From NCBI GenBank assembly GCA_024998815.1, contig JACEUQ010000003.1, forward strand, positions 259,900 through 323,899: DNA of 64,000 nucleotides. The letters are read 5' to 3'. Both the position numbers and the translations under genes were made by a program. The notes below the pieces were generated by a model. That model had not been told where the DNA came from, searched no databases, and worked only from the letters and a program-made list of their open reading frames with translations. This document shows, one piece after another, positions 1-64,000 of the stretch. This DNA is from Opitutus sp. GTDB taxonomy: Bacteria; Verrucomicrobiota; Verrucomicrobiia; Opitutales; Opitutaceae. Positions within the stretch are counted from its first letter, which is position 1. Each line of letters begins with the position of its first letter.

Positions 1-2
1 AG

Positions 3-437
3 AACTGGGCGCGCGAACTCGACGTGCCGCCCTTCAAGGTCTGCAACGGCGACATGCTGCTCAACATCGCCTACGCCGCCGAAGACGGAGACTCGGTCGA
101 AGGCATTCTCGGCAAAGTTAACCTAGGCAAGCGCCACGCCCGGCTCTCCGCGAACCTCGGCAGCGCCCTGCACCAAGGCATCGGCCGCGACCCGCAAACC
201 CTGCCCCGCCGCCCCCGCTCCGACCTTGCCCCGCTCACGCCGCGCGAAATCGCCCTGCAAGACCGCATCAAGGCGGACCGCGACCGCGTTGCCGCCGGGA
301 TCGGCCTTGAATCCACGCTGATCGCCAACCGCGCGCAACTGGCCCAGATCGCCCGCGCCCCCGACAAAATCGACGAAGTCCTGCTGCCCTGGCAGGCCAA
401 TTTGTTGCGTGGCGAAGCCTCGCTGCAGCCCGCCTGA
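3..437 (+). CDS. C-terminal part of ribonuclease D / HRDC-domain protein (5' end outside window)
   Basis: Frame open from the window edge: NWARELDVPPFKV...IANRAQLAQIAR...WQANLL, which resembles HRDC helices of RNase D-like proteins. Confidence 0.65.
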   Translation, partial: NWARELDVPPFKVCNGDMLLNIAYAAEDGDSVEGILGKVNLGKRHARLSANLGSALHQGIGRDPQTLPRRPRSDLAPLTPREIALQDRIKADRDRVAAGIGLESTLIANRAQLAQIARAPDKIDEVLLPWQANLLRGEASLQPA

Positions 438-592
438 GCGCACCCCCGCTGCATCCGGTTTTAACCTGATGACGAACACCCGCAACACGCGGAAAAACTC
501 ACCGTGTTACACCTGAACTCTCTCGGCAAAATCACCGCCATCGAGTTCGTTGATGCCGAAAAAAACCTGCCCGTAATCTTCAACCTCAGCCC

Positions 593-1003
593 ATGAGCGT
601 CGCCGCCAAACAAACCCAACTCCTCGAAGACCTCGGACTGATCGAGGACTCACAGGAGCGCCTTGCCGCCATCGTGGACCGTTCCCGCCGCCGGCCGGTT
701 TTCCCCGAAACGGCCAAAACCGACGCCCACCGGGTTACCGGCTGCATTTCCGCAGTCTGGGTTGCCGGCGAGCTACGCGGCGGCGTGCTTCACTTTCAAT
801 TCGAGGCCGACTCGCCGCTGGTCAAAGGCTTGGTCGCGCTGCTGGCGGACCTCTACGAAGGCGGCACACCCGCCGACATCGCCGCGACCGAGCCTACGCT
901 GCTCGACGAACTCGGCATCACGCGTGATTTGACGCCCACGCGCCGCAACGGCCTGGCGGCGGTGCGCACCCACATCGCCGCCATCGCCCGCTCGCACCTG
1001 TAA
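593..1003 (+). CDS. sufE: SufE family Fe-S cluster assembly protein
   Basis: RVTGCISAVW, FEADSPLVKGLVALL, LTPTRRNGL motifs; 136 aa. Confidence 0.85.
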   Translation: MSVAAKQTQLLEDLGLIEDSQERLAAIVDRSRRRPVFPETAKTDAHRVTGCISAVWVAGELRGGVLHFQFEADSPLVKGLVALLADLYEGGTPADIAATEPTLLDELGITRDLTPTRRNGLAAVRTHIAAIARSHL

Positions 1004-1041
1004 AGGTAACGAAGTCAGCCCCGCCTTCTCCGACGTTTTTA

Positions 1042-1118
1042 AAAGTAGCGCAGACTTCCAGTCTGCTCAGATCCGGAAACCCGATACATCCAAGCAGACT
1101 GGAAGTCTGCGCTACTTT
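1042..1118. repeat. REP family A (GTAG-type) inverted pair / REPIN
   Basis: Perfect 26-bp inverted arms AAAGTAGCGCAGACTTCCAGTCTGCT (1042-1067, 1093-1118); each arm is GTAG plus the hairpin GCAGAC-TTCCA-GTCTGC. Confidence 0.9.
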
Positions 1119-1148
1119 AAACCGCCCTTCCACCGCCCTCCGCCACCC

Positions 1149-2084
1149 ATGCTGCATGACGCGCACAACCACCTTCAAGACGAAGGGTTCGCCGCGCACC
1201 TGGAGCGCATCGCCGACTGCGCGCGCGAACTCGGGATTGCCGACATGGTGGTGAACGGCACCTGCGAAACCGACTGGCCCCTCGTCCACGCCCTCGCGCA
1301 ACGCTACGCCTTTGTTCGCCCCAGCTACGGCCTGCACCCCTGGGACGCGGGCAACCGCTCGCCCGCCTGGCTTGAAACCCTGCGCGCCCGCCTCGCCGCC
1401 GAACCCCGCGCCGCCATCGGCGAAATCGGTATCGACCGCTGGATCCTCGACTCGGCCCGCCCCGACGACGCTCGCCTGGCAGGCCTGCGCCGCGCCCCCC
1501 TCGCCGAGCAGACGGAGGTTTTTTTGGCGCAACTGGCATTGGCCACCGCCGAAAACCGCCCGGTGACGATTCACTGCCTACAAGCCTACGGGCAACTCGA
1601 CGAACTGCTGCACGCGCACCCCGTGCCCGCGCGCGGTTTTTTGCTCCATGCCTACGCCGGCCCCGCCGCGCTCATCCCCCGCTTTGCCGCCCTCGGCGCC
1701 TATTTCTCCTTCAACGGCTACTTCCTCAAAGACGCCCACGCCCCTGCGCACCCCAGCCCCAACTCCAACCCCAACTTCCACTCCAACTCCCACCCCAACC
1801 CAAAGTGTCACCTAATAGGTGACACTTTGGGTTGGGGCGGGCGGTTGGAGGCGTTTAAACGGGTGCCGCTGGACCGGCTTTTGGTGGAGACCGATGCGCC
1901 GGCCATGCCGCTGCCTACGGCTTGGCGCACCCATAAACTCCCGCCGGCAGCCGATAGCTCGCCCCTCAACCACCCCGGCAATCTCGAAGCCGCCTACATC
2001 GCCTTGGCGGCCTTACGCGGGATTCCGCTGGCAGAACTCACGTCGCAGGCCACCGCCAACTTCACCCGCTTGTTCGGGCCGTAA
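1149..2084 (+). CDS. TatD family metal-dependent hydrolase/nuclease with an in-frame repeat-derived insert
   Basis: DAHNH, YGLHPW, IGEIGID, TIHC, LLHAY, LLVETDAP motifs. Confidence 0.9.
   Translation: MLHDAHNHLQDEGFAAHLERIADCARELGIADMVVNGTCETDWPLVHALAQRYAFVRPSYGLHPWDAGNRSPAWLETLRARLAAEPRAAIGEIGIDRWILDSARPDDARLAGLRRAPLAEQTEVFLAQLALATAENRPVTIHCLQAYGQLDELLHAHPVPARGFLLHAYAGPAALIPRFAALGAYFSFNGYFLKDAHAPAHPSPNSNPNFHSNSHPNPKCHLIGDTLGWGGRLEAFKRVPLDRLLVETDAPAMPLPTAWRTHKLPPAADSSPLNHPGNLEAAYIALAALRGIPLAELTSQATANFTRLFGP
1793..1837. repeat. Perfect 22-bp inverted repeat with 1-nt spacer inside the TatD CDS
   Basis: CCCCAACCCAAAGTGTCACCTA-A-TAGGTGACACTTTGGGTTGGGG; the 27-bp core recurs at 4125-4151. Confidence 0.95.
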
Positions 2085-2197
2085 GCCCCAGCCCAACCAG
2101 TAAAACGCCCCTCCATCTGCCCCCCCTCCATGCGCTGCAAGCCCCAGGTAAACCTCACGACTCCGGCCCTGCGTTTCACTCCTCCCGTGCGCCCCTC

Positions 2198-2779
2198 ATG
2201 ACCCTGTCCCTGCGAACCCTCCTGTTAACCGGCCTGCTTGCCTGCGCAGCCCCTTTTGCCGCAGCCAGTGAACCTCCTCACACCGCCGCCCTGCGCGTCA
2301 GCGACGACGCCCAGGAAACCACCCTCCCGCTACGTGGCAACGGACTCCTGCGCTGGAAATGGCTGGTGAGGCTCTATCACGCCTCCTTGTACCTAGCGCC
2401 CTCGGCCATCGACGCCGTTTCCGCTGCACCCAAACGCTTGCGCATGGATTACCTGCATGGCTTCAGCCGGGCCGAAATGGTTCACGCCACCGAACAGACC
2501 ATCGGCCGCAACATCGATGCCGCCACGCTTTTGACCCTGCAGCCCTCGCTGGCTAAATGGAACGCCCTTTACCCCGCCATCAAAGTGGGCGACTGCCTTG
2601 AGTTCGACCATCTCTCCGGGGGATTCCTGATCATGCGCCACAACGGGACGGTCCTCGGGTCGCTTGTCGATGAGGTCTTCGCCCAGGCCCTCTTCGCCAT
2701 CTGGATAGGCGCCAACCCCGTTGACCGGGATCTGCGCCAAAAGCTGATTCAGCCCCAAGGCAGCGTTAGTAGGCAGTAA
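2198..2779 (+). CDS. Chalcone isomerase-like family secreted protein
   Basis: Signal peptide; LRGNGLLRWKWLVRLYHASLYL and FAQALFAIWIGANPVDRDLRQKL patterns. Confidence 0.75.
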   Translation: MTLSLRTLLLTGLLACAAPFAAASEPPHTAALRVSDDAQETTLPLRGNGLLRWKWLVRLYHASLYLAPSAIDAVSAAPKRLRMDYLHGFSRAEMVHATEQTIGRNIDAATLLTLQPSLAKWNALYPAIKVGDCLEFDHLSGGFLIMRHNGTVLGSLVDEVFAQALFAIWIGANPVDRDLRQKLIQPQGSVSRQ

Positions 2780-2832
2780 CCTTCGAGATGTCGGATCCAA
2801 CGGGTGTGGATTGCCGAAGGTTAACACTCCTA

Positions 2833-2923
2833 CATCAGTGAATATCAGTGCTCATCAGTGGTTAACTTGTATGGGGTTCACCGATCCGGGAGCGGAGTTT
2901 TTAACCACTGATGAACACTGATA
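2833..2923. repeat. Intergenic repeat family D (ATCAGTG units in inverted arrangement)
   Basis: TATCAGTGCTCATCAGTGGTTAA (2843-2865) vs TTAACCACTGATGAACACTGATA (2901-2923), 1 mismatch; lies between convergent genes. Confidence 0.8.
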
Positions 2924-2940
2924 AACCGAGACGGGAGCCG

Positions 2941-3807
2941 TCAGCCGAAGGCGAGACCCACGAGTTCGCGCAGGCGTTGCGGGTCGGTGGCGGAGGTCTT
3001 GGCGACGAAACCGCGGGCGTGCGCAAAGTGGACATCCGCCTCGCCGGCGATGCGGGTGAAGTCGAGTCGTTGGTTATCGCGGTGGCGGGTCAGCCCATAA
3101 CCTCCGCTGCGGCGATCGGGCGAAATGAGGGCGAGTACCCGGTTGCCCAGCCCCTGGCTTTCCACGTAGCGCTCGACGCCCGCCGAGGGATCGCCGGGCA
3201 GCGGTTCGGTGCGCGGAAGAAAGAGCACGCTCGGTGCGCCGGAGACGGTTTCGAGCGTCCAGATTTCGGCGTGGGTGCCGATGAAGTCCAGTCGCTCGCG
3301 CACGGAGCGCACGTACCCAAGCAGATCCTCGCCGATCATACGCATGATCTCCCAGAGCGGGTCGCCGTGCGCGAGACGCGTGGCTTGGGCGAAGCGGCGC
3401 AGGAGAGTGCCGTCGATTGGAGAGTTGAGTTTGCCAACGATGTCGCGGTCGACGCCGAGCCAGCGCGCGGTATCCATGGGGCCGCGACAGTCGAACCATT
3501 CGGCCGGTTCGAGCCATTCGCAGAACGCGCGCGTATCCTCATAGAGCCCGAGGTGGCGTAGCACCAAGGAGAGGGCGCACGTGGGCACGTAGTCGCGGGG
3601 CAATTGGTGGTGGTCGAAGTTGTTGAGCGCCGGGTCGTGGGAGAGGCCCACGTCGACGACGGCCATGGTGGTATCGGCCAAGTCGGCCGGTGAAGGCTCG
3701 CGGCGCAAGATGGGTGTGGGGTGCACCGCAAGCAGCACGCTACAAGCGAGAAACTCGTCCTTATGCGCCCCGCCGGGGTGGGTCAAAATCGTGGAGAAAG
3801 GCGTCAT
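2941..3807 (-). CDS. MYG1 (UPF0160) family protein
   Basis: ILTHPGGAHKDEFLAC, VVDVG, NNFDHHQ motifs. Confidence 0.85.
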   Translation of the reverse strand: MTPFSTILTHPGGAHKDEFLACSVLLAVHPTPILRREPSPADLADTTMAVVDVGLSHDPALNNFDHHQLPRDYVPTCALSLVLRHLGLYEDTRAFCEWLEPAEWFDCRGPMDTARWLGVDRDIVGKLNSPIDGTLLRRFAQATRLAHGDPLWEIMRMIGEDLLGYVRSVRERLDFIGTHAEIWTLETVSGAPSVLFLPRTEPLPGDPSAGVERYVESQGLGNRVLALISPDRRSGGYGLTRHRDNQRLDFTRIAGEADVHFAHARGFVAKTSATDPQRLRELVGLAFG

Positions 3808-3871
3808 TAGGCGCCGACGCTACCGGTTCTGCGCAGCGCGGCAATGGTGCCGCGAGAAAAACCTTCGTGCA

Positions 3872-4067
3872 GGGCGCATCCCAGTTTTTGAATAGTGAGC
3901 TGCTTTTCGCTGGAAAAAACGGGTCCTAGTGCCGTGTAGGTTCGTGCTCAGCGAAGCGGTGCGTGGCCCTGAGCGTGAGCTCAGGGTCTGGATGCGCAAA
4001 CACCGCGTAATCCCTGAGCTCACGCTCAGGGCCACAGGTATTGCTTTCCAGAAACTGAGATGCGCCC
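3872..4067. mobile_element. 196-bp MITE containing a REP-B inverted pair
   Basis: TIR GGGCGCATC(C/T)CAGTTT; 9-bp direct repeat CTTCGTGCA at 3863-3871 and 4068-4076; inverted sister copy at 15098-15385. Confidence 0.85.
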
Positions 4068-4119
4068 CTTCGTGCATCTCCACCGTTGCCAAAAAACCAT
4101 CGTCTCCGGCCCTCCCTCC

Positions 4120-4156
4120 AAGCCAAAGTGTCACCTAATAGGTGACACTTTAGGTT
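4120..4156. repeat. Second copy of the AAAGTGTCACCTAATAGGTGACACTTT palindrome, just downstream of the PhoD-like gene
   Basis: 27-bp core identical to 1802-1828. Confidence 0.9.
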
Positions 4157-4161
4157 CTGCC

Positions 4162-5532
4162 TCACGGCAGGGTGAACTCGAGCTGGATCGGGATCGCGCC
4201 CTGCGCGTCGCGTTCGGAGATGAGCACCTGGTGGCCGAGGCCGTCGGCGCCTTGGCGGCCGCTCCACTTTACCCGGATCTGGCGGCCGTCGTCTTCAATG
4301 TCCACCAGCCCGAATTGATTGAGCGTGTCGGTGGGCAGGCTTTGGTAACGGGCGCCGTGGCTGTAGGGGCCGCCTTTGTAGCTTCCGCGGTTGGCAATGG
4401 GGCCCGCTTGAAACACACGAATCGGCGCGCCTCCGCCTGTGGCGAAATCGCTGTTCGATCCGTCGTCGATCGCCGTCAGGTGAGCGTCACCCGACAAAAT
4501 CACCACCCGCCCGGTCAGGCCGTTCGCCTTGATAAAATCCGCGATTTCGGTGCGGTGCGCCGGGTAGCCTTGCCAACGATCGTCTTTGCTCGGTGCGCCA
4601 TTCCAGGGCACCGAGGACACCCAAAAAATCAGCGGACAATGCGCGTCACGTGCGGCGAGCAGTTCGGCGCGCAGCCAGGCGTCTTGCGCCGCACTCATCA
4701 TCCGCCGGCCGGCCGGATCACGTTCACTGCGCAGGTCGGAGAGGATAAAACGCACACGGCCCACCGTGAAGGCTTGGTCCACCGGAGCGCGGGGGGTTTC
4801 CGCCGCCACGGTCAGCGGGTAATGCGGCACCAGTTCGCGGTAATTACGCAGTGAGGCCTCGCGGCTGGGACTGGTGCGGTTGCTGTCGTTGGGGCCATAA
4901 TCGTGGTCGTCCCACTGGTAAACGAGCGGCGTGTTCGCCAGTAGCGTGCGCAAGCGCGGAGCGGCAAGGTGGGCATCGTAGGCCGCCCGAAAAACTTCGA
5001 CGCGGTTTTCGGCGATGTCGGCGTAATGAAAATCGCCGGTGTGCAGAAAAAAACGCGCGCCTTGCGCGGCGGCGGCGGTAAAAACCGGTGAGTTTTTCAC
5101 GCGCGCGCAGGAGCCCACTGCGAAGGAAAAACTGGCGGGCTTCCACGGCGCGGGAAAGGTGCGGAAGGAGCGCGCCTCGTCGTCGAGCGGAGTGCCGGTG
5201 GCCGCAATGAAACGGTAACAGTAGGTCGTATCGGGCCGGAGTCCACCGAGGTTAAAACGGTGCAGCGTGCCGGCGTCCATGGGTGCGGTCAGCACGGGAG
5301 CGATGAGTGATGGCGGAGCGGCGAGCAGTTCCAGTCGGGCGGACGTGGCGGTGTTGAGGCGGGCGGTGACGACCGCTTGCGCCTCGGTCAGTCCCCCCAC
5401 CCAAGCCCAGCCGACGGGGCTGGCAGATGTGGGGGCAGCGGGAGCCGGTGCGAGTTCGGCAGCGCGAGTCGGCGGAAAGCTGAAAGTTAGACTGAGCGCG
5501 AGGGCGAGGAACCGAAGGAAGAGGAAGCGCAT
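4162..5532 (-). CDS. Alkaline phosphatase D (PhoD-like) family protein, secreted
   Basis: Signal peptide; FAVGSC, LHTGDFHYAD, QWDDHDYGPND, LSGDAH motifs. Confidence 0.88.
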   Translation of the reverse strand: MRFLFLRFLALALSLTFSFPPTRAAELAPAPAAPTSASPVGWAWVGGLTEAQAVVTARLNTATSARLELLAAPPSLIAPVLTAPMDAGTLHRFNLGGLRPDTTYCYRFIAATGTPLDDEARSFRTFPAPWKPASFSFAVGSCARVKNSPVFTAAAAQGARFFLHTGDFHYADIAENRVEVFRAAYDAHLAAPRLRTLLANTPLVYQWDDHDYGPNDSNRTSPSREASLRNYRELVPHYPLTVAAETPRAPVDQAFTVGRVRFILSDLRSERDPAGRRMMSAAQDAWLRAELLAARDAHCPLIFWVSSVPWNGAPSKDDRWQGYPAHRTEIADFIKANGLTGRVVILSGDAHLTAIDDGSNSDFATGGGAPIRVFQAGPIANRGSYKGGPYSHGARYQSLPTDTLNQFGLVDIEDDGRQIRVKWSGRQGADGLGHQVLISERDAQGAIPIQLEFTLP

Positions 5533-5579
5533 GAGGTAGGATTAGAATCGGAGTGAACGACGCCACATTCGGTGAGAGG

Positions 5580-6707
5580 CTAGGGACTGCGACGGGGTGA
5601 AGGCGCGGGATCGGGCTTCCACGCGTAGCCTTTAGCCTCGGCGTCGGCCCAGAGCAGCGGCCAGTTGCGGCGGAACTGTTCGGGGCCGTTGACCTGCCAC
5701 TGGCTCCAACCGAAACCCAGGCGCTCGCAGGTTTGAAGGACGAATTCGTCGCTGCCGAAACTCACAGAACGCTCACTATCACCGGCCTTCAGCCCGAGTT
5801 TCTCCGCCGTGTACCCGGCGGGAAAGTTGTTCTCTGAGGGCCAGCCGGGGAAATCGCGGTGCAAGGCGCGAAGGTTTTCCGCCTTGGGAAACAGGTTCGG
5901 ATCGGCGTGGTAAAGGTGGTAGGCCACGGAGGTCTTGGACCAGTCAATGGGGCCGGCGAGCTTTTGAAAAAAACGCGTGAGGTTGCCCATGGCCGTGAGT
6001 GTTCCCCAGCCGGAAACGCCAGCGGGCGAGAGAATCATCAGGTGAGTTGCTGGCGCGAGCGTGCGAGCGGTGGCGTGGACGCGAACCAGTGCTTCGAGGG
6101 TGCCCGTAGCGGCAGGGTCGAGGGCACCGTCGTGGCCGGGTCCGGCGAGGGGCTCGTTGGCGAGTTCGTAGATGACGTGGGTGCGGTTGGCGAAAAACGG
6201 GGCGACGGCGCGCCACAGTCCGTTGTTGAGCTTTTCGTCGTATTTCGGTGCCGGTCCCGGGACGCGGTTGTGGGCGTTGACGATGGCGTAGAGGCCGTTT
6301 TTCGAACAGAGGTTCACGGCGTGCTCGATGCGCTTCAGCATGGCCTGGCGGTACTCGGGGTTGTCCCAATCGTACTTCCGATAACCCTCTTCGTGGATCC
6401 ACACGTCGAAGAGGATCAGGCGCACGGCGTTGAGCCCGGCTTTGCGCAGGTCCGCGTAGTAGGAGTCGGGCGGTTCCGTGGGCGGCTCCGACCAGAGCCA
6501 AGCGGTGCCGGCGCGCAGCGGCGTGTTTGCATCGGTGCGCAGAACCTTGAGTCGGGTGTTCGGCTGATCGACATCCGCGATCTCGACGACGCGGATACGG
6601 GCGCGGTCGGTGCGAAGCGGAGGGGAAAGCGTTTGGGCGGCGGCAAACGATGCGGTGCAGACGAGCGCGAAGGAGACAAGGGTGATGAGGGTAAGGAGTG
6701 GCCTCAT
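5580..6707 (-). CDS. Glycoside hydrolase family 5-like secreted protein
   Basis: Signal peptide; GLNAVRL, YAIVNAH, VIYELANEP (acid/base), AYHLY, PSENN (nucleophile region). Confidence 0.75.
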   Translation of the reverse strand: MRPLLTLITLVSFALVCTASFAAAQTLSPPLRTDRARIRVVEIADVDQPNTRLKVLRTDANTPLRAGTAWLWSEPPTEPPDSYYADLRKAGLNAVRLILFDVWIHEEGYRKYDWDNPEYRQAMLKRIEHAVNLCSKNGLYAIVNAHNRVPGPAPKYDEKLNNGLWRAVAPFFANRTHVIYELANEPLAGPGHDGALDPAATGTLEALVRVHATARTLAPATHLMILSPAGVSGWGTLTAMGNLTRFFQKLAGPIDWSKTSVAYHLYHADPNLFPKAENLRALHRDFPGWPSENNFPAGYTAEKLGLKAGDSERSVSFGSDEFVLQTCERLGFGWSQWQVNGPEQFRRNWPLLWADAEAKGYAWKPDPAPSPRRSP

Positions 6708-6807
6708 GGGGTTGAGGGTGGTTGAGCGGGTTCGTCGTAAGGATGATGCCTGCCTTGCAGGGGAAAAAAATCCGCAAACATGGCCAGATCCCCGTGGGAT
6801 CGGCCGA

Positions 6808-7956
6808 CTAATGAGAGCCGCGCGATCCGTCTTTCGTCGCCGCTAGAGCATTACGGAGCGCCCACACTTGGCCAATGGGAACGTCTTTCACGTAGACCTC
6901 GATCGCCCAGTCGGTGCCCTCGATCTTGCGCGAGAAAATCAAGGTCGCCCACTTGGGCAGGGTATCGACGGTATCCCACTTGTAACGATCCCACCACTCG
7001 ATCTCGTGCAGTAGCGAAGTCTGCACTCGCACGCAGGCAAACATCCACCCCATCCCATACAGGGGCTTCGATTGTCCTGCGGACATGATGACGGCCCGAT
7101 TATCACCACTGCCGGTCCACGAAGAATAAAACAACGGCTCGCCTACCTCGTGGTAGATTTTCTCATCAGGCGACTTATAGCCGTGCAAGGCATGCCCCGG
7201 CGCCACTGCCTGCGATTCGATCACACAAGTAACCGACAGAAACTCACGTTTGATCGACTGCAACAGAGCCGACGTCACGCTCATTTTCCTCCCCGCCATC
7301 TTGCCGTGCCAGGTGCGAAACCAGTCGGCCACCAATCGACGGTGCTCCGCGGTTCTCACCAACGACCAACTGGTCAACGGACCGTCGTAGATGCGCGTCA
7401 GCTGCGTCAGCGCCCGAAAACAATCCCTATTAGTGGAACTGTCCGGAGGATTCTCCAGACCTTCGATCAACTCCGGAAATATGGCGGGGTCCTGAATGCG
7501 TTTTTGTTCAACCAGGTAGGCGATGAGGCTCGCCGCCTCCATTCCCTGGCCGTGCCTCACGCGCAACGGATGATACAGAGGCAGTGCGTTCCAAAAAGGC
7601 GTCCACTCATGCGGTTCCTTGAATGCCCGCCACGACTGGTCGCCATGCACCGCCAATTCCCGGGTGATCGGAATCCACTTGGCCAACTCGGGCAACAAGC
7701 GCCGCAACTCCGCATCGCCAAACTCCGCGTAAGACGGAGGGTTCAGGTCACCAAACAGTCGGCAATCGCCTGTCTCCCAGCCACGCAACACCCGCTCAAA
7801 GTTCGGCTCCGAAGCTGCGCCTGAGATGCTCCCGACTAACAAGAGCATCCACCAAAAGCGGGCGATTCCGAACGGGACCGGCCGTGTTTTCGTGTTTTTA
7901 AAGGGGGCGACGAACTTGAGTCCACTGAGCATCGCTAGGGCCGGTCCGGAATTCAT
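6808..7956 (-). CDS. Hypothetical protein, possible signal peptide
   Basis: 382-aa ORF filling the gap between the GH5 gene and ruvB; hydrophobic FWWMLLLVGSISGA segment; no motif recognised. Confidence 0.6.
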   Translation of the reverse strand: MNSGPALAMLSGLKFVAPFKNTKTRPVPFGIARFWWMLLLVGSISGAASEPNFERVLRGWETGDCRLFGDLNPPSYAEFGDAELRRLLPELAKWIPITRELAVHGDQSWRAFKEPHEWTPFWNALPLYHPLRVRHGQGMEAASLIAYLVEQKRIQDPAIFPELIEGLENPPDSSTNRDCFRALTQLTRIYDGPLTSWSLVRTAEHRRLVADWFRTWHGKMAGRKMSVTSALLQSIKREFLSVTCVIESQAVAPGHALHGYKSPDEKIYHEVGEPLFYSSWTGSGDNRAVIMSAGQSKPLYGMGWMFACVRVQTSLLHEIEWWDRYKWDTVDTLPKWATLIFSRKIEGTDWAIEVYVKDVPIGQVWALRNALAATKDGSRGSH

Positions 7957-8064
7957 GGTGGCTATGAGGTTGGAACGGTAACGGATGTAGCTGAGCCGAA
8001 AGAATGGAAGCCTGAAGGCGTTGCGGACGAAAGAGGACGAGCAAGAAAACGATTGGGCGGGGGG

Positions 8065-9126
8065 CTACAGCAGCGTGCCCTGGTCGCCACCGTTGCCGAC
8101 CGCGGTCTTGAGGCCGATGGCGAGGTAGCCTTTGGCGGTCAACATGCGGCCCTGGGGCGTGCGTTGCAGGTAGCCTTCTTGGATGAGGAACGGTTCATGA
8201 ACTTCCTCGAGCGTTTCGGCTTCTTCGCCCACCGCCACCGCGATGGTGCCCAGGCCGACCGGGCCGCCTTTGTAGTTTTCAGCCATGATGCGCAGCACGC
8301 GTTTGTCCATTTCGTCGAGGCCAGCAGCGTCGATCTCTAGGAGCTCAAGGGCGGCGGCGGCGGTGTCGCGTGTGATGTTGCCGGTGGCCCGCTCCTGCGC
8401 GTAGTCGCGACAGAAGTTGATCAAATTATTCGCAATGCGGGGCGTGCCGCGGGAGCGCGTCGCGATCTCCTTGGCGCCGCCTTGGTCGATCGCGACGTTG
8501 AGCAGTCCGCAACTGCGGGTAACGATCCCCATGAGCGTGGTCACATCATAGTACTCAAGGCGCGTCTGGAGGGTGAAACGCGAGCGCAGCGGGGCGGTGA
8601 GCAGGCCGGCGCGGGTGGTCGCGCCGATCAGGGTGAAACGCGGAATCGAGAGGCGCACGCTGCGGGCGTTGGGTCCTTGGTCGATCATGATGTCGATGCG
8701 GAAGTCCTCCATCGCGCTGTAGAGGTATTCCTCGACCGTTTTGGGGATGCGGTGGATCTCGTCGATGAACAACAAATCGCCTTCTTCTAGGCTGGTGAGC
8801 AGGCCTGCAAGGTCGCCGGCTTTTTCGACCACGGGGCCCGAGGTCACGCGGACGTTGCGGCCCATCTCGTGGCCGAGGATGAACGAGAGCGTGGTCTTGC
8901 CCAGGCCGGGCGGGCCGGAAAGCAGGATGTGATTGAGCGGGTCACCGCGGCGTTTTGCGGCGCCGACCATGACCTGCAGGCGCTCGACGGTTTTGGGCTG
9001 ACCGGTGAAGTCGGAAAAGGAGAGCGGGCGCAGCGCGGCCTCAGCGGAGGTGACGGGCGCGGCGAGCGTCGAGGCGAGGTAACCGAGGCCTTTGTCTTTG
9101 GAATTATCGGGAGCAGCGGGAGGCAT
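8065..9126 (-). CDS. ruvB: Holliday junction branch migration helicase RuvB
   Basis: LRPLSFSDFTGQ, GPPGLGKTT, FIDEIHR, GATTRAGLLTAPLRSRF, RSRGTPRIAN, RTPQGR; start placed at ATG 9126. Confidence 0.97.
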   Translation of the reverse strand: MPPAAPDNSKDKGLGYLASTLAAPVTSAEAALRPLSFSDFTGQPKTVERLQVMVGAAKRRGDPLNHILLSGPPGLGKTTLSFILGHEMGRNVRVTSGPVVEKAGDLAGLLTSLEEGDLLFIDEIHRIPKTVEEYLYSAMEDFRIDIMIDQGPNARSVRLSIPRFTLIGATTRAGLLTAPLRSRFTLQTRLEYYDVTTLMGIVTRSCGLLNVAIDQGGAKEIATRSRGTPRIANNLINFCRDYAQERATGNITRDTAAAALELLEIDAAGLDEMDKRVLRIMAENYKGGPVGLGTIAVAVGEEAETLEEVHEPFLIQEGYLQRTPQGRMLTAKGYLAIGLKTAVGNGGDQGTLL

Positions 9127-9159
9127 TGTGAGGCAAATGAGGGGTGGCGGCGGGCGCCG

Positions 9160-9192
9160 AATGACCAATGACCAATGACCAATGACCAATGA
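9160..9192. repeat. Heptamer tandem array (AATGACC)4.7 between murA and ruvB
   Basis: Perfect tandem units; degenerate complementary units at about 9279-9299. Confidence 0.9.
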
Positions 9193-9299
9193 AAACGCGG
9201 GCGGCGGCAGCTAGGTGGTGGCGTGGCATGACAGGCGGGGTGGGGTGGTATTCAGTGTTGCTCAGGGCGAAACCCGTTGGGTATTGGGCATTCGTCATT

Positions 9300-9320
9300 C
9301 CCGCGCGCGAAGCGCGCGGG
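9300..9320 (-). terminator. GC-rich hairpin abutting the murA stop codon
   Basis: CCCGCGCGC-GAA-GCGCGCGGG; no clear U-tract. Confidence 0.45.
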
Positions 9321-10610
9321 CTACTTCCACTCCACTTCGGCGCCGAGGGTGCGCAGGTTTTCCACGAAGCGCGGGTGGGCGCGTTTGATGATCTCAGCGT
9401 GACGCACCACCGACTCGCCGGGGATGGCCGCCGCCACCATGTAGAGCGCCACCGCCGCACGGATGATGTAGGGCGATTCCACTGTGGCCGGGCGCAGCGG
9501 GCGGTTGCCAAAAACCACGAGACGGTGCGGGTCGCTCACCAGCGCGTGCGCGCCGAACTTGGCCAACTCGGGGATCCACGAAAAACCGTTTTCGTAGACC
9601 TTGTTCCAGAAATGAATCGTGCCGTCGCAGCGCGTGCTCAGGGCGATCATCAGCGGGAGCAAATCGACCGAGAAATACGGCCACGGGGCGGCCTCGATTT
9701 TCGGCAGCAAATTGGTGGTGAAGGGCGTCTCGATGACCAACTTCTGGCCGCGGCGCACCACCACGGTGTCGCCCTCGTGTTCGATGACCACGCCGAGTTT
9801 TTTAAAGGCGCGGCTAATCAGGTCAAAGTGGTGCGGCAGGGCCTTGGTCACGCGAACCTCGCCGCCGGTGATGGCGCCGAGGGCGAGGAAGGTAACGATC
9901 TCGTGGTAGTCGCTGTTGATCGTGATGTCGGCGCCGTGGAGTTTTTCCACGCCGGAGATCTTGAGCATGGAGGTGCCCAGGCCCTCGATCTTCGCACCCA
10001 TGGCAACAAGCGCCGCGCACAGGTCCTGCACGTGGGGCTCGCTGGCGGCGTTGATCAGCGTGGATTCGCCGTCGGCGAGGGCGGCGGCCATGGCGAAGTT
10101 TTCGGTCACCGTGACCGACATGTAATCGCACCAGTGGCGCGCGCCCTTAAAACCCTTGGGCAAGGCGATGACGAGCGGGTCGCCCTCGTTCACGATGGCG
10201 CCCAGCACCGAGAGGATTTCGAGGTGCGGGTCGATTTCGCGCACGCCCAGCGAGCAGCCCTTGGTGTTGGCCTGAATGGCGATCTGGCGCAGGCGGTTGA
10301 GCAGCGCAGGATACAGCAAGACGGTCGAACGCATGTCCTGGGGCAGCTCATCGTTTTCGAGGGTGCTTCTGAAGGTGGCGTGGCAGACGCGCATCTCGGC
10401 CAGGTCGCGATCCCAGGTGATTTGCGAACCCTGCGACTGGAAAAACGCGACGAGTTTATTGAGGTCGGTGATGTCGGGGACGTTGCGCAACGTCACGGGC
10501 TCGTCGGTGAGCAAGGTAGCGCAAAAGATGGGCAGCACCGAGTTCTTGTTACCCGAAGGGGTGATGGTGCCGGTGAGGGGCTTGCCGCCGTGAACGATGA
10601 GATCGGACAT
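9321..10610 (-). CDS. murA: UDP-N-acetylglucosamine 1-carboxyvinyltransferase
   Basis: SGNKNSVLPI, DMRSTVLL, KGCSLGVREIDPH (catalytic Cys loop), SVTVTEN, AASEPHV, IKRAHPRFVENLRTLGA. Confidence 0.93.
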   Translation of the reverse strand: MSDLIVHGGKPLTGTITPSGNKNSVLPIFCATLLTDEPVTLRNVPDITDLNKLVAFFQSQGSQITWDRDLAEMRVCHATFRSTLENDELPQDMRSTVLLYPALLNRLRQIAIQANTKGCSLGVREIDPHLEILSVLGAIVNEGDPLVIALPKGFKGARHWCDYMSVTVTENFAMAAALADGESTLINAASEPHVQDLCAALVAMGAKIEGLGTSMLKISGVEKLHGADITINSDYHEIVTFLALGAITGGEVRVTKALPHHFDLISRAFKKLGVVIEHEGDTVVVRRGQKLVIETPFTTNLLPKIEAAPWPYFSVDLLPLMIALSTRCDGTIHFWNKVYENGFSWIPELAKFGAHALVSDPHRLVVFGNRPLRPATVESPYIIRAAVALYMVAAAIPGESVVRHAEIIKRAHPRFVENLRTLGAEVEWK

Positions 10611-10706
10611 CTGAGTGAGTTTAAAGGTGAGGGGAAAAGTAGAGAGGGAATGCCGGCGGCGGGGTCAGCCGCAGACCGACGCGGTGAGCCCAAGAAAACG
10701 GGACAC

Positions 10707-10739
10707 AAAAAAGGCGTCCGTGGTAAAACGGACGCCTTT
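10707..10739 (-). terminator. Rho-independent terminator of the 10784-12088 gene
   Basis: 12-bp stem AAAGGCGTCCGT/ACGGACGCCTTT, with a T6 run at the stem's 3' end on the minus strand. Confidence 0.8.
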
Positions 10740-10783
10740 AACATGCGCGGGGGCGGTGAGCCCTTGGCAAGGTTTAACTCGGT

Positions 10784-12088
10784 TTAAGCTGCGGGCGGGA
10801 TGCCTGAGCCGCCGCCATCGTGGCGATGGCCGCCGCCGCCCGGAGCACTCGGGCCGCCGGGGCCAGCTTGACCGCCGCCGGAACGACCCCGGCCGCGACC
10901 GCCGCGACGACGACCGCCGCCTTGGCCCTGCGGACGGTGTTCGCCGCCACCATGGCCATGGGCAGGTTGACCCTGGCCGTGGCCCTGCTGGGTCGGATTG
11001 GCGCCTTGCGGGCCGCTGGGGCCGCCTTGGGGAGCGCCGCCGCCGGAGCGACCGCGACCACCGCGACGACGACGACGACGGTTGCCATCGGGGCCGCCTT
11101 CACCGGGTTGGCCCTGCTGCGAAGGCTGGGCGCCGGGGAGGGACGGCTTGCCGGGCTCGGGCGCGGTGCCGAACAGGCCTTTAACCCAGCCGAACAGGCC
11201 GCTGGGCTTCTTGCCGGAAACAGGCTGCGATGGGCCACCGGCGAGCGGGGCTGAGCCCGAAGCCGGAGCGCCGGGGGCGATCGGACCACGCTCATCGCGC
11301 GGCTGGCGCGGGCCACCGTCACGCGGCTGCGAACGGTTGCCCTGACCTTGACCACCACCGCGTTGACCGCCGCGGCCTTGACCGCCACGGCCCTGGCCAC
11401 CGCGACCTTGACCGCCGCGACCCTGGCGATTTCCAGGGTTGTGGAAATCTTCGCGAGGCAACGGCTTGCCGCTGGCATCGGGCGCACGCTCGAGCATGGG
11501 CACTTCGCTGCGACGCACCGGACGGAACACCGGGCGTTCCGCCTCAAGCGGAGACTCGGCGCGCTGCACGGCGGGCTTGGGAGCCGAACCGGTGGAGGCC
11601 GCAGCGGCTTTACCCTCGTAAGGGAAAGCGGGCTTGGACTCCCAGCTTTGGGCGGGACGCTTCACTTCGGCGGGAGGGAGGATATTGAGCTCAGCCTTGA
11701 CGGCGGGAGCGGGAGGAATAACAGCGGTGGCCGGGGCCTCCGCGGGTTTGCTAACAACCACTGGCGCAACAGGAATCGCGGCGGCCGGAGCCGGGGCGAC
11801 GACAGGAGCAGCACTGACAGGAGCCACGTCAGCCGAAGCGAACGGGTTCTGGTATTCCGCCTCCGCCTTAAGCACTTGCACGGCGGAGGGTTGGTAGGTG
11901 CCGGAGGCGGCAGGGTTGCTGGCGGAGGCCGGAGCGGCCTGGGGCGTGACGCGTTTACCGCGCGCGAGACCCGAGCCGCGGTTGGCGCCGGCATCGGCAC
12001 CCCAATCGGCTACGGGCGCAGCGGGTGCGCCAGCGTTCTCGGCAGGAGCCCCGGAGGGCGTGGTGCCGGACGTGGTATTATCTGACAT
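10784..12088 (-). CDS. Low-complexity Pro/Ala/Gly/Arg-rich protein with (GQGRG)n and poly-Arg tracts
   Basis: 434-aa ORF from ATG 12088, followed by a terminator; LFGWVKGLFG amphipathic segment. Confidence 0.7.
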   Translation of the reverse strand: MSDNTTSGTTPSGAPAENAGAPAAPVADWGADAGANRGSGLARGKRVTPQAAPASASNPAASGTYQPSAVQVLKAEAEYQNPFASADVAPVSAAPVVAPAPAAAIPVAPVVVSKPAEAPATAVIPPAPAVKAELNILPPAEVKRPAQSWESKPAFPYEGKAAAASTGSAPKPAVQRAESPLEAERPVFRPVRRSEVPMLERAPDASGKPLPREDFHNPGNRQGRGGQGRGGQGRGGQGRGGQRGGGQGQGNRSQPRDGGPRQPRDERGPIAPGAPASGSAPLAGGPSQPVSGKKPSGLFGWVKGLFGTAPEPGKPSLPGAQPSQQGQPGEGGPDGNRRRRRRGGRGRSGGGAPQGGPSGPQGANPTQQGHGQGQPAHGHGGGEHRPQGQGGGRRRGGRGRGRSGGGQAGPGGPSAPGGGGHRHDGGGSGIPPAA

Positions 12089-12341
12089 GTCTTTGTTTAT
12101 CTGTGGGTTAAACTCGCGCTCACCGCGTAGGGCGGGAGCTGCAAGGGACGTGTTATCGCGGGGCGCGTGAGCGCTCAACGCAGGTAACAACCCATTGACC
12201 GTCACCCAACCGTTGCCTTGGCGCAACAGCTAATTTCCCTCCCAAGACCGCCTGCCGCGCCCTCGCGTTTGCCGGAGTAGAATCGCGCTGCGGCGCACTT
12301 GCCCCTTGATCCTCGCCCCCGCTCCCGCCAAACCTCCGCCC

Positions 12342-12713
12342 ATGGACAAGCTCGAAGAAATTTTCCGCATGCAAGAGGCCCTCAACGCGCGCATCGGCGT
12401 CACCCTGCCGCCGGCCACCGAGGAGGAGAAAACCAAGTGGATCCTCAACTACACCCGCGCCATGCAGCAGGAAACCGCCGAGTTGATCGACAGCGTTCCC
12501 TGGAAATGGTGGGCCAAGTACCAGAAATTCGACGAGCAAAACGCCAAGGTCGAGGTCGTCGACCTGTTCCACTTCCTCGTTTCGCTGGCCCAAACCCTCG
12601 GCATGACCTCCGAGGACGTTTACCAAGCCTACCTGAAGAAAAACGCGGTTAACCACCAGCGCCAGGAATCCGGCTACGTCAAAAAGGACGAGGCCGACTC
12701 CAAGCACATCTAA
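12342..12713 (+). CDS. Dimeric (all-alpha) dUTPase family protein
   Basis: QETAELIDSVPWKWW, KVEVVDLFHFLVS, YLKKNAVNHQRQESGY. Confidence 0.85.
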   Translation: MDKLEEIFRMQEALNARIGVTLPPATEEEKTKWILNYTRAMQQETAELIDSVPWKWWAKYQKFDEQNAKVEVVDLFHFLVSLAQTLGMTSEDVYQAYLKKNAVNHQRQESGYVKKDEADSKHI

Positions 12714-12762
12714 CGCGCCCGGGCCGGCGGCTCGACTCACGCGCAAGCTGCGGCGCGTCCAA

Positions 12763-12890
12763 ACCTTGAGCTCACGCTCAGGGCCACGCCCGGCCCAAGA
12801 AATCCTCCCACCACCTTGAGCTCACGCTCAGGGCCACACCCGGCCCAAGAAATCCTCCCACCACCCTGAGCTCACGCTCAGGGCCACGCC
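12763..12890. repeat. Tandem array of a 50-bp unit (about 2.5 copies) containing REP-B
   Basis: CC(T/C)TGAGCTCACGCTCAGGGCCAC at 12764, 12814, 12864 with near-identical linkers; a REP-B variant follows at 12940-12963. Confidence 0.9.
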
Positions 12891-13010
12891 CTGCAACCCT
12901 CGCCGTGGACTCGAACGCCCCCGTTGACCGGCACTCCCCGTGGCCTTGCGCGTGAGCGCAGGGTGTTTTTCTCCACCGGGATTCGCCCCTCCCCTCCGCC
13001 TCTCCGCGCC

Positions 13011-13490
13011 ATGATCGCCGCCGGCCAGAAACCCCCAACCGATTTCACCCTTTCCGTTGTGCGCGACGGCGTGGCCAGCGAGGTCGTTTTCCGCGACCTG
13101 CTGACCGGGCCGACCATCGTGTCGGTCTACATGAAGAACAACACGCCCTCCTGCGACCGCCAGACCGAGTCGCTCGGCGCGCACGCCGCTGAGTTCGCCT
13201 CCCTTGGCTATCAACTGATCGCGCTCAGCCGCGACACCTGCGGCTCGCATCTAAAGTACGCCGCCAAAAAGGGCCTCGGCTACATCCTGGCGAGCGACCC
13301 CACCGACGGCTTTGCCCGGGCGACCGACTCCATCGTGGAAAAGTCCATGTATGGCAAAACCTACCAGAGCCCGGCCCGCGCCGCGTATGTGTTCGCCGCC
13401 GACGGCACCGTACTGGCCGTGATCACCAAGGTGGACACCAAAGATCACGCCGCCCAACTCCGGGCCGTGCTCGCCGGGCTCGGGCGCTAG
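13011..13490 (+). CDS. Peroxiredoxin (Bcp/AhpC-TSA family)
   Basis: YMKNNTPSC (peroxidatic Cys), ALSRDTCGSH, ILASD, EKSMYGK, RAAYV. Confidence 0.85.
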   Translation: MIAAGQKPPTDFTLSVVRDGVASEVVFRDLLTGPTIVSVYMKNNTPSCDRQTESLGAHAAEFASLGYQLIALSRDTCGSHLKYAAKKGLGYILASDPTDGFARATDSIVEKSMYGKTYQSPARAAYVFAADGTVLAVITKVDTKDHAAQLRAVLAGLGR

Positions 13491-13534
13491 CCGGCAACGC
13501 CGGCGCTGCAAAATTAACGGAATACTTCGATCCG

Positions 13535-13614
13535 TTTAGCCGCGAAAGATCGCAGAGAACGCATAGAAATACAGGGTTTGTTCTTTGCGCTCCTTGCGTT
13601 CTTTCGCGGCTAAA
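13535..13614. repeat. Repeat family C (GAACGCA-like units) inverted pair
   Basis: TTTAGCCGCGAAAG...CTTTCGCGGCTAAA; near-identical copy at 23835-23915. Confidence 0.85.
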
Positions 13615-13765
13615 TTGCCGTGGCTTGATCCAGCATTTTGAATGTTACAGCCTGCGAGATAGGGAAAATGTAACTATGCGGGTTACACCGCCTAAAGGGA
13701 TTGCGGTCAAAGCGCGGCGAGGTGCAACTCAGTGCCACCCCACCGCCCCACCCCACTTCGCCCCC

Positions 13766-15094
13766 ATGAAAGTGCTTCCCCTCCTCCTTGCCGTTTCGCT
13801 GGTCGCCAACGCCGCCCTGCTCACGGTTAACTGGCGCTCGTCGCCCGGCGATGCCCCGCCCGATGGGCAAATCACCCCCGCGCGCCCTTTCGGTGCCGCC
13901 CCCTCCGCTGCGTCAGGCGCCAACGGCGAAGCGCGGCTTTCCCCTGCTGCAGCCGCCATTTTCGCAGACGACAACCCCGAGGCCCTCCGCGACCTGCTGC
14001 GCGCCTCGGGATTGCCCGACGACTTGGTGCGCGCCATCGTTCAAATGCGTGTCTGGAAAAAGTACGAGGCGCGCTTCAAAGCCCTCAATCCCCAGCCCTC
14101 CGATTTCGAGGCCAAGCAGTCCTGGTGGAAGGACGACCCCAGCCAAGTTAACGGCTGGAATGGCAACCGATCCAAGGCCCAGCGCGACGAGGCGCGCCGC
14201 TTGCAACGCGAGGTCAAAGAGGAGTCCGAACGCCTGCTGGGCGTGGACCCCACGCAAAACCGCTGGCAGTCGCAGCAGTTCGCCTTTCTCGCCCCCGAAA
14301 AGCGCCAAGCCCTCCTCGATATCCAGCAGGACTACCAGGAGTTGATCAACGAGGTGCAGCAGGACACCCAGGGCTTCCGCCTCGCCTCCGACGGGGAAAA
14401 ACTTCGCTACCTGCAGGCCGAGCAAAAGCGCGACATGGAGGCGCTGATGTCGCCAGCCGAGCGCCAGGCTTACGAGCTGCGCCAGTCGTCCACCGCGCAA
14501 CAGTTGCGCGTCAAAATGACCGCGTTAAACGCCACCGAACAGGAATACCTTAAGATCTTCCCGCTGCAAAAAGCCTTCGACGAACTGTACAACCCGCAGA
14601 ACAGCGACCCGTTTGGCGGCGGTGCGGAGCGCGACCAGGCTTACTGGAAGGCGCGCCAGGCTGCGGAAGCTCAACTGCAGGCGCAGATCAAGGCGGTCGT
14701 CGGCGAGGCCCGCTACGCCGAGTCGATTCGCAAACAGGACAACGACTGGCGGCAGCTCGAGGCCGCCACCCGCCGCCTGACTCTGCCCGCCGACACGCCC
14801 GCGCGCCTTTACCCGTTGCGCGACAGCACCGCCTCGGCCGCCCAGCAGATTGCGACCAACGCCGACCTGCCCGCAGCGCAGAAAAAACAAGCGCTGGCCG
14901 AACTGGCCGCCGCCACCCGCGCGCAGGTACGTGCCAGCCTCGGGTCCGAAGGGTCCGAGGCCTATTTCAAAAACAACGGTATGCGTTGGCTCAAGGAACT
15001 CGAGAAGGGCAACACCATCACATTTAACGCGAACGACTCTGGGTGGAGCACCAAATCCCTTCCCAAAGAACCCCAAAAAGCCGCCAGCCCCTAA
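13766..15094 (+). CDS. Hypothetical secreted or membrane-anchored alpha-helical protein
   Basis: MKVLPLLLAVSLVANAALL N-terminus; 442 aa, rich in Q/E/A. Confidence 0.7.
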   Translation: MKVLPLLLAVSLVANAALLTVNWRSSPGDAPPDGQITPARPFGAAPSAASGANGEARLSPAAAAIFADDNPEALRDLLRASGLPDDLVRAIVQMRVWKKYEARFKALNPQPSDFEAKQSWWKDDPSQVNGWNGNRSKAQRDEARRLQREVKEESERLLGVDPTQNRWQSQQFAFLAPEKRQALLDIQQDYQELINEVQQDTQGFRLASDGEKLRYLQAEQKRDMEALMSPAERQAYELRQSSTAQQLRVKMTALNATEQEYLKIFPLQKAFDELYNPQNSDPFGGGAERDQAYWKARQAAEAQLQAQIKAVVGEARYAESIRKQDNDWRQLEAATRRLTLPADTPARLYPLRDSTASAAQQIATNADLPAAQKKQALAELAAATRAQVRASLGSEGSEAYFKNNGMRWLKELEKGNTITFNANDSGWSTKSLPKEPQKAASP

Positions 15095-15097
15095 CCC

Positions 15098-15385
15098 GGG
15101 CGCATCCCAGTTTCTGAAAAGGGGGACCTGTGGCCCTGAGCGTGAGCTCAGGGATTACGCGGTATTTGCGCATCCAGACCCTGAGCTCACGCTCAGGGCC
15201 ACGCACCTGAATGCCCCTCCTCGTAGCCTTGCGCGTGAGCGCAGGGTGTTTTGCCCCACCCGTATCCCTGAGCTTCCCTGAGCTCACGCTCAGGGCCACG
15301 CACCGTTTCGCTGAGCACGAACCTACACTAGGACCCGTTTTTTCCAGCGAAAAGCAGCTCACTATTCAAAAACTGGGATGCGCCC
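15098..15385. mobile_element. 288-bp MITE (inverted sister of 3872-4067) carrying extra REP-B units
   Basis: 16-bp perfect TIR GGGCGCATCCCAGTTT; 8-bp direct repeat CCTAACCC at 15090-15097 and 15386-15393. Confidence 0.85.
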
Positions 15386-15492
15386 CCTAACCCTCCCTTC
15401 GCCCCCCCCAAAGACACCCCCACAAGATCAGAAAAACTAATAGTATTGCCGCGCCAAACGCGAATAAATTATGGGTCGTGCTTCACCCGAGC

Positions 15493-16737
15493 ATGAAAAC
15501 CCATCTCATTGCCTGCCTCCTGATCCCGAGTCTGCTGCCCTGCGCTTATGCCGCAGTACCCGCTGTGGCTAAAGCGCCCTCGCCCGTCGAGGTCGCCTTC
15601 ACCGGCTCGCTCGGATACGACAACAACGTGTACCTGGTCGACCAAGGCACACTTGGCCGCGTCGACTCGGTCGTCTCCACCGTGGGTGCCAAGATGGGGA
15701 CCCAGTTTGGCTGCGGAGCGTCCGCCAGCTACGCCGCCACCGGCGCCCGATTCTGGAACGCCAGCGACGAGGACAACGTGAAGCACCAGCTCGCCGCGGG
15801 TTATAAGCACAGCTTCGATGCGCTCAGCGTGACTGCCGCCACCGAATTCGCCCAGATCCAAGGCGAGGATCAGGGCAGCGTTTACGGGACTATGCCCGGC
15901 AAAAGCAGTTTCACCACCGTCGCCCCGCGTGAACGCCGCGACCAGTTGCAGAACAAAACCGACCTGGCCGTGCGCTACGACCTCGGCCAAAACTTCGTGC
16001 GCGGCGTGGGCAAACTCCAGTACTGGGACATGCAAACCCACGTCTTGAGCGGGGCCGAAAACTACCGCGACCGCTACGACCTCAACGGTGGCGCCGACTT
16101 CGGCCGGGCATTCGCGAAGGGCGGCCCCGATTACTACCTCGGTTACCGCCGCGGCTATTGTTACCAAGACACGGACGCCGCCCCGGCCACAGTCAACCAC
16201 GCTACCAACCCGTACACCCGGTTCCTCGCTGGTGTGGACGGCAAAGTCACCCCCAACCTCAAACTGGCCGCCCAGCTCGGGTGGACCGTCCATGAGTATA
16301 CCTCCTCCTATCTCGGCGCCGACAAGAGCATCGAGGGGCTTTACCAGGACGTCACCGCCACCTGGAAGGCCGCCGCCAACGACGAGCTCCAGCTCAAGAC
16401 CAGCATGGGCCGCGTAGTCTCCTCCACGGGCTGCGCGAGTGTACTCGCCTCCGCCTACCAGCTCGGATGGAAACACGACTTCAGCAAACAGTGGACCGCC
16501 ACGCTGACCGGCCGCCTGTGCAAGAATAACTACGATGGCAGCTCTACCGATCGCAACGACGTGCTTTACACCGCCATCGCCGGCCTCACTTGGAACTCCA
16601 GTGCCACGCTCGCCTGGACGCTCTCAGTGACCCAGGAATTCGCCAAAAACATCCGCACCAACGTGACTGAAACCTTCAGCGACCAGGCCGCCTTTGAGCG
16701 CACCTTCGTTTCCGCCGCAATCACCTGGAAGCTGTAA
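15493..16737 (+). CDS. Outer-membrane beta-barrel protein
   Basis: Signal peptide; alternating aromatic/hydrophobic strands throughout; C-terminal AITWKL. Confidence 0.7.
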   Translation: MKTHLIACLLIPSLLPCAYAAVPAVAKAPSPVEVAFTGSLGYDNNVYLVDQGTLGRVDSVVSTVGAKMGTQFGCGASASYAATGARFWNASDEDNVKHQLAAGYKHSFDALSVTAATEFAQIQGEDQGSVYGTMPGKSSFTTVAPRERRDQLQNKTDLAVRYDLGQNFVRGVGKLQYWDMQTHVLSGAENYRDRYDLNGGADFGRAFAKGGPDYYLGYRRGYCYQDTDAAPATVNHATNPYTRFLAGVDGKVTPNLKLAAQLGWTVHEYTSSYLGADKSIEGLYQDVTATWKAAANDELQLKTSMGRVVSSTGCASVLASAYQLGWKHDFSKQWTATLTGRLCKNNYDGSSTDRNDVLYTAIAGLTWNSSATLAWTLSVTQEFAKNIRTNVTETFSDQAAFERTFVSAAITWKL

Positions 16738-16761
16738 TCGAGCACTGCGCCCGTCCGGCAC

Positions 16762-17718
16762 TTACGCGTAGCGGCGTGCGGGGGCGAGCGCGGGCAGGTG
16801 GCGCTCAATCTCGCGGCGCGAGCGTTCCAATGGGCCCTTGAGCGTGCTGCCGAGGCTCGCCACCGGTTCATCCATCGCAAAACCGGGCGTCGCCGTGGCG
16901 ATTTCAAAGAGCACGCCGCCGGGCTCACGGTAATAAATCGAGTGAAAATAGGTCCGGTCACGCACGTCCGACACCGCATAACCGGCCTGCTGCAATCGCT
17001 TCTGCATGCCGAGTTCTGCGGCGTCATCAGGTACGCTCCAGGCCAGGTGATGAACCGTGCCCGCCCCGCCGCTACCGGGAGCGGCAGCGGGATCGGCGAT
17101 CACGTCGATAAACTGCCCTGACACACCGCCCGAGCCGGCTGCAGACGCCGCGACGAAGCGGGAGCGATTACCTTCACGGGAGACGCGCTGGTAGCCCATC
17201 GGCCCCGTGAGCAACGCTTCCGTCGGTGCGGCAACGCGCACCGTCACCTCGGCGGTGTGCAGGCCGCGCAAGGCTTGGGCGGCGGGGATGTCGGGATGCC
17301 CCAACCAACCCGCGCGGGCGTCGGCCGCCACCGCGACCAGTTCGACGGGAATGCCATCAGGATCGACGAAGGCGACGAGGTCTTCGCCAAAACGACTGCG
17401 GCGGGTTGCGGCAACCCCGTGGCGTTGAAGGCGCACCTGCCAGAAATCCAGAGAAGCGGCCGGTATTGAAAAAACGAGGGCGGTCGACTGACCCGAGCCG
17501 AGGCGGCCACGGGCCTCATAGCCGGGCCAGTAGAAAAACGTAACGATGCTGCCCGGCGTGCCGGTTTCGTCGCCGTAGTAAAGGTGGTAGGCGCCGGGGT
17601 CGTCGAAGTTGACCGTGCGTTTGACCAGCCGCAACCCGAGCAGGCCGGCGTAAAAATCCACGTTGGCCTGCGGGTCGCTGGCAATGGCGGTGAGGTGGTG
17701 TAGGCCGGTGGGAAACAT
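16762..17718 (-). CDS. Ring-cleaving dioxygenase, VOC/glyoxalase family (MhqO-like)
   Basis: GLHHLTAIA, LVKRTVNFDDPGAYHLYYGD, GTVHHLAW, DRTYFHSIYYREPGGVLFEIAT. Confidence 0.92.
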   Translation of the reverse strand: MFPTGLHHLTAIASDPQANVDFYAGLLGLRLVKRTVNFDDPGAYHLYYGDETGTPGSIVTFFYWPGYEARGRLGSGQSTALVFSIPAASLDFWQVRLQRHGVAATRRSRFGEDLVAFVDPDGIPVELVAVAADARAGWLGHPDIPAAQALRGLHTAEVTVRVAAPTEALLTGPMGYQRVSREGNRSRFVAASAAGSGGVSGQFIDVIADPAAAPGSGGAGTVHHLAWSVPDDAAELGMQKRLQQAGYAVSDVRDRTYFHSIYYREPGGVLFEIATATPGFAMDEPVASLGSTLKGPLERSRREIERHLPALAPARRYA

Positions 17719-17763
17719 GGGCGCAGGGTTCGGAAGAAACAGGGGAAACCGGAATGAGCAGAA

Positions 17764-17846
17764 GAACGAGAACGAGTAAGAGTAGGAGTAGGAGCGCCGG
17801 GCGGATTAAATCGTTCTCGTCCTCGTTCTCTTACTCCTACTCGTTC
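17764..17846. repeat. Inverted pair of hexamer arrays (GAGAAC/GAGTAG units)
   Basis: GAACGAGAACGAGTAAGAGTAGGAGTAGGAG ... TCGTTCTCGTCCTCGTTCTCTTACTCCTACTCGTTC. Confidence 0.75.
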
Positions 17847-17943
17847 GCCTGCTGGTTCGCTCTTACACGACGCTCATACTAAGGCGGGTTCAAGATGCGT
17901 TTAACTAACCAGGCTTCTGGCGCGCGGACACTTTCGGTCAACA

Positions 17944-18013
17944 CCCTGAGCTCACGCTCAAGGCCACGAGGACTGTGTTAGCGAAGCGTGTGGCCTTGAG
18001 CGTGAGCTCAAGG
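17944..18013. repeat. REP-B inverted pair
   Basis: CCCTGAGCTCACGCTCAAGGCCAC / GTGGCCTTGAGCGTGAGCTCAAGG; spacer resembles that at 22480-22501. Confidence 0.9.
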
Positions 18014-18046
18014 ATGCCGTAAGCCCCACTTGAACGATAATGACGC

Positions 18047-18697
18047 TCACTTGCGCGGCGCGGCGCCGGCGATTGCCAGGGAAAGCTGAATGCTCTCGGA
18101 CACCTTTTCGGTGGCCTGCCCGGCCATGATGTTGAACTCGCTGCGGTTGATCGCGAAGGTGGAGCGCAGCACCAGCAGGTCGCCCTTAATCTTCTCGTCG
18201 TTGAGGCGGGCACCGAGTTTGTCCGCCAGGTAGGTGAACGTGACCGGCACAGTCAGCTCCTTGGTGATACCCTTGAGCGTGAGTTTGCCGGTGAGGTCGG
18301 CGAGGATCTGCGCGCCCTGAGTGCGGACGTTGGAGAGCTTGGAGGCCTCGAAAACGATGGTCGGGTACTGAGCCACATCGAGCCACTTAGCGCCCTGAAG
18401 GTGGTCGAGCATCATCGAGTTGCCCACGGTAAGGGACTTGGCTTCGAGCACGATGCGGCCGGTGGTGGTGGCGGGCGCGGCGGGATCAAAACTGACGCTG
18501 CCGCTCACCCCGTTGGCGGTGCCGGTGATGGCTTCGAGCGGAGCATCGAGGTTGAACTGGATGTTGTTCACGCCCTTCGGGTCTTTGAAGTCGAAGGTTT
18601 GGGGCGCGGCGTGGGCGGCGGCGGTGGTTAGCAGCGCGCACGCGGCAAACACGACTGGCAGACGAAGGGCGGAGGCGAGGGAGGAGTTAAAACGCAT
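18047..18697 (-). CDS. YceI family protein, secreted
   Basis: Signal peptide; DHLQGAKWLDVAQYPTIVF, GKLTLKGITKE, FAINRSEF. Confidence 0.9.
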   Translation of the reverse strand: MRFNSSLASALRLPVVFAACALLTTAAAHAAPQTFDFKDPKGVNNIQFNLDAPLEAITGTANGVSGSVSFDPAAPATTTGRIVLEAKSLTVGNSMMLDHLQGAKWLDVAQYPTIVFEASKLSNVRTQGAQILADLTGKLTLKGITKELTVPVTFTYLADKLGARLNDEKIKGDLLVLRSTFAINRSEFNIMAGQATEKVSESIQLSLAIAGAAPRK

Positions 18698-18755
18698 GGC
18701 CCAGACCATAACCCAGCGGTCGCTTTGCCGCTAGTGCAAGGAACGGATTGCTTCC

Positions 18756-18770
18756 ATGCGTTTTTCGCAT
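18756..18770. promoter_or_regulatory. Putative LysR recognition box
   Basis: Dyad ATGCG-TTTTT-CGCAT fits T-N11-A; lies between divergent yceI and the LysR gene. Confidence 0.6.
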
Positions 18771-18785
18771 AGCTTGGGCAGCAAC

Positions 18786-19679
18786 GTGAACCTGACCCTC
18801 CTGCGCTCGTTTTTCACCATCGTCGAACACGGCAGCCTCAGCCAGGCGGCCGAACGCCTGCACGTCTCCCAATCGACGCTCAGCCGCCAGATGCAGGCGC
18901 TGGAGCAAGAGATCGGAGGGCCCCTGCTGGAACGCGGGCCGGGCGGGGTCGCGCTCAGTGCCACCGGGCATGCGCTCTTTGACGGCATGCAACCGGTTCT
19001 AACCGCCTTTGACACCGTGCTGGGCGAGGTGCGCCGGCGAGCGCGGGGGCAAAGCGAGGAGTTGCGCATCGGTTATCTGCTTTCGGCGGCCTCCGATTAC
19101 CTCAACCCCGCACTGGTCGCACTGCGCAAGGCCCACCCCGAGGTGAAGGTGCGCATGCTGGACCTTTCGCCGGGCGAACAGATCGCGGCCTTGCGCAAGG
19201 GCGATATCGACGTGGGCCTGATCGGCCAGGAAAGCGGCCTGCAATCCAAGGAGTTTTACGTGCGAACGCTCGCGGTGCTGCCGGTGGTGGTAGCGCTGCC
19301 CGCCGACCATAAGCTGGCTGCCGCGGAGAGCGTAAAACTGGGGGAGTTGCGCCAGGAGGTGTTTGTGGGCGCGCACGACCGCGATCTGCCCGGACACAAC
19401 CCGTGGGTCGCCCGGTTGTGCAAACGCGCGGGGTTTCGGGCGCGCTTCGTGCAGGATGCCGACAGCCTGACGCACGCCCTGGCCATGGTAGTGACCGAGG
19501 GCGCGGTGCTGCTGCTGCCCGATTACGCTGCCCAACGCCCGGTGCCTGGAGTGGTGTTTCGCCCGCTCAGCGACACGGGCGCGAAATGGCAGCTCATGGT
19601 GGCGTGGCTACGCGGAAAAACCTCCGCCCCCGTCAAGGTGTTGCTCGCCACCCTGCCCGCCGCAAAACGCCGCGGCTAG
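18786..19679 (+). CDS. LysR family transcriptional regulator
   Basis: GTG start giving MNLTLLRSF...GSLSQAAERLHVSQSTLSRQMQALE HTH; LRIGY. Confidence 0.95.
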   Translation: MNLTLLRSFFTIVEHGSLSQAAERLHVSQSTLSRQMQALEQEIGGPLLERGPGGVALSATGHALFDGMQPVLTAFDTVLGEVRRRARGQSEELRIGYLLSAASDYLNPALVALRKAHPEVKVRMLDLSPGEQIAALRKGDIDVGLIGQESGLQSKEFYVRTLAVLPVVVALPADHKLAAAESVKLGELRQEVFVGAHDRDLPGHNPWVARLCKRAGFRARFVQDADSLTHALAMVVTEGAVLLLPDYAAQRPVPGVVFRPLSDTGAKWQLMVAWLRGKTSAPVKVLLATLPAAKRRG

Positions 19680-19698
19680 GGCTTTTAGGCATTAAAAA

Positions 19699-19755
19699 GT
19701 AGCGCAGACTTCCAGTCTGCTTCGAGCGGGCAGGCAGACTGGAAGTCTGCGCTAC
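19699..19755. repeat. REP family A inverted pair between convergent genes
   Basis: GTAGCGCAGACTTCCAGTCTGC ... GCAGACTGGAAGTCTGCGCTAC. Confidence 0.9.
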
Positions 19756-19772
19756 GACGGCCTCCCTCGCGC

Positions 19773-20279
19773 TCAATCCACCTTGAGCTGCAAATCGGCC
19801 AGCAGCGGGTGCCCGGCGATTTCAAAATGATAAACCCGCCGCGTCGCCCCCTTGGCGGTCGGCACCACCAGATGCGACCCGCGCACGATCGTCGGCAGCG
19901 TCAATTTACAGGGATAACCCAGGTCACAGAGACCGTTTTTAAAATTACCCACGGACATGTTGGTCAGTTCGCCCAGACTGTCTTTAACCAGTTCGAAACC
20001 CTCCGCTTTGATCTCGTCGGGAGTCATGCCGAGGATGAGGCCGGCGACGACTTGGGAGAACGCGTCCGAGAAACGCAGGTGGATAAACCCGTCGATATCA
20101 CCGAGAAAGCCCACGCAACCCATCACCAGTCCGCCATCACCCAAAATGCTGGCGTCGATTTGCGGGGCGCTGTCGATGAAGTTGGCCTTGGTTTTGACGA
20201 GAATGGGGAACACGTGGTCAAACGCCTGCCGAACGGCCCGATCGAGGAGTTCTGGGGTGAGGGGAGCGCGATCAGACAT
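19773..20279 (-). CDS. CheX family chemotaxis phosphatase
   Basis: CVGFLGDIDG, VKDSLGELTNMSVGNFKNGL, CKLTLPTIVRG. Confidence 0.85.
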   Translation of the reverse strand: MSDRAPLTPELLDRAVRQAFDHVFPILVKTKANFIDSAPQIDASILGDGGLVMGCVGFLGDIDGFIHLRFSDAFSQVVAGLILGMTPDEIKAEGFELVKDSLGELTNMSVGNFKNGLCDLGYPCKLTLPTIVRGSHLVVPTAKGATRRVYHFEIAGHPLLADLQLKVD

Positions 20280-20554
20280 GACGAGGAGGAAAAGAGGGGG
20301 ATGGAGAAACGAGTGCGGGCCGCAACCCATGAAGCGGGGATTCCCCTGTATTCGGCGCAAACCCCTTCCGGCTTAAGCCCAAATCAGCAAATGCTCTAGA
20401 TTGGGTGGTTTTTAAGGTGTTTTCCGGCCCCTGAGCGGCCCGAAGCGCTAGACCGGAAGGGGACATGCGGCTCGCCCCACCCACCCTGAGCTCACGCTCA
20501 GGGCCTGGAGTTTGGCCCCAAAAGCAGGTGGATGCGAAGCGGCCGGAGGCCCGG

Positions 20555-21997
20555 TTACGCAGCGCGGAAGAGTGCTTCAGCCAAGAAGGGTGGCGCTTTT
20601 GATGAGTTCGTGGAGGGAGGGTCGGTCGACGTGAAGTCGGAGAAACTCTCTGGGGCGATCTGGTCGGCCCAGCATTCGCTGCGCAGGGTGCGCAAGAGGT
20701 CCCCCGTGGAACTGGTCGCAGGCGAGGCGCCCGAAGAGTGCGTGCGCCATTTGGGCGGGCGAAGATGCGGCGGCGGATCAGGGGTTTGCCCCGCAGGATC
20801 GCCGAAGAGCAGGGCGGCGATTAACAACAGCGCATAGGCGGCGACGGTGGCGGCGGGTTGGTTGCGGTTGGAGGCGGCGGTGCGCAGTTGTGCCTGGCCG
20901 GTGCCGATCAGGGTTTTCTCATCCCGGAAGTTTCCCTCGATGCCCCAACGCCAGAGGTAATACTGGAGTTGGTCACCCACGGGCATATCCGGGTCGGTGC
21001 AAACCAAGAAGGCAGGCTGGCGATAGAGCAGCTTCGAGCCTGCGCGCAATCGGTAGCCCACCGGGGCGATCACCATGACTTGCAACGGGAGCGTCGCCCC
21101 GGCTTTACGCCACAGCACCGGCCCGAGGGTCTTGATTTTAAAGGTGTGCTTTTTTCCGGCCGCATAAGCCTCGACGCTTTGCCAGGCCACGGTGTCGTCG
21201 GTGCGCAGCTCTTCCGGGGTCTGGACCGGCGCGCCATAGACCGGCGGGCGACCGGTGGCCGCGGGTGGTCCAGGCAGGGCGTTGAGCACGGCGTCCCGGC
21301 GGATCCGGCCGATATAAACGGTCTTGGCGGGCAGGCCCTTGAGTACGACCGCATTGGTGTAACTGTCATCGCCGGCGACCACCAGTTTGCGCGTGTCTGG
21401 CAGCGCCTGGCGAAGCTGCTGGATGCGGGCGAGCGCGACGACATTAAGCCGCTGCTGTTTTTTCTTCTCCGTGTACTGCTGAACCTCGTCGGTAGTGGCT
21501 TTTTTACCCGGCTTTGGCGGCGTCGGCGCGTGGGTGAAATCCACCGGAATCATCCGGGCGTGTCCGTCGGAACCAGGCCAGGCCGCAGAGAGTTGCACAT
21601 AGCGCTGGCCGCGCACCAGGTTGGTTTGGAACGCGGGGCCGAGCGGATCGCGTTTCCAGCCGACGCCGTCGATCTTGACCCCGGTTTTGCGTACCAGGGT
21701 GTCATCGATGGCGGCCACCAACGGGGTAAGCGCCGGCAGGTTTACCTCAAGCTCATGGAGGACCGTGCGGAAAAGCCCCGCCGGCTTCACCCGGTCACGC
21801 GAATACAACCGGTAGTCGGCCGTCCAGTCCTGCTGGGCACGCCCGCACAGACAAATCAGGTTGGTAAGAGTCCCCCGGCACGGTGAAACCAGTGCCGCCA
21901 TGAGATGCCCCTGCAGTCTCCGGGCGCACTCGGGGGCGGCGCAAGCCGCAGCACAAGCCCGTTTCATAAGTCGTCCCAGCCGATCGGATAAACCCAA
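20555..21997 (-). CDS. DDE transposase (IS701-like/DDE_5-type); frame actually opens at the slippery site 22009
   Basis: AAIDDTLVRKTG, VVAGDDSY, YLWRWGIEGNFRDEK. Confidence 0.88.
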   Translation of the reverse strand: MGLSDRLGRLMKRACAAACAAPECARRLQGHLMAALVSPCRGTLTNLICLCGRAQQDWTADYRLYSRDRVKPAGLFRTVLHELEVNLPALTPLVAAIDDTLVRKTGVKIDGVGWKRDPLGPAFQTNLVRGQRYVQLSAAWPGSDGHARMIPVDFTHAPTPPKPGKKATTDEVQQYTEKKKQQRLNVVALARIQQLRQALPDTRKLVVAGDDSYTNAVVLKGLPAKTVYIGRIRRDAVLNALPGPPAATGRPPVYGAPVQTPEELRTDDTVAWQSVEAYAAGKKHTFKIKTLGPVLWRKAGATLPLQVMVIAPVGYRLRAGSKLLYRQPAFLVCTDPDMPVGDQLQYYLWRWGIEGNFRDEKTLIGTGQAQLRTAASNRNQPAATVAAYALLLIAALLFGDPAGQTPDPPPHLRPPKWRTHSSGASPATSSTGDLLRTLRSECWADQIAPESFSDFTSTDPPSTNSSKAPPFLAEALFRAA

Positions 21998-22221
21998 CTG
22001 GACTTTTTTTTAACGCCTACGTCCACCAGCTCGGGCGTGACCGGCATAACGGGCGCGACCAGACTGCGTGAGAGGACCAAATGATGCGCGTCGGTGACGG
22101 TCCACTCGACGGCCTCCGACTTGGCGAACCCCATCGTCTGGGCGATGGAAGCGGGTAATGTCACATACCACTGCTCACTGTTTTTGCGGATGATGCGCTG
22201 AACTTTGGTGGTGGTGCTCAT
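21964..22221 (-). CDS. AbrB/MazE/SpoVT-type DNA-binding domain protein (IS orfA)
   Basis: KVQRIIRKNSEQWYVTLPASIAQTMGFAKSEAVEWTVTDAHHLVLSR; 85 aa; overlaps orfB across A_AAA_AAG. Confidence 0.75.
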   Translation of the reverse strand: MSTTTKVQRIIRKNSEQWYVTLPASIAQTMGFAKSEAVEWTVTDAHHLVLSRSLVAPVMPVTPELVDVGVKKKSSWVYPIGWDDL

Positions 22222-22325
22222 GGTCCGACACCATCGTTCATGGCCACGCTTTTTCCCATGGGCCCGACGCCCCATTTATCTCTACGGCCTTCTCCGGGCC
22301 AACTAGTCAGAGGCCAAACTCCAGA

Positions 22326-22593
22326 CCTTGAGCTCACGCTCAAGGCCACGTTCGGGCGGGTGCGGCCTGGAGTGTGCCTTTGCCTGGGTGGCTTTGGCTC
22401 GGTGTGGCTTCGTGCGTGAGCACGAGGTGTTTTTTCTGGCTGCGGTGCGCCGAATCCTTGAGCTCACGCTCAAGGCCACAAGGAGTGTGTTCGCGAAGAG
22501 TGTGGCCTTGAGCGTGAGCTCAAGGATTCGGCTGATCTGCGTTCGACTAGTCAGGGGCCAAACTCCAGACCCTGAGCTCACGCTCAGGGCCAC
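22326..22593. repeat. Cluster of four REP-B units plus a solo IS right end (22546-22568)
   Basis: REP-B at 22326, 22456, 22502, 22570; ACTAGTCAGGGGCCAAACTCCAG matches the IS right end with 1 mismatch. Confidence 0.9.
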
Positions 22594-22669
22594 GCCCGGC
22601 ACGGGAACTCGTTTGTGATCGGGCGCTAAAAATCCTGTCCTTTCCCCGGCGTTTGCCTATCTCCGGCTG

Positions 22670-23773
22670 ATGTCGTCTTCCCTCCTCAATCTTTATGGCC
22701 TTACCCGTGCCGAACTCGGTGCGCTGGTGAGCGGGTGGGAGATCAGCCCCGTGCACGCGGCGCGGCTCTGGCGTTACCTTTACCTCGATGGCGCCGTCAG
22801 CCTGGCCGATATGCCGGAACTGCCCGCGCGGTTGCGCGCGAAGCTGGAGGCCGAAACCACGTTTGGCCACTTGGCAACCACCCGGGAAACCCATTCTAGT
22901 GATGGGTTTACCCGCAAATACCTGCTCGGCCTCCACGACGCCCACCTCATCGAAACCGTGCTGATGCGCTTCAAGGGGCGCACCACCGCGTGCATCAGTT
23001 CGCAGGTGGGCTGCGCGATGGGCTGCGTGTTTTGCGCCACCGGCCAGATGGGTTACACCCGCCACCTCAGCGCCGCCGAGATCGTCGCGCAGGCCGTTCA
23101 CGTGGACCGGGTGTTGCGCTCCACGGCACTGGACGCACCGGCGTTGTCCGAGGGCGCGCACGCCTCGCCTCACCACCGCCACGAGCGCCTGCGCAACATC
23201 GTGCTCATGGGCATGGGCGAGCCGTTGCACAACTACGACTCGGTCATGAAGGCCGTGGACATCCTGTGCGATGGCACCGGCATGGCGTTGGGGGCCAAAA
23301 AAATCACGCTTTCCACCGTCGGTGTGGTGCCGGGCATCATCCGCATGACCGATGAAAAACGCAGCGTGTGCCTCGCGGTTTCGCTGCACGGCGCGACGCA
23401 GGCCGAGCGCGCCGCGTTGGTCCCGGCGGCGCGCGCCTGGCCGCTGGAGGCGCTCATGGAAGCCTGCCGCTATTACACCGAAAAGTTGGACCGGCGGATT
23501 TTCTTCGAGTGGACGCTCATCGAGGGCAAAAACGACGGCGCCGAACAGGCGCATGCGGTGGGCGCGCTGCTCAAGGGCATGCAAGCGCAGGTGAACCTGA
23601 TCCCGCTCAACCCGACCTCCGGCTACACGGGCGCGCCCAGCCACACCGGGGCGGCAAAGGCGTTTCAAACGGTTCTGGCGGGCTATGGACTGCCGAGCAC
23701 GGTCCGGCAGCGGCGCGGCATCGATATCGGCGCCGGTTGCGGCCAGTTGGCCGTGGCGGAGAAGACGAGGTGA
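22670..23773 (+). CDS. rlmN: Dual-specificity 23S rRNA/tRNA methyltransferase RlmN
   Basis: CISSQVGCAMGCVFCATG (radical SAM), VLMGMGEP, AVSLHG, GIDIGAGCGQL. Confidence 0.95.
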   Translation: MSSSLLNLYGLTRAELGALVSGWEISPVHAARLWRYLYLDGAVSLADMPELPARLRAKLEAETTFGHLATTRETHSSDGFTRKYLLGLHDAHLIETVLMRFKGRTTACISSQVGCAMGCVFCATGQMGYTRHLSAAEIVAQAVHVDRVLRSTALDAPALSEGAHASPHHRHERLRNIVLMGMGEPLHNYDSVMKAVDILCDGTGMALGAKKITLSTVGVVPGIIRMTDEKRSVCLAVSLHGATQAERAALVPAARAWPLEALMEACRYYTEKLDRRIFFEWTLIEGKNDGAEQAHAVGALLKGMQAQVNLIPLNPTSGYTGAPSHTGAAKAFQTVLAGYGLPSTVRQRRGIDIGAGCGQLAVAEKTR

Positions 23774-23780
23774 GCGGCGG

Positions 23781-23961
23781 AAAGTAGCGCAGACTTCCAG
23801 TCTGCTCCGGTGGCCAGGGCCGGACTTCAATCCATTTGGCCGCGAAGGATCGCAGAGAACGCATAGAAATACAGGTGGATTGTTCTTTGCGCTCCTTGCG
23901 TTCTTTCGCGGCAAAACTGCCTTGGGTGACTTCGGAGCAGACTTCCAGTCTGCGCTACTTT
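23781..23961. repeat. Composite: REP-A pair enclosing a family-C pair, between convergent rlmN and gltB
   Basis: REP-A arms 23781-23808 and 23934-23961; family C at 23835-23915. Confidence 0.88.
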
Positions 23962-23981
23962 TTCCCCCGCCCCCGAAGCCG

Positions 23982-26900
23982 TTATCCGGCAGGATAACGG
24001 AGCACGGGCTTGGGCGCGTCGGGCGTCGGCGCGAAGGGCACCACTTTCCAGAACTTGGCCACCGTCGCAGCCCAGTCCGCCAGCAACGCCTGCGCATACG
24101 GGCTCGTCGTCGCTTTCGCGTGCGCCGCCACCAGCTGCTTCAGGCTTTCGATTTCCTCGGCCCCGCTCAGGCGCTCCAGGCCGATCATCGCCGGGTTGAT
24201 GTTCTTCGGCAGGCTCTCGGCGGGGTCATAAATGAAGGCCAACCCGCCGCTCATACCGGCGCCGAAATTGCTGCCAGTCGGCCCGAGAATCACCACCGTG
24301 CCCACCGTCATGTACTCGCAGCCGTGGTCACCCACGCCTTCGACCACGGTGGTCGCCCCGGAGTTACGCACCGCGAAACGCTCACCCGCCCGCCCCGCCG
24401 CAAACAGCGTGCCGCCGGTCGCCCCGTACAAGCAGGTGTTGCCCAACAGCGCCTGCTCGTTCCACGCAAAGGTCTCGCTCGGCTTGGGGCGCACGATGAT
24501 CTCACCGCCGTTGATGCCTTTGCCCACGTAATCGTTGGCCTCGCCAATCAGGGTCAGGCGCAGGCCGTTGACCAAAAACGCGCCGAAACTCTGGCCGGCC
24601 GAACCGGTAAAGGTCAGGTCGATCGTGCCCGCCGGCAGGCCTTCGTTGCCGTGCTGGTAGGCGATCTGGCCGGAGATCTGCGTGCCGATGTCGCGGTTGA
24701 CGTTGGTCACCTTGTAGCGGGCAACCAGCCGCGAGGACTCGCCCAGAATGACGTCGCGCGCCTCCTGCAGGATTGCCTCGTCGAGCGAGCCTTCGCCACC
24801 GAAACGCTCGTTGCGCTGGCGGGTGTGGAAACGGTCCGTTTCGCCCGAGGGATCGGGGTTGTGCAACAGGCCGGAGAGGTCGACCAACTTGCTCTTCGGG
24901 TTCGCCGGGTCGTCGATCTGCTCCAAGAGGTCAACGCGACCGACAATCTCGTTGAGGTTACGCGCGCCGAGTTTGGCGAGGTAATGGCGCACGTCCTCGG
25001 CGACGGCGTTGAAGAAGTTGATGATGTTCTCGGGCTTGCCGCGGAACTTGGCGCGCAGGTCTTCGCGCTGGGTGGCGACGCCGACCGGGCAGGTATTCAA
25101 GTGGCAAACACGGAACATCGCGCAGCCGCCGGCGATGAGCGCGGCGGTGCCGAAGTTGAACTCCTCGGCGCCGAGCAACGCAGCGATCACGATGTCGCGG
25201 CCGGTTTTCATGCCGCCGTCGGTGCGCAACGTGACGCGGCCACGCAGGCCGTTCATCATCAGAACCTGGTGGGCCTCGGCCACGCCGATTTCCCAGACCG
25301 AGCCGGCGTTTTTGATCGAGGCGAGCGGCGAGGCGCCCGTGCCGCCATCGTGGCCGGAGACCAAGATGACGTCGGCGTAGGCCTTGGCCACGCCGGCGGC
25401 GACGGTGCCGACGCCGGAGCTGGAGACGAGTTTAACGCAGACCTTGGCGCGCGGGTTAACTTCCTTGATGTCGAAGATCAGCTGGGCGAGGTCCTCAATC
25501 GAGTAGATGTCGTGGTGCGGCGGGGGCGAGATGAGCGTCACGCCGGGCACGCTGAAGCGCAGCTTGGCGATGAGCGGGGTGACCTTGGCGCCGGGCAATT
25601 GGCCGCCCTCGCCGGGCTTGGCGCCCTGGGCCATCTTGATCTCGATTTCCTTGGCGGAAGACAGGTAAGCGGGCGTGACACCGAAACGACCGGATGCGAT
25701 CTGCTTGATCGCGGAGTTGGCGTTGTCGCCGTTGGCGCGGACGTTGAAACGGTCGGGATCCTCGCCGCCTTCGCCGGAGTTGGATTTGCCGCCGATGCGG
25801 TTCATGGCGATGGCGAGAGCCTCGTGCATCTCGGGCGAGAGCGCGCCCATCGACATACCGGCGGTGGTGAAGCGCTGGCGGATTTCCTCGATCGGCTCGA
25901 CCTCGTCGAGGGCGATCGGCGTGGCGGCGGAGAAGCGGATCTTGAGGATGTCCTTGATGGAAACCGGCGCGTGGTCGTCGGCCTGGGTTTTCCACTCGTT
26001 GTAGGATTCGGCAGAACCGCCGGCGCGCACGAACTTGTTCATGGCGGAGACGACCTTGGGGTTCCAACCGTGGAACTCGCCTTCGCCCTTCTTGTTGACG
26101 CGGTAATACCCCTCATTGCCGAGGTCGGCGGGAGCGGAGCTCAGAGGTAAGAGCTCAGAGCTGGGAGCTTGGGGCTGGGAGCTCGGAGCTGGGAGCTCAG
26201 AGCTCTTAGCTCCTAGCTCATAGCTCGCCTCGGGATAAGCGCGGGAGTGGCGGCGGAGGGCCTCTATGGCGATCTCGGGGTAACCGATGCCGCCGATGGG
26301 CGAGGCGGTGCCGGTGAAGTTCGCCTCGATGAGTTTCTTGGAGACGCCAAGGGCCTCGAACATCTGCGCGCCCCGGTAGGAGAGCAGCGTGGAAATGCCC
26401 ATCTTGGCCATGATCTTGAGCAGGCCGGCGTCGATGGTGGTCTTGTAGTTGAGCAAGGCCTGGGCGACGGTGACCGGCTTGGTGGTGGCCCCGGAGGTGG
26501 CCAGACCGGCAACGAGCTCGAGCGCAAGGTAGGGGTTAACCGCATTGCTGCCGAAGGCGAGCAGGGTGGCGATCTGGTGAACGTCACGGGCTTCGCCGGT
26601 CTCGGCCATGAGGTCGGCCTGCAGGCGTAAACCGGCGCGCACCAGCTGCTGATTCACCGCACCGACGGCCAGAAGCATCGGAATGGCGGCCAGCTTGGCG
26701 TTCGCACCGCGGTCGGAAACGATCACCAGCTTGGCGCCGGCCTTGCCGACGGCGGCCTCGGCCTGGGCAGCGAGGGCCTTGACGGCGGCCTCGAGCGCGT
26801 CGGGGCCTTGCGAGGCGTCGAACAGGGCGGGCAGACGCACGACGCGATCCTTCAGGAAGGACACCTCAAAGAGCGCGGCCACCTCGTGGTCGAACAGGAT

Positions 26901-28592
26901 GGGCGAATCGAACTCGACGAGACCGGCGGTCTTCGGGAATTCCTCGAACAGGCTCAGGCGGCCACCGAGGTAACCGGTGAGCGACATGACCGTTTTCTCG
27001 CGGATGGAATCGATCGGCGGGTTGGTGACCTGGGCGAACAGCTGCTTGAAATACGAATACAGCAGGCGGGGGCGGCGCGAGAGCACGGCCATCGGCGTGT
27101 CGTCGCCCATCGAGCCGGTCGGCTCGAGGCCTTCGGCGAGCGGGGTGAGGATGAGCTCGATCTCGTCGTGGTCGTAGCCGAAGGCGAGTTGGTCGACGAC
27201 CGAAGCGGGGGCGACGGCGGGCGCGGCGGCAGAGCCGGAGGCGGGCGCAGCCTGATTGTTAACCAGGTGTTCGGCGCACCACTGCTTGAACTTGGGATCC
27301 GTGGTGAAGCGGGCCTTGATCTCCTCGTCGTGGTAAAATTTGTGCTCCACCAGATCGAGGGCGAGCATGCGACCGGGCCCGAGCCGGCCGGCCTCGACTA
27401 CTTTACCCGGAAAGTCATGCACCAGACCGGCTTCGGAGGCCAAGATGAAGTAGCCGTCGTCGAAAATCTTGTAGCGCGCGGGGCGCAGGCCGTTGCGGTC
27501 GAGGGCGGCGCCGATGGTGAGACCGTCGGTGAAAACCACGGCGGCGGGGCCGTCCCACGGCTCCATCATGCCGGCGTGGTAACGGAAAAAGCCGCGCGTC
27601 TCGGCGGAGAACTTTTTATCTTTTTCCCAGGCCGGGGGCATCATCATCATCGCGGCGTGGAGCGGGCTGCGTCCGCCCAAGGTGATGAGCTGAAGGGCGT
27701 TGTCGAAGGAGGCGGAGTCCGACATGGCCGGCTGAACGAGCGGCTTGAGGTCGGCGAAACGGTCGCCCCAGACCCCGTGGGAGACGGAGTTTTCGCGGGC
27801 GCGCATGCGGTTGCGGTTGCCGCGGATGGTGTTGATCTCGCCGTTGTGGGCCATCATCCGGAACGGATGCGCCAAGTGCCAGGTGGGGAACGTGTTGGTC
27901 GAGTAGCGCTGGTGGAAAATCGCGAACGCGGTGGTGAACAGCGGCGACTTCAGGTCCGTGAAGTACTTGCGCAACTGGCTCGGCGTGAGCAGGCCCTTGT
28001 AAATGATGGTGCGCGAGGAGAACGAGCAGACGTAAAAACCCGCGATTTTGGCCTCGGCGACCTGGCGCTCGATGCACTTTTGGGCGAGGAAGAGTTTGCG
28101 CTCAAATTCGTCGTCGGCGAGGTCCTCCTTGCGGGCAACGAGGGCCTGAACGATGAGCGGCTGGGTTTCTATCGCCTTGCGGCCCAAGCAGCTGGAGTCG
28201 GTGGGGACTTCGCGCCAATCGAGCCAGGCCAGGCCCTCGGCCTTGACGGCGGCCTCGACGATTTTTTTGGCGTGGGCCTGGGCGTATTCGTCGCCACGGG
28301 GCAGGAAAATCATGCCCACGCCCAGGTCCTGTTCGCGGAACAGGGACTTTTTGCGCTCGGCCAGGTAGGCCTTAAAGAGTTCCAGCGGCAGCTGGGTGAG
28401 CAAGCCTGCGCCGTCGCCGGTGACCGCATCGGCGTCGATGGCGCCGCGATGGGCGAGGGCCTTGAGGGCGTCGATGGCGCGCTTGAGCACATCGTGGGAG
28501 CGCTCGCCGGTGAGCTTGGCGATACACCCGACGCCGCATGCATCGTGTTCTTGTTCAGCGGAATAAAGCGGTGACGGAAGGATCTTGGCCAT
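23982..28592 (-). CDS. gltB: Glutamate synthase large subunit
   Basis: EHDACGVG N-terminal Cys, HQRYSTNT, HNGEINT, MEPWDGPA, KQIASGRFGV, KMAQGAKPGEGGQLPG, CHLNTCPVG, AGERFAVRNSG. Confidence 0.98.
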   Translation of the reverse strand: MAKILPSPLYSAEQEHDACGVGCIAKLTGERSHDVLKRAIDALKALAHRGAIDADAVTGDGAGLLTQLPLELFKAYLAERKKSLFREQDLGVGMIFLPRGDEYAQAHAKKIVEAAVKAEGLAWLDWREVPTDSSCLGRKAIETQPLIVQALVARKEDLADDEFERKLFLAQKCIERQVAEAKIAGFYVCSFSSRTIIYKGLLTPSQLRKYFTDLKSPLFTTAFAIFHQRYSTNTFPTWHLAHPFRMMAHNGEINTIRGNRNRMRARENSVSHGVWGDRFADLKPLVQPAMSDSASFDNALQLITLGGRSPLHAAMMMMPPAWEKDKKFSAETRGFFRYHAGMMEPWDGPAAVVFTDGLTIGAALDRNGLRPARYKIFDDGYFILASEAGLVHDFPGKVVEAGRLGPGRMLALDLVEHKFYHDEEIKARFTTDPKFKQWCAEHLVNNQAAPASGSAAAPAVAPASVVDQLAFGYDHDEIELILTPLAEGLEPTGSMGDDTPMAVLSRRPRLLYSYFKQLFAQVTNPPIDSIREKTVMSLTGYLGGRLSLFEEFPKTAGLVEFDSPILFDHEVAALFEVSFLKDRVVRLPALFDASQGPDALEAAVKALAAQAEAAVGKAGAKLVIVSDRGANAKLAAIPMLLAVGAVNQQLVRAGLRLQADLMAETGEARDVHQIATLLAFGSNAVNPYLALELVAGLATSGATTKPVTVAQALLNYKTTIDAGLLKIMAKMGISTLLSYRGAQMFEALGVSKKLIEANFTGTASPIGGIGYPEIAIEALRRHSRAYPEASYELGAKSSELPAPSSQPQAPSSELLPLSSAPADLGNEGYYRVNKKGEGEFHGWNPKVVSAMNKFVRAGGSAESYNEWKTQADDHAPVSIKDILKIRFSAATPIALDEVEPIEEIRQRFTTAGMSMGALSPEMHEALAIAMNRIGGKSNSGEGGEDPDRFNVRANGDNANSAIKQIASGRFGVTPAYLSSAKEIEIKMAQGAKPGEGGQLPGAKVTPLIAKLRFSVPGVTLISPPPHHDIYSIEDLAQLIFDIKEVNPRAKVCVKLVSSSGVGTVAAGVAKAYADVILVSGHDGGTGASPLASIKNAGSVWEIGVAEAHQVLMMNGLRGRVTLRTDGGMKTGRDIVIAALLGAEEFNFGTAALIAGGCAMFRVCHLNTCPVGVATQREDLRAKFRGKPENIINFFNAVAEDVRHYLAKLGARNLNEIVGRVDLLEQIDDPANPKSKLVDLSGLLHNPDPSGETDRFHTRQRNERFGGEGSLDEAILQEARDVILGESSRLVARYKVTNVNRDIGTQISGQIAYQHGNEGLPAGTIDLTFTGSAGQSFGAFLVNGLRLTLIGEANDYVGKGINGGEIIVRPKPSETFAWNEQALLGNTCLYGATGGTLFAAGRAGERFAVRNSGATTVVEGVGDHGCEYMTVGTVVILGPTGSNFGAGMSGGLAFIYDPAESLPKNINPAMIGLERLSGAEEIESLKQLVAAHAKATTSPYAQALLADWAATVAKFWKVVPFAPTPDAPKPVLRYPAG
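26137..26227. repeat. Thirteen degenerate heptamers (GAGCTNN/TAGCTCN) inside the gltB CDS
   Basis: Read directly: gagctca gaggtaa gagctca gagctgg gagcttg gggctgg gagctcg gagctgg gagctca gagctct tagctcc tagctca tagctcg. Confidence 0.9.
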
Positions 28593-28871
28593 GGTAAACG
28601 AAGGTGTAGACGGTACGGTTAAAGGACCCAGGTGATGCAGGAAGTGCGCCGCTTATGGTGAATAGTTACAGGCAGAATAAGGTGCGATTCGTTGGGGCGG
28701 CGAAAGGGAGGCGCAAGCGTAATTTCCAGAGCGAATTGGCGGGGTGTAAAAACCCGTAAAAAACCCCGTGTCGGCGGCCCAGGATTGAGCCTGTGCGGCG
28801 CGGTCCGCCGCTAACAAATCCCGGCGAGTTTGTTCCCTTTCCGTTCCCTTTTTTTAGCTCTCCTCTGACAG

Positions 28872-28924
28872 TGGTGCCCGGGACAGGAGTCGAACCTGCA
28901 CATCTTACGATAAAGGCTTCTAAG
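28872..28924 (-). pseudogene. 3' half of tRNA-Leu(UAG), probable att site of an integrated island
   Basis: Minus strand CTTAGAA-GCCTT-long variable arm-GCAGG TTCGACT CCTGT-CCCGGGC-A-CCA; no D-arm or 5' acceptor strand upstream. Confidence 0.85.
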
Positions 28925-28970
28925 GCACTTACGTAAGTTGCTCCCCACTTGATCTCAAATGCACTTACGT

Positions 28971-30434
28971 CAACGGTGTCCAAGTTTTAGATCTATGGGT
29001 TGGCATAGAGCAGTTTAAGTTGCGGCAGCAGATCTGAAATAGGGCAAGAAGAGAACCAATGTGAGCGCAACCAGCGGAGAAGTTTCACACTGCGCTGAAG
29101 CGGTCGCAATACGGTTGTGAGTAAGGAGCAAAGAAGCCGGTCATTTTTTTTGGCGGTCGCGATTTGGTCGTCTAATCGTTTTTGTTGCCGACGGAGGCCC
29201 GCCTCATTTTTGATTTGATAATCTCGTTCTAATTTTTGCTCAAACAGGACCAGTAGGTTATGGGTTAGGCAAAGAAAATGGGCCTGTATTTGCTTGGCGG
29301 TTGAGCTCGACGCCCACGCCTTGGATTCCTCCAGCTTGTTTTTAAATTGATCGAAAACCTTTTCAATCTCCCAGCGTTTTTTATAAAGCCAGGCGAGAAG
29401 CCCTGGCGGTAAGTCAAAAACGCTGGTGATGAACTCATACACCTCACCACTGACTGGATCGCGGTATCGTATTAAGCGCACACGCACCTGATGGGCGGCG
29501 ATGACTATTTCATCCGCTATGACGCCATGATTAATGGGATCAGCACGATCAAACAACTTCGAAGCGAAGGGCTCAAACAGGAGATTTTCTTTGGTGCGTG
29601 AAAGAAAATAGACGCCGGCAGTTTGCTTCCAGTTATGCCAGAGAGGAAAATCAAGGCCTGCGCGATCCCAGATCCAAAGAACTTTCTTGCCGGTCGGCTC
29701 CCCCATACGCAAAGCATTAGAGCCGAGTCGCTTGATCACGCTCATATCGTGTTCTTTTTTGCCCTCAGTGAGTGCAAGATGTTGCATGGCATGAGTTCGA
29801 ATATTAAGGGCATATAAATGTCCTACCGGCCAACGGCGTTCATCAATTTTCTGATCGTGCGAAGCCGCCCCATGCCAATGACCGTCGCCGGCATAGAGGG
29901 CATAATTATCAACGGCAGCGGGCAGTTCGGTAAAGTTTTCGAGCAGGGCGGTGGCCTGCACCGAAACATCCATTAATAAAGCCAACCTGCGTTCGCTTTT
30001 CAGTACTTCAAAGAAGTGCCCCGTAGCGGGACAAGACTCGAACAAGGAACCGACTTGTTGAAGAAAACCGCGACCGCTTCGAGGATCCGATAGAGCTCTG
30101 GTAATACCAAGCCGAAGGAATGCATCGTCAGTCAATTCCGGGCATTGACGCGCGTACCTAGAAGCGGACGCGAGTCCGGTAAGCGGCCCGAAAAATACTT
30201 CGTTTAAAGCGAGGGGATGAAGTGTAGCCATGAGGCCCAAAAAAATTTTTACATGTGCCTCGTAAAGCCTTATATTGAAGTATTTTAAGGCCAATTAACA
30301 CCCGCCGCAACACACGTAATTGGCATGGCTCGACCCCCAGTCCGTGCTGGTTCGCGACGGCCCCAAAGGGGCGCTTCCGAGCGCTGTGTGACGCCCCCCT
30401 GCACAGAAAATACTTCAAAACTTGGACACCGTTG
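28971..30434 (-). mobile_element. IS4-family insertion sequence (1464 bp)
   Basis: 18-bp TIR CAACGGTGTCCAAGTTTT; no target duplication seen. Confidence 0.85.
28993..30231 (-). CDS. IS4 family transposase
   Basis: YAGDGHW, WIWDRAGLDF, LYKKRWEIEKVFDQFK (YREK-like signature). Confidence 0.88.
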   Translation of the reverse strand: MATLHPLALNEVFFGPLTGLASASRYARQCPELTDDAFLRLGITRALSDPRSGRGFLQQVGSLFESCPATGHFFEVLKSERRLALLMDVSVQATALLENFTELPAAVDNYALYAGDGHWHGAASHDQKIDERRWPVGHLYALNIRTHAMQHLALTEGKKEHDMSVIKRLGSNALRMGEPTGKKVLWIWDRAGLDFPLWHNWKQTAGVYFLSRTKENLLFEPFASKLFDRADPINHGVIADEIVIAAHQVRVRLIRYRDPVSGEVYEFITSVFDLPPGLLAWLYKKRWEIEKVFDQFKNKLEESKAWASSSTAKQIQAHFLCLTHNLLVLFEQKLERDYQIKNEAGLRRQQKRLDDQIATAKKNDRLLCSLLTTVLRPLQRSVKLLRWLRSHWFSSCPISDLLPQLKLLYANP

Positions 30435-30702
30435 TAATCTTAACAAAAACCCGCCCTGGACCCGTGAGCAAATCCGCGCCGCACGCACGGCCCCGCTGAT
30501 TCCTCTGCTGGAAAAACGCGGGCTCAAGTTCGTCGAAACCGGCGGCGGCAATTTTTTAGTTACCGCCTACCCCGGACTCATCGCAAAGGAATCGTACTGG
30601 CGCTGGCCCGAACGCAACTTGAGCGGTAACACGATCGACTTTTTTTGCCAAATCCTCGGCCTGTCCTTCCACGACGCCATGACCAAAATCACGGCATCGT
30701 AA
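30435..30702 (+). pseudogene. 5'-truncated ORF resembling primase/CHC2-like passenger domains of large IS21-type elements
   Basis: WTREQIRAARTAPLIPLLEKRG...SGNTIDFFCQILGLSFHDAM; cut by the IS4 end. Confidence 0.5.
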
Positions 30703-31151
30703 AACAGCCGACGAACCAACTCATCCGCCCGCTGCGGTCGTAATTGCGACCGCAGTACGACCAAAATCCTTACGACCGCCTGAGTCGAAAACACCTGTGG
30801 CGGAACAATGGTCACGGTGAAAAACCGCGCTCCCATCTTAAAAAATCCGCCGGAAACAACGCTTACGGCGGCAACCCAGTTCAAAACCCTACAACCGCTC
30901 GGGTCGGAATGCTTACGACGAAAAATCGGCTGTATCGAAATCCACGCTCTCATCGTATGCCGATAAATCCCCTTGAGCCTGTTTCGCTCAAATTTGTCGT
31001 AACGCTACGACCGGTGCGGGGCAATTTGGCTACAAAACACGACCGCAGTCTGTGAGCGGCGGCGCGAACACCGTCTATTTCTGGCGGTTACAAAATCACC
31101 TGTCGTAAAAGCCGATGACCGGCCCCGCCAGGGGCCGATCATCAGGCCCGG

Positions 31152-31919
31152 TCAGCTTGCAGGTTCGTCGGCCAGGCGGTCTTTCATGCGGTAGGATTTG
31201 CCCTCGATGACGACGGTCTGGGCCCGGTGCAGTAGGCGGTCCAGGATCGCCGCGGTGATGCCAGCGTCGTTGTTAAAGATCCCTGCCCAGTGTTTGTAGG
31301 CCTTGTTGGTGGTGACGATCAGCGAGCCGCGTTCGTAGCGTTGGCTGACGATCTGGAAGAGCAGGTCGGCCCCCGACTTGTCGAGCGGCAGGTAGCCGAC
31401 CTCATCGAGCACGAGCACCGCAGGGGTCATGTAACGCTTCAACTCGGCTTGCAACCGGTGCAGGGACTGGGCGGTGACCAGGGCGTTGATCGCGTCCACC
31501 GCCGTCGTAAACAGCACCGTGTAGCCCGCCTGGCACGCCGCGTAGCCCAACGCGCTCGCGAGATGTGTCTTCCCAAGCCCCACACCACCGCAAAACACCG
31601 CGTTGGTGCGCTCCTTGACAAAGCCCAGTTCGAAGAGGTGCCGCACCTGCGCTTCGTTCAACTCCTTGGGCCAGTCCCACTGGAACTGGTCGACGGTTTT
31701 CTTGACCGGGAAGCGCGCTGCCTGGATGCGCCGCTCCAGCGCCCGGATCTGGCGGTCCTGGGTCTCGGCCTGCACCAGTCGGCGTAAAAATTCGGCGTGC
31801 GAACAGCGCGCCTTGGCCGCCTCGGCCGTGAGTTCGCCGTGGTGGCGCAGCAGGTAACCGAGTTTCAGGTACTTGAGTTGATCTTTTAATAAATCGGTTT
31901 TTTCGGGTTCTGTTTTCAT
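31152..31919 (-). CDS. istB: IS21 helper ATPase IstB
   Basis: GGVGLGKTHLA (Walker A), LVLDEVGYLP, SLIVTTN, AILDRLLH, GKSYR. Confidence 0.95.
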   Translation of the reverse strand: MKTEPEKTDLLKDQLKYLKLGYLLRHHGELTAEAAKARCSHAEFLRRLVQAETQDRQIRALERRIQAARFPVKKTVDQFQWDWPKELNEAQVRHLFELGFVKERTNAVFCGGVGLGKTHLASALGYAACQAGYTVLFTTAVDAINALVTAQSLHRLQAELKRYMTPAVLVLDEVGYLPLDKSGADLLFQIVSQRYERGSLIVTTNKAYKHWAGIFNNDAGITAAILDRLLHRAQTVVIEGKSYRMKDRLADEPAS

Positions 31920-33382
31920 TGGGTATAGGGGCTTAAATCCGGGGGACGCAGTTCGAGTTCCAGTGCGGCCAACGCGTCGGCGCGGGTGAGGTGGATCGGC
32001 CCGGCTTGCGGCAAGGCCCGCGCGCGTTGTTCGAGCAAGTTGAGGATGTAATCGCTGGAGTAGGCGCCGAGTTCATGGGCGCTTTCGATCGCCCGGCCGA
32101 CTGCCTCCGTTCCATACAGGGCCACCAAACCCACGATAGTCGCCAGGTGGTGTCCCGCGTTGAGCCGGCGCTCCTCCAGCCCCCGTTGGTAGGCGGGTGC
32201 CGCCGGGCTCAGTTCCAAAAACCGTAGCCGCAGGCGCTGCCGCGCCCCCTGCCGTTTGCGCTCCTCGAGTTCGCGCACATGCTCGGGGTTTTCCACATCG
32301 GCGCGGCGGGCAAAACTGCGGGCATGCTCGGCCACCAGGGTGCGGTCCGCATAAAACCTCACCTGCGCCCCCTCGATCTGCGCGGTGAGTAGCGCCCCGG
32401 CAAACTTCGTGGGCACCGAGTAGCGGTTCGTTTCGATACTCACCCGGCACCGCCGCGACGCCCGCACGCTTAAGGTGCGCACCGCCGGACTGGCCACCGG
32501 GTTAAGCGGCAGGAGCGCAGCGCGCTCCTCGGGCAGCCGGTCCACCGGCCGGCCCTGGGTTTCAGCGTGAACGCGCACGTTGGCCACCGTTTCCAGCCAC
32601 AAGCTGGCGGCCGGCCCCAGCTCGGTAAACCCGTTCATCTGCCGCCCGCCAAGGAAGCTTTTTTTCACGTAACCCACCGCGTTTTCCACCATGCCCTTGG
32701 ACTGCGGATGCCCCGGCCCGCACGCTTTTATCGTAAACCCGTAGTGCCGGGCAAAGTCCAGGTACTGGGCGTTGTACACCGGGTCGGTCCCGGGCACATG
32801 CGAGAGGACGGCCGTCTTGCAGTTGTCCACCATCACCTCGCGCGGCACCCCGCCGAGTTTTTCAAAGGCGCGCCGGTGACAGCCCAGCCACCACTCCTGG
32901 CCCTGCCCGAGGGTAAATTCCACATGCAGGAACCGGCTGTACCCCAAAACCATGACGAAAAAACTTAAAGCCCGCCGGGTGCCGTCCACCTCCACCGCGC
33001 CAAAACTGCCCCAGTCCACCTGCGCGGTCTGGCCGGGGGCAAACTTGAGGGTAAGAAACGCCTCCAGGTTCCTCGGCCGCACCCGCCGCACGTAGTCTTT
33101 CAAAATTGAATACCCGCCCGTGTACCCCCGCTCGCGCACCTTTTGCCAGAGCTGCATGGCGGTGAACGGATGGGCCTCCAGCCACCGCGCGATCGCCGGC
33201 TTGTGCACGTCGAGCTTGCTTGGCCTAGGCACCTGCGCGGCCTGGCTGCGCACGTACTTTTCCTGCGCCTGCCAGCGCCTCACCGTCTGCACGTGCAACT
33301 GGAGCGAGCGGGCGATTTGCGGCGCACTGTGACCGGCCGCCTCCGCCTGTTTTATCCGGCAATACAGTTCGTAATCGATCAC
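31916..33382 (-). CDS. istA: IS21 transposase IstA (own GTG start with GGAGGT RBS; also in frame with the upstream ORF)
   Basis: GQTAQVDWG, VMVDNCKTAV, PQSKGMVENAVGYVK, NRYSVP. Confidence 0.93.
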   Translation of the reverse strand: MIDYELYCRIKQAEAAGHSAPQIARSLQLHVQTVRRWQAQEKYVRSQAAQVPRPSKLDVHKPAIARWLEAHPFTAMQLWQKVRERGYTGGYSILKDYVRRVRPRNLEAFLTLKFAPGQTAQVDWGSFGAVEVDGTRRALSFFVMVLGYSRFLHVEFTLGQGQEWWLGCHRRAFEKLGGVPREVMVDNCKTAVLSHVPGTDPVYNAQYLDFARHYGFTIKACGPGHPQSKGMVENAVGYVKKSFLGGRQMNGFTELGPAASLWLETVANVRVHAETQGRPVDRLPEERAALLPLNPVASPAVRTLSVRASRRCRVSIETNRYSVPTKFAGALLTAQIEGAQVRFYADRTLVAEHARSFARRADVENPEHVRELEERKRQGARQRLRLRFLELSPAAPAYQRGLEERRLNAGHHLATIVGLVALYGTEAVGRAIESAHELGAYSSDYILNLLEQRARALPQAGPIHLTRADALAALELELRPPDLSPYTQ

Positions 33383-33739
33383 GCGCCCACCTCCCGGCTC
33401 GGCGGCGGCGTTGCCGCCAGCGTGTGCGATTGGCCTGCCCCGGTCCAAGGAGAGCACCTGGTAAAGTGGCGCGGCGTAGGCGATCACCCCGGCCTCGATT
33501 AACTGCCGGCGCGCCTCGACCAGGCCGTCCTCGCTGAGCGTGAGCAGCCGGGCCAGGGTGCGCGTGGCGTAGTAACTCAGCCCGTCGGCGTCGCCCACGG
33601 TGACCAGGACCAGATAGAGGCCCCAGGCGGGGGCACTGGCCCGCCCCAGGTAATTGCCCCGCACCAGCCGGTGGTCCAGCCAGCTAAACTGGGCCGGCGT
33701 GCGCCGGAGTTGTTCGCGATCGATCGGTTGTTTTTGCAT
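33383..33739 (-). CDS. Putative winged-helix DNA-binding accessory ORF, read through in frame into istA
   Basis: FSWLDHRLVR...LYLVLVTVGDADGLSYY...LVEARRQLIEAGVIAYAAPLYQVLSLD. Confidence 0.6.
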
Positions 33740-34241
33740 AATCGGGCGGCTGGACGTCGATGCCCAGGATCACCCGCCCCCGGGATTGCAGGTGTCGCAG
33801 CATGGGTTCGAGGTCCTCTTGTAACGTCACTCCGGCGAACTGCGCGATAAGCCCCACGAGCACAGGGTTTTGCGACTCCCATCTGTCTTGTAACGGCACG
33901 CAGGGATTCGGTAACGCCACCTCGGCGACCGGCTCGGCTTTAGGCTGGTGCACAACGGATTGCGTAGTTGGGATGTCTTGTAACGCCACCCGCCGTCGCG
34001 GCCCCCTCCGCCTTGAGTACCCCGGATTGGCCTTCCGCCACTCCTGCACCCGTTGGACATTTTCTGGGCCTTTCCAGTGGTCGAGGTTCTCCGGCTTCGC
34101 CAACCATTTGGCCTGACTGGCCGCCCGGCTCGCCCGTCGGCATCCCGGCTTCCCGCAGTAGCGCTGACGCTCGCGGTTATGCGCGTCGGGCAGAAAGAAA
34201 TCGACACAGTGCAAACACTTGCGTGAACCGGTTGGATGCAT
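33684..34241 (-). CDS. IS21-associated hypothetical protein with a Cys4 zinc-finger-like motif
   Basis: KCLHC...QRYCGKPGC; first ORF inside the IS21 left end. Confidence 0.65.
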   Translation of the reverse strand: MHPTGSRKCLHCVDFFLPDAHNRERQRYCGKPGCRRASRAASQAKWLAKPENLDHWKGPENVQRVQEWRKANPGYSRRRGPRRRVALQDIPTTQSVVHQPKAEPVAEVALPNPCVPLQDRWESQNPVLVGLIAQFAGVTLQEDLEPMLRHLQSRGRVILGIDVQPPDYAKTTDRSRTTPAHAGPV

Positions 34242-34642
34242 CGCTGTGCATCCGCCAAGCGTCCCGCCGGTTCAATCTCCACCCATTCGCACCCCTCATA
34301 TCCCCAGCCGGACAGGGAAGAAAACCCACCCACGGAAGAAGAGTATTACTCTTTTTAAGGGGAAGAAGATCCACCGAAGAAGAAGTGCATTCCTAACCGC
34401 CAGAAATAGACGCTTTCCCGCTCGCCGCTCACACGCAGTCCGGCAAAACTTGAAAAAACCCTACGCGGCCAATTTGGCAGTTTTTACGATCAGAAAAAAA
34501 TCGGTAACACCAAATCGGTCGTAATGCTACGACCGGTGCGCGGCAATTTGGCTACAAAACACGACCGCAGTCCGGCAAAACTTGAAAAAACCCTACGCGG
34601 CCAATTTGGCAGTTTTTACGATCAGAAAAAAATCGGTAACAC

Positions 34643-34954
34643 TTACTTCGGCAAATTTGATCTGGGCACCCGTGCCCAGCCCCACCGCAGTGCCGTCCCG
34701 GCCTCTACGATCGTACACCCACGAGGCGAATGTATGATAGTTGATTGCCTCTCGCCGGGCAAACTCCGCCTGCGTCAGTCCGCTTTGTTCATAGGCAGCG
34801 AGCAACTCCTCGCGCCTCGCTTTCGGCGTAATCCGCCTCCCAGTTGTGTCCCGCTTGGTTTCGTCCGCCACCAAATCCGCTGTGATCATTTTCATCCAGC
34901 CACTTTACCCCACCATGCCTTCCAGCGGTAGTGGGTCTCCGGCCAGACGCTTAC
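34643..34954 (-). mobile_element. Truncated IS66-family element (left end plus partial tnpA/orfA)
   Basis: GTAAGCGTC terminus at 34954; ORF RREELLAAYEQSGLTQAEFARREAINYHTFASW. Confidence 0.75.
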
Positions 34955-35246
34955 GCTTGATTCATCGAGCCCCACACTCAAACCACGTGAAACCATAATA
35001 TTAAAGCCGTTTTACTACCGTTTTTGCGAACGTATCCCCGTTCGCACTAGTCGGGTTTGTGAAAATCAAAGCGTGGCAATGAATTTAGGACCTCCCTTTA
35101 AGGCCCAGCGCACGAGGCATTGGAAGTGCCTTTGCACCGGGAATTTGGCGTTTCAGAGCTATCATCTCTTTGAGCAGGGTCGCCTCATCCACTTCCGAAA
35201 GGGGTGTTCGATGAGGCAGACGCCGAAAGCGTTCTCTTCATGTAAC

Positions 35247-35311
35247 TAGAGCCTGTCCCGTGCTTATAAGTAATTGTAAATAAATTACTTATAAGCACGG
35301 AACAGGCTCTA
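35247..35311. repeat. 65-bp near-perfect hairpin with IS-like termini
   Basis: 29-bp arms TAGAGCCTGTCCCGTGCTTATAAGTAATT, 1 mismatch, 7-nt spacer. Confidence 0.9.
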
Positions 35312-35338
35312 ACTAAGTGCCATTCGGGTCAGGCATGA

Positions 35339-36046
35339 TTATTCCTCGTAGTTGAATCTCGCGGGAACATGGAAACAGGGTGCCAGTTCGCGAAACATGG
35401 TCAGATGCCCTTGGGCATTGAGATGCAGGGTGTCCGCATAGCGACAGCTCAGGCCTTGGTAGCTGTGGGACAGCTTTACGGCGGTGCTCTTGTGCCCGGC
35501 CCAGGCGGAGTAGTGATCGCAAACCACACAATCCAGCTCTCGGCCAAGCTCCGCAATCGCCCTCGCATAGCGTTCGATCACGCCACTCTCACCGGGCCAG
35601 GCCACTCCCGGCTTGGCACCGGATGGCAATGCTTCCCCGTAACCGGAACCAAAGACCTTGGGTGCCGGGGTGCGCATGAGGATCTCTGCCCCGCTCTCAC
35701 GCCGCACTCTTTCCACAAATGCCCGGTAACTGGTCCGAAACTCCTCGATGCGGGAAACTCCCATGTTTTGGTCGTTGATCCCAAAGGATGCGATTACCAG
35801 ATCCGGCTTCCAACGCAGGATGTCTTGCTCAAGTCGCAGGAGTTGCTTGGCTACCGTGTTTCCACAGACCGCGCTATTGATGGTATAGACGCATCCGTCG
35901 CCATAGGTTTCGCAGATGGCGAGGTGAAGGTGATGAAACCAGTTAAAATGTCCCTTGGTATGGCCCGCGATGACGTTGTTGGAGTCACCGACAGATACAA
36001 TGGTCACCGGCGACTGGGCCTGGAGTTTTGCTAGGCTTTTCTTCAT
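35339..36046 (-). CDS. SGNH/GDSL hydrolase family esterase
   Basis: VSVGDSN, NSAVCGNT, SFGINDQ, DTLHLNAQGH. Confidence 0.88.
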   Translation of the reverse strand: MKKSLAKLQAQSPVTIVSVGDSNNVIAGHTKGHFNWFHHLHLAICETYGDGCVYTINSAVCGNTVAKQLLRLEQDILRWKPDLVIASFGINDQNMGVSRIEEFRTSYRAFVERVRRESGAEILMRTPAPKVFGSGYGEALPSGAKPGVAWPGESGVIERYARAIAELGRELDCVVCDHYSAWAGHKSTAVKLSHSYQGLSCRYADTLHLNAQGHLTMFRELAPCFHVPARFNYEE

Positions 36047-36050
36047 GGCC

Positions 36051-37685
36051 TCACGCCTCAAGAGTGAAGATGCCGCTGGATACGCCACCCATTCGGATGA
36101 GCCATTTTTTCCCTGCTCGTTCCATGGTTGTGTCGACGCCATCGAGAACCGTGGCCTTGGAACAAGAGGCTTCGATCATGACCGTTACCGGTTGATCGGA
36201 TGGATTGACGGCGACAAGGACGCGTTGGCCGCCGAGTTTGCGTTGGTAAACAAACGGATAGCGGTTTCGTTTTGCGTAGAGGGGTTCGAAGTCCCCATCG
36301 CCGCCGAGCGCCGGATGTTCGCGGCGCAGCGTCGCAAGTTGGCGAATGTGGTTCAGCAAGGAGTCGGGATCTTTTTCCTGTGCCTCGATGGTCGGCCGGT
36401 TCCTTGCGGGATCGATGGACAGGTAGAGATTTTTCGCGGGTGCCGTCGAGAATCCGGCATTCCGTCCCTTCGTCCATTGCATCGGAGTGCGTGAACCGGT
36501 GCGGTTGTAACCGCCTTCCTTGGACACAAGCCCGCGCACATAGCCCATGCCGATCTCATCTCCGCAGTAAAGATACGGCACGCCGGGCATGGTCATGAGG
36601 AAGGTGAAGGCGACCTTGAGTTCGTCCATGGTCCGACCCTCCGCGAGCCGCATGATGTCGTGATTGCCACTCGGAATGGAGATGTAACCGGAACGGCGGG
36701 TTTTGCGGAAGTGTTTGAGGTAGGAATCGAGGAACGCACAGATGTCGCCCTTTCCCTTGCGATCAAAAAAACTGGGGGGGACGTTCTTAAAGAAACCAAA
36801 GAGGTCTCGCTCGGGCTCGCTCCGGAAAAGCGAAGTGTAAGAGGGGTCGTTAAAGTGGATGAGAAAATCGATATGGAAACCCGCAGCGATTGCGCGGGCC
36901 GGATCCGACCACTCGGCAATGAGAACGGCGTCGGGATATTCAGCGTCATACATGGCCCGCATGTCCGCCCAGAGCTTCATCGTTTCCTTGAAGTCCTTGT
37001 CGCCCTTCACGAGGGAGGACGCCATGTCCACCCGGAAACCGTCCGCCCCGGCGTCGAGCCAGTAGCGCATGATGTTCTTCATCTCCTCGCGCGTCGCGAG
37101 GCAGTCGGGATGATCCACCGGTAGTTGCCACGGCTTCTGTGGATCGGGTTTCGCGAAGCCGTAGTTCAGTGCCGGCTGGAAGTGAAAAAAATTGGTGATG
37201 TAATTTCCCTCCCGCTCGGAAAATCCGGAGATCATCGAGAGTCCAGGGGGCGGCCCGCTAAAAACGTTGTTCATCCAAACGTAGCGGTTGGTGAATGAAT
37301 TGCTCCCGTCCTTCGAGGACTGCTTGAACCACGGGTGCTCCGTGGAAGTGTGCCCGGCGACAAGGTCGAGACAGACACGCATCCCGCGCTTATGGGCTTC
37401 TTTGAAAAGGCGGGTCAGATCGGCATTGGAGCCGTAGCGCGGGGCGACCTTGTAAAAATCGCTGATATCGTAACCCGCATCACCGAAGGGTGATTCAAAG
37501 CACGGGTTCAGCCAAATCGCGTTGCAACCCAACGAGCGAATATAATCCAATTTTGCGATGACTCCGGGCAGATCCCCGATGCCATCGCCATTGGTGTCCA
37601 GAAAACTCTGGGGGTAAACCTCGTAAAAAAAGGCATCGGCAAGCCAGGTTGGTGGGCGGGATTCCATGAAGTGGGTGCAGCGCAT
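36051..37685 (-). CDS. GH13 alpha-amylase family glycosidase
   Basis: FYEVYPQSFLDTNGDGIGDLPG, DLVAGHTS, DGFRVDMA, IAEW, SGNHD. Confidence 0.92.
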   Translation of the reverse strand: MRCTHFMESRPPTWLADAFFYEVYPQSFLDTNGDGIGDLPGVIAKLDYIRSLGCNAIWLNPCFESPFGDAGYDISDFYKVAPRYGSNADLTRLFKEAHKRGMRVCLDLVAGHTSTEHPWFKQSSKDGSNSFTNRYVWMNNVFSGPPPGLSMISGFSEREGNYITNFFHFQPALNYGFAKPDPQKPWQLPVDHPDCLATREEMKNIMRYWLDAGADGFRVDMASSLVKGDKDFKETMKLWADMRAMYDAEYPDAVLIAEWSDPARAIAAGFHIDFLIHFNDPSYTSLFRSEPERDLFGFFKNVPPSFFDRKGKGDICAFLDSYLKHFRKTRRSGYISIPSGNHDIMRLAEGRTMDELKVAFTFLMTMPGVPYLYCGDEIGMGYVRGLVSKEGGYNRTGSRTPMQWTKGRNAGFSTAPAKNLYLSIDPARNRPTIEAQEKDPDSLLNHIRQLATLRREHPALGGDGDFEPLYAKRNRYPFVYQRKLGGQRVLVAVNPSDQPVTVMIEASCSKATVLDGVDTTMERAGKKWLIRMGGVSSGIFTLEA

Positions 37686-37687
37686 GA

Positions 37688-37921
37688 TTAGGCGTTGCGG
37701 TTATCGTGTTCACGCGTCTCAGAGACTACGCGGGAACCAGTCTTCGGCTTGTCGGCGATAATTCCCAGACTGGTGACGGCGCAGGTAACCAGAATAGGAA
37801 TGATAATCGAGTGGTCTCCGGGTATAGCGATTACGATGGATGCGGCAATGATTGCACCAATCCAGATGATGCCGTGTGCGACAAATTGTGTGTAGGTTCG
37901 CGGTTCAGGGCGTGTGTTCAT
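37688..37921 (-). CDS. Small two-helix membrane protein
   Basis: 77 aa, two hydrophobic stretches, start overlaps the upstream stop. Confidence 0.6.
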   Translation of the reverse strand: MNTRPEPRTYTQFVAHGIIWIGAIIAASIVIAIPGDHSIIIPILVTCAVTSLGIIADKPKTGSRVVSETREHDNRNA

Positions 37922-40839
37922 AATGTTTCGTTCTCAGTTTGCGTGTAGGGAAGCATAACCATTCGGTAGCGTAACGTGGCCTCTTGGTCCTTCTGCCACG
38001 TCGCAGGGAGGGCGACCTCGACTCGGTCATAGTGAATGCCGTCACGCCCTTGCAGTCCGCTCCGGCAGATTTTGAGATCACGCGGTTCGTCGAGTTTGAT
38101 ACGAAGTCCGCGACCCTTTTTGTCCGTCAAGGACACTCCGCCTGCATGGGCGTGTGCGAGGCGGACGCTTTTCCTGATTCCCTCCGGCAAAGATGACAGG
38201 TCGGCAGGTGTCTCGCTTCCCTCCACCGTAATCGTCGCTCCCTCTTTTTTGAACGGGCCGGTGGCGAGCGGAATGTTTTCCACCAAGGACTCGCACGAAA
38301 ACGCGTTTGCTGCGCGGAGGGTGACCTCCACGATGATTGCGTTTTCCTCAAAGGTGTAGCGCCGCGTGTAGTTGAGCGGGAGAGAATCCAATTGCCCACG
38401 AGCGGTCAGCGTTCCTGCCGACTCATCCACGGATGCGACGCTTGCGAAATAATCTTCGGCGTGGCGCCTGCCATCTGCTCCAAGGGCCACAAGGCCGTGG
38501 TGCGAATAAGGGCTGTTACCGGTCAGAATCGCATTGCCGTAGCCTGCAATGGCGAAGGTGGTGAATCCTGCGTTATTGAAGGGGCGCAGCGTTCCCTTTT
38601 GATTGCGATAAAGCTCCCAAGGGTTCGCGCCTGTGAGTTCTTCGTGATTGGTGGGTGCTTTGAGCCCGGCGACTCCGGGCCCCACGGATTTCGGTGAAAC
38701 GGCGGGCTTGCCGATATAAAATGCCGCATAGTAAGAAGGGCGTTTCACCGCGACCAATTCCCCGCCGATGATTCGAAGGAAGGAATCCTTTGATTCGGCA
38801 GGCCAAGCGGCGTTGGGGTTCGTGCCGCGTTTTCCCAATGGCACTTGAGAGCCTTGGGCCTCTGCGATTCTAAAACTGGGATCGCCCGTGGGGGCCTTTC
38901 CGATTTCCGAGAGCAATTGGTTCCGCGCCCTCTCAATGGCGTCGGTTGTGTAGTCCCCGGCAGTCCAAAGATCCACCTCGGCCAGCTCTCCAGGAAGCAA
39001 CGTTTTGCGGGCACCACCGTATTGCTCCGCATGAAATCCTTCCGGCGTGCGATGGCTGTAGTTGAATCCACCGAACGGACGACCATCGGGCTCTGGCGCG
39101 ACGGTGTAGTTGTAGAATGCGTAAGATTTCCGGAGCGCCTCCAGCATCACCGGATCACCCGTGAGGCGGTAATACTCCGCCATGTAGTAATGTTGGATGC
39201 CGCAGTAGGTGCCGCAGGGGCCTCCATTCTCGATCTGATAACCGGCGGGACTGGCTCCGTCGGCGTAGCGTTTTGCGAACCGGCGGACCAACTCCGCATC
39301 GGCGGGGTCTCCGGTTCCCACGGCGAACCATTGGAACGCCGCAAGATAGTGGGCACTTTGATTGCGCGTGGCAACAAGCCCCTCTGCCCAATGGCGCTCA
39401 AAAAGCCGGCGGACCACGGCGGCCCACGGTTCGCGAATCTCCGGCGGCAGGTGCGGCGCGAGGAGCCCAAACTCGGGGAAATACCTTTTCGCAAAGACGA
39501 ATCCGGGGAAACCGGGGTAAGTGCTCAATTCGGACGGCGTGCCTGGCACGACTTCGTCTTCGGTCAGGCCGACGATGTCGCGCAGTGCGGCCGCAGTGGC
39601 GCGGTTGAGCACATCGGCACGATGCCGATACGGATTGAATGGCTCGTCGAGCGCATACGCCCATGCGAGACCGAGAGCGTAAGGAGCCTGGTTGATTCCA
39701 CCTTTGCCGACCCCTTGGAATTCCGGCATCGAATGAAGATAATCCCAGCGATCTTTGGGTTCTTTGGCTGCCAAGCGCGGGCCCCAAACCTGTTTGCCGA
39801 TCGTGCCGCCCCATAAGCTCGTCGGGTCGAGATTCTGCTCGCGCAGACTAAAGAAGAGCCCCGGACCCACCCCGTATGCCTGCCGGAAGGCGAGTGCCTT
39901 GGCCGGATCGCCTTTGCTCCAAATTTGGGGATCCGCATCGAGAAGTTTGATGAGCGCTTCGGTCTGGCCGACCTTCTCCGGCGCGAGCAATCCTGGTATT
40001 CTCTCCAAGAGAGTTTCCTGATCGCGAAATGCCAACCAAGAGCCATCGGGCGTCATTCCGGTTGAGGCGCCGAGCGCCTTGGCTGCTTCCGCCTCCTCAC
40101 ATAAAATCACGGGAAAACCTGCGGCGGAAAATTGCCAGTCACCATTGAGTTCCATGCTCCAAAGCTCGCCGGGGCTTTTGACCGTGATCTCCGCCAACTG
40201 CTCGTCCTTCGTGCCAGTAGAGGGATAAAGAATCTGATCCTTCGAATCACGCAGGGTAATGCCACGGCCTTTGATTTTCAGGTTCATGGCATTCTGCGGA
40301 ACATAAAACCAGACCTTCGAGAGACCGGGTTTCCACGCGCTGAAAAAGCCGTTTTGAAAAGAAACGCCCGATGGCATCGGAAAATCGCTCTCAAGCTGGA
40401 GTACCGTTTTTTTCAAGCCAGAGACCATGCGAACCTCATATATTCCCGGCTGTATGAGTTCGCGGCGAAAGATTCCGACCTCGGCGGGCCAACGGGAATC
40501 TTGAGCGGATGCCTTTCCCTCGGGTCTGGGTGTTTCATCGGACTCGACAGCGTCATCCGGGCCTTCTCCTCCGCGATCCAAGTGCTCACGCAGAAGCAAT
40601 TTGTCCGATGGATCGAAAAGCCTGAGAGAAATCAGATCGCGATCTTTCTTCGATTGCCCGCGCAGTTTCATGGTGATCTGTTGCGGATCTGCCGAAGTCT
40701 TCAAAAGATAGACCGTCACAGGTGTGGACGGACGATACAGGGAATCTGCAAGTTTCACATGTGGGGACTTACATCCCGCAAGCGTCAATCCGACGAACAA
40801 AGCCAGCCCCAGCTGTGGCAGGAAAATAAGCTTAGACAT
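37918..40839 (-). CDS. Large hypothetical lipoprotein (possible carbohydrate-active enzyme)
   Basis: Lipobox LAGC about 23 aa after ATG 40839 (alternative start 40881 overlaps the upstream stop); central helical aromatic-rich region. Confidence 0.7.
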   Translation of the reverse strand: MSKLIFLPQLGLALFVGLTLAGCKSPHVKLADSLYRPSTPVTVYLLKTSADPQQITMKLRGQSKKDRDLISLRLFDPSDKLLLREHLDRGGEGPDDAVESDETPRPEGKASAQDSRWPAEVGIFRRELIQPGIYEVRMVSGLKKTVLQLESDFPMPSGVSFQNGFFSAWKPGLSKVWFYVPQNAMNLKIKGRGITLRDSKDQILYPSTGTKDEQLAEITVKSPGELWSMELNGDWQFSAAGFPVILCEEAEAAKALGASTGMTPDGSWLAFRDQETLLERIPGLLAPEKVGQTEALIKLLDADPQIWSKGDPAKALAFRQAYGVGPGLFFSLREQNLDPTSLWGGTIGKQVWGPRLAAKEPKDRWDYLHSMPEFQGVGKGGINQAPYALGLAWAYALDEPFNPYRHRADVLNRATAAALRDIVGLTEDEVVPGTPSELSTYPGFPGFVFAKRYFPEFGLLAPHLPPEIREPWAAVVRRLFERHWAEGLVATRNQSAHYLAAFQWFAVGTGDPADAELVRRFAKRYADGASPAGYQIENGGPCGTYCGIQHYYMAEYYRLTGDPVMLEALRKSYAFYNYTVAPEPDGRPFGGFNYSHRTPEGFHAEQYGGARKTLLPGELAEVDLWTAGDYTTDAIERARNQLLSEIGKAPTGDPSFRIAEAQGSQVPLGKRGTNPNAAWPAESKDSFLRIIGGELVAVKRPSYYAAFYIGKPAVSPKSVGPGVAGLKAPTNHEELTGANPWELYRNQKGTLRPFNNAGFTTFAIAGYGNAILTGNSPYSHHGLVALGADGRRHAEDYFASVASVDESAGTLTARGQLDSLPLNYTRRYTFEENAIIVEVTLRAANAFSCESLVENIPLATGPFKKEGATITVEGSETPADLSSLPEGIRKSVRLAHAHAGGVSLTDKKGRGLRIKLDEPRDLKICRSGLQGRDGIHYDRVEVALPATWQKDQEATLRYRMVMLPYTQTENETL

Positions 40840-40877
40840 TGAGACCGCGCAAAAAAAATGGCGAGTTGCACGAAATT

Positions 40878-42149
40878 TCATGTTGTTTTCAAACGTTTGA
40901 TGGAGCGGATTTCATTTATGCTGGCGGCCCATTGAGCGCCGATTGCAGCCTGGCGCGCCGCTGCGGTTCGTCTGGCGCTGGGATAATCCTTCAGCCAGCC
41001 TTCGATGGATTTCCACAGATCATTCACAGAGGTTTCCCCGATTTCAAAAAACCAGTCGCCCATGCCGAGATCCCGCCACATTTGACCCTTGATCGTATCC
41101 GTCGGCTGCCGAAGGTAGATAATCGGGGTGCCGGATATCAAAGCAAGGATTGGAGAATGGTTTTCGATACTCACAATGCTGTGGGCAGCCGCATAGACAG
41201 CCAGAGCCTCATCGGGGAGCCAGTAACGCTCGAGCCATACTGTCTTCGCCCGGACATCCTCCGGCATAAGGTCGTAGATGGTGGTTTTGGCAAGCGGCAC
41301 CTCGTAGGTCATTTCCGGGCAAAGAAGCACCTTTTTGCCTGTTTCCCTCACCCACCGAACGACGAGATCGGCGAGCAGTCCCATGTCGTGGGCTTGCGTG
41401 CGGTTGTTCACTGCATCCTTCGCCTTGGTCGCGGCATCTTCGGGCACCCAATCGTGCATGCGGTGGTAAGGGGTGTAGCGCAGGCGAGGAACCACACAGA
41501 GGTAGTCATTCTTTATGAGTTCGTGCTCACGAAGGAAATCATTCGCCGCCTTCGGAGCCGCAGGGGCAAAGCCAAAGGTCGCATCCGCACCGAAAGCGAC
41601 ATGCCCGCTGTGGAGCCCGAACTTTTCCAAAAAGCGCTTGGTGAGTGAATCACGGCAGTAGATGAGGTTGGCCGACTGAAAAACGGATGTCTGGAGATCA
41701 TTCAGGCTGTGGTGGGGCATGCTTTCGATCTGCTGCGAGAGCTGCTCGAGAGTTCCACCTTCCCAATTCCCGGTTTGCATCGGCCCGGTGGGGTCCATGG
41801 TTATGCCGAAAAGCACGCTGGGCTTGCCGGTTTTTTCGTTCCAGATCCTCAAATCGCGAGCCACGATCAAGCCCGGCGCGGAACCGTGCACATAAATGTC
41901 GCATTCAGTAAATGCACGACGTAGTGTCTCGCTATCCGGCTCGCCCTGTTCGTTCAGCGTTCCCTCGGCCAATCGAATGTCTGGGTAGCTGGAAGTGAGT
42001 TTTTCCCGGACACCACGGTCAATGTTAAGCGGCCAAAGGGTAATTGTGATATCCGGTGCGTATTTTCGAAAAATCTCCAGGAACCCAAAGGTGTGGCCGA
42101 TGTCGCCGATATTGACTGTCTGCCAGGAGGAACGAAGGAGGAGGTGCAT
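40878..42149 (-). CDS. Polysaccharide pyruvyl transferase family protein
   Basis: NIGD, IYCRDSLT, FGADATF, ENHSPILALISGTP. Confidence 0.85.
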   Translation of the reverse strand: MHLLLRSSWQTVNIGDIGHTFGFLEIFRKYAPDITITLWPLNIDRGVREKLTSSYPDIRLAEGTLNEQGEPDSETLRRAFTECDIYVHGSAPGLIVARDLRIWNEKTGKPSVLFGITMDPTGPMQTGNWEGGTLEQLSQQIESMPHHSLNDLQTSVFQSANLIYCRDSLTKRFLEKFGLHSGHVAFGADATFGFAPAAPKAANDFLREHELIKNDYLCVVPRLRYTPYHRMHDWVPEDAATKAKDAVNNRTQAHDMGLLADLVVRWVRETGKKVLLCPEMTYEVPLAKTTIYDLMPEDVRAKTVWLERYWLPDEALAVYAAAHSIVSIENHSPILALISGTPIIYLRQPTDTIKGQMWRDLGMGDWFFEIGETSVNDLWKSIEGWLKDYPSARRTAAARQAAIGAQWAASINEIRSIKRLKTT

Positions 42150-42466
42150 TTTTGTTGATGAGGTAGAACAAGTGGGTGTTTTTGGATCGATTTACAAGAA
42201 GATAGCAGGCGCCGTTCAAGACCACCGACAGAAGGGTGAGCGCGATTCCCTGGAGCGTCTCGGCGCGGTGGCCCGGGTGGCGGCTGAATTCAGTGTTCAT
42301 GTCTGGTCAGGACTCGAGGCGCAGAAACGCACGGTGCCGCCGATGAGCGAGGAGGCGGGATTCCAAGCCTGACGCAGGGTCAACACTGGTTCGGTGGCGG
42401 ATGGGCGGGCCATCCAGCCGGCGAGATCGGACACGACGATCATGGGACAAAGCAGAGGTGTGCGGC

Positions 42467-43591
42467 TCATTTAAGGCAGGGGAGATACCTCTTCACTATT
42501 GATTCGAGTGATGTTGTGGCAACCTCCATGCGCGCGACTAAGTGGAGTTGGTTGCGGGCGCGGTCGAGGTTGTGACCCGGTCGCTTGGTTTTGAAGTAAA
42601 TGTCACCTTGGAGATAATCGGTGAGGAAGCGGATGCCGACCTCGAAGGTCATGAGTTTACCAGCGAAAACCAGGTTCTCCCACTCGGACGGTGTGAGGAT
42701 GTTGCCCGCACCGGCGATGTAGCCTTGCACGATGGCCTCGAAGACGGGGAGCGAGACGTCGATCTTGGACAAATCCGCTTCATCTTCGGCCGCTGTGTTG
42801 GTGGCGAAGCGCACCAGGTCGCCGAAATCGTAGAGCGAAAGTCCCGGCATAACCGTGTCGAGGTCGATAACGCAGATGCCTTCGCCTGTGGCATCATCGA
42901 GCATGACGTTATTGAGCTTGGTGTCGTTGTGCGTGACGCGTTCGGGGATGTGGCCGGATCTCACGAGGTCGAGCAGGCGGCTGGTTTCAGCCTCGCGCTC
43001 AAAGGCAAACTTGAGCTCGGGAAGCACTTCTTTTTTGCGACCGGCCACATCGGCCTCGGCGGCCTTGCGCAACGCCTCGAATCGCTTGGGAGTATCGTGA
43101 AAATGAGGAATGGTCTCGTGCAGACGGGTGCCCGGTAGATCGGCAAGCGATTGTTGAAACAAACCGAAAGCCCTCGCGGCTTCATAGGCTTGCTGAGGAT
43201 TTTCGACGGCATCGTAGGTGCGGGCGTGTTCGACGAACAAATAAACACGCCAATACTCGCCATCCGGAGTCTGGTGAACGGGCTCTCCGGTTCGAGTTGT
43301 CACCAAGACCAAGGCGCGTCGGTTATCACCTTCCGTAACTTTACCGGCTACGTGAGCGGTGACTCGGCCTATGTTCACCATCAGTTGGGGGACGTTTTTG
43401 AAAATCCGGTGATTGATGCGTTGAAAAATATACCGCACCGGCGTGCCGGCTTGGTCAAAGTTGACCACAAAGGTGTCGTTGATGTGGCCGCTGCCGTAGC
43501 GCTGGGCGTCAAGCAGGTTGCCGTGCAAAAGAAAGTGGGAGGCCACCGCGCTCATTGCTTCGCGGGAGGGAGTTTGGGAACGATCGGACAT
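42467..43591 (-). CDS. Aminoglycoside phosphotransferase family kinase, N-acetylhexosamine 1-kinase-like
   Basis: YGSGHINDT, YIFQRIN, TIPHFHDTPKR, RVTHNDTKLNN, VIDLDTVMPG, YDFGD, LRFLTDYL-like EVGIRFLTDYL. Confidence 0.85.
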   Translation of the reverse strand: MSDRSQTPSREAMSAVASHFLLHGNLLDAQRYGSGHINDTFVVNFDQAGTPVRYIFQRINHRIFKNVPQLMVNIGRVTAHVAGKVTEGDNRRALVLVTTRTGEPVHQTPDGEYWRVYLFVEHARTYDAVENPQQAYEAARAFGLFQQSLADLPGTRLHETIPHFHDTPKRFEALRKAAEADVAGRKKEVLPELKFAFEREAETSRLLDLVRSGHIPERVTHNDTKLNNVMLDDATGEGICVIDLDTVMPGLSLYDFGDLVRFATNTAAEDEADLSKIDVSLPVFEAIVQGYIAGAGNILTPSEWENLVFAGKLMTFEVGIRFLTDYLQGDIYFKTKRPGHNLDRARNQLHLVARMEVATTSLESIVKRYLPCLK

Positions 43592-43826
43592 AGAATTTAA
43601 GTGGGTTGGGTAAAGGTAAAGGTGAAGTGGGGTGGGGTGGGGTGGGCGATGCGCGCATTGCTTCAGGTAGCGAAGGACTCGAGGGTGGCTTGTAGTCCCT
43701 TCATTACCCCGTAGGCCGGCTGCCAGCCCGCCGACATCAGCTTTTGAGGGCTCGCTTGGGAGTGGCGGATATCGCCGGCACGCTCCGGGGCGTGGATGAC
43801 GGAAGACGGCGAGCCAGAGCGATCTA

Positions 43827-44941
43827 GTGCTTACTTGCAATAATAAGTGATATTGTATCCGCTTTGTAGATGGGACGAAAAGCCGTGCGAATCACTTGTA
43901 GCGAGGGGGATCAGCAATCCCTAGAAAAACGGGCAACCAGCCGGATTGAGTCGAGGCAGCGAGTTGAGCGCGCCCGGATGATCCTTGGGTGCGTGAGTGG
44001 CGAGCAGGTGCAAGAGGTGGCGCGCCGCTGCAACACCAGGCCGAACACCGTAATAAAGTGGAGGGATCGCTTTGTGCTGCTTGGCATGAAGGGGCTGGAT
44101 GATGCGGCACGGCCGGGCGCGAAGCGCACCTACGGTGAGGACTTTCGAGATCGGGTGCTGGCTTTATTGGAAGGGCCACCCCCTCCGGGGCAGGCGCGCT
44201 GGGATGGTCCAGCGGTGGCCCGTGTGCTCGGCGGCTCGGTGCACGCGGTCTGGCGAGTGCTGCGCAAGGAGGGCATTTGCCTGCAGCGCCAGCGCTCGTG
44301 GTGCGTGAGCACTGACAAGCAGTTCGCAGCCAAGGCAGCCGATATCGTCGGGCTCTACCTGAGCCCACCGGAAAAGGCATTGGTGATAAGTGTGGATGAA
44401 AAGCCTGGCATCCAAGCCCTAGAGCGCGCCACCGGTTACGTGGAGACCGACAATGGTAAAATCGTCCAGGGACTCAAAAGCACCTACAAGCGCCACGGTA
44501 CACTCAACTTGTTCGCTGCCCTTGATGTGGCCACGGGCTTGATCAAGACGCAGAAAACCACCCTTAAGCGCCGGGAGGAGTTCCTGCTGTTCATGGACCA
44601 AGTGGTGGCGGATCACCCGCCCGAGAGAGAACTCCACGTGATTTTGGATAATTATTGCACCCACAAAAAGTGCGACGCTTGGCTCGCTCGGCACCCCAAT
44701 GTCCACTTCCACTTTACCCCAACCTCGGCGAGTTGGCTCAATCAAGTTGAAATCTGGTTCGGCATACTAACAAGGAAGGCGCTACGGGGCGCGAACTTCA
44801 GAAGCGTCGCCGAACTTAGTCAGGCCATTGACGCTTTCGTCGCCGCCTACCTGCCCAATGCCAAGCCGTTCAAGTGGCGCAAGCGCGAGGTCAAGGGAAG
44901 CCAACTCATAAATACTATCATTAATCTACGCAATTAAGCAC
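43827..44941 (+). mobile_element. IS630-family insertion sequence (1115 bp)
   Basis: Ends GTGCTTA(C/A)TTGC; TA duplication in a CTAG target. Confidence 0.92.
43870..44937 (+). CDS. IS630 family transposase
   Basis: SVDEKPGIQAL, YKRHGTLNLFAALD, ILDNYCTHK, TPTSASWLNQVEIWF. Confidence 0.95.
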   Translation: MGRKAVRITCSEGDQQSLEKRATSRIESRQRVERARMILGCVSGEQVQEVARRCNTRPNTVIKWRDRFVLLGMKGLDDAARPGAKRTYGEDFRDRVLALLEGPPPPGQARWDGPAVARVLGGSVHAVWRVLRKEGICLQRQRSWCVSTDKQFAAKAADIVGLYLSPPEKALVISVDEKPGIQALERATGYVETDNGKIVQGLKSTYKRHGTLNLFAALDVATGLIKTQKTTLKRREEFLLFMDQVVADHPPERELHVILDNYCTHKKCDAWLARHPNVHFHFTPTSASWLNQVEIWFGILTRKALRGANFRSVAELSQAIDAFVAAYLPNAKPFKWRKREVKGSQLINTIINLRN

Positions 44942-45483
44942 TAGAATCGTGTGGGCCAGTTCGGCGACGCTCATCGACTGGCCGTAGCCGGCGTTGAACA
45001 CACCGGTCACACCGGGACGTTCTGCAAGAAAGGCGAGGGCGCCGACGATGTCCTTCACATAGATAAAGTCACGGGTCTGCCCGCCGTCGCCAAAAATGGT
45101 GATCGGCTCGTGCGCGACCGCCTTCTGGATAAAAATCGGCACCGCCGCCGCGTAAGCGCCTCGCGGGTCCTGACGCGGGCCGAAGACGTTGAAGAAGCGC
45201 AGAGCGGCGGTTTCGAGCAGGCCCTCGCGTGCATAGAGGGCACAGTAGTATTCACCGTCGAGTTTGGTGATGCCGTAGGGGCTGCGCGGGTCCGGCACCA
45301 TGGTTTCCACTTTGGGCTGCTCCGGGTTTTCGCCATACACGGCGGCAGTGCTCGCAAAGCAGAGTTTTTTCACGCCGTGATTCTTGCACGAGGCCAAGAC
45401 ATTGAGAAGTCCGTGGATATTGATATCCACGGTCTGGAGTTTGGCCCCAAAAGCAGGTGGATGCGAAGCGGCCGGAGGCCCGG

Positions 45484-46926
45484 TTACGCAGCGCGGAAGA
45501 GTGCTTCAGCCAAGAAGGGTGGCGCTTTTGATGAGTTCGTGGAGGGAGGGTCGGTCGACGTGAAGTCGGAGAAACTCTCTGGGGCGATCTGGTCGGCCCA
45601 GCATTCGCTGCGCAGGGTGCGCAAGAGGTCCCCCGTGGAACTGGTCGCAGGCGAGGCGCCCGAAGAGTGCGTGCGCCATTTGGGCGGGCGAAGATGCGGC
45701 GGCGGATCAGGGGTTTGCCCCGCAGGATCGCCGAAGAGCAGGGCGGCGATTAACAACAGCGCATAGGCGGCGACGGTGGCGGCGGGTTGGTTGCGGTTGG
45801 AGGCGGCGGTGCGCAGTTGTGCCTGGCCGGTGCCGATCAGGGTTTTCTCATCCCGGAAGTTTCCCTCGATGACCCAACGCCAGAGGTAATACTGGAGTTG
45901 GTCACCCACGGGCATATCCGGGTCGGTGCAAACCAAGAAGGCAGGCTGGCGATAGAGCAGCTTCGAGCCTGCGCGCAATCGGTAGCCCACCGGGGCGATC
46001 ACCATGACTTGCAACGGGAGCGTCGCCCCGGCTTTACGCCACAGCACCGGCCCGAGGGTCTTGATTTTAAAGGTGTGCTTTTTTCCGGCCGCATAAGCCT
46101 CGACGCTTTGCCAGGCCACGGTGTCGTCGGTGCGCAGCTCTTCCGGGGTCTGGACCGGCGCGCCATAGACCGGCGGGCGACCGGTGGCCGCGGGTGGTCC
46201 AGGCAGGGCGTTGAGCACGGCGTCCCGGCGGATCCGGCCGATATAAACGGTCTTGGCGGGCAGGCCCTTGAGTACGACCGCATTGGTGTAACTGCCATCG
46301 CCGGCGACCACCAGTTTGCGCGTGTCTGGCAGCGCCTGGCGAAGCTGCTGGATGCGGGCGAGCGCGACGACATTAAGCCGCTGCTGTTTTTTCTTCTCCG
46401 TGTACTGCTGAACCTCGTCGGTAGTGGCTTTTTTACCCGGCTTTGGCGGCGTCGGCGCGTGGGTGAAATCCACCGGAATCATCCGGGCGTGTCCGTCGGA
46501 ACCAGGCCAGGCCGCAGAGAGTTGCACATAGCGCTGGCCGCGCACCAGGTTGGTTTGGAACGCGGGGCCGAGCGGATCGCGTTTCCAGCCGACGCCGTCG
46601 ATCTTGACCCCGGTTTTGCGTACCAGGGTGTCATCGATGGCGGCCACCAACGGGGTAAGCGCCGGCAGGTTTACCTCAAGCTCATGGAGGACCGTGCGGA
46701 AAAGCCCCGCCGGCTTCACCCGGTCACGCGAATACAACCGGTAGTCGGCCGTCCAGTCCTGCTGGGCACGCCCGCACAGACAAATCAGGTTGGTAAGAGT
46801 CCCCCGGCACGGTGAAACCAGTGCCGCCATGAGATGCCCCTGCAGTCTCCGGGCGCACTCGGGGGCGGCGCAAGCCGCAGCACAAGCCCGTTTCATAAGT
46901 CGTCCCAGCCGATCGGATAAACCCAA
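45484..46926 (-). CDS. DDE transposase (IS701-like), copy 2
   Basis: Same as 20555-21997 except GDGSY and RWVIE. Confidence 0.88.
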   Translation of the reverse strand: MGLSDRLGRLMKRACAAACAAPECARRLQGHLMAALVSPCRGTLTNLICLCGRAQQDWTADYRLYSRDRVKPAGLFRTVLHELEVNLPALTPLVAAIDDTLVRKTGVKIDGVGWKRDPLGPAFQTNLVRGQRYVQLSAAWPGSDGHARMIPVDFTHAPTPPKPGKKATTDEVQQYTEKKKQQRLNVVALARIQQLRQALPDTRKLVVAGDGSYTNAVVLKGLPAKTVYIGRIRRDAVLNALPGPPAATGRPPVYGAPVQTPEELRTDDTVAWQSVEAYAAGKKHTFKIKTLGPVLWRKAGATLPLQVMVIAPVGYRLRAGSKLLYRQPAFLVCTDPDMPVGDQLQYYLWRWVIEGNFRDEKTLIGTGQAQLRTAASNRNQPAATVAAYALLLIAALLFGDPAGQTPDPPPHLRPPKWRTHSSGASPATSSTGDLLRTLRSECWADQIAPESFSDFTSTDPPSTNSSKAPPFLAEALFRAA

Positions 46927-47150
46927 CTGGACTTTTTTTTAACGCCTACGTCCACCAGCTCGGGCGTGACCGGCATAACGGGCGCGACCAGACTGCGTGA
47001 GAGGACCAAATGATGCGCGTCGGTGACGGTCCACTCGACGGCCTCCGACTTGGCGAACCCCATCGTCTGGGCGATGGAAGCGGGTAATGTCACATACCAC
47101 TGCTCACTGTTTTTGCGGATGATGCGCTGAACTTTGGTGGTGGTGCTCAT
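46893..47150 (-). CDS. AbrB/MazE-type orfA, copy 2
   Basis: Identical translation to 21964-22221. Confidence 0.75.
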   Translation of the reverse strand: MSTTTKVQRIIRKNSEQWYVTLPASIAQTMGFAKSEAVEWTVTDAHHLVLSRSLVAPVMPVTPELVDVGVKKKSSWVYPIGWDDL

Positions 47151-48256
47151 GGTCCGACACCATCGTTCATGGCCACGCTTTTTCCCATGGGCCCGACGCC
47201 CCATTTATCTCTACGGCCTTCTCCGGGCCAACTAGTCAGAGGCCAAACTCCAGCCTCGGCTTTGCCGAGTGTATCGATCAGGCGGGAAAACGGTAGCGGC
47301 GTGTTGATGAACATGTCCGCCATCCGGCCGTAATCGCGCTCGATTTCGGCCACTCGATGGGCTGGCGGAACGAGGCGTAAACTGCCCGGTATCGCCAAGT
47401 CGTAGTGCGCCCAGCTCGATGCGAAAAAACGGCTTTTGTGACGAACGACCCGAGCCAGCACATCAAAGCGAGTCAGGGCCGCTGCACTGGTTGGATGCGT
47501 CAGCAGGGCGGCAAAATCGGAGTAGTGCCGCGAGAAGCGGTCGCGCATCGGCTGTTCGGCCGGCCGGTGGTATTCAGCATGAAGGATGGTCGCCTTTTCC
47601 CAGAACGTGCGCTCCACCTCCAAGGCGACGACGCCACCATCGGGGGCGACCATTTCATGCGGGAATTCCTCCGCCACGATGGAGCGGACCGTGTGGTTTC
47701 CGGTGGGCTGTTGATCGGTGAGGGAGCCAAACTCGACCTTCACCTCAGGCCGCACGTAGGTCTCGTAAGGCACGGCGACCGGATAATGAAACAGAATGAC
47801 CGGCGAATGGGTGGCCGGATCGATGATGGCTTCGATTTTCCATGAGCGAGCAGGTAGGTTGCCCAGTTGCACCGAGAGCGCTTCGGTAATCAGCGGGGCG
47901 ATTTGGTCGCGCACAATCTCGGCACAGCGCGCCTCCAGTTGCTTTTGATTTTTATCGCGCTGTGTGCGCGAGGCCGCGTCCTCCAAGGTGGATTCGGCGA
48001 TGCCGAGGAAGGCAGGGCTGAGCGAAAGGTCGATGTCCTCCGAGAAACGGGCGATGATGTTAAAAACCTTCGAGAGGGAGGTGCCTCCTTTAAAGACCAG
48101 GTGCGGTCGCAGGGTGGGCAGAGCGAAAATTTCACGCAGCAACCAGCACACCCAGAAATCTTTTTCCACGAGCCAGGGGCGCACGCCACGACGGGCGGCC
48201 GCTTCGGTGAAAAACGCGGTATGATCGGCTACGGGGAGGCGGGCAAAGTTACGCAT
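47147..48256 (-). CDS. AbiEii-type nucleotidyltransferase toxin; native C-terminus replaced by IS sequence
   Basis: VEKDFWVCW, LVFKGGTSLSK, RFSEDIDL, RTFWEKATILH, SRHYSD; native part ends at 47254. Confidence 0.9.
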   Translation of the reverse strand: MRNFARLPVADHTAFFTEAAARRGVRPWLVEKDFWVCWLLREIFALPTLRPHLVFKGGTSLSKVFNIIARFSEDIDLSLSPAFLGIAESTLEDAASRTQRDKNQKQLEARCAEIVRDQIAPLITEALSVQLGNLPARSWKIEAIIDPATHSPVILFHYPVAVPYETYVRPEVKVEFGSLTDQQPTGNHTVRSIVAEEFPHEMVAPDGGVVALEVERTFWEKATILHAEYHRPAEQPMRDRFSRHYSDFAALLTHPTSAAALTRFDVLARVVRHKSRFFASSWAHYDLAIPGSLRLVPPAHRVAEIERDYGRMADMFINTPLPFSRLIDTLGKAEAGVWPLTSWPGEGRRDKWGVGPMGKSVAMNDGVGP

Positions 48257-48926
48257 GGTCGGAATCCTCGGCGATGGAGCGCAGCTGCGGGCGCATCCAT
48301 GCCGGGGCGAATTGGCTATCTTTGAGTAAATTTTTTCGGTCGGCCTCCGTGAGCACGGTGCGCAGGGTGGTGATCCGTTCTGGGGTGATGTGGTCTTTGC
48401 CGACATGCCGCAGGGCCTGAATGACCGTGCCGCTCAGCCGCCCGCTCGTTTCCAAGTTGCGAGGAGTCGTTCGCCGAAATCGGATTTCTTGCCGACCGAT
48501 CTTAACCAAACGAGTTGGACCGTCGGTTAGGAAGACGATTTTGGCGGGCACCTGTTCGGAAAGACGGAGGAGGTTGGCTGCATACGCGCCCGAGGGGAGC
48601 AGGCGTATGCGGTCGCTACCGACAAGGGCTTGAGCGATGGCGGCGGGATCGGGCGATAGCAGCCCGATACGCGGATGGGACTTGGGGTAGTCATAGAGCC
48701 CCCGAGTGAGCTTGCGGATTTTGCCCTGCGCGACCAACCGACCAAGCACGACACCGACGACACGAGGGTCGCCAAGATCGGCAAACGCTTTGGGGGTGAA
48801 GACCCACCCCCTGCCGTTGCCATTTATTCGTGCTAATAGCTTTTTTGATGACACTTGGGTAACCGTTATAGTCATCATATGTTGAAAAAACACCCTATTA
48901 TTTTCAACAAAAACTTTACGATTCAT
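48249..48926 (-). CDS. AbiEi-type antitoxin (DUF6088-like); exact start uncertain
   Basis: GKIRKLTRGLYDYP, LPSGAYAANLLRLSEQVPAKIVFLTDG; overlaps the toxin start. Confidence 0.85.
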   Translation of the reverse strand: MNRKVFVENNRVFFQHMMTITVTQVSSKKLLARINGNGRGWVFTPKAFADLGDPRVVGVVLGRLVAQGKIRKLTRGLYDYPKSHPRIGLLSPDPAAIAQALVGSDRIRLLPSGAYAANLLRLSEQVPAKIVFLTDGPTRLVKIGRQEIRFRRTTPRNLETSGRLSGTVIQALRHVGKDHITPERITTLRTVLTEADRKNLLKDSQFAPAWMRPQLRSIAEDSDHA

Positions 48927-49245
48927 CGGTGGATACAGGCTTGATGCGTATTTCTTGAATGAAAGGAGCCTTGGCGGATGGTCCCAGAATGAGCGCGTCG
49001 GTCTCCGGCCGGGCGATCAACGCTTGGCCAATACCGGAAGAAAGGACGCAAAACACCTCGTAGAGGCGTTTACCTTTAACCGTGATTTTATGGGAGGCGT
49101 AATCCAGTTCGAGAATGGTTTCATCGTTGGAAAGCGTGAAACCGAGCAGGGTGGCATACGGCAGCGATAGCCGTTCGCGCGGGGTTTCGAAGCGCAGGAA
49201 GCCGACGGAGTGATCGCTCGTGACGTAGCATTCGGCGAGTGGCAT
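48916..49245 (-). CDS. Hypothetical protein directly downstream of the relaxase
   Basis: 109-aa ORF, 3 nt after the relaxase stop. Confidence 0.6.
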   Translation of the reverse strand: MPLAECYVTSDHSVGFLRFETPRERLSLPYATLLGFTLSNDETILELDYASHKITVKGKRLYEVFCVLSSGIGQALIARPETDALILGPSAKAPFIQEIRIKPVSTDES

Positions 49246-49248
49246 GGA

Positions 49249-52092
49249 TTATTTGGCCTCCTGCTTTGGTGCGGAGGATTGGGTTGGGGCGTCTGTTTTG
49301 AGGCCGAGGGACCGCGATGATGATGGTTGGGCCGGGTGAAGATAATGGAGACAGGCCAGAGCGAGTTCGCGGCCATGCGCGATGCCGTTTGTCCAGAAGG
49401 ACCGGAGTTCGTGCACCGTGGTCTTGATTCGTGCACGGGCGGAAGTGGGAGGCGACGAGAGGGTGCGGGAAAATTCGGTAGCGCTGATGCGGTCTTCGCT
49501 TTTCAAGCGTGATGCATCCAGCAGCGCCTTGCGATCAGGCGTGTAGATGCGGATTTTCTCCCGTCCGCGCGTCGATGCGACGTAGAGACCTTCGCGGCTG
49601 ATGGGGTTGGTCATGAAGACCGCATCCACCGTCATGCCTTGGGACGCGTGCGAAGTGAGGGCGTAAGCGTGAACGACCTCACGGCTGAGAAGGGTTGCTC
49701 CATCCGTGAGGTGAATTCGACCAGAGGAATCGACACCGGCTACCGTGACGGTGCTACCGTTGGCAATGCGCCTGAGCTTCCCGTCGGGCATGGCGGCTTG
49801 ACCGACCGCCCGCAGGCGAAGCTCGTCACCTTTGGCGACGGACAGGGGGCGTTCATCCAGCACGGACCAACTGAGTCCGCTTTGTTTGGGTGAGACGGCG
49901 AACTCCGCCCCGTGAGCGGCGCGCACGATCACGCGTTCACCTTCTCGGCGGAGCACGGTGAGTTCGTCGCCTTTTTCAAAATACTTAGTGCCCTTTCGCG
50001 CAATGAGGACATGCCCCGTTTCATAATTTTGGACGTCCTTGTTTTGGGCGCGGGTCCAATCCTTCGGCCAGAGCGAACGAACTGTGTGATCATCGCCTTT
50101 TAAAATCTTGGCCGCTCTGAGGCGTTCTCGTGCGGTTTGATTGAGTACGAGGATTTCATCCCACGTCGGTGCGACCATGAGCCCGGTCTTGGGTGCGGTG
50201 TGCCGTGGTCCAGTGGTGTGGACGGTTTCAAACCATTCATCGACCATGCGCGAGCGGCGCTCGTGGGCGTCGTGTATTTCCACAATGGCGTCCATCGCAT
50301 CGAGGCGAGCCAGACCGCCATGAAGATTACCGGAAGCCAAGGCGGTGGCGGCTCGCAGATAGGCTGGGTTTTTGGACTGGCGGCGCATTTCGCTGATTTC
50401 GGCGACCGTGATACGACTTTCGCGTTCGACCAGGCGTGCGGCTGCACTGGCCTCCACGCTGGTATGTTGCGCGGCGTCACCCACAAGAAGGAGTCGGCAC
50501 GAGTGATTCTGTGAAAGGGCGATCAACCGGGTCAGATCATGAGTTGAAAGCAGGCCGTATTCGTCGATGACCAAGACCTTTCCGTGAATGGTCGTTTGGA
50601 GGGCGGAATCGATGAGTAGGCGCTGAACGGTATTGGTGGTGGATAGTGCCTGAGCGGCGGCACCATGGCCGACCGTCTTCTGTTGCGCACCGTCGCGTCG
50701 GAGGATTTCCACCGCCTTGGTGCTGGGGGCGAAACAGACGGTTTCGCGACCGGCAGACGCGCATCCTTCGATAATCGCAGCCAGGGAGTGCGTCTTGCCG
50801 GTGCCGGCCTTCCCGCGTAGTGCCATGACTTGATCGCGGCAATCGAGCAGGCGTTGCACGGCTTCGCTTTGCTCCTGACTCAACTGGGTCACGGTTGGCA
50901 TGCGGCCTAGTGGTAGTTCGCTTCCAATCCCGATATGAATTGCGGCGATGAGAGATTTTTCGTGCTGGATCGCTTCAGCCGTAGATACGCGGCCATCGAC
51001 CACCAGCAGGCCATTTTGACCGTGGGTAATCGCGTTTTTGATATCGGCCAGCGTGTGGTGTCCGTAGCCGGACCGGAACACCTCGGCGGTGAGCGTGTGA
51101 TCTTCGACCACCGCTTGCCGTTCGAAAACGTGTTCCTTGGCGTGCACAAGACAGTCCTTTAAACTTGGAACGTGCGCGACAATGGGTGCCGTGGCGGACT
51201 CACGCAGGCGACGCAGGGCCGTTAATTCGGACGCACTGACTTGGCCGAGCTGATGTGAGCGGACTTCCTCGGGCGACAGCTCCTTGAGCTTCCGTTGCCG
51301 GGTTTCTCGGACGAGAATGGCCACTTCGTCGTGGGTCAAGGTGCGCCCGAGTTCGAATTCCCGTTTACCGATGGCGGCATCACGATCTTGCGACCGTTTG
51401 GAGAAGCGGGCGATAAGCTCGGCCGGAATGCCCGCTAGCTCAAAACCATGCTCGGTCTTCTCGATTGAATAGCCCATCGCCATTAATTTCCGGGCCAGCT
51501 CATTCCGATAGATTTCGGTGAAATACCGAGCGCGGTCGAAAAGCTTCCCGGCTTCAAGTGCCACCAAGCTACCGTCCAGTGCGTCGCGAGTGACGTTGAA
51601 GATGAAGGAGTGGGAATGAAGTTGAGGGTCGAGGGCACGGCTTTCGCCGTGGCGGAAAACGGCGGCGGCGATGCTGCCGGTTGGCACATGGCGCTTGTTA
51701 ATCGCCTGCCCTGTTTGGCGTGCCGCGTGCCGTTCGACTTCTGTTAAGGTCGCGAGCACGGCGGCATCATGGGCTTCGATTAGTCGGGAGTCTTCACCGA
51801 TAAAGGCCTGAATTGAAACCGATTTCGGTGCAGAAAAAACAGCGTCACAGCCAGCCCGGCGTTCAGCTGCCATCCGCTGTGACAGTTGTTCACCGGTGAC
51901 CGCATGAGCGTTTTGAGAGAGCGCAGTGAAGGCATCATCCGAGATGCTGGTCCCTGCCGTGAGGCCGACCTTTGCGCACAGATTTCCGTAGCACATGCCT
52001 TCGATTTTTAGGTCCTCGGAATAGTAGTCGGCCTGACGCAGATACTGACCAAGCGCATGACCGTGGTCCTTACAGGTTCGGATGGTCAGCAT
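49249..52092 (-). CDS. MOBF (TrwC/TraI-like) relaxase-helicase
   Basis: N-terminal DYY, DAVFSAPKSVS, FRHGESRALDPQLHSH (HUH), GKAGTGKT, VIDEYG, LLVGDAAQH, HAYALTSHASQGMTVD. Confidence 0.93.
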   Translation of the reverse strand: MLTIRTCKDHGHALGQYLRQADYYSEDLKIEGMCYGNLCAKVGLTAGTSISDDAFTALSQNAHAVTGEQLSQRMAAERRAGCDAVFSAPKSVSIQAFIGEDSRLIEAHDAAVLATLTEVERHAARQTGQAINKRHVPTGSIAAAVFRHGESRALDPQLHSHSFIFNVTRDALDGSLVALEAGKLFDRARYFTEIYRNELARKLMAMGYSIEKTEHGFELAGIPAELIARFSKRSQDRDAAIGKREFELGRTLTHDEVAILVRETRQRKLKELSPEEVRSHQLGQVSASELTALRRLRESATAPIVAHVPSLKDCLVHAKEHVFERQAVVEDHTLTAEVFRSGYGHHTLADIKNAITHGQNGLLVVDGRVSTAEAIQHEKSLIAAIHIGIGSELPLGRMPTVTQLSQEQSEAVQRLLDCRDQVMALRGKAGTGKTHSLAAIIEGCASAGRETVCFAPSTKAVEILRRDGAQQKTVGHGAAAQALSTTNTVQRLLIDSALQTTIHGKVLVIDEYGLLSTHDLTRLIALSQNHSCRLLLVGDAAQHTSVEASAAARLVERESRITVAEISEMRRQSKNPAYLRAATALASGNLHGGLARLDAMDAIVEIHDAHERRSRMVDEWFETVHTTGPRHTAPKTGLMVAPTWDEILVLNQTARERLRAAKILKGDDHTVRSLWPKDWTRAQNKDVQNYETGHVLIARKGTKYFEKGDELTVLRREGERVIVRAAHGAEFAVSPKQSGLSWSVLDERPLSVAKGDELRLRAVGQAAMPDGKLRRIANGSTVTVAGVDSSGRIHLTDGATLLSREVVHAYALTSHASQGMTVDAVFMTNPISREGLYVASTRGREKIRIYTPDRKALLDASRLKSEDRISATEFSRTLSSPPTSARARIKTTVHELRSFWTNGIAHGRELALACLHYLHPAQPSSSRSLGLKTDAPTQSSAPKQEAK

Positions 52093-52224
52093 AGAACCCC
52101 CACCCATATTTTGGAGACACCAACGTCTGAGCGATTTCGCTTAGATTTTTCCCCTGCCGGTCGCTGGTGTTTTCCTTGGCGGTCCCCATTGGGCGCCCAT
52201 GATTTCCCCAACGATTTCCCAGTC
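52093..52224. promoter_or_regulatory. Candidate oriT and divergent promoter region
   Basis: Minus strand TCTAAGCG-AAAT-CGCTCAGA hairpin followed by CGTTGGTGTCT; GATTTCCC direct repeats at 52201 and 52213. Confidence 0.5.
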
Positions 52225-52584
52225 ATGAACGAACCCACCGCCAACGATTCCAAAAAACTTTCCCAGTTAATTGCCCAAGCTAAAGCCGGAAAAACAACCA
52301 AGGCGGATGCATTGGATATGCACCGTCGCGTTCTTCTTAAGGAACGAGCGGAGGGGACATCGGTGCGCATCTTGGTTGCGGCGTTGGGCCAAATGGGGAC
52401 GCACGTTTCAGAGGAGACGCTGCGCTTGTGGTTCGTGAAGCAGGAATCATCCTGCTCGCAGGCTCCGACACCGGAGCCAGTGCGGACTGTGACCAAGCCG
52501 AAAGTTTCGGTCAGTGTGCCTGTCAGCATTCGTGTGGTACAGTCGACTTTAACGGGGCCTCGGGTTGCACGGTCAGACATTTAA
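52225..52584 (+). CDS. Small basic protein divergent from the relaxase, possible relaxosome accessory DNA-binding protein
   Basis: 119 aa; GTSVRILVAALGQMGTHVSEETLRLWF looks HTH-like. Confidence 0.55.
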   Translation: MNEPTANDSKKLSQLIAQAKAGKTTKADALDMHRRVLLKERAEGTSVRILVAALGQMGTHVSEETLRLWFVKQESSCSQAPTPEPVRTVTKPKVSVSVPVSIRVVQSTLTGPRVARSDI

Positions 52585-53745
52585 GCTCCCTCCTTCCGCA
52601 GATACCGGAAATCGGGGCAAGGGCGCGTTTGTGCGACAACACGTGCGCGTCGCGTGAACCACCCGCCACGCAGCTTTTTTTGGTGAATAAGGATTTCTTG
52701 GTAAGGTTCGTCGTTTTTCAGCTTCTTGCTGCCGACAATCAAAAATCCTGTGACCTGGTAATCGTTCTCCTTTCCTCCGGTTTTTAGATTGTGGGTCGCC
52801 TGCGGCGGAAGGGCATCTTCAAGGATCGGCGTTTCACTGTGGGTATTTTTTCCGGATGCGTCTCGCCCATGGGTTTGCTTCGGGACCTCCTTTTGACCGC
52901 AAAGTTTCCGCATGTAGTCACCTGTTTCCGGTTCGTTGTTTTGCCAGAAGAGTTTTGTTCGAAGATTTCCGAGGAAGGTTGCGGTGAGGTCGGGTCCGAC
53001 GGCATCCCTCAGGGCCGGCACATGCTGAGTGACGGCGACGGTTGCGCATTTGGACGAACGGGCTGTTTCCTGAAAACTGACATCGGACCGTAGCAGCGTT
53101 TTCTGGCATTCATCCCAAATTATCGCCACCGGACGTTGACTGGGGTGCGATGCCCGCCGCTCCAACATACGCTGGACGCTTAATCGCAGTAGCCCGTTGG
53201 CGATTCGACCGATTTCTCGATACTCGTTAACAGGACAGTCACAGAGCAGGATTGCCCCATCCAGTAGTATTTCGGGGGTGTAATCTGTCCCGGCGAAGAA
53301 CATCCCATGCAAAGGCTCCCGCTGAAAAACGTCAGCACACCCGGATGAAAAGGTGAATAGAACGCTGTTTTTGGTGTCCGGTGGATACACGGCAAACTCT
53401 TGTAGAAAATAGCTGCGAGCTAGTTGCACGTTCCGGTCTCCGCCGGAGCGATTTACTGCTGATTCGATCATCTGCGCACACTTGGACTCCCGGCACCAAG
53501 TTGGATCTTTGGCCTGAGCAAGATTTTGGGGCGCAGATTTTACGACCGACACGATATCATCGAGGAGCAAGTCGTCGGTGGCGCGGAAGACCACGGTTAC
53601 CGCGTGGCGCACCATATTTTCGACCGCCTGCCGCCAGATGTGATCTGACCCCCACCGCCGATTCATTGAACAGCTAAACACCTGAATACTAACAAAGGAG
53701 CGGAATAAGCGGGACAAGCCCCAGGAATTCATTTTGGCTGGGTGA

Positions 53746-55086
53746 ATGATGCCGGCCGAAACGAACCCGTCGAACCCCCAAGGGGAGGTGATTTCGCTGC
53801 GCCACTTGCAGGTGCAGGTGCTAGACAGCCCCGAGTTAAACGCCCGAGCGCAGGGGCTGCTTGAGGAGCATCACTATCTGGGCGCGGTGAAACCGGTGGG
53901 CGAGCGGCTGCTGTACGCGGTGAGCGATGCGCAGGGCACCTGGGTGGCGGTGCTGGTGTTTGCGGCGGCGGCGCTGCACCTGCGCGGCCGGGAGGCGTGG
54001 ATTGGCTGGAGTGGCGAACAGCGCCGACGCCGATTGGCGCTGGTGGTCAACAACGTGCGGTTCCTGCTGCTGCCCAAGCCGGCGGTGCCCAACTTGGGCT
54101 CGGCGGTTTTGAGCCGGGTGCTCGGCCGGCTCAGTGCCGACTGGCAGTCGCGTTACGAGCACCCCGTGCTCGTCGTGGAAACCTTCGTCGACCCCGAGCG
54201 TTTTACGGGAAGTGTATACAAGGCATCCGGGTGGACCGAGTTGGGCCTGACCAAGGGCAACACGCGTAAGTCGCGCGATTACTACGAGCACCACGCCAAG
54301 CCCAAGCGCTTGTTTGTGCGCGAGCTGGAGCCCCGGGCCCGGAGAGCTCTTCAGGCAGGGCAGATCAAACCCTCGCTGGCTGCGGTGGAGGCGAAAGTTC
54401 CGGTGCGAAGTACCCTGAAGGCCCCCGATTTAATCAGCCTGGCGGAGGCCTTCCGGCAAGTGCCTGAATACCGCGCCTACATCGGGGCCTATCCCTTGCA
54501 CGCGCTGCTGGCGATCACGGCGGCGGCCTATCTGGCCGGAGCACCCCGCGGCCAACGTGACCTGGCCGCTTTCGCCCGCCGGCTCTCCCCGGTCCAACGC
54601 CAAGCCCTCGGGGTGATCCGCCGCCGCGGCAAATACGGCGCTCCCAGCCAGCCCACCTTTAGTCGGCTGTTCGCCCGCGTTCAGGCCTCGCGCATCGAGG
54701 AGGTTTTACTCGCCCACCAACGTCAGGTGCGAGGCGAGCCCCCCGACAGCGAGATCGTGGTCATCGACGGCAAAGTCCCCAAGCACAGCGGCGGACAAAA
54801 CGTCGTGACCGCGGTTACCTCGCCGAGCTTGTTTTATCTCGGCAGCGAGGTCGTCGCCGAAAAAAGTAACGAGATTCCCGCCGCCCGCGCCCTGTGTGAG
54901 AGACTCGATTTGGTCGATAAACTCGTGAGCCTTGATGCCCTGCATACCCAGGCGGACACCGCGCGGGCGATCGTACTGGAGCATGGCGGCGACTACCTGT
55001 TCACCGTCAAAGGCAATCAGCCCGGCTTGCAGAAAATCGTAGCAGCGCAAGTGCCCGATCCGGGCGCCCCTTTTTTGACCCGTTAA
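53746..55086 (+). CDS. DUF4338 (DruA-like) domain fused to the N-terminal part of an ISAs1 DDE transposase
   Basis: HHYLGA, WIGWS...VVNNVRFLLLP, ETFVDPERF...GLTKG; then VVIDGK, EKSNEIPAA, SLDALHTQ, YLFTVKGNQP. Confidence 0.85.
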   Translation: MMPAETNPSNPQGEVISLRHLQVQVLDSPELNARAQGLLEEHHYLGAVKPVGERLLYAVSDAQGTWVAVLVFAAAALHLRGREAWIGWSGEQRRRRLALVVNNVRFLLLPKPAVPNLGSAVLSRVLGRLSADWQSRYEHPVLVVETFVDPERFTGSVYKASGWTELGLTKGNTRKSRDYYEHHAKPKRLFVRELEPRARRALQAGQIKPSLAAVEAKVPVRSTLKAPDLISLAEAFRQVPEYRAYIGAYPLHALLAITAAAYLAGAPRGQRDLAAFARRLSPVQRQALGVIRRRGKYGAPSQPTFSRLFARVQASRIEEVLLAHQRQVRGEPPDSEIVVIDGKVPKHSGGQNVVTAVTSPSLFYLGSEVVAEKSNEIPAARALCERLDLVDKLVSLDALHTQADTARAIVLEHGGDYLFTVKGNQPGLQKIVAAQVPDPGAPFLTR

Positions 55087-55568
55087 AAGATCCCGCTGCC
55101 GAGCAACGTACCACCCAGGAAAAGAAGCACCCCGTGACGCGCACCCTGGTGGCGCGCGAGTTGAGCGCGGAAAGCGCCTGCTTCCCCCTGGTGGCGCAAG
55201 CCGCGAGAATCTGCCGAAAACGCCACGGCAAGCCCACCGAGACCGTGGCGCTGATCACCAGTCGCCCCGCCGCCGAGTTGACTCCCGCCCAATGGCTGGA
55301 GGTCAACATTGCGCACTGGGGAATCGAGACCGGTTTGCATGCCCGCCTCGACGCCTCGCGCCAGGATGATCGCTGCCGATTACGCCGCCCGAACGCGGTG
55401 CGCATCCACGGCATGTTCAACCGCTGGGCCAACAGCCTGTCCATGCACTGGCGCGGTCAACGAACTAAAAAACGCCACCTTTATACCTCCGACTTTATCG
55501 CCCACATGTCCGAAAATCATGACCGTCGCGCGCTCCGCGCACTTACCTCGGTAAACTTCCCGCTATGA
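55068..55568 (+). CDS. C-terminal ISAs1 transposase segment in the -1 frame
   Basis: HWGIETGLHARLDASRQDDRCR (ISAs1 HWxIEN motif); frame open across the C4T6 run. Confidence 0.8.
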   Translation, partial: PFFDPLKDPAAEQRTTQEKKHPVTRTLVARELSAESACFPLVAQAARICRKRHGKPTETVALITSRPAAELTPAQWLEVNIAHWGIETGLHARLDASRQDDRCRLRRPNAVRIHGMFNRWANSLSMHWRGQRTKKRHLYTSDFIAHMSENHDRRALRALTSVNFPL

Positions 55569-56057
55569 ATCGGCGCTGTCTGACCCCGAAGAATCCCGAC
55601 GAGGCATTGCGAGTTCTGCGGCAGCGGTGAAGAGTGCTGCAACATTTCCGGCAAGGTCGCCTCGTTCTGCCCGTTCCCGGGCCGCCTGCATTTCATGCCG
55701 AAGGATATTAAACCCTAATCGATGCCGAGGCCCTACCGAAACCACAGAGTTTTCACGTCCTGTTTCACGGGCTAGATTCCAACACATTTCGCTGTCCGAG
55801 GGGGTAGTTCCTTTTGTCGTCAAAAATAGGCATCCGTATCCTGCTCGCATCATAGCTGCGGTTTTTAGTTGGACGCCGCCGGAGGTCTTACCTGATCCCG
55901 ACGCTCCGACATGGAGTGATCCCTCGTAGCTCAATCCCACCGACCATCGGGTGCTTCTGCCCCACGCGATCAACGGTTCATCCGGCTGCCAAACATCTGC
56001 TTTATGAAAAAGCCGATTATATAAAAAAGAGTTCATTGCGTAAAATAGAGGTAGTTT

Positions 56058-57967
56058 GAGCCTCCTCGAAAAGGTTTTTGGTTTTTTCTAGTAAAAACAA
56101 CTTATGTGATTTAAGTTTACTGTAAAAGTGCCGTATTATACTGCATGAAAACAGGAAACAAAATAAGTAGCGGCGTTAAATTATCAAGTAACGAATCGAT
56201 CGTTTATCCCTCCGGCGACTTCTTTTCAACCCCGGCGCGCAGTGATTTTGGTGATTTCTTACTGCAATTACAGCGCTTTTGGCGGTCCCACCCCGAAATC
56301 GAAGTGGCCATGACCGCCGATCTCGACGCCCACGCCATGGCGGAAAAGCGCGAACGGCGGAAGGACCGGGAGTTCGAACTGGCGCAGACCGAGGCGTTGT
56401 TCGCCGTGCCGGCGTCAGGCACGGCGGAAAAAACGCAAGCCGAGTTCCTCGCCGCAGGGCGTCCGCGCACCCCCGCTGTTGTGGTTTTTATCACGGCCAT
56501 GGCCACCGGTTACTTGGGGTCGCAATACAGTGCCTGCCCCCGGATGGTGCTGCTTGAATCGGCATCGTTGCGCACCTTGCTCGATGATTTGGGGTACACG
56601 CTGCCTGCACCTAATACCGTTGGCCCCCTGATAAATCGCCTGAGTGAGAGTACTCTCGCCCTGATCCACCGGGCCCAATTGGCCGATATTTTGGCCGAAG
56701 GGCTCGATTCGTTTACCGATATCACCCTGGACAGCACGGCGATCAAGGCATCCAGTTGCTGGCCAACAGACTCCGGTATCATTTACCGCCTCTTTGAGCG
56801 AGCCTACCGCATGGGCGGCAAGCTCGACCAGGTCGGGCTTAACTCGCTGCAGGATGGCTTCAAAGACCACTGGCTGGAGGAGTTGCGAAAGAGCGCCCGC
56901 GCCATCGCCCTGCTGGGTGGTGGTCCCCGCCGAGCCCAAAAACTCCGGCTGCTCTACGACCAGTTTTACCAAATCGCCTGCAAGTTGGGCGGCAAGTTGC
57001 TCACCCAAGTAGAAGCCGCAGAGGCCGAAGCAAATGTTAAACTGTCCAAGCTGCGGCCCTCCAAGCGCCGGATCGCGGAAGACCTACTGGACTGCATCCA
57101 CGGGGACGTGGTCGCGGTGATTACGACGATCCAGCAAAGCATTGCGCGGGTGCATGATGGGGTGAAGACCAAGTCGAGGGAAAGGGTCCTCAGCCTGGCC
57201 GATCGCAGTGCTGCTTTTATTGAAAAAGGCGGGCGGGAACCGGTGATTGGCTACAAGCCGCAATTGGCCCGCAGCCGCGGCGGTTTTGTCACCGCGCTGA
57301 TTCTCGACGCGGGCAACGTGGCTGATTGCAAGCAACTGGTGCCCCTGCTGATCCAGAATATCGCCAACACGGGCCTGGTGCCGGCGAGCGCGAACGTCGA
57401 CGACGGCTACTCCAGCGCCGAAGGGCTGGCGCAGGCATACGAGCTGAAGGTGGCCAAGGTGAGCATCTCCGGAGCCAAGGGGCGCGCCTTGCTCGGCGAG
57501 GAACTGTGGAACCACCAGGATTATATCACGCTTCGCGCCGAGCGCAGCGCGATCGAGTCGCTGATGTTTACGCTCAAGTTCAACCACGGGTTCGGCCGGC
57601 CGGGTCGTCGCGGGTTGGCGGCGGTGCGCAGCGAACTGACCCTGAAGATCCTCGCGCACAACTTTGACCGGATGATTTTGGTGCGCGCCAGAAGGTCTCA
57701 GGAAAAGCCGCTGCCCTTGGCGGCCTGAGTCGCTTCGCTCGTCGCGGCTAACCCAAATCGGTTCAATTAGTTCGGTGCAAAAGCCCCGGAGCGAACCGCC
57801 GTGGACTTCGCCGTTGGAAAAGCGACCTTGGTGATGGGGCCGGGGCTGTTTTTAGGCCGCCGCCCCTTCGTGAACACGTAAACCGAGTTCGTTCAGGGCT
57901 GTTTGCGCCCCCAGTGGCCGGCCGGGGCGGGAATACGCCCGTTGCGAAAGGCTTTTCGAGGAGGCTC
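56058..57967 (+). mobile_element. IS5/ISNCY-like insertion sequence, copy A
   Basis: 16-bp TIR GAGCCTCCTCGAAAAG; TAGTTT on both flanks (56052-56057, 57968-57973). Confidence 0.9.
56145..57728 (+). CDS. DDE transposase (IS5/ISNCY-like), copy A
   Basis: ITLDSTAIKA...WPTDS, VIGYKPQL, NVDDGYSS, RSAIESLM...KILAHN. Confidence 0.88.
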   Translation: MKTGNKISSGVKLSSNESIVYPSGDFFSTPARSDFGDFLLQLQRFWRSHPEIEVAMTADLDAHAMAEKRERRKDREFELAQTEALFAVPASGTAEKTQAEFLAAGRPRTPAVVVFITAMATGYLGSQYSACPRMVLLESASLRTLLDDLGYTLPAPNTVGPLINRLSESTLALIHRAQLADILAEGLDSFTDITLDSTAIKASSCWPTDSGIIYRLFERAYRMGGKLDQVGLNSLQDGFKDHWLEELRKSARAIALLGGGPRRAQKLRLLYDQFYQIACKLGGKLLTQVEAAEAEANVKLSKLRPSKRRIAEDLLDCIHGDVVAVITTIQQSIARVHDGVKTKSRERVLSLADRSAAFIEKGGREPVIGYKPQLARSRGGFVTALILDAGNVADCKQLVPLLIQNIANTGLVPASANVDDGYSSAEGLAQAYELKVAKVSISGAKGRALLGEELWNHQDYITLRAERSAIESLMFTLKFNHGFGRPGRRGLAAVRSELTLKILAHNFDRMILVRARRSQEKPLPLAA

Positions 57968-58338
57968 TAGTTTACGCCGTCGTCCGTGTGGCCAGTTTTA
58001 GGCTGAAGGTTGCCTTTGAAATACACATATATAGCACCCTCCGAGTTTTTAACCCGAAGTGATGCCCCGATGCCGTCCAGCAGCTTAATGCGGTCGTCAG
58101 ATGCAGCTGACAAACCCAGGTATCGGCCGATTTCAGGTGTGCCAAATTTGAGTGTAAAAAGAAGCCCAATAGCCGCAAAAAAAAGCGCTTAGCCCGCATG
58201 CGATAAGTACGTTAAATAGCTTCATTTTAGCGACCGACCATGCAGTGTTTTCAATTCGGTCGCCGAGTCGTGCCAAGCCAATCTCTGTGGCAAGTGCGGC
58301 GCCGCCTTGTTCAATGATCCTAATGGGTTGCCCGGCTA
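57968..58338 (-). pseudogene. Remnant of a probable membrane protein gene upstream of the coupling protein
   Basis: Two open segments offset by one base at the A8 run (58177-58184); the 3' segment rejoins across IS copy A as DGVN-YLYFTQ-stop, overlapping the T4CP ATG. Confidence 0.55.
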
Positions 58339-60247
58339 GAGCCTCCTCGAAAAGCCTTTCGCAACGGGCGTATTCCCGCCCCGGCCGGCCACTGGGGACG
58401 CAAACAGCCCTGAACGGACTCGATTTACGTGTTCACGAAGGGGCGGCGGCCTAAAAACAGCCCCGGCCCCATCACTAAGGTCGCTTTTCCAACGGCGAAG
58501 TCCACGGCGGTTCGCTCCGGGGCTTTTACACCGAACTAATTGAGCCGATTTGGGTTAGCCGCGACGACCGAAACTACTCAGGCCGCCAAGGGCAGCGGCT
58601 TTTCCTGAGACTTCCTCGCGCGCACCAAAATCATCCGGTCAAAGTTGTGCGCGAGGATCTTCAGGGTCAGTTCGCTGCGCACCGCCGCCAACCCGCGACG
58701 ACCCGGCCGGCCGAACCCGTGGTTGAACTTGAGCGTAAACATCAGCGACTCGATCGCGCTGCGCTCGGCGCGAAGCGTGATATAATCCTGGTGGTTCCAC
58801 AGTTCCTCGCCGAGCAAGGCGCGCCCCTTGGCGCCGGAGATGCTCACCTTGGCCACCTTCAGCTCGTATGCCTGCGCCAGCCCTTCGGCGCTGGAGTAGC
58901 CGTCGTCGACGTTCGCGCTCGCCGGCACCAGGCCCGTGTTGGCGATATTCTGAATCAGCATGGGCACCAGTTGCTTGCAATCAGCCACGTTGCCCGCGTC
59001 GAGAATCAGCGCGGTGACAAAACCGGCGCGGCTACGGGCCAATTGCGGCTTGTAGCCAATCACCGGTTCCCGCCCGCCTTTTTCAATAAAAGCAGCACTG
59101 CGATCAGCCAGGCTGAGGACCCTTTCCCTCGACTTGGTCTTCACCCCATCGTGCACCCGCTCAAGGCTTTGCTGGATCGTCGTAACCACCGCGACCACGT
59201 CCCCGTGGATGCAGTCCAGTAGGTCTTCCGCGATCCGGCGCTTGGAGGGCCGCAGCTTGGCCAGTTTAACATTTGCTTCGGCCTCTGCGACTTCTACTTC
59301 GGTGAGCAACCTGCCGCCCAACTTGCAGGCTATTTGGTAAAACTGGTCGTAGAGCAGCCGGAGTTTTTGGGCTCGGCGGGGACCACTGCCCAGCAGGGCG
59401 ATGGCGCGGGCGCTCTTTCGCAACTCCTCCAGCCAGTGGTCTTTGCAGCCAGCCTGCAGCGAGGTAAGCCCGACCTGGTCGAGCTTGCCGCCCAAGCGGT
59501 AGGCTCGCTCAAAGAGGCGATAAATGATACCGGAGTCTGTTGGCCAGCAACTGGATGCCTTGATCGCCGTGCTGTCCAGGGTGATATCGGTAAACGAATC
59601 GAGCCCTTCGGACAAAATACCGGCCAATTGGGCCCGGTGGATCAGGGCGAGAGTACTTTCACTCAGGCGATTTATCAGGGGGCCAACGGTATTAGGTGCA
59701 GGCAGCGTGTACCCCAAATCATCGAGCAAGGTGCGCAACGATGCCGATTCAAGCAGCACCATCCGGGGGCAGGCACCGTATTGCGACCCCAGGTAACCGG
59801 TGGCCATGGCCGTGATAAAAACCACAACAGCGGGGGTGCGCGGACGCCCTGCGGCGAGGAACTCGGCTTGCGTTTTTTCCGCCGTGCCTGACGCCGGCAC
59901 GGCGAACAACGCCTCGGTCTGCGCCAGATCGAACTCACGGTTTTTCCGCCGTTCGAGCTTTTCCGCCATGGCGTGGGCGTCGAGATCGGCGGTCATGGCC
60001 ACTTGGATTTCGGGGTGGGACCGCCAAAAGCGCTTCAATTCCAATAAAAAATCACCAAAATCACTGCGCGCCGGGGTGGAAAAGAAGTCGCCGGAGGAAT
60101 AGACGATCGATTCGTTACTTGATAATTTAACGCTGCTACTTATTTTGTTTCCTGTTTTCATGCAGTACAATACGGCACTTTTACGGAAAACTTAAATCAC
60201 ATAAGTTGTTTTTAATAAAAAAACCAAAAGCCTTTTCGAGGAGGCTC
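58339..60247 (-). mobile_element. IS5/ISNCY-like insertion sequence, copy B (diverged isoform, inverted)
   Basis: Same 16-bp TIR; flanks come from two different genes; no TSD. Confidence 0.9.
58578..60161 (-). CDS. DDE transposase (IS5/ISNCY-like), copy B
   Basis: Same length (527 aa) and motifs as copy A, with scattered substitutions. Confidence 0.88.
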   Translation of the reverse strand: MKTGNKISSSVKLSSNESIVYSSGDFFSTPARSDFGDFLLELKRFWRSHPEIQVAMTADLDAHAMAEKLERRKNREFDLAQTEALFAVPASGTAEKTQAEFLAAGRPRTPAVVVFITAMATGYLGSQYGACPRMVLLESASLRTLLDDLGYTLPAPNTVGPLINRLSESTLALIHRAQLAGILSEGLDSFTDITLDSTAIKASSCWPTDSGIIYRLFERAYRLGGKLDQVGLTSLQAGCKDHWLEELRKSARAIALLGSGPRRAQKLRLLYDQFYQIACKLGGRLLTEVEVAEAEANVKLAKLRPSKRRIAEDLLDCIHGDVVAVVTTIQQSLERVHDGVKTKSRERVLSLADRSAAFIEKGGREPVIGYKPQLARSRAGFVTALILDAGNVADCKQLVPMLIQNIANTGLVPASANVDDGYSSAEGLAQAYELKVAKVSISGAKGRALLGEELWNHQDYITLRAERSAIESLMFTLKFNHGFGRPGRRGLAAVRSELTLKILAHNFDRMILVRARKSQEKPLPLAA

Positions 60248-60618
60248 TAGCTTGTGAGCTTTCCGAGCTGGCTTCTGTAAACCGCCATGAAAGCCCCGAA
60301 CGTCATTCCTTTCGTTCGGTCGTCGAGAAGCGCTGATTTGCCAATTAGATCACGGCTGCCATTTCTGACACAGATCAGCACATCATTATTTAAAACCATG
60401 ATCCGCTCAGGGATGGCCGTATCAACAAACACATTATCGTCGAATGCCAGAGCATCGTTCTGGATATTCGATGAACGGAGGACGAGAACGCCGGATTGGC
60501 GAACGTCCGTAGGCTTATAGGTCAAGCCTATCAAAGCCTCACCGATCTCCCCAAGCTTCTTCACATCCCAATCCTCCGGAATCACCCCGACCTCGGTTTG
60601 TTTATAGCCGGGTTTCAT
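60247..60618 (-). pseudogene. hsdS: Type I R-M specificity subunit, truncated by IS copy B
   Basis: YKQTEVGVIPEDWDVKKLGEI start, LRSSNIQN, DVLICVRNGSRDLIGKSA; stops at the IS end after about 120 aa. Confidence 0.88.
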
Positions 60619-61733
60619 CAGGCAGAACCCTCCGTTTTTTCCACCCGCAAGGCCTGGCGCTCGGTCAACTCGCGGGCGTGTTCGATGGCTTGATGTAGGC
60701 GGGCTTGAAGCAGCTTGATCGGGGGCAGCTCGGTGAGGTATTCGCTCACGCGGATGGATTTGGCGTCGAGCTGGAGCAGCTCCACCTGTTCGGCATCCGC
60801 CGAGGCGCAGAGGATAAGCCCGATGGGGGCTTCCTCACCGGGGGCACGCTCGTGCTGATCCAGCCAGCGCAGATAAAACTCCATCTGGCCGACATGGGCG
60901 GGCTGGAAGTGCTCCAGCTTCAGCTCCACGGCGATGAGCCGCCGCAGGTGCCGGTGGAAGAACAGCAGATCGAGATGAAAGTCGTCGCGCCCCACGCTCA
61001 TGCGCTTCTGCCGGGCGACGAAGGTGAAGCCGGTGCCGAGTTCCAGCAGGACGCCTTCGATCTCGCGCAGGATGGCGTTTTCCAGATCGGCCTCGCTGTA
61101 GGCACCGGTCAGGCCAAGCAGATCGAGGAAGTAAGGATCGCGGAAGACGACATCGGGAGAGAGCTGCCCGGCGCGCATCTGGCCGATCTCGGCGGCGATG
61201 GTTTTCTTGGGCTTTTTTGACAGGGCCGTGCGCTGAAACAGCATGCCACCGATCTTTTTGCGCAGCGTGCGCACATCCCAGTGCTCGATCCGGCAGAGCT
61301 CGGCGTAGAAGTCGCGGGCGAGCGGGTCTTTAAGCGGGAGCAGTTCCAGGAAGTGGCTCCAGCTCAATTGTGCCGACAGCGTCGACACAATCTCCTGTGC
61401 GGGGAAACACTGGGAGAACTGGATGGCGCGGTATAACGCGCGGAGGCTGAAAGCTTGCCCAAACTCCGCCGTCAATTCCCGCGACACCGTCGCGAGAATC
61501 TGTTTCCCGTACGCGGCACGCCCCTCCTGGAGGTTGTCGGTGAGCAGGCGGCGGCCCAAATGCCAGTAGAGCAAGGTGGTGGTGGAATTGGCCACCACGG
61601 CGATGCGCTGGCGGGCGGCGTGGATGAGGCCACGCAGATCGGTGATGAGCGCCTGTTCGTCCACGCGGGCGACGGCAGCCTTGGCCGGACGGAGGGCGGG
61701 GGCGGTGCGGCGGGAGGTGGGTTTCTTTTTCAT
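60618..61733 (-). CDS. PDDEXK nuclease domain protein (YhcG/DUF1016 family)
   Basis: LYWHLG, QLSWSHFLEL, FRDPYFLDLL, ELGTGFTFVARQ, LIAVELK, GQMEFYL, PIGLILC. Confidence 0.92.
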   Translation of the reverse strand: MKKKPTSRRTAPALRPAKAAVARVDEQALITDLRGLIHAARQRIAVVANSTTTLLYWHLGRRLLTDNLQEGRAAYGKQILATVSRELTAEFGQAFSLRALYRAIQFSQCFPAQEIVSTLSAQLSWSHFLELLPLKDPLARDFYAELCRIEHWDVRTLRKKIGGMLFQRTALSKKPKKTIAAEIGQMRAGQLSPDVVFRDPYFLDLLGLTGAYSEADLENAILREIEGVLLELGTGFTFVARQKRMSVGRDDFHLDLLFFHRHLRRLIAVELKLEHFQPAHVGQMEFYLRWLDQHERAPGEEAPIGLILCASADAEQVELLQLDAKSIRVSEYLTELPPIKLLQARLHQAIEHARELTERQALRVEKTEGSA

Positions 61734-62758
61734 GGCTGGCCTCCGCCGTTGGGCAGTTGTTTGAGCATGCGGTCGAAATCGGACTCAAACCGGCGGTCCT
61801 GGATGACCCGGTATTTCTCAAACTCCGATTCGGCAAAGGCTTTGGCGATCTCGGCGGTGACTTTGCCGGGGTTTTGGAGCAGGTCGCGTTCGTTGAACTG
61901 GAGGAAGGCGTCGAGTTTCTTGGCCCAGTCGGCCATGGTCATGGGGATACCGCGCTCGGCCTGGGTCTCGGCGTAGTCGAGGTACATGGTCACGAAGCGG
62001 TCGAGCGCCTTGAGCTCTTTTTCGGTGAGGTAGTTTTTGGCGACGACTACATCGGGTTTGAGGATCTTGCCCTTCGGAGCGTTGCGCCAGGTGGTGAGCC
62101 CCATCTGCTCCTTCGTGCTGTCGGCCCGCTCGACGATGAGTTCGGCGGCGGTGTGGCCGTGGATGGCGAAGTGGAGCTTGTTCTGGACGGTGGCGAAAAA
62201 GCTCTGGGTGGTCTCGGCCTCGGCGCTGTAGTCGAGGGCGGTGGCGTAGATGTCGGTGATTTTCTGGTAAAACCGGCGTTCGCTGGCGCGGATTTCGCGG
62301 ATCTCGGCCAGCAGGTTGTCAAAATAGGACTGGTCGAAGAGGGCGCCGTTTTTCAGGCGCTCCTTGTCGAGGACGTAGCCGCGCAGGGCGAAGTCGCGCA
62401 ACACGCCGATGGCCCACTGGCGGAACTGGGTGGCGCGGGGGGAATTAACCCGGAAGCCGACGGCGATGATGGCGTCGAGATTGTAGAAGGCGGTGAGGTA
62501 GCTTTTGCCGTCGGTGGCAGTGGTTCGGAATTTCCGAATAACTGCCGCCTCGGTCAGTTCAGCGCTGGCGAAGAGGTTTTTCAGGTGCTCGTTGACGGTG
62601 GGCACCGTTACGTCGAACAGGGTGGCGAGGAGTTTCTGGGTGAGCCAGACGGTCTGCTCTTCGACGCGGACCTCGATACCCGTTTCCCCGGCCTGGGCGG
62701 TGAAGACCAAAAACTCGGCGGTGCTGTTGCGCAGGTGGGCTTTTTTACCCTGGCTCAT
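61730..62758 (-). CDS. RhuM family DNA-binding protein
   Basis: VWLTQKLLATLF, FYNLDAIIAVGFRVNS, FRQWA, IREIRASERRFYQKITDIYA, FFATVQNKLHFA, KNYL. Confidence 0.92.
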   Translation of the reverse strand: MSQGKKAHLRNSTAEFLVFTAQAGETGIEVRVEEQTVWLTQKLLATLFDVTVPTVNEHLKNLFASAELTEAAVIRKFRTTATDGKSYLTAFYNLDAIIAVGFRVNSPRATQFRQWAIGVLRDFALRGYVLDKERLKNGALFDQSYFDNLLAEIREIRASERRFYQKITDIYATALDYSAEAETTQSFFATVQNKLHFAIHGHTAAELIVERADSTKEQMGLTTWRNAPKGKILKPDVVVAKNYLTEKELKALDRFVTMYLDYAETQAERGIPMTMADWAKKLDAFLQFNERDLLQNPGKVTAEIAKAFAESEFEKYRVIQDRRFESDFDRMLKQLPNGGGQP

Positions 62759-64000
62759 GCCTTGGCCTCCATTTTGCGCAGGTGGGCGTCCACCTTGGCG
62801 GCCAGTTGGGCGACTTCATCGACGAGCTGGGGCAGCGGGGCAGCGTAGCGGTCGGCCAACAGGCGGATGCGGCTGGTCAGGGTTTGCGACACACGGTCGA
62901 GTTCGCCCTGCACGGCGGTGGCGAGGGTTTTGAGCCATTTATCATCGACCACCAAGGTCTTGATTTCGGACTCGGTTAGGCGCGGATACTTTTCGTAGGC
63001 GAGCTGGTCGAGGGCGGCCTCGGCGTCGCGGATGGCTTTTTTGAGGTCGGCTTCGTCGGCGTTGAGCTTGAGCCAGCGCTGGAGGACCACGGCTTCGTCT
63101 TTGGCGTCGGGGTCGGCTTTGATCTCTTTTAGCCGGGCGCTGATTTCGGGTTTGGCGATTTTTTCGAGTTGGCCAAGGAAACCCTCCTCGCCGCCGTGTT
63201 CTTCTTCAAGTTCGGCCAGGCTGGCAGTGGCGGCTTCGAGCGCGGCTTGGGAGGCGTCGAGGGCGGCTTGTTCGGCGGCAAAATACCGGGCGACGATGAG
63301 GGGCTTGGGCACGAGGTCACAGGACCAGCCGCGATCTTTGGTTTTACCCTTTTTGTCGGTTTCAAGGAGGCGGGCAGGCTTGGCCACCCAGCCGTCGGCG
63401 GCGATCAGGTAGCAGTCGTCCTGGAGGGTAGCGGACCAGTAATCGAGGAGGTGTTGATAGACGGCGTAGGGATCGATCAGGGCCTGGCCCTCGGCGTGTG
63501 CGAGGAGCTTTTCGGCGTGCTCGCGGATGACGTCCTTGGGGTGGCAGCCGGGGGCAAGCAGGCGCAGGCTGACGGCGGCACCGGCGCGCCATTTTTTGAA
63601 ATGGGTTTCCAGTCCGGTGATGAAGGCGGCGAACTGGGGGTGTTCGCTGACGCGGGTGCGGAGCTGGGCGGCGGGTGCCTGGAGTTGGAAGTAGCCGGGG
63701 CGCAGGTCAGCAAAAAGGGAGGCGCGCAGTTCGGGGCAGACCGTCCAGTAGTCGCTGAGGGCGTCGAGGTCGCGGGACGGGATACCGCCGTGGAGGTGGG
63801 CGCCGATGTCCTGGATGTCCTCGGCCTCCTGGGTGTCGATGTAGCGCGGGAGGTTGAGGTTGTAGTCGTTTTTCTCGATCTCGGTGTGGGGGACGAGGCG
63901 GGAATAGCCGGGGTGTTGCTCGCCGTGGGTAAACACATCGACGATCTGGTGCAGGTCGCGTTCGCGGAGGCGGTTTTTGGGGCCGTCCTTCATGAAGCCC
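62755..64000 (-). CDS. hsdM: Type I R-M methyltransferase subunit, C-terminal part (5' end outside window)
   Basis: GFMKDGPKNRLRERD, NDYNLNLPRYID, IDPYAVYQHL, WSCDLVPK, LVVDDKW; in an operon with hsdS. Confidence 0.88.
   Translation of the reverse strand, partial: GFMKDGPKNRLRERDLHQIVDVFTHGEQHPGYSRLVPHTEIEKNDYNLNLPRYIDTQEAEDIQDIGAHLHGGIPSRDLDALSDYWTVCPELRASLFADLRPGYFQLQAPAAQLRTRVSEHPQFAAFITGLETHFKKWRAGAAVSLRLLAPGCHPKDVIREHAEKLLAHAEGQALIDPYAVYQHLLDYWSATLQDDCYLIAADGWVAKPARLLETDKKGKTKDRGWSCDLVPKPLIVARYFAAEQAALDASQAALEAATASLAELEEEHGGEEGFLGQLEKIAKPEISARLKEIKADPDAKDEAVVLQRWLKLNADEADLKKAIRDAEAALDQLAYEKYPRLTESEIKTLVVDDKWLKTLATAVQGELDRVSQTLTSRIRLLADRYAAPLPQLVDEVAQLAAKVDAHLRKMEAKA

Follow-up and report, generated by a model that had tools for sequence, protein, structure and literature searches.

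The window analysed here, a 64-kb stretch of Opitutus sp. DNA, carries two copies of a 1.8-kb insertion sequence (IS) in which a small upstream gene and a transposase gene appear to be joined by recoding. We propose, with a probability of roughly 0.8, that this is a two-ORF element whose default product is the small protein OrfA, and that a shift at a run of eight adenines yields a 555-aa OrfAB fusion, which would be the active transposase. Standard decoding would give OrfA alone, and at the A8 run (22011..22004, minus strand) a fraction of expression events would move into the -1 frame, producing an AbrB-like domain followed by a flexible, lysine-rich linker and a Tn5-like DDE transposase. 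Two routes could lead there: the RNA polymerase may slip on the run, adding one A to the mRNA, or the ribosome may slip by -1 on the heptamer A_AAA_AAG. Both routes predict an identical protein and the same junction peptide, GVKKKVQLG, so that mass spectrometry of this peptide cannot separate them.

Copy 1 of the element spans positions 20505..22324 (1820 bp) and copy 2 positions 45434..47253, both on the minus strand, with ends placed by alignment of the copies and by inverted-repeat matches; the two are 99.7% identical over 1830 bp of copy-to-copy alignment. The terminal inverted repeats of copy 1, CTGGAGTTTGGCC and GGCCAAACTCCAG, are exact matches. The right one lies at 20505..20517 (GGCCAAACTCCAG on the minus strand), and the left one, together with its subterminal sequence, at 22303..22324 (minus strand, CTGGAGTTTGGCCTCTGACTAG). 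Element ends are conserved in relatives as far as ~45% protein identity, and the 22-mer CTGGAGTTTGGCCTCTGACTAG recurs unchanged at the end of a relative (L081) whose transposase is 55% identical. Most relatives are of similar length, 1.75-1.83 kb. Next to a catalytic residue, each window copy has a substitution of its own at a position that is nearly invariant, so either copy may be inactive.

The orfA gene of copy 1 (21964..22221, minus strand; 85 aa) runs from ATG 22221 to a TGA; this start was preferred to the upstream ATG 22275 because the N-termini of homologues (MGYPTKVQLI) align with MSTTTKVQRI. The transposase reading frame (20555..22009, minus strand) is -1 relative to orfA and opens just past a TAA at 22012-22010. 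At the junction, the minus strand reads GGC GTT AAA AAA AAG TCC AGT TGG ... TTA TGA in the orfA frame, and TAA (22012-22010) AAA AAA GTC CAG TTG (21997) ... ATG (21967) in that of the transposase. The predicted recoding site (22003..22011, minus strand) consists of the A8 run and the G at 22003, and contains the A_AAA_AAG heptamer (22009..22003, minus strand) in the phase of orfA, with X at codon position 3; a -1 slip would produce a protein reading ...GVKKKVQLGLSDRL... across the junction. The recoding site of copy 2 is identical, with the same 25-mer at 46922..46946 (orfA at 46893..47150, A8G at 46932..46940 and transposase frame at 45484..46938, all minus strand). Only two canonical starts lie near the junction: TTG 21997, where the transposase ORF begins when called mechanically, and ATG 21967, which occupies 21967-21965 and overlaps the orfA stop (TGA, 21966-21964) in an ATGA (21964..21967, minus strand), where coupling or re-initiation might give rise to a product shortened at its N-terminus. 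The heptamer positions, the site in copy 2, the -1 frame with its TAA opening and the two near starts, all given in the preliminary description, are confirmed by the sequence. Within the window alone the A8 run is not significant (five A8 runs against 2.6 expected, with 18 of 100 shuffles reaching five), and its significance derives instead from the conservation of its position in homologues.

That conservation was assessed in a sample of 80 related loci that span at least eight phyla (Verrucomicrobiota, Acidobacteriota, Planctomycetota, Lentisphaerota, Bacteroidota, Desulfobacterota, Chloroflexota, Gemmatimonadota, Actinomycetota). An orfA lies directly upstream of the transposase in 78 of the 80, and the transposase is at -1 relative to it in 70 of these 78. 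Among the 70 loci at -1, the junction contains a run of A8 or A9 in 63 (A9C in 31, A8C in 28 and A9G in 4), so that A9 is found in 35 and A8 in 28, with a run of six in two further loci and no run of at least 6 A in the remaining five. The base next to the run is C in 59 of the 70 and G in just five, and for this reason the AAG heptamer is not counted as conserved: the conserved feature, judged from these alignments, is a run length of at least eight. The check proposed earlier, whether the A8G run and the frame offset are conserved across homologues, thus came out positive for the offset and for an A8/A9 run, and not for the G. The run is kept in G+C-rich genomes, where AAG would serve equally well for lysine, and in the closest clade of the window A8G and A9C interchange by substitution with the frame unchanged. 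Flanking duplications are perfect in 34 insertions, which must therefore be recent, and 27 of these are in the -1 configuration. The five -1 loci that lack a run of at least 6 A (L048, L049, L053, L060 and L069), of which the first four come from G+C-rich lineages, must depend on some other site of shifting or on independent initiation; one genome carries both L053 and L060 as separate copies, and the duplication flanking L060 is intact. Relatives on PLSDB plasmids were limited to proteins of ~27% identity without the OrfA region, and the clade is absent there.

We infer that recoding occurs. The family-wide pattern favours polymerase slippage, by a modest degree, over ribosomal frameshifting as the general mechanism. 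Slippage of the polymerase is at least as likely as a ribosomal -1 shift, because run length is conserved, AAG is not, and no stimulatory structure was found. Where IS elements use transcriptional slippage, runs of 8-9 A at ORF overlaps are its documented signature (Baranov et al. 2005, PMC1088944), an IS630 element of Roseiflexus being one case; as here, the run sits at the orfA/orfB overlap and varies between 8 and 9 among homologues while the ORF layout is kept, although those elements, the Roseiflexus IS630 included, belong to another transposase family than the IS701-like clade.

A strictly ribosomal event, in which two tRNA-Lys re-pair one base back on A_AAA_AAG and the mRNA remains colinear with the DNA, is the strongest competitor, somewhat less probable than polymerase slippage and far from negligible. 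In its favour, the canonical heptamer of the window copy is in phase, an in-phase A_AAA_AAN heptamer can be read in every A8/A9 run of the family regardless of the phase of the run, conservation of the -1 direction is strong, and lineages without a run are still at -1 with short Z_ZZN motifs (e.g. A_AAG in L049) that a slipping polymerase could not use. Against this reading stand the prevalence of C after the run, the near absence of runs shorter than eight, although A6N would suffice for a ribosome, and the phase of the run relative to orfA, for which 0, 1 and 2 all occur. Stimulatory elements are also lacking: 113 nt from the run in the window fold no better than shuffles (z -0.2), 43 non-redundant loci contain no conserved or unusually stable structure (mean z ~-0.1 for 70 nt downstream and -0.2 for 50 nt upstream), and no conserved Shine-Dalgarno-like stimulator was found near the run. 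Stimulatory structures are usually spaced 5-9 nt from a slippery heptamer; the window hairpin begins immediately past it, and is unsuited to the role because it lies closer than that. With regard to AAG shiftiness in the host, a search for tRNA-Lys genes found no tRNA genes in the window. The A_AAA_AAG-driven ribosomal shift put forward in the preliminary description is therefore supported as far as the in-phase heptamer of the window is concerned, and not specifically as the mechanism, given the usual C, the three phases and the lack of a conserved stimulator in the loci folded; the window's own A8G is compatible with both routes.

In layout, the element resembles IS1 (InsA/InsAB') and the IS3 family (IS911 OrfA/OrfAB), which likewise place a small orfA for a DNA-binding protein ahead of a catalytic ORF in the -1 frame, with an A-rich slippery site where the two overlap, and in which OrfA is the default product and the fusion the transposase, as we propose here. 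By analogy with IS1 InsA and IS911 OrfA, OrfA on its own would act as a regulator. The OrfA proteins of IS1 and IS3 have helix-turn-helix or zinc-finger domains, whereas that of the present clade is AbrB-like. A hairpin or pseudoknot usually stimulates the shift in IS3 members, in contrast to the 8-9 A run seen here, for which no stimulator was found.

Further support for a fused enzyme comes from homologues in which the two parts are naturally joined in frame. One (P0069/L081) has A10 where its siblings have A9, another (L044) has A9 among A8 siblings, a third (P0340) has A7, and a distant relative (P0373/L082), at 31% identity, consists of one ORF that lacks an A run; comparison of its N-terminus with the OrfA profile gives a match (hhalign 90.9%, E 1.2e-6). 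The existence of such fusions, which the preliminary description had left as a question, is thereby settled, also for a lineage without the run. In an AlphaFold model of a natural fusion, the linker across the KK site is disordered, and a helix with pLDDT >90 starts 5 residues past it. The proposal that a fusion of about 555 aa, AbrB plus DDE, is the transposase is, on the conservation of the offset and the run, the lack of a conserved start and these fusions, very probably correct.

We consider it unlikely that the two genes encode separate proteins without recoding, with OrfA as an AbrB-type regulator or accessory DNA-binding subunit and the transposase initiated at ATG 21967 (ATGA-coupled) or at TTG 21997. 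The stop/start overlaps, ATGA in the window and TGATG in three members of its nearest clades (L002, L006 and L008), could by coupled re-initiation give a shorter transposase, gene callers and RefSeq annotate a separate transposase of 444-474 aa (e.g. P0114 in Luteolibacter), and canonical IS701 transposases have no extra N-terminal domain. Independent initiation is nevertheless improbable because the start codon is not conserved: no conserved start follows the run, methionine exceeds 33% of sequences in no alignment column, and no ATG occurs within 70 codons in 19 of the 48 non-redundant loci. Alignment of the transposase-frame peptide across phyla extends back to the codon that directly follows the run, upstream of any ATG, and ATG 21967, itself not conserved in the family, maps to the middle of the first confident helix of the natural-fusion model. 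Within the closest clade, the three substitutions in LGLSDRLGRL, upstream of this ATG, alter the orfA product but are silent in the transposase frame; across the 32-codon overlap of the Acidobacteriota group, identity (0.56 for the orfA tail and 0.58 for the transposase frame) does not discriminate between the frames. Separate initiation would also leave unexplained why A8/A9 is conserved at the nucleotide level in G+C-rich genomes, and it is at odds with the natural in-frame fusions.

Less probable still is a phase switch at the DNA level, in which replication slippage alters the run and transposase comes solely from the rare copies that are in frame (run +1 or -2). Run length does differ between near-identical copies within a genome (A8 in L005, A9 in L002, L004 and L030), and the in-frame variants include, besides the A10 and A7 loci, the A9 of L044 against A8 in about 11 siblings. 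In-frame loci, however, number only 2 of 78, and new insertions should inherit an in-frame run, yet those with intact duplications are predominantly at -1. Many run variants, moreover, stem from assemblies of long reads, in which homopolymers are error-prone, and some run-length variants are possibly such errors.

Returning to the recoded two-ORF element, OrfA itself consists of an AbrB/MazE-like beta-beta-alpha-beta-beta domain (residues 1-52), a disordered linker, KKK and a 12-aa tail ending at the TGA. The window protein matches PF04014 weakly (E 0.006; 16.9 bits, under the cut-off of 24.7), and 25 of 44 OrfA homologues match it at E <= 0.01, the best with E 3.6e-7; a search of PDB sequences with the OrfA profile gave nothing significant (best E 0.12, C56 of pSSVi). 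Residues 1-52 are modelled by AlphaFold, as a single chain, with a pLDDT of ~80 and beta-beta-alpha-beta-beta topology. Eight of the ten top Foldseek matches of this model are MazE, C56, AbrB-N (three entries), SpoVT or C68, with probabilities of 0.69-0.93 for the first eight matches and E-values of 0.16-1.0; VapB is also among the top matches. The weak Pfam match and the predicted fold together lend moderate support to the AbrB-like pattern noted earlier and to an AbrB/MazE-like identity. The domain shares its topology with the swapped-hairpin domains of AbrB, MazE and SpoVT, but is IS-encoded and joined to a transposase, being neither a transition-state regulator nor an antitoxin. Some automatic annotations make orfA the antitoxin of a MazEF- or PrlF-type pair (JGI labels several homologues 'antitoxin component of MazEF' or 'PrlF', and the weak PF04014 match would fit), an identity we reject as contradicted by gene context, since no toxin gene adjoins orfA, which is always enclosed by the inverted repeats of the IS, with the transposase immediately downstream as its sole neighbour there.

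By domain matches and predicted fold, the catalytic gene is assigned to the IS701/DDE_5 branch of the IS4 (Tn5-like) superfamily. It scores 41.6 bits against PF13546 (DDE_5; cut-off 27), its best NCBIfam match is NF049999 (transpos_IS701_3; E 1.5e-45, 156 bits, below the curated cut-off of 170), and its fold is Tn5 transposase-like (Foldseek E 4e-10). IS4 and IS701 elements are described as having a single ORF without frameshift, a length of 1400-1550 bp and a 4-bp duplication (PMC2266710). The clade shares with the IS701 family the DDE_5 catalytic domain, the Tn5-like fold and terminal inverted repeats, but departs from it in several respects: its two ORFs are offset by -1 and have an A8/A9 run, the transposase gains an AbrB-like domain at its N-terminus, the element is ~1.8 kb long, and the duplications are as long as a hairpin.

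Hairpin targeting is family-wide, and whole hairpins are duplicated on insertion (an example target is AGACCGGCAAAGGCCGGTCC). In about 35 of 60 insertions, both ends are immediately bordered by direct repeats of 17-32 bp that mismatch at one position at most. The flanks of copy 1, 22325..22346 (left, GCCTTGAGCGTGAGCTCAAGGT) and 20483..20504 (right, GCCCTGAGCGTGAGCTCAGGGT; both minus strand), form an imperfect 22-bp direct repeat with 2 compensatory differences; no flanking direct repeat was found at copy 2. The nearest match in the papers searched is the stem-loop replacement by IS1272 (IS1182 family), another DDE insertion sequence with hairpins or inverted repeats as its chosen targets (PMC5678879). 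One pathway in the model of those authors would yield a duplication of the entire stem-loop, but IS1272 replaces the stem-loop and leaves no duplication, whereas here the whole hairpin is duplicated on both sides, and its transposase is of a different family. As a tentative synthesis, which taken as a whole we regard as possible and still doubtful, the clade would be a large, multi-phylum, so far unannotated branch of Tn5-like DDE transposases that obtain their enzyme only through recoding at 8-9 A (probably by polymerase slippage), which attaches an AbrB-type swapped-hairpin domain; this domain would recognise extruded hairpins or cruciforms by their structure, both strand transfers would take place at the feet of the stem, and the entire hairpin (17-32 bp, of variable length) would be duplicated on each side.

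The arrangement was not described in the papers searched on IS701 and frameshifting, on AbrB and transposases, and on cruciform or hairpin duplication by IS elements. A single uninterrupted transposase gene is part of the definition of the IS4 superfamily, including IS701, and a 2016 recoding review counts only IS1, IS3, IS5 and IS630 as IS families that use frameshifting, IS701 not being among them (PMC5009743). A conserved recoding site in an IS701-like clade would extend this regulatory strategy to another major transposase family, and would add the AbrB-type domain to the DNA-binding modules known from transposases. In thousands of such elements the annotation shows a 'MazE/PrlF antitoxin' or a 'hypothetical protein' and, behind it, a 'transposase' shortened at its 5' end, a practice that RefSeq follows in Luteolibacter, and a frameshift rule for the clade could be added to annotation pipelines. 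Finally, strict duplication of hairpins makes the clade a candidate system for work on how a DDE enzyme reads DNA structure rather than sequence.

Both copies of the ~1.8-kb IS701-like element lie on the minus strand (20505..22324 and 45434..47253), are 99.7% identical to each other, and end in CTGGAGTTTGGCC and GGCCAAACTCCAG. In copy 1, the 85-aa orfA extends on the minus strand from ATG 22221 to a TGA at 21966-21964 and contains a run of eight A's (22011..22004, followed by G 22003), with the codons ...GGC GTT AAA AAA AAG TCC AGT TGG...; shifted back by one base, the junction reads TAA AAA AAA GTC CAG TTG. The long DDE frame, which extends to 20555, thus has a -1 offset from orfA and becomes open right at the run, and the only canonical starts nearby are TTG 21997 and ATG 21967. 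The preliminary description had read this arrangement as an AbrB-DDE fusion made by ribosomal -1 frameshifting on the heptamer A_AAA_AAG, and its anatomy was borne out: the heptamer (22009..22003) is in orfA phase, and an identical 25-mer spans the junction of copy 2 (46922..46946). Translation across the shift predicts a 555-aa product with the junction peptide GVKKKVQLG. By itself an A8 run is statistically unremarkable within the 64-kb window, so the case depends on comparison with relatives. A further A8 run (29144-29151) is in frame within what seems to be the C-terminal portion of another DDE transposase (motif ...YKKRWEIEKVFDQFK...).

Sampling one genome per species, we retrieved 525 transposase relatives and analysed the best 80 loci, from at least eight phyla. 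An orfA homologue, highly conserved over its first ~52 residues (MGYPTKVQLIxRKxSEQWYINFPSAVAQAMEFxKGExVEW), lies directly upstream of the transposase in 78 of these 80 loci, and the transposase frame is at -1 in 70 of the 78, with six at +1 and two in frame. Most of these exceptions differ by one A from siblings in the same genome (L005, A8 vs A9; L036, A7; L044, A9 vs A8). The junctions of the -1 loci are mainly A9C (31 loci), A8C (28) and A9G (4), and all three phases of the run with respect to orfA occur. The offset and the A8/A9 run are therefore mostly kept, but the AAG heptamer of the preliminary description is not, as the run is usually followed by C and by G in only 5 of 70 loci; within the clade of the window copies, a G/A substitution turns A8G into A9C or back and leaves the frame unchanged. 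The -1 offset without an A run is seen in four loci of G+C-rich lineages (L048, L049, L053 and L060) and in L069, where a C interrupts the A stretch. In the four G+C-rich loci only short Z_ZZN motifs (A_AAG, C_CCC, C_CCA) were seen (L048 ~400-470, L049 ~430-500, L053/L060 ~2340-2420).

Slippage on the run, either by RNA polymerase adding one A or by the ribosome stepping back one base, would join OrfA to the DDE frame, and the resulting protein would not differ in sequence between the two routes. For ribosomal shifting six A's are sufficient, as a rule with help from a structure downstream or a Shine-Dalgarno-like element upstream; what is conserved at the junction is eight or nine A's, and no conserved element of either kind was found there. 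For IS elements, the literature gives runs of 8-9 A's where two ORFs overlap as the signature of polymerase slippage, in which A insertions predominate and one extra A in the transcript equals a -1 shift (PMC1088944; PMC5009743). We therefore consider polymerase slippage somewhat more likely as the family mechanism, and ribosomal frameshifting on A_AAA_AAG, as first proposed, less so, even though every run of at least eight A's holds an in-phase A_AAA_AAN, such that phase alone cannot exclude the ribosome. The window's A8G copy, with its in-phase heptamer, is compatible with both.

Separate initiation of the transposase at TTG 21997 or ATG 21967, with no recoding, is unlikely. The transposase-frame peptide can be aligned between phyla starting with the codon that directly follows the run, Met exceeds a third of sequences in no alignment column, and no ATG occurs within 70 codons in 19 of 48 non-redundant loci. 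In the closest clade, LGLSDRLGRL, which precedes ATG 21967, has three substitutions, none of which changes the transposase-frame peptide and all of which alter the orfA tail. Moreover, the structure predicted for P0069, a natural fusion, places the Lys site within a disordered linker spanning residues 53-67; a confident helix (pLDDT >90) starts five residues past it, and the window's ATG maps to the middle of that helix. The orfA stop does overlap this ATG as ATGA (21964-21967; 46893-46896 in copy 2), and TGATG occurs at the corresponding position in L002, L006 and L008, although the overlap is not conserved family-wide; re-initiation is thus a possible route to a shorter, AbrB-less product, which, if the Tn5 inhibitor protein is a guide, might be regulatory. 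That run length acts as a phase switch at the DNA level is also unlikely, since an in-frame arrangement occurs in only 2 of 78 loci, and of 34 insertions whose duplications are intact, 27 have the -1 layout.

Natural in-frame fusions, which the fusion proposal had invited us to look for, do occur. P0069 (544 aa) forms a single frame owing to the A10 of its contig, one A more than the A9 of its siblings, P0340 is fused with an A7 run, and P0373, 31% identical, is a single ORF of 537 aa that lacks an A run where the two parts join and whose N-terminus aligns with the OrfA profile (hhalign 90.9%, E 1.2e-6). Together they indicate that the joined architecture is viable, and an ordinary gene in a distant branch. 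In P0319 and P0374, representative proteins of more remote DDE_5 relatives with ~40% identical transposases, an in-frame coiled-coil-like N-terminal extension replaces the AbrB-like domain, which suggests that the N-terminal module has been exchanged within this branch.

The AbrB-like assignment of OrfA gained moderate support. OrfA itself matches Pfam MazE_antitoxin/SpoVT-AbrB weakly (E 0.006, below threshold), and 25 of 44 homologues match the family (best E 3.6e-7). An AlphaFold model from 44 sequences folds residues 1-52 as beta-beta-alpha-beta-beta (pLDDT ~80), the remainder being disordered, and its best Foldseek matches in the PDB are MazE (probability 0.93), C56 of pSSVi, the AbrB N-domain, truncated MazE and SpoVT, with weak E-values (0.16-0.8), not surprising for a domain of 50 residues. 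In the downstream protein DDE_5 is recognised at 41.6 bits against a cut-off of 27, the top NCBIfam match is IS701_3 (E 1.5e-45, slightly below the curated cut-off), and a modelled full-length relative can be superposed on the Tn5 transposase (E 4e-10). Each copy carries one private missense change at a (nearly) invariant residue beside a catalytic residue, GDDSYTN for the consensus GDGSYTN in copy 1 (21366) and RWVIE for the invariant RWGIE in copy 2 (45872), and either may be impaired.

Of 60 non-redundant insertions, ~35 have IS ends that both adjoin a direct repeat of 17-32 bp, the two repeats differing by at most one mismatch (e.g. L007 616/2389, L028 272/2096, L077 1370/3133). Every such repeat forms one entire hairpin, with a stem of 6-13 bp, a loop of 3-6 nt and usually one unpaired base per side, so it is the target's structure that sets the variable length of the duplication, in contrast to the 4-bp duplication by which IS701 is characterised (PMC2266710). 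The AbrB-like domain may take part in reading the hairpin, as the preliminary description suggested. Stem-loop targeting is known for IS1272, where the loop is replaced rather than duplicated (PMC5678879); here the whole hairpin is duplicated. Copy 1 lies between two copies of a REP-like hairpin, in a 22-bp version with two compensatory differences (22325-22346 and 20483-20504), inside one cluster of a family, CC[C/T]TGAGCGTGAGCTCA[A/G]GG, with 15 members in 64 kb against 0.02 expected (3970-22586, e.g. 12767-12880, 15137-15292, 17947-18010 and 22329-22586). A lone ~24-nt IS left end (CTGGAGTTTGGCCCCTGACTAGT) adjoins another REP hairpin at 22546-22594, spaced as in the full copy, and is probably the remnant of an earlier insertion. 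Copy 2 lacks a flanking repeat; its flanks (44921-45433 and 47254-48406) hold the 3' end of an AbiEii-family gene on the left (Pfam E 1e-36) and, on the right, a 5'-truncated NAD-epimerase gene lacking its first ~87 residues, whose other end is interrupted by an IS630-like gene (43870-44937). This arrangement implies an IS-associated deletion or rearrangement.

The IS4 superfamily has been characterised by the absence of frameshifting (PMC2266710), and a 2016 recoding review lists only IS1, IS3, IS5 and IS630 as frameshift users (PMC5009743). No IS701-like element with recoding or an AbrB-type OrfA was described in the literature we searched, and the RefSeq annotation of the Luteolibacter copy gives a stand-alone transposase of 463 aa. 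Judged by sequence matches the clade is large, with >8000 OrfA clusters at 90% identity as a lower bound, and 2457 matches to P0069 among 50%-identity representatives. These comparisons point to an IS701-like clade that shares the OrfA/OrfAB logic of IS1 and IS3 and probably runs on slippage, as certain IS630 and Deinococcus elements do. The family was not previously known to use recoding, and the DNA-binding domain, AbrB-like in type, is an unusual one.

Follow-up and report, generated by a model that had tools for sequence, protein, structure and literature searches.

Canonical ISAs1-family insertion sequences (ISs) are about 1.2–1.5 kb long and carry one ORF of about 370 aa, the single transposase ORF being the usual description of the family, typical and not defining. 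Their terminal inverted repeats are about 14–22 bp long and their target duplications measure 8–10 bp. Programmed recoding has been documented in the IS1, IS3, IS5 and IS630 families, and ISAs1 is absent from the families for which frameshifting is described (PMC5009743). No report of programmed recoding in the ISAs1 family was found in the literature searched. In an IS630 element of Roseiflexus, stem-loop slippage on a T5C5 tract was shown experimentally (Penno et al. 2015, as summarized in PMC5009743 and PMC6211511), and only a single rU:dG pair was tolerated (PMC5009743).

The element analyzed here is located in the window, the whole 64,000-nucleotide stretch of Opitutus sp. DNA that was analyzed, and is an intact, mobile and recently active IS of the ISAs1 family. 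Its boundaries and its target were as follows:

53653–55578, plus strand: complete ISAs1-family insertion sequence of 1926 bp, defined by inverted ends, target duplication and restoration of the host ORF on excision
53653–53666, plus strand: left terminal inverted repeat CACCGCCGATTCAT, 14 bp
55565–55578, minus strand: right terminal inverted repeat, CAGCGCCGATTCAT on the minus strand, one mismatch to the left repeat
53644–53652, no strand: 9-bp target-site duplication TCTGACCCC, left copy
55579–55587, no strand: 9-bp target-site duplication TCTGACCCC, right copy
52581–53652, minus strand: C-terminal part of the interrupted target gene, encoding a TraG/VirD4-like type IV coupling protein (Pfam TraG-D_C, TrwB_AAD_bind)
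55579–56036, minus strand: N-terminal part of the same coupling-protein gene, the ORF being restored on excision

The intact inverted repeats and the 9-bp duplication named in the original prediction were confirmed at these positions, and both fit the ranges of the family. In-silico excision of the IS with one copy of the duplication restored, on the minus strand, an ORF of 523 aa that contains TraG-D_C/TrwB domains. In addition, the 1926-nt unit was found in four independent lake or freshwater metagenomes, with differing flanks and with ends exactly at the IS boundaries. These copies showed 13 substitutions over the unit, with no indel in the recoding tract described below, and they indicate that the tract length of the window IS is genuine and that the element is multi-copy. 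An assembly artefact as the source of the tract length was considered and rejected, since the length is consistent across dozens of independent Illumina assemblies and the four metagenomes confirm the window copy. In lake metatranscriptomes, the IS was transcribed. The intact ends and duplication, together with the several insertion sites in metagenomes, support the earlier view of a recent, functional element.

The coding and regulatory features of the element were as follows:

53746–55086, plus strand: ORF1, 0 frame, 446 aa, the product of unslipped expression
53857–54267, plus strand: DUF4338 (Pfam 'DruA') domain, Pfam E-value 4.6e-26
54445–54714, plus strand: DDE_Tnp_1_assoc (Pfam), the DNA-binding N-terminal module of ISAs1 transposases
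55051–55067, plus strand: GC-rich hairpin GUGCCCG-AUC-CGGGCGC, directly 5' of the tract with a 1-nt overlap
55067–55076, plus strand: recoding tract C4T6, site of the required −1 change of frame (as if the mRNA had one nucleotide more)
55077–55568, plus strand: ORF2 segment in the −1 frame (163 codons and a stop), encoding the C-terminal third of the enzyme

The transposase of the window IS requires two frames and does not form a single uninterrupted ORF. ORF1 contains the GNAT/DUF4338 domain, an HTH and the N-terminal two-thirds of the DDE domain, with Pfam matches to PF14236 (DruA/DUF4338; aa 38–174), DDE_Tnp_1_assoc (aa 234–323) and DDE_Tnp_1 (aa 346–425). The NCBIfam model of the ISAs1 transposase (NF033564) matched it with 98 bits, against a cut-off of 70 bits, over profile positions 2–182 of 314. 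The codons for its catalytic Asp residues, D341 (VIDGK) and D397 (SLDALHTQ), are at 54766 and 54934, and the catalytic Glu is missing. As predicted, ORF1 terminates just downstream of CCCCTTTTTT, at a TAA codon (55084–55086) three codons past GCC CCT TTT TTG, and the −1 frame is open across the T6 run. This frame is open from 54936 to 55568, aligns to NF033564 profile positions 231–312 and alone supplies the HWGIE motif (55314–55328, Glu codon 55326–55328). The DDE triad (DGK / DALHxQ / HWxIE context) is complete across the two frames and was invariant in the alignments. A full-length transposase of 607 aa requires a −1 shift at the 10-nt tract CCCCTTTTTT. In RefSeq, such elements are annotated as two unrelated CDSs.

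For the N-terminal part, a DruA-like DUF4338 domain fused to an ISAs1 transposase had been proposed from the sequence. The DUF4338 assignment and the fusion held in profile searches (PF14236 and NF033564), the PF14236 match being limited to profile positions 67–222 of 297, while the likeness to DruA stood only at the level of the broad family, with no match of the PADLOC DruA models to the domain at E ≤ 0.01. The expected lack of other dru genes was borne out among the large ORFs of the window, DruE (DUF1998 helicase) included; these ORFs encoded glutamate synthase, a relaxase, transposases, AbiEii, PDC-S02 and a type I MTase. By PADLOC, the protein is not a Druantia DruA, and its neighbourhood holds no dru genes. 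The AF2 model of the domain had a mean pLDDT of 69.5, which corresponds to moderate confidence only, and its best Foldseek matches in the PDB were the GNATs SpeG, PAT and GCN5 (E 3.6e-6 to 1e-4, target TM 0.51–0.57); a profile search of the PDB sequences gave no match. The modelled fold is GNAT-like, in agreement with the description of DUF4338 by the Aravind laboratory (PMC10853773). Further, an invariant P115-N-L-G118-S-A120 stretch after strand 4 resembles the acetyl-CoA pyrophosphate-binding motif Q/R-x-x-G-x-G/A, but without the Q/R. The GNAT domain may link transposition to an acetylation step, and its fusion to a transposase offers a second, non-Druantia context in which to study the function of the domain.

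The break between the two frames was shared by divergent homologues. About 116 of the 120 closest protein clusters (66–94% identity) terminate at the same site (...VPDPG[AS]P[FL]L..*), and 43 of the 60 N-terminally complete 50%-identity cluster representatives stop at the tract site. Elements of this kind occurred in Verrucomicrobiota, Lentisphaerota, Acidobacteriota, Chloroflexota and one cultured gammaproteobacterium. Among 33 close relatives whose loci were read at the DNA level (clade A), all require a −1 shift at a CnTm tract, in which the position of the C/T junction varies (C3T7, C4T6, C5T5 or C6T4) and which is 10 nt long in 26 loci. In place of a fixed C4T6 run, the clade conserves a purine-free pyrimidine tract, usually of 10 nt, with varying composition. 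No purine was found at any of 301 tract positions (30 unique sequences); elsewhere, 40% of Pro codons end in a purine. In the metagenomes, C3T7 and C4T6 were substitution polymorphs of unchanged length. The constraint falls on the nucleotides and not on a codon pair.

ORF2 was intact with HW.IE in all 33 clade A loci (median dN/dS 0.22). Purifying selection acts on both parts of the split transposase, and the two-frame break itself is a conserved, selected feature. A free DUF4338-containing product along with a full transposase, as originally predicted, would be the expected outcome of such a break. The in-frame relative P0002/L094 has an 11-nt C5T6 tract, reads PFFAPLKDPAA and matched NF033564 with 126 bits over profile positions 5–313 of 314, so that the predicted trans-frame product exists as a fixed variant.

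The hairpin of the window IS has a 7-bp stem (dG −11.9 kcal/mol) and was flagged as terminator-like. In clade A, a 5-bp core was present in about 20 of 29 unique members at 0–2 nt from the tract and missing in about six, and the stem of one member (L007) differs. The core is modest, with a dG of about −8.5, at the 12th percentile among windows of the same genes, and its bases double as codons for the conserved peptide PDPG. On the 3' side, RNAalifold gave no conserved frameshift stimulator (consensus energy −0.54 kcal/mol, no supported 3' helix), and inspection by eye revealed no Shine-Dalgarno-like 5' motif. The only pairing that RNAalifold returned, a weak one between the tract and the conserved GGAAAAAGG, was rejected as incidental.

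In a sister group of 50 loci (clade B), the mirror tract TnCm lies directly behind a GC hairpin, and the shift is always +1. This tract is 10 nt long in 33 of the 50 loci. The hairpin was found in 38 of 42 sites with stems that differ between members, including a compensatory change from CCGCC/GGCGG to CCGCU/AGCGG. Two clade B variants are in frame, each with a tract shorter by 1 nt (T3C6 in L028 and T2C7 in L041). A TnCm/+1 site is also carried by pTs417 of the cultured Ca. Thiodictyon syntrophicum Cad16T (NZ_CP020371.1, 261027–262361 and downstream). Taken over all elements, CnTm was combined with −1 in 38 of 38 loci, five distant CT-type elements included, and TnCm with +1 in all clade B loci and in L126 and L127; the lone exception to the orientation rule was a distant element with C2T7 and +1 (L120). 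Tract orientation predicts the direction of the shift and matches the requirement for a single rU:dG wobble, as a rule of one rU:dG pair would give a deletion (+1) on TnCm and an insertion (−1) on CnTm, in accordance with what was observed. In a neighbor-joining tree, the CT type occurred in at least two separate lineages, a number that is indicative only since the tree is rough (BLOSUM distances, no support values), and full-length representatives were interleaved with split ones.

We consider it moderately probable that the shift arises by hairpin-assisted realignment of RNA polymerase that adds one U, and we prefer this explanation over −1 ribosomal frameshifting. As RNA polymerase transcribes the tract, the nascent GC hairpin would form behind the 9–10-bp RNA:DNA hybrid in a terminator-like geometry. 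The RNA would then slip back by one register at the cost of one rU:dG wobble at the C/T junction, and one U would be copied again, giving a C4U7 mRNA that reads ...APFFDPLKD... in frame. The trans-frame protein would contain the junction peptide …PDPGAPFFDPLK… across the tract. Unslipped expression would yield the 446-aa protein, with the DNA-binding part and the two catalytic Asp residues and without the Glu, and this product is probably a regulator, inhibitor or competitor, by analogy with OrfA of IS1 and IS3 (PMC5009743). Three points here are inferred: the RNA-polymerase level of the slip, the way in which it goes, and a regulatory function for the 446-aa protein. In the literature searched, CnTm insertion through hairpin-assisted slippage was undemonstrated for bacterial RNA polymerase, the published case being the T5C5 deletion. 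The modest hairpin of clade A, missing from some members, and the L120 exception also weigh against this explanation.

Assembled metatranscriptome contigs (Logan) also covered the tract. A contig across the tract of one relative (L014, run X38) had no inserted U, and such contigs keep the majority form only. A contig across the window tract, from a run of unstated type (X34), likewise had the DNA length and no inserted U, a form of evidence in which a minority product would be missed. Other RNA contigs, which end at 55056 or begin at 55070, lie on either side of the tract; with a depth near 4, this carries no meaning. A T7 start suspected in a contig of run X26 was checked and was not T7.

Programmed −1 ribosomal frameshifting would produce the same two proteins from an unedited mRNA, through C_CCU_UUU or U_UUU_UUG or, in relatives, through a single P-site slip (C_CCY, U_UUU). 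We regard this as unlikely, yet it is the alternative to be taken most seriously. The window tract holds C_CCT_TTT and T_TTT_TTG, both correctly phased, each clade A tract allows at least a single-tRNA Z_ZZN slip, and the tract begins at codon position 2 in 29 of the 33 members. The RNA contigs without an insertion also agree with a ribosomal shift, which is the usual recoding mode of IS1 and IS3 (PMC5009743). However, the T_TTT_TTG site originally proposed as the slippery signal is absent from roughly half of the clade, namely the relatives with C5T5 or C6T4 (at least 17 of 33), which have no in-phase X_XXY_YYZ heptamer at all, and U6-type heptamers are poor −1 sites in E. coli (PMC5009743). 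Moreover, the conserved element resembles a terminator hairpin and sits 5' of the tract, with no conserved 3' structure, and a ribosomal shift leaves unexplained why tract length and pyrimidine purity are kept while the codons change. The mirror clade shifts by +1, a direction of ribosomal frameshifting for which no IS example is known (PMC5009743). With its purine-free tract, 5' hairpin, lack of downstream structure and +1 mirror clade, the pattern fits transcriptional realignment better than tandem tRNA slippage.

DNA phase variation, in which rare 11-nt ON copies arising by replication slippage mobilize the common 10-nt OFF copies with no recoding, is improbable. The in-frame variants of both clades are one tract nucleotide off (L094, L028 and L041), and split and full-length representatives are interleaved in the tree, as this explanation would have it. 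Nevertheless, OFF copies outnumber ON copies by about 30 to 1 over 30% divergence, yet purifying selection has kept ORF2 intact in all OFF copies, and in one MAG all of at least six copies are OFF. Runs of just 4–7 identical bases are weakly mutable, and neither the hairpin nor the link between orientation and direction is accounted for.

We give still less credence to a split transposase without recoding, with ORF2 translated on its own after internal initiation or reinitiation and its product associating non-covalently with that of ORF1. RefSeq calls two CDSs for Thiodictyon pTs417, and a GTG is present at 55134; this GTG is not conserved, however, residue conservation in the −1 frame starts right at the tract (FxPLKDPAA), before any start codon, and the break falls inside the DDE catalytic domain, between NF033564 positions 182 and 231. 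Finally, the reading of the stop as a private indel in a decaying copy or pseudogene, for which nothing speaks except the interrupted ORF itself, is hardly credible and was rejected, given the same break in more than 100 divergent homologues (the clusters and all 33 loci above), the intact ORF2 with its low dN/dS, the intact ends and duplication, several natural insertion sites and transcription.

Beyond the window IS, we tentatively suggest that bacterial RNA polymerase may make a programmed, hairpin-assisted one-nucleotide insertion on CnUm, and that a large, phylum-spanning, GNAT-fused ISAs1 subfamily may have changed from one signal to the other two or more times without losing the recoding site. 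If true, the insertion would mirror the one heteropolymeric case that is known, the T5C5 deletion, and the rule of one rU:dG wobble would allow the direction of transcriptional recoding to be read from sequence. So far, a single Roseiflexus element has been the basis for hairpin-dependent heteropolymeric slippage; the elements compared here provide a very large natural set of sites, and the pairing of a reversed tract with the opposite frame change amounts to a natural test of the rU:dG rule and of how slippage relates to intrinsic-terminator geometry. In addition, gene callers split or pseudogenize thousands of functional transposases, and a tract-plus-hairpin rule would repair these annotations.

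Among known systems, type I Druantia DruA shares PF14236 and a GNAT-like fold with the window domain, which differs in forming the N-terminus of a transposase without druB–E nearby. The window IS resembles canonical ISAs1 elements (ISAs1, E. coli H-repeat/ISEc1, ISPmar4) in NF033564, DDE_Tnp_1_assoc, the DGK...DALHTQ...HWxIE signature, the short inverted ends and the 9-bp duplication, but it is 1.9 kb long, has an extra N-terminal GNAT/DUF4338 domain of about 200 aa and needs recoding. With IS1 and IS3 elements (IS911, IS150) it has in common the overlapping frames, an upstream DNA-binding product that can regulate and a trans-frame fusion that is the transposase, and the frequency of the shift presumably governs how often the element transposes. 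IS1 and IS3 elements shift on heptamers of the A_AAA_AAG type, aided by a hairpin or pseudoknot on the 3' side or by a Shine-Dalgarno-like stimulator on the 5' side, whereas the window clade has neither a conserved heptamer nor a 3' structure. Their break separates a small OrfA from a whole catalytic ORF; in the window IS, the break follows the second Asp, within the catalytic domain. For the addition of one nucleotide, P-gene editing in paramyxoviruses (Sendai A6G3) and slippage in Thermus dnaX (T9) are conceptual precedents, as insertional stuttering with the backward-slipped hybrid stabilized by a wobble pair or homopolymer. The slippage there is that of a viral RNA-dependent polymerase or occurs on a pure homopolymer, and neither case has a hairpin-adjacent CnTm tract transcribed by bacterial RNA polymerase. 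The Roseiflexus IS630 element shares with the window IS a heteropolymeric pyrimidine tract of about 10 nt in the transposase gene, a terminator-like 5' GC hairpin and the need for a shift to make the transposase (PMC5009743, PMC6211511). The sister clade (TnCm, +1) has essentially the T5C5 signal of IS630, both in orientation and in requiring a deletion, whereas the window IS belongs to ISAs1, has a shorter hairpin (5–7 bp) and carries the reversed CnTm tract, on which one nucleotide would be added and not deleted, as deduced from DNA comparison.

The transposase gene of an ISAs1-family insertion sequence (IS) was found to be divided between two frames at a C4T6 tract, with the following features:

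53653-55578: ISAs1-family IS, 1926 bp, with 14-bp terminal inverted repeats (CACCGCCGATTCAT / CAGCGCCGATTCAT)
53644-53652 and 55579-55587: 9-bp direct duplication, TCTGACCCC
53746-55086, plus strand: ORF1, 446 aa, ending at TAA three codons past GCC CCT TTT TTG
54936-55568, plus strand: open -1 frame, with HWGIE at 55314-55328
55051-55067: GC hairpin GUGCCCG-AUC-CGGGCGC, abutting the tract upstream (dG -11.9)
55067-55076: C4T6 tract
ORF1 aa 38-174: PF14236 (DUF4338/'DruA'), Pfam profile match, E 4.6e-26
ORF1 aa 234-323: DDE_Tnp_1_assoc, Pfam profile match
ORF1 aa 346-425: DDE_Tnp_1, Pfam profile match

The ORF stop at 55086 and the open -1 frame carrying HWGIE, both claimed in the original prediction, were seen, as were the intact inverted ends and the 9-bp duplication. 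Together with the NCBIfam profile NF033564 ('ISAs1 family transposase'), which scored 98 bits on ORF1 against a cut-off of 70, the Pfam matches confirmed the fusion of DUF4338 to an ISAs1 transposase. NF033564 was covered at positions 2-182 of 314 by ORF1 and at positions 231-312 by the -1 segment. When one T was added to join the frames, the DDE_Tnp_1 match of the resulting 607-aa protein extended over aa 346-556, and thus the break lies inside the catalytic domain, past the second Asp (D341, D397) and ahead of the catalytic Glu.

In an AF2 model of ORF1 (pLDDT 69.5), the N-terminal domain was beta-alpha, and its best PDB matches were the GNAT acetyltransferases SpeG, phosphinothricin acetyltransferase, and GCN5 (E 4e-6 to 1e-4; target TM about 0.55), in accordance with the description of DUF4338 as a GNAT domain (PMC10853773). 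In sequence, the invariant PNLGSA segment is reminiscent of an acetyl-CoA loop. The 'DruA-like' designation held for the PF14236 match but not for the PADLOC DruA models, none of which matched the window protein; in addition, no dru genes were found among the large ORFs of the window, as noted originally. The domain is therefore DUF4338/GNAT and not a Druantia component. Since single-ORF relatives at 31-39% identity share the GNAT fusion, it predates recoding.

The same 1926-nt unit recurred in contigs of four freshwater/lake metagenomes with other flanks, ending exactly at the IS ends and differing by 13 substitutions and no indels, and parts of it were covered by lake metatranscriptome contigs. 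Hence the IS is multi-copy, recently mobile, as had been proposed, and transcribed, and C4T6 is genuine at the DNA level.

With the joined 607-aa protein as query, 3731 relatives were retrieved. Among the best 120 clusters of these (66-94% identity), about 116 were 431-467 aa long with the common end ...VPDPG[AS]P[FL]L[PT]R*, and only one protein (P0002, 608 aa) was a full-length ORF. When relatives were clustered at 50% identity, the N-terminally complete representatives comprised 43 that stopped at the tract site and 17 single ORFs. Of 93 related loci collected from MAGs and metagenomes, 86 were mapped with upstream and downstream protein parts; 33 of them required -1, 50 required +1, and three were in frame. 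The 33 loci requiring -1 constitute the window's clade (clade A; 66-95% identity) and belong to Opitutaceae, Limisphaerales, and other Verrucomicrobiota. Each of them has an uninterrupted -1 segment of about 160 codons that includes HW.IE, and the median pairwise dN/dS of this segment was 0.22. The shared break, the intact -1 ORFs, and this ratio ruled out a pseudogene or a private indel, and they mean that translation of the downstream frame contributes to a protein. The -1 frame was conserved from the tract onward (F[AD]PLKDPAA), ahead of any possible start codon.

The clade A tract was C3T7, C4T6, C5T5, or C6T4, usually starting at codon position 2 and totaling 10 nt in 26 of the 33 loci. 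It contained no purine at any of 301 positions (30 unique sequences), compared with 40% of Pro codons ending in G/A elsewhere in the same genes. C3T7 and C4T6 occurred in metagenomes as substitution variants of equal length. The in-frame relative encoding P0002 (L094) carried C5T6 (11 nt) and read PFFAPLKDPAA, the exact product expected from one extra nucleotide. About 20 of 29 unique clade A members had a 5-bp hairpin core 0-2 nt from the tract, and a divergent member (L007) had a different stem at the same place. A terminator scan flagged the window hairpin and T run together. The 12-nt C6T6 tracts (L006/L037, L123, L125) tended, in a handful of cases, to be without an adjacent hairpin, which might mean that the hairpin is dispensable when the tract is longer.

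The sister clade B (50 loci, 50-60% identity), which requires +1, had the mirror tract T5C5, T4C6, T3C7, T2C7, or T1C8, of 10 nt in 33 loci and 9 nt in 16. A GC hairpin ended 0-1 nt upstream of it at 38 of 42 unique sites, with a median dG of -9.2, corresponding to the 3rd percentile of same-gene windows. Stems differed by lineage (CCGCC/GGCGG, CCGCU/AGCGG, CUGCCGG/CCGGCAG, and GCCGCC/GGCGGC), and within one architecture the innermost pair covaried (CG 12, UA 5, UG 2), with a score above 499 of 500 shuffles. In the in-frame members L028 (T3C6) and L041 (T2C7), the tract was shorter by one base. The hosts were MAGs of Limisphaerales, Verrucomicrobia subdivision 3, Lentisphaerae, Victivallales, Terriglobia, and Anaerolineaceae; a single MAG held at least six copies, every one T3C7. 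At several loci (e.g., L051, L082, L087, L097, L098, L105, L109), the 0-frame stop (CCC TGA or CCC TAA) lay right past the C run. CCC followed by a stop is the classic context of +1 tRNA-Pro slippage, and thus a ribosomal contribution in clade B is conceivable.

A T-before-C GNAT-ISAs1 element (L127) was also found on plasmid pTs417 of the cultured gammaproteobacterium Ca. Thiodictyon syntrophicum Cad16T:

NZ_CP020371.1, 261027-262361 and 260600-260995: GCGCC-N8-GGCGC, then A, then T3C6; +1

RefSeq annotates it as two separate CDSs ('ISAs1 family transposase' and 'hypothetical protein'), an example of systematic mis-annotation, and it offers a ready experimental system. Among distant elements 30-40% identical to P0002, L121-L125 had C5T5, C7T5, C6T6, C4T6, and C6T6, respectively, all needing -1, and L126 had T7C3 and needed +1. 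The sole exception to this orientation rule was L120 (contig of relative protein P0190; tract CCTTTTTTTG), with C2T7 yet +1, which could be explained by decay of this copy, a misassembled homopolymer, or another mechanism. In a rough NJ tree, the window's clade fell within T-before-C lineages, a second C-before-T clade was separate, and in-frame representatives were dispersed among T-before-C types, suggesting that the correlation of orientation and direction is not simply inherited once.

In a Roseiflexus IS630-family element, the signal, demonstrated by experiment, consists of a GC hairpin with T5C5 immediately 3' of it (PMC5009743; also PMC6211511). On this signal, E. coli and yeast RNA polymerases yield transcripts lacking one C, from which standard translation produces transposase. 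According to the review of that work, slippage tolerates a single rU:dG at most and no rC:dA at all, which fixes the slip direction. Under this rule, RNA on UnCm would move forward only, giving a deletion and a +1 change, and RNA on CnUm would move backward only, placing the first U on the last template G and giving an insertion, equivalent to -1. For a 9-bp hybrid to remain inside the tract once it has moved by one base, 10 tract nucleotides would be required. These predictions agree with the orientation-direction link and the tract length of 10, and also with the six distant elements L121-L126; L120 is the one exception.

We therefore lean toward transcriptional realignment at the window tract. 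Ribosomal -1 frameshifting is a possible but doubtful alternative: C_CCU_UUU and U_UUU_UUG, the latter being the T_TTT_TTG site of the original prediction, are both in phase in the window, but the heptamers are not conserved, X_XXY_YYZ being absent in the same phase from C5T5 (GCC CCC TTT TTG) and C6T4 (GCC CCC CTT TTG) relatives. Moreover, RNAalifold found no conserved structure downstream of the tract that could serve as a 3' stimulator, and slippage at U6 sites is weak in E. coli (PMC5009743). DNA phase variation, a split enzyme, and decay are improbable even jointly.

Beyond the two frames, the conserved tract, and the hairpin, the steps of transcriptional realignment that we infer are as follows. 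As RNA polymerase transcribes C4T6, the hairpin would fold behind the hybrid in the fashion of an intrinsic terminator; in some complexes the U-rich hybrid would shear one register back, with one rU:dG, and a U would be copied again. The C4U7 mRNA would encode the 607-aa transposase, and the unslipped mRNA a 446-aa GNAT-HTH-DD protein without the catalytic Glu, which, by analogy with OrfA/InsA of IS3/IS1, might bind IS ends or transposase and damp transposition. Tract-spanning RNA contigs had the DNA length, although contigs hide minority species. The nearest metatranscriptome contigs comprised one ending at 55056, in the hairpin, and one starting at 55070, in the tract; these edges could reflect read heterogeneity, termination at the terminator-like motif, or merely the depth of about 4.

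In silico excision of the IS with one duplication copy restored an uninterrupted coupling-protein ORF of 523 aa on the minus strand, which has TraG-D_C/TrwB domains and is adjoined by a TrwC relaxase gene. Another 1.9-kb IS was present as two inverted copies 365 bp apart (56070-57970 and 58336-60236; 97% DNA identity), whose IS4-like DDE_Tnp_1 transposases (527 and 530 aa) were 95% identical; the first copy begins 34 bp upstream of the interrupted coupling-protein gene. The pair could be a composite transposon or mark an insertion hotspot. GC content fell from about 0.64 before about 28 kb to 0.55-0.60 beyond, and positions from about 28000 to 64000 were crowded with mobile and defence genes, including the split coupling protein:

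31916-33739: Mu/rve-type transposase
43870-44937: IS630-like transposase
47147-48406: AbiEii toxin
49249-52107: TrwC relaxase
60618-61733: PDC-S02/YhcG nuclease
62755-63993: type I methyltransferase

This region has the appearance of an integrative conjugative island with a transfer module knocked out by the IS. It also contained a 987-aa ORF (37918-40881, minus strand) that had no match in Pfam or PADLOC and lies beside a polysaccharide pyruvyl transferase gene.

Frameshifting in IS has been reviewed for the IS1, IS3, IS5, and IS630 families, and +1 ribosomal frameshifting is used by no known IS (PMC5009743). Since ISAs1 is not in this list, and literature searches for ISAs1 with frameshifting and for DUF4338 gave nothing relevant, we rate the present case as a recoding signal of known type that occurs in a new, very large IS group. 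Clade B, with a GC hairpin immediately before TnCm and a +1 requirement, has a Roseiflexus-like arrangement. In contrast to the Roseiflexus deletion, the reversed CnTm tract of the window's clade would represent the mirror-image form of the signal, in which an insertion is required.
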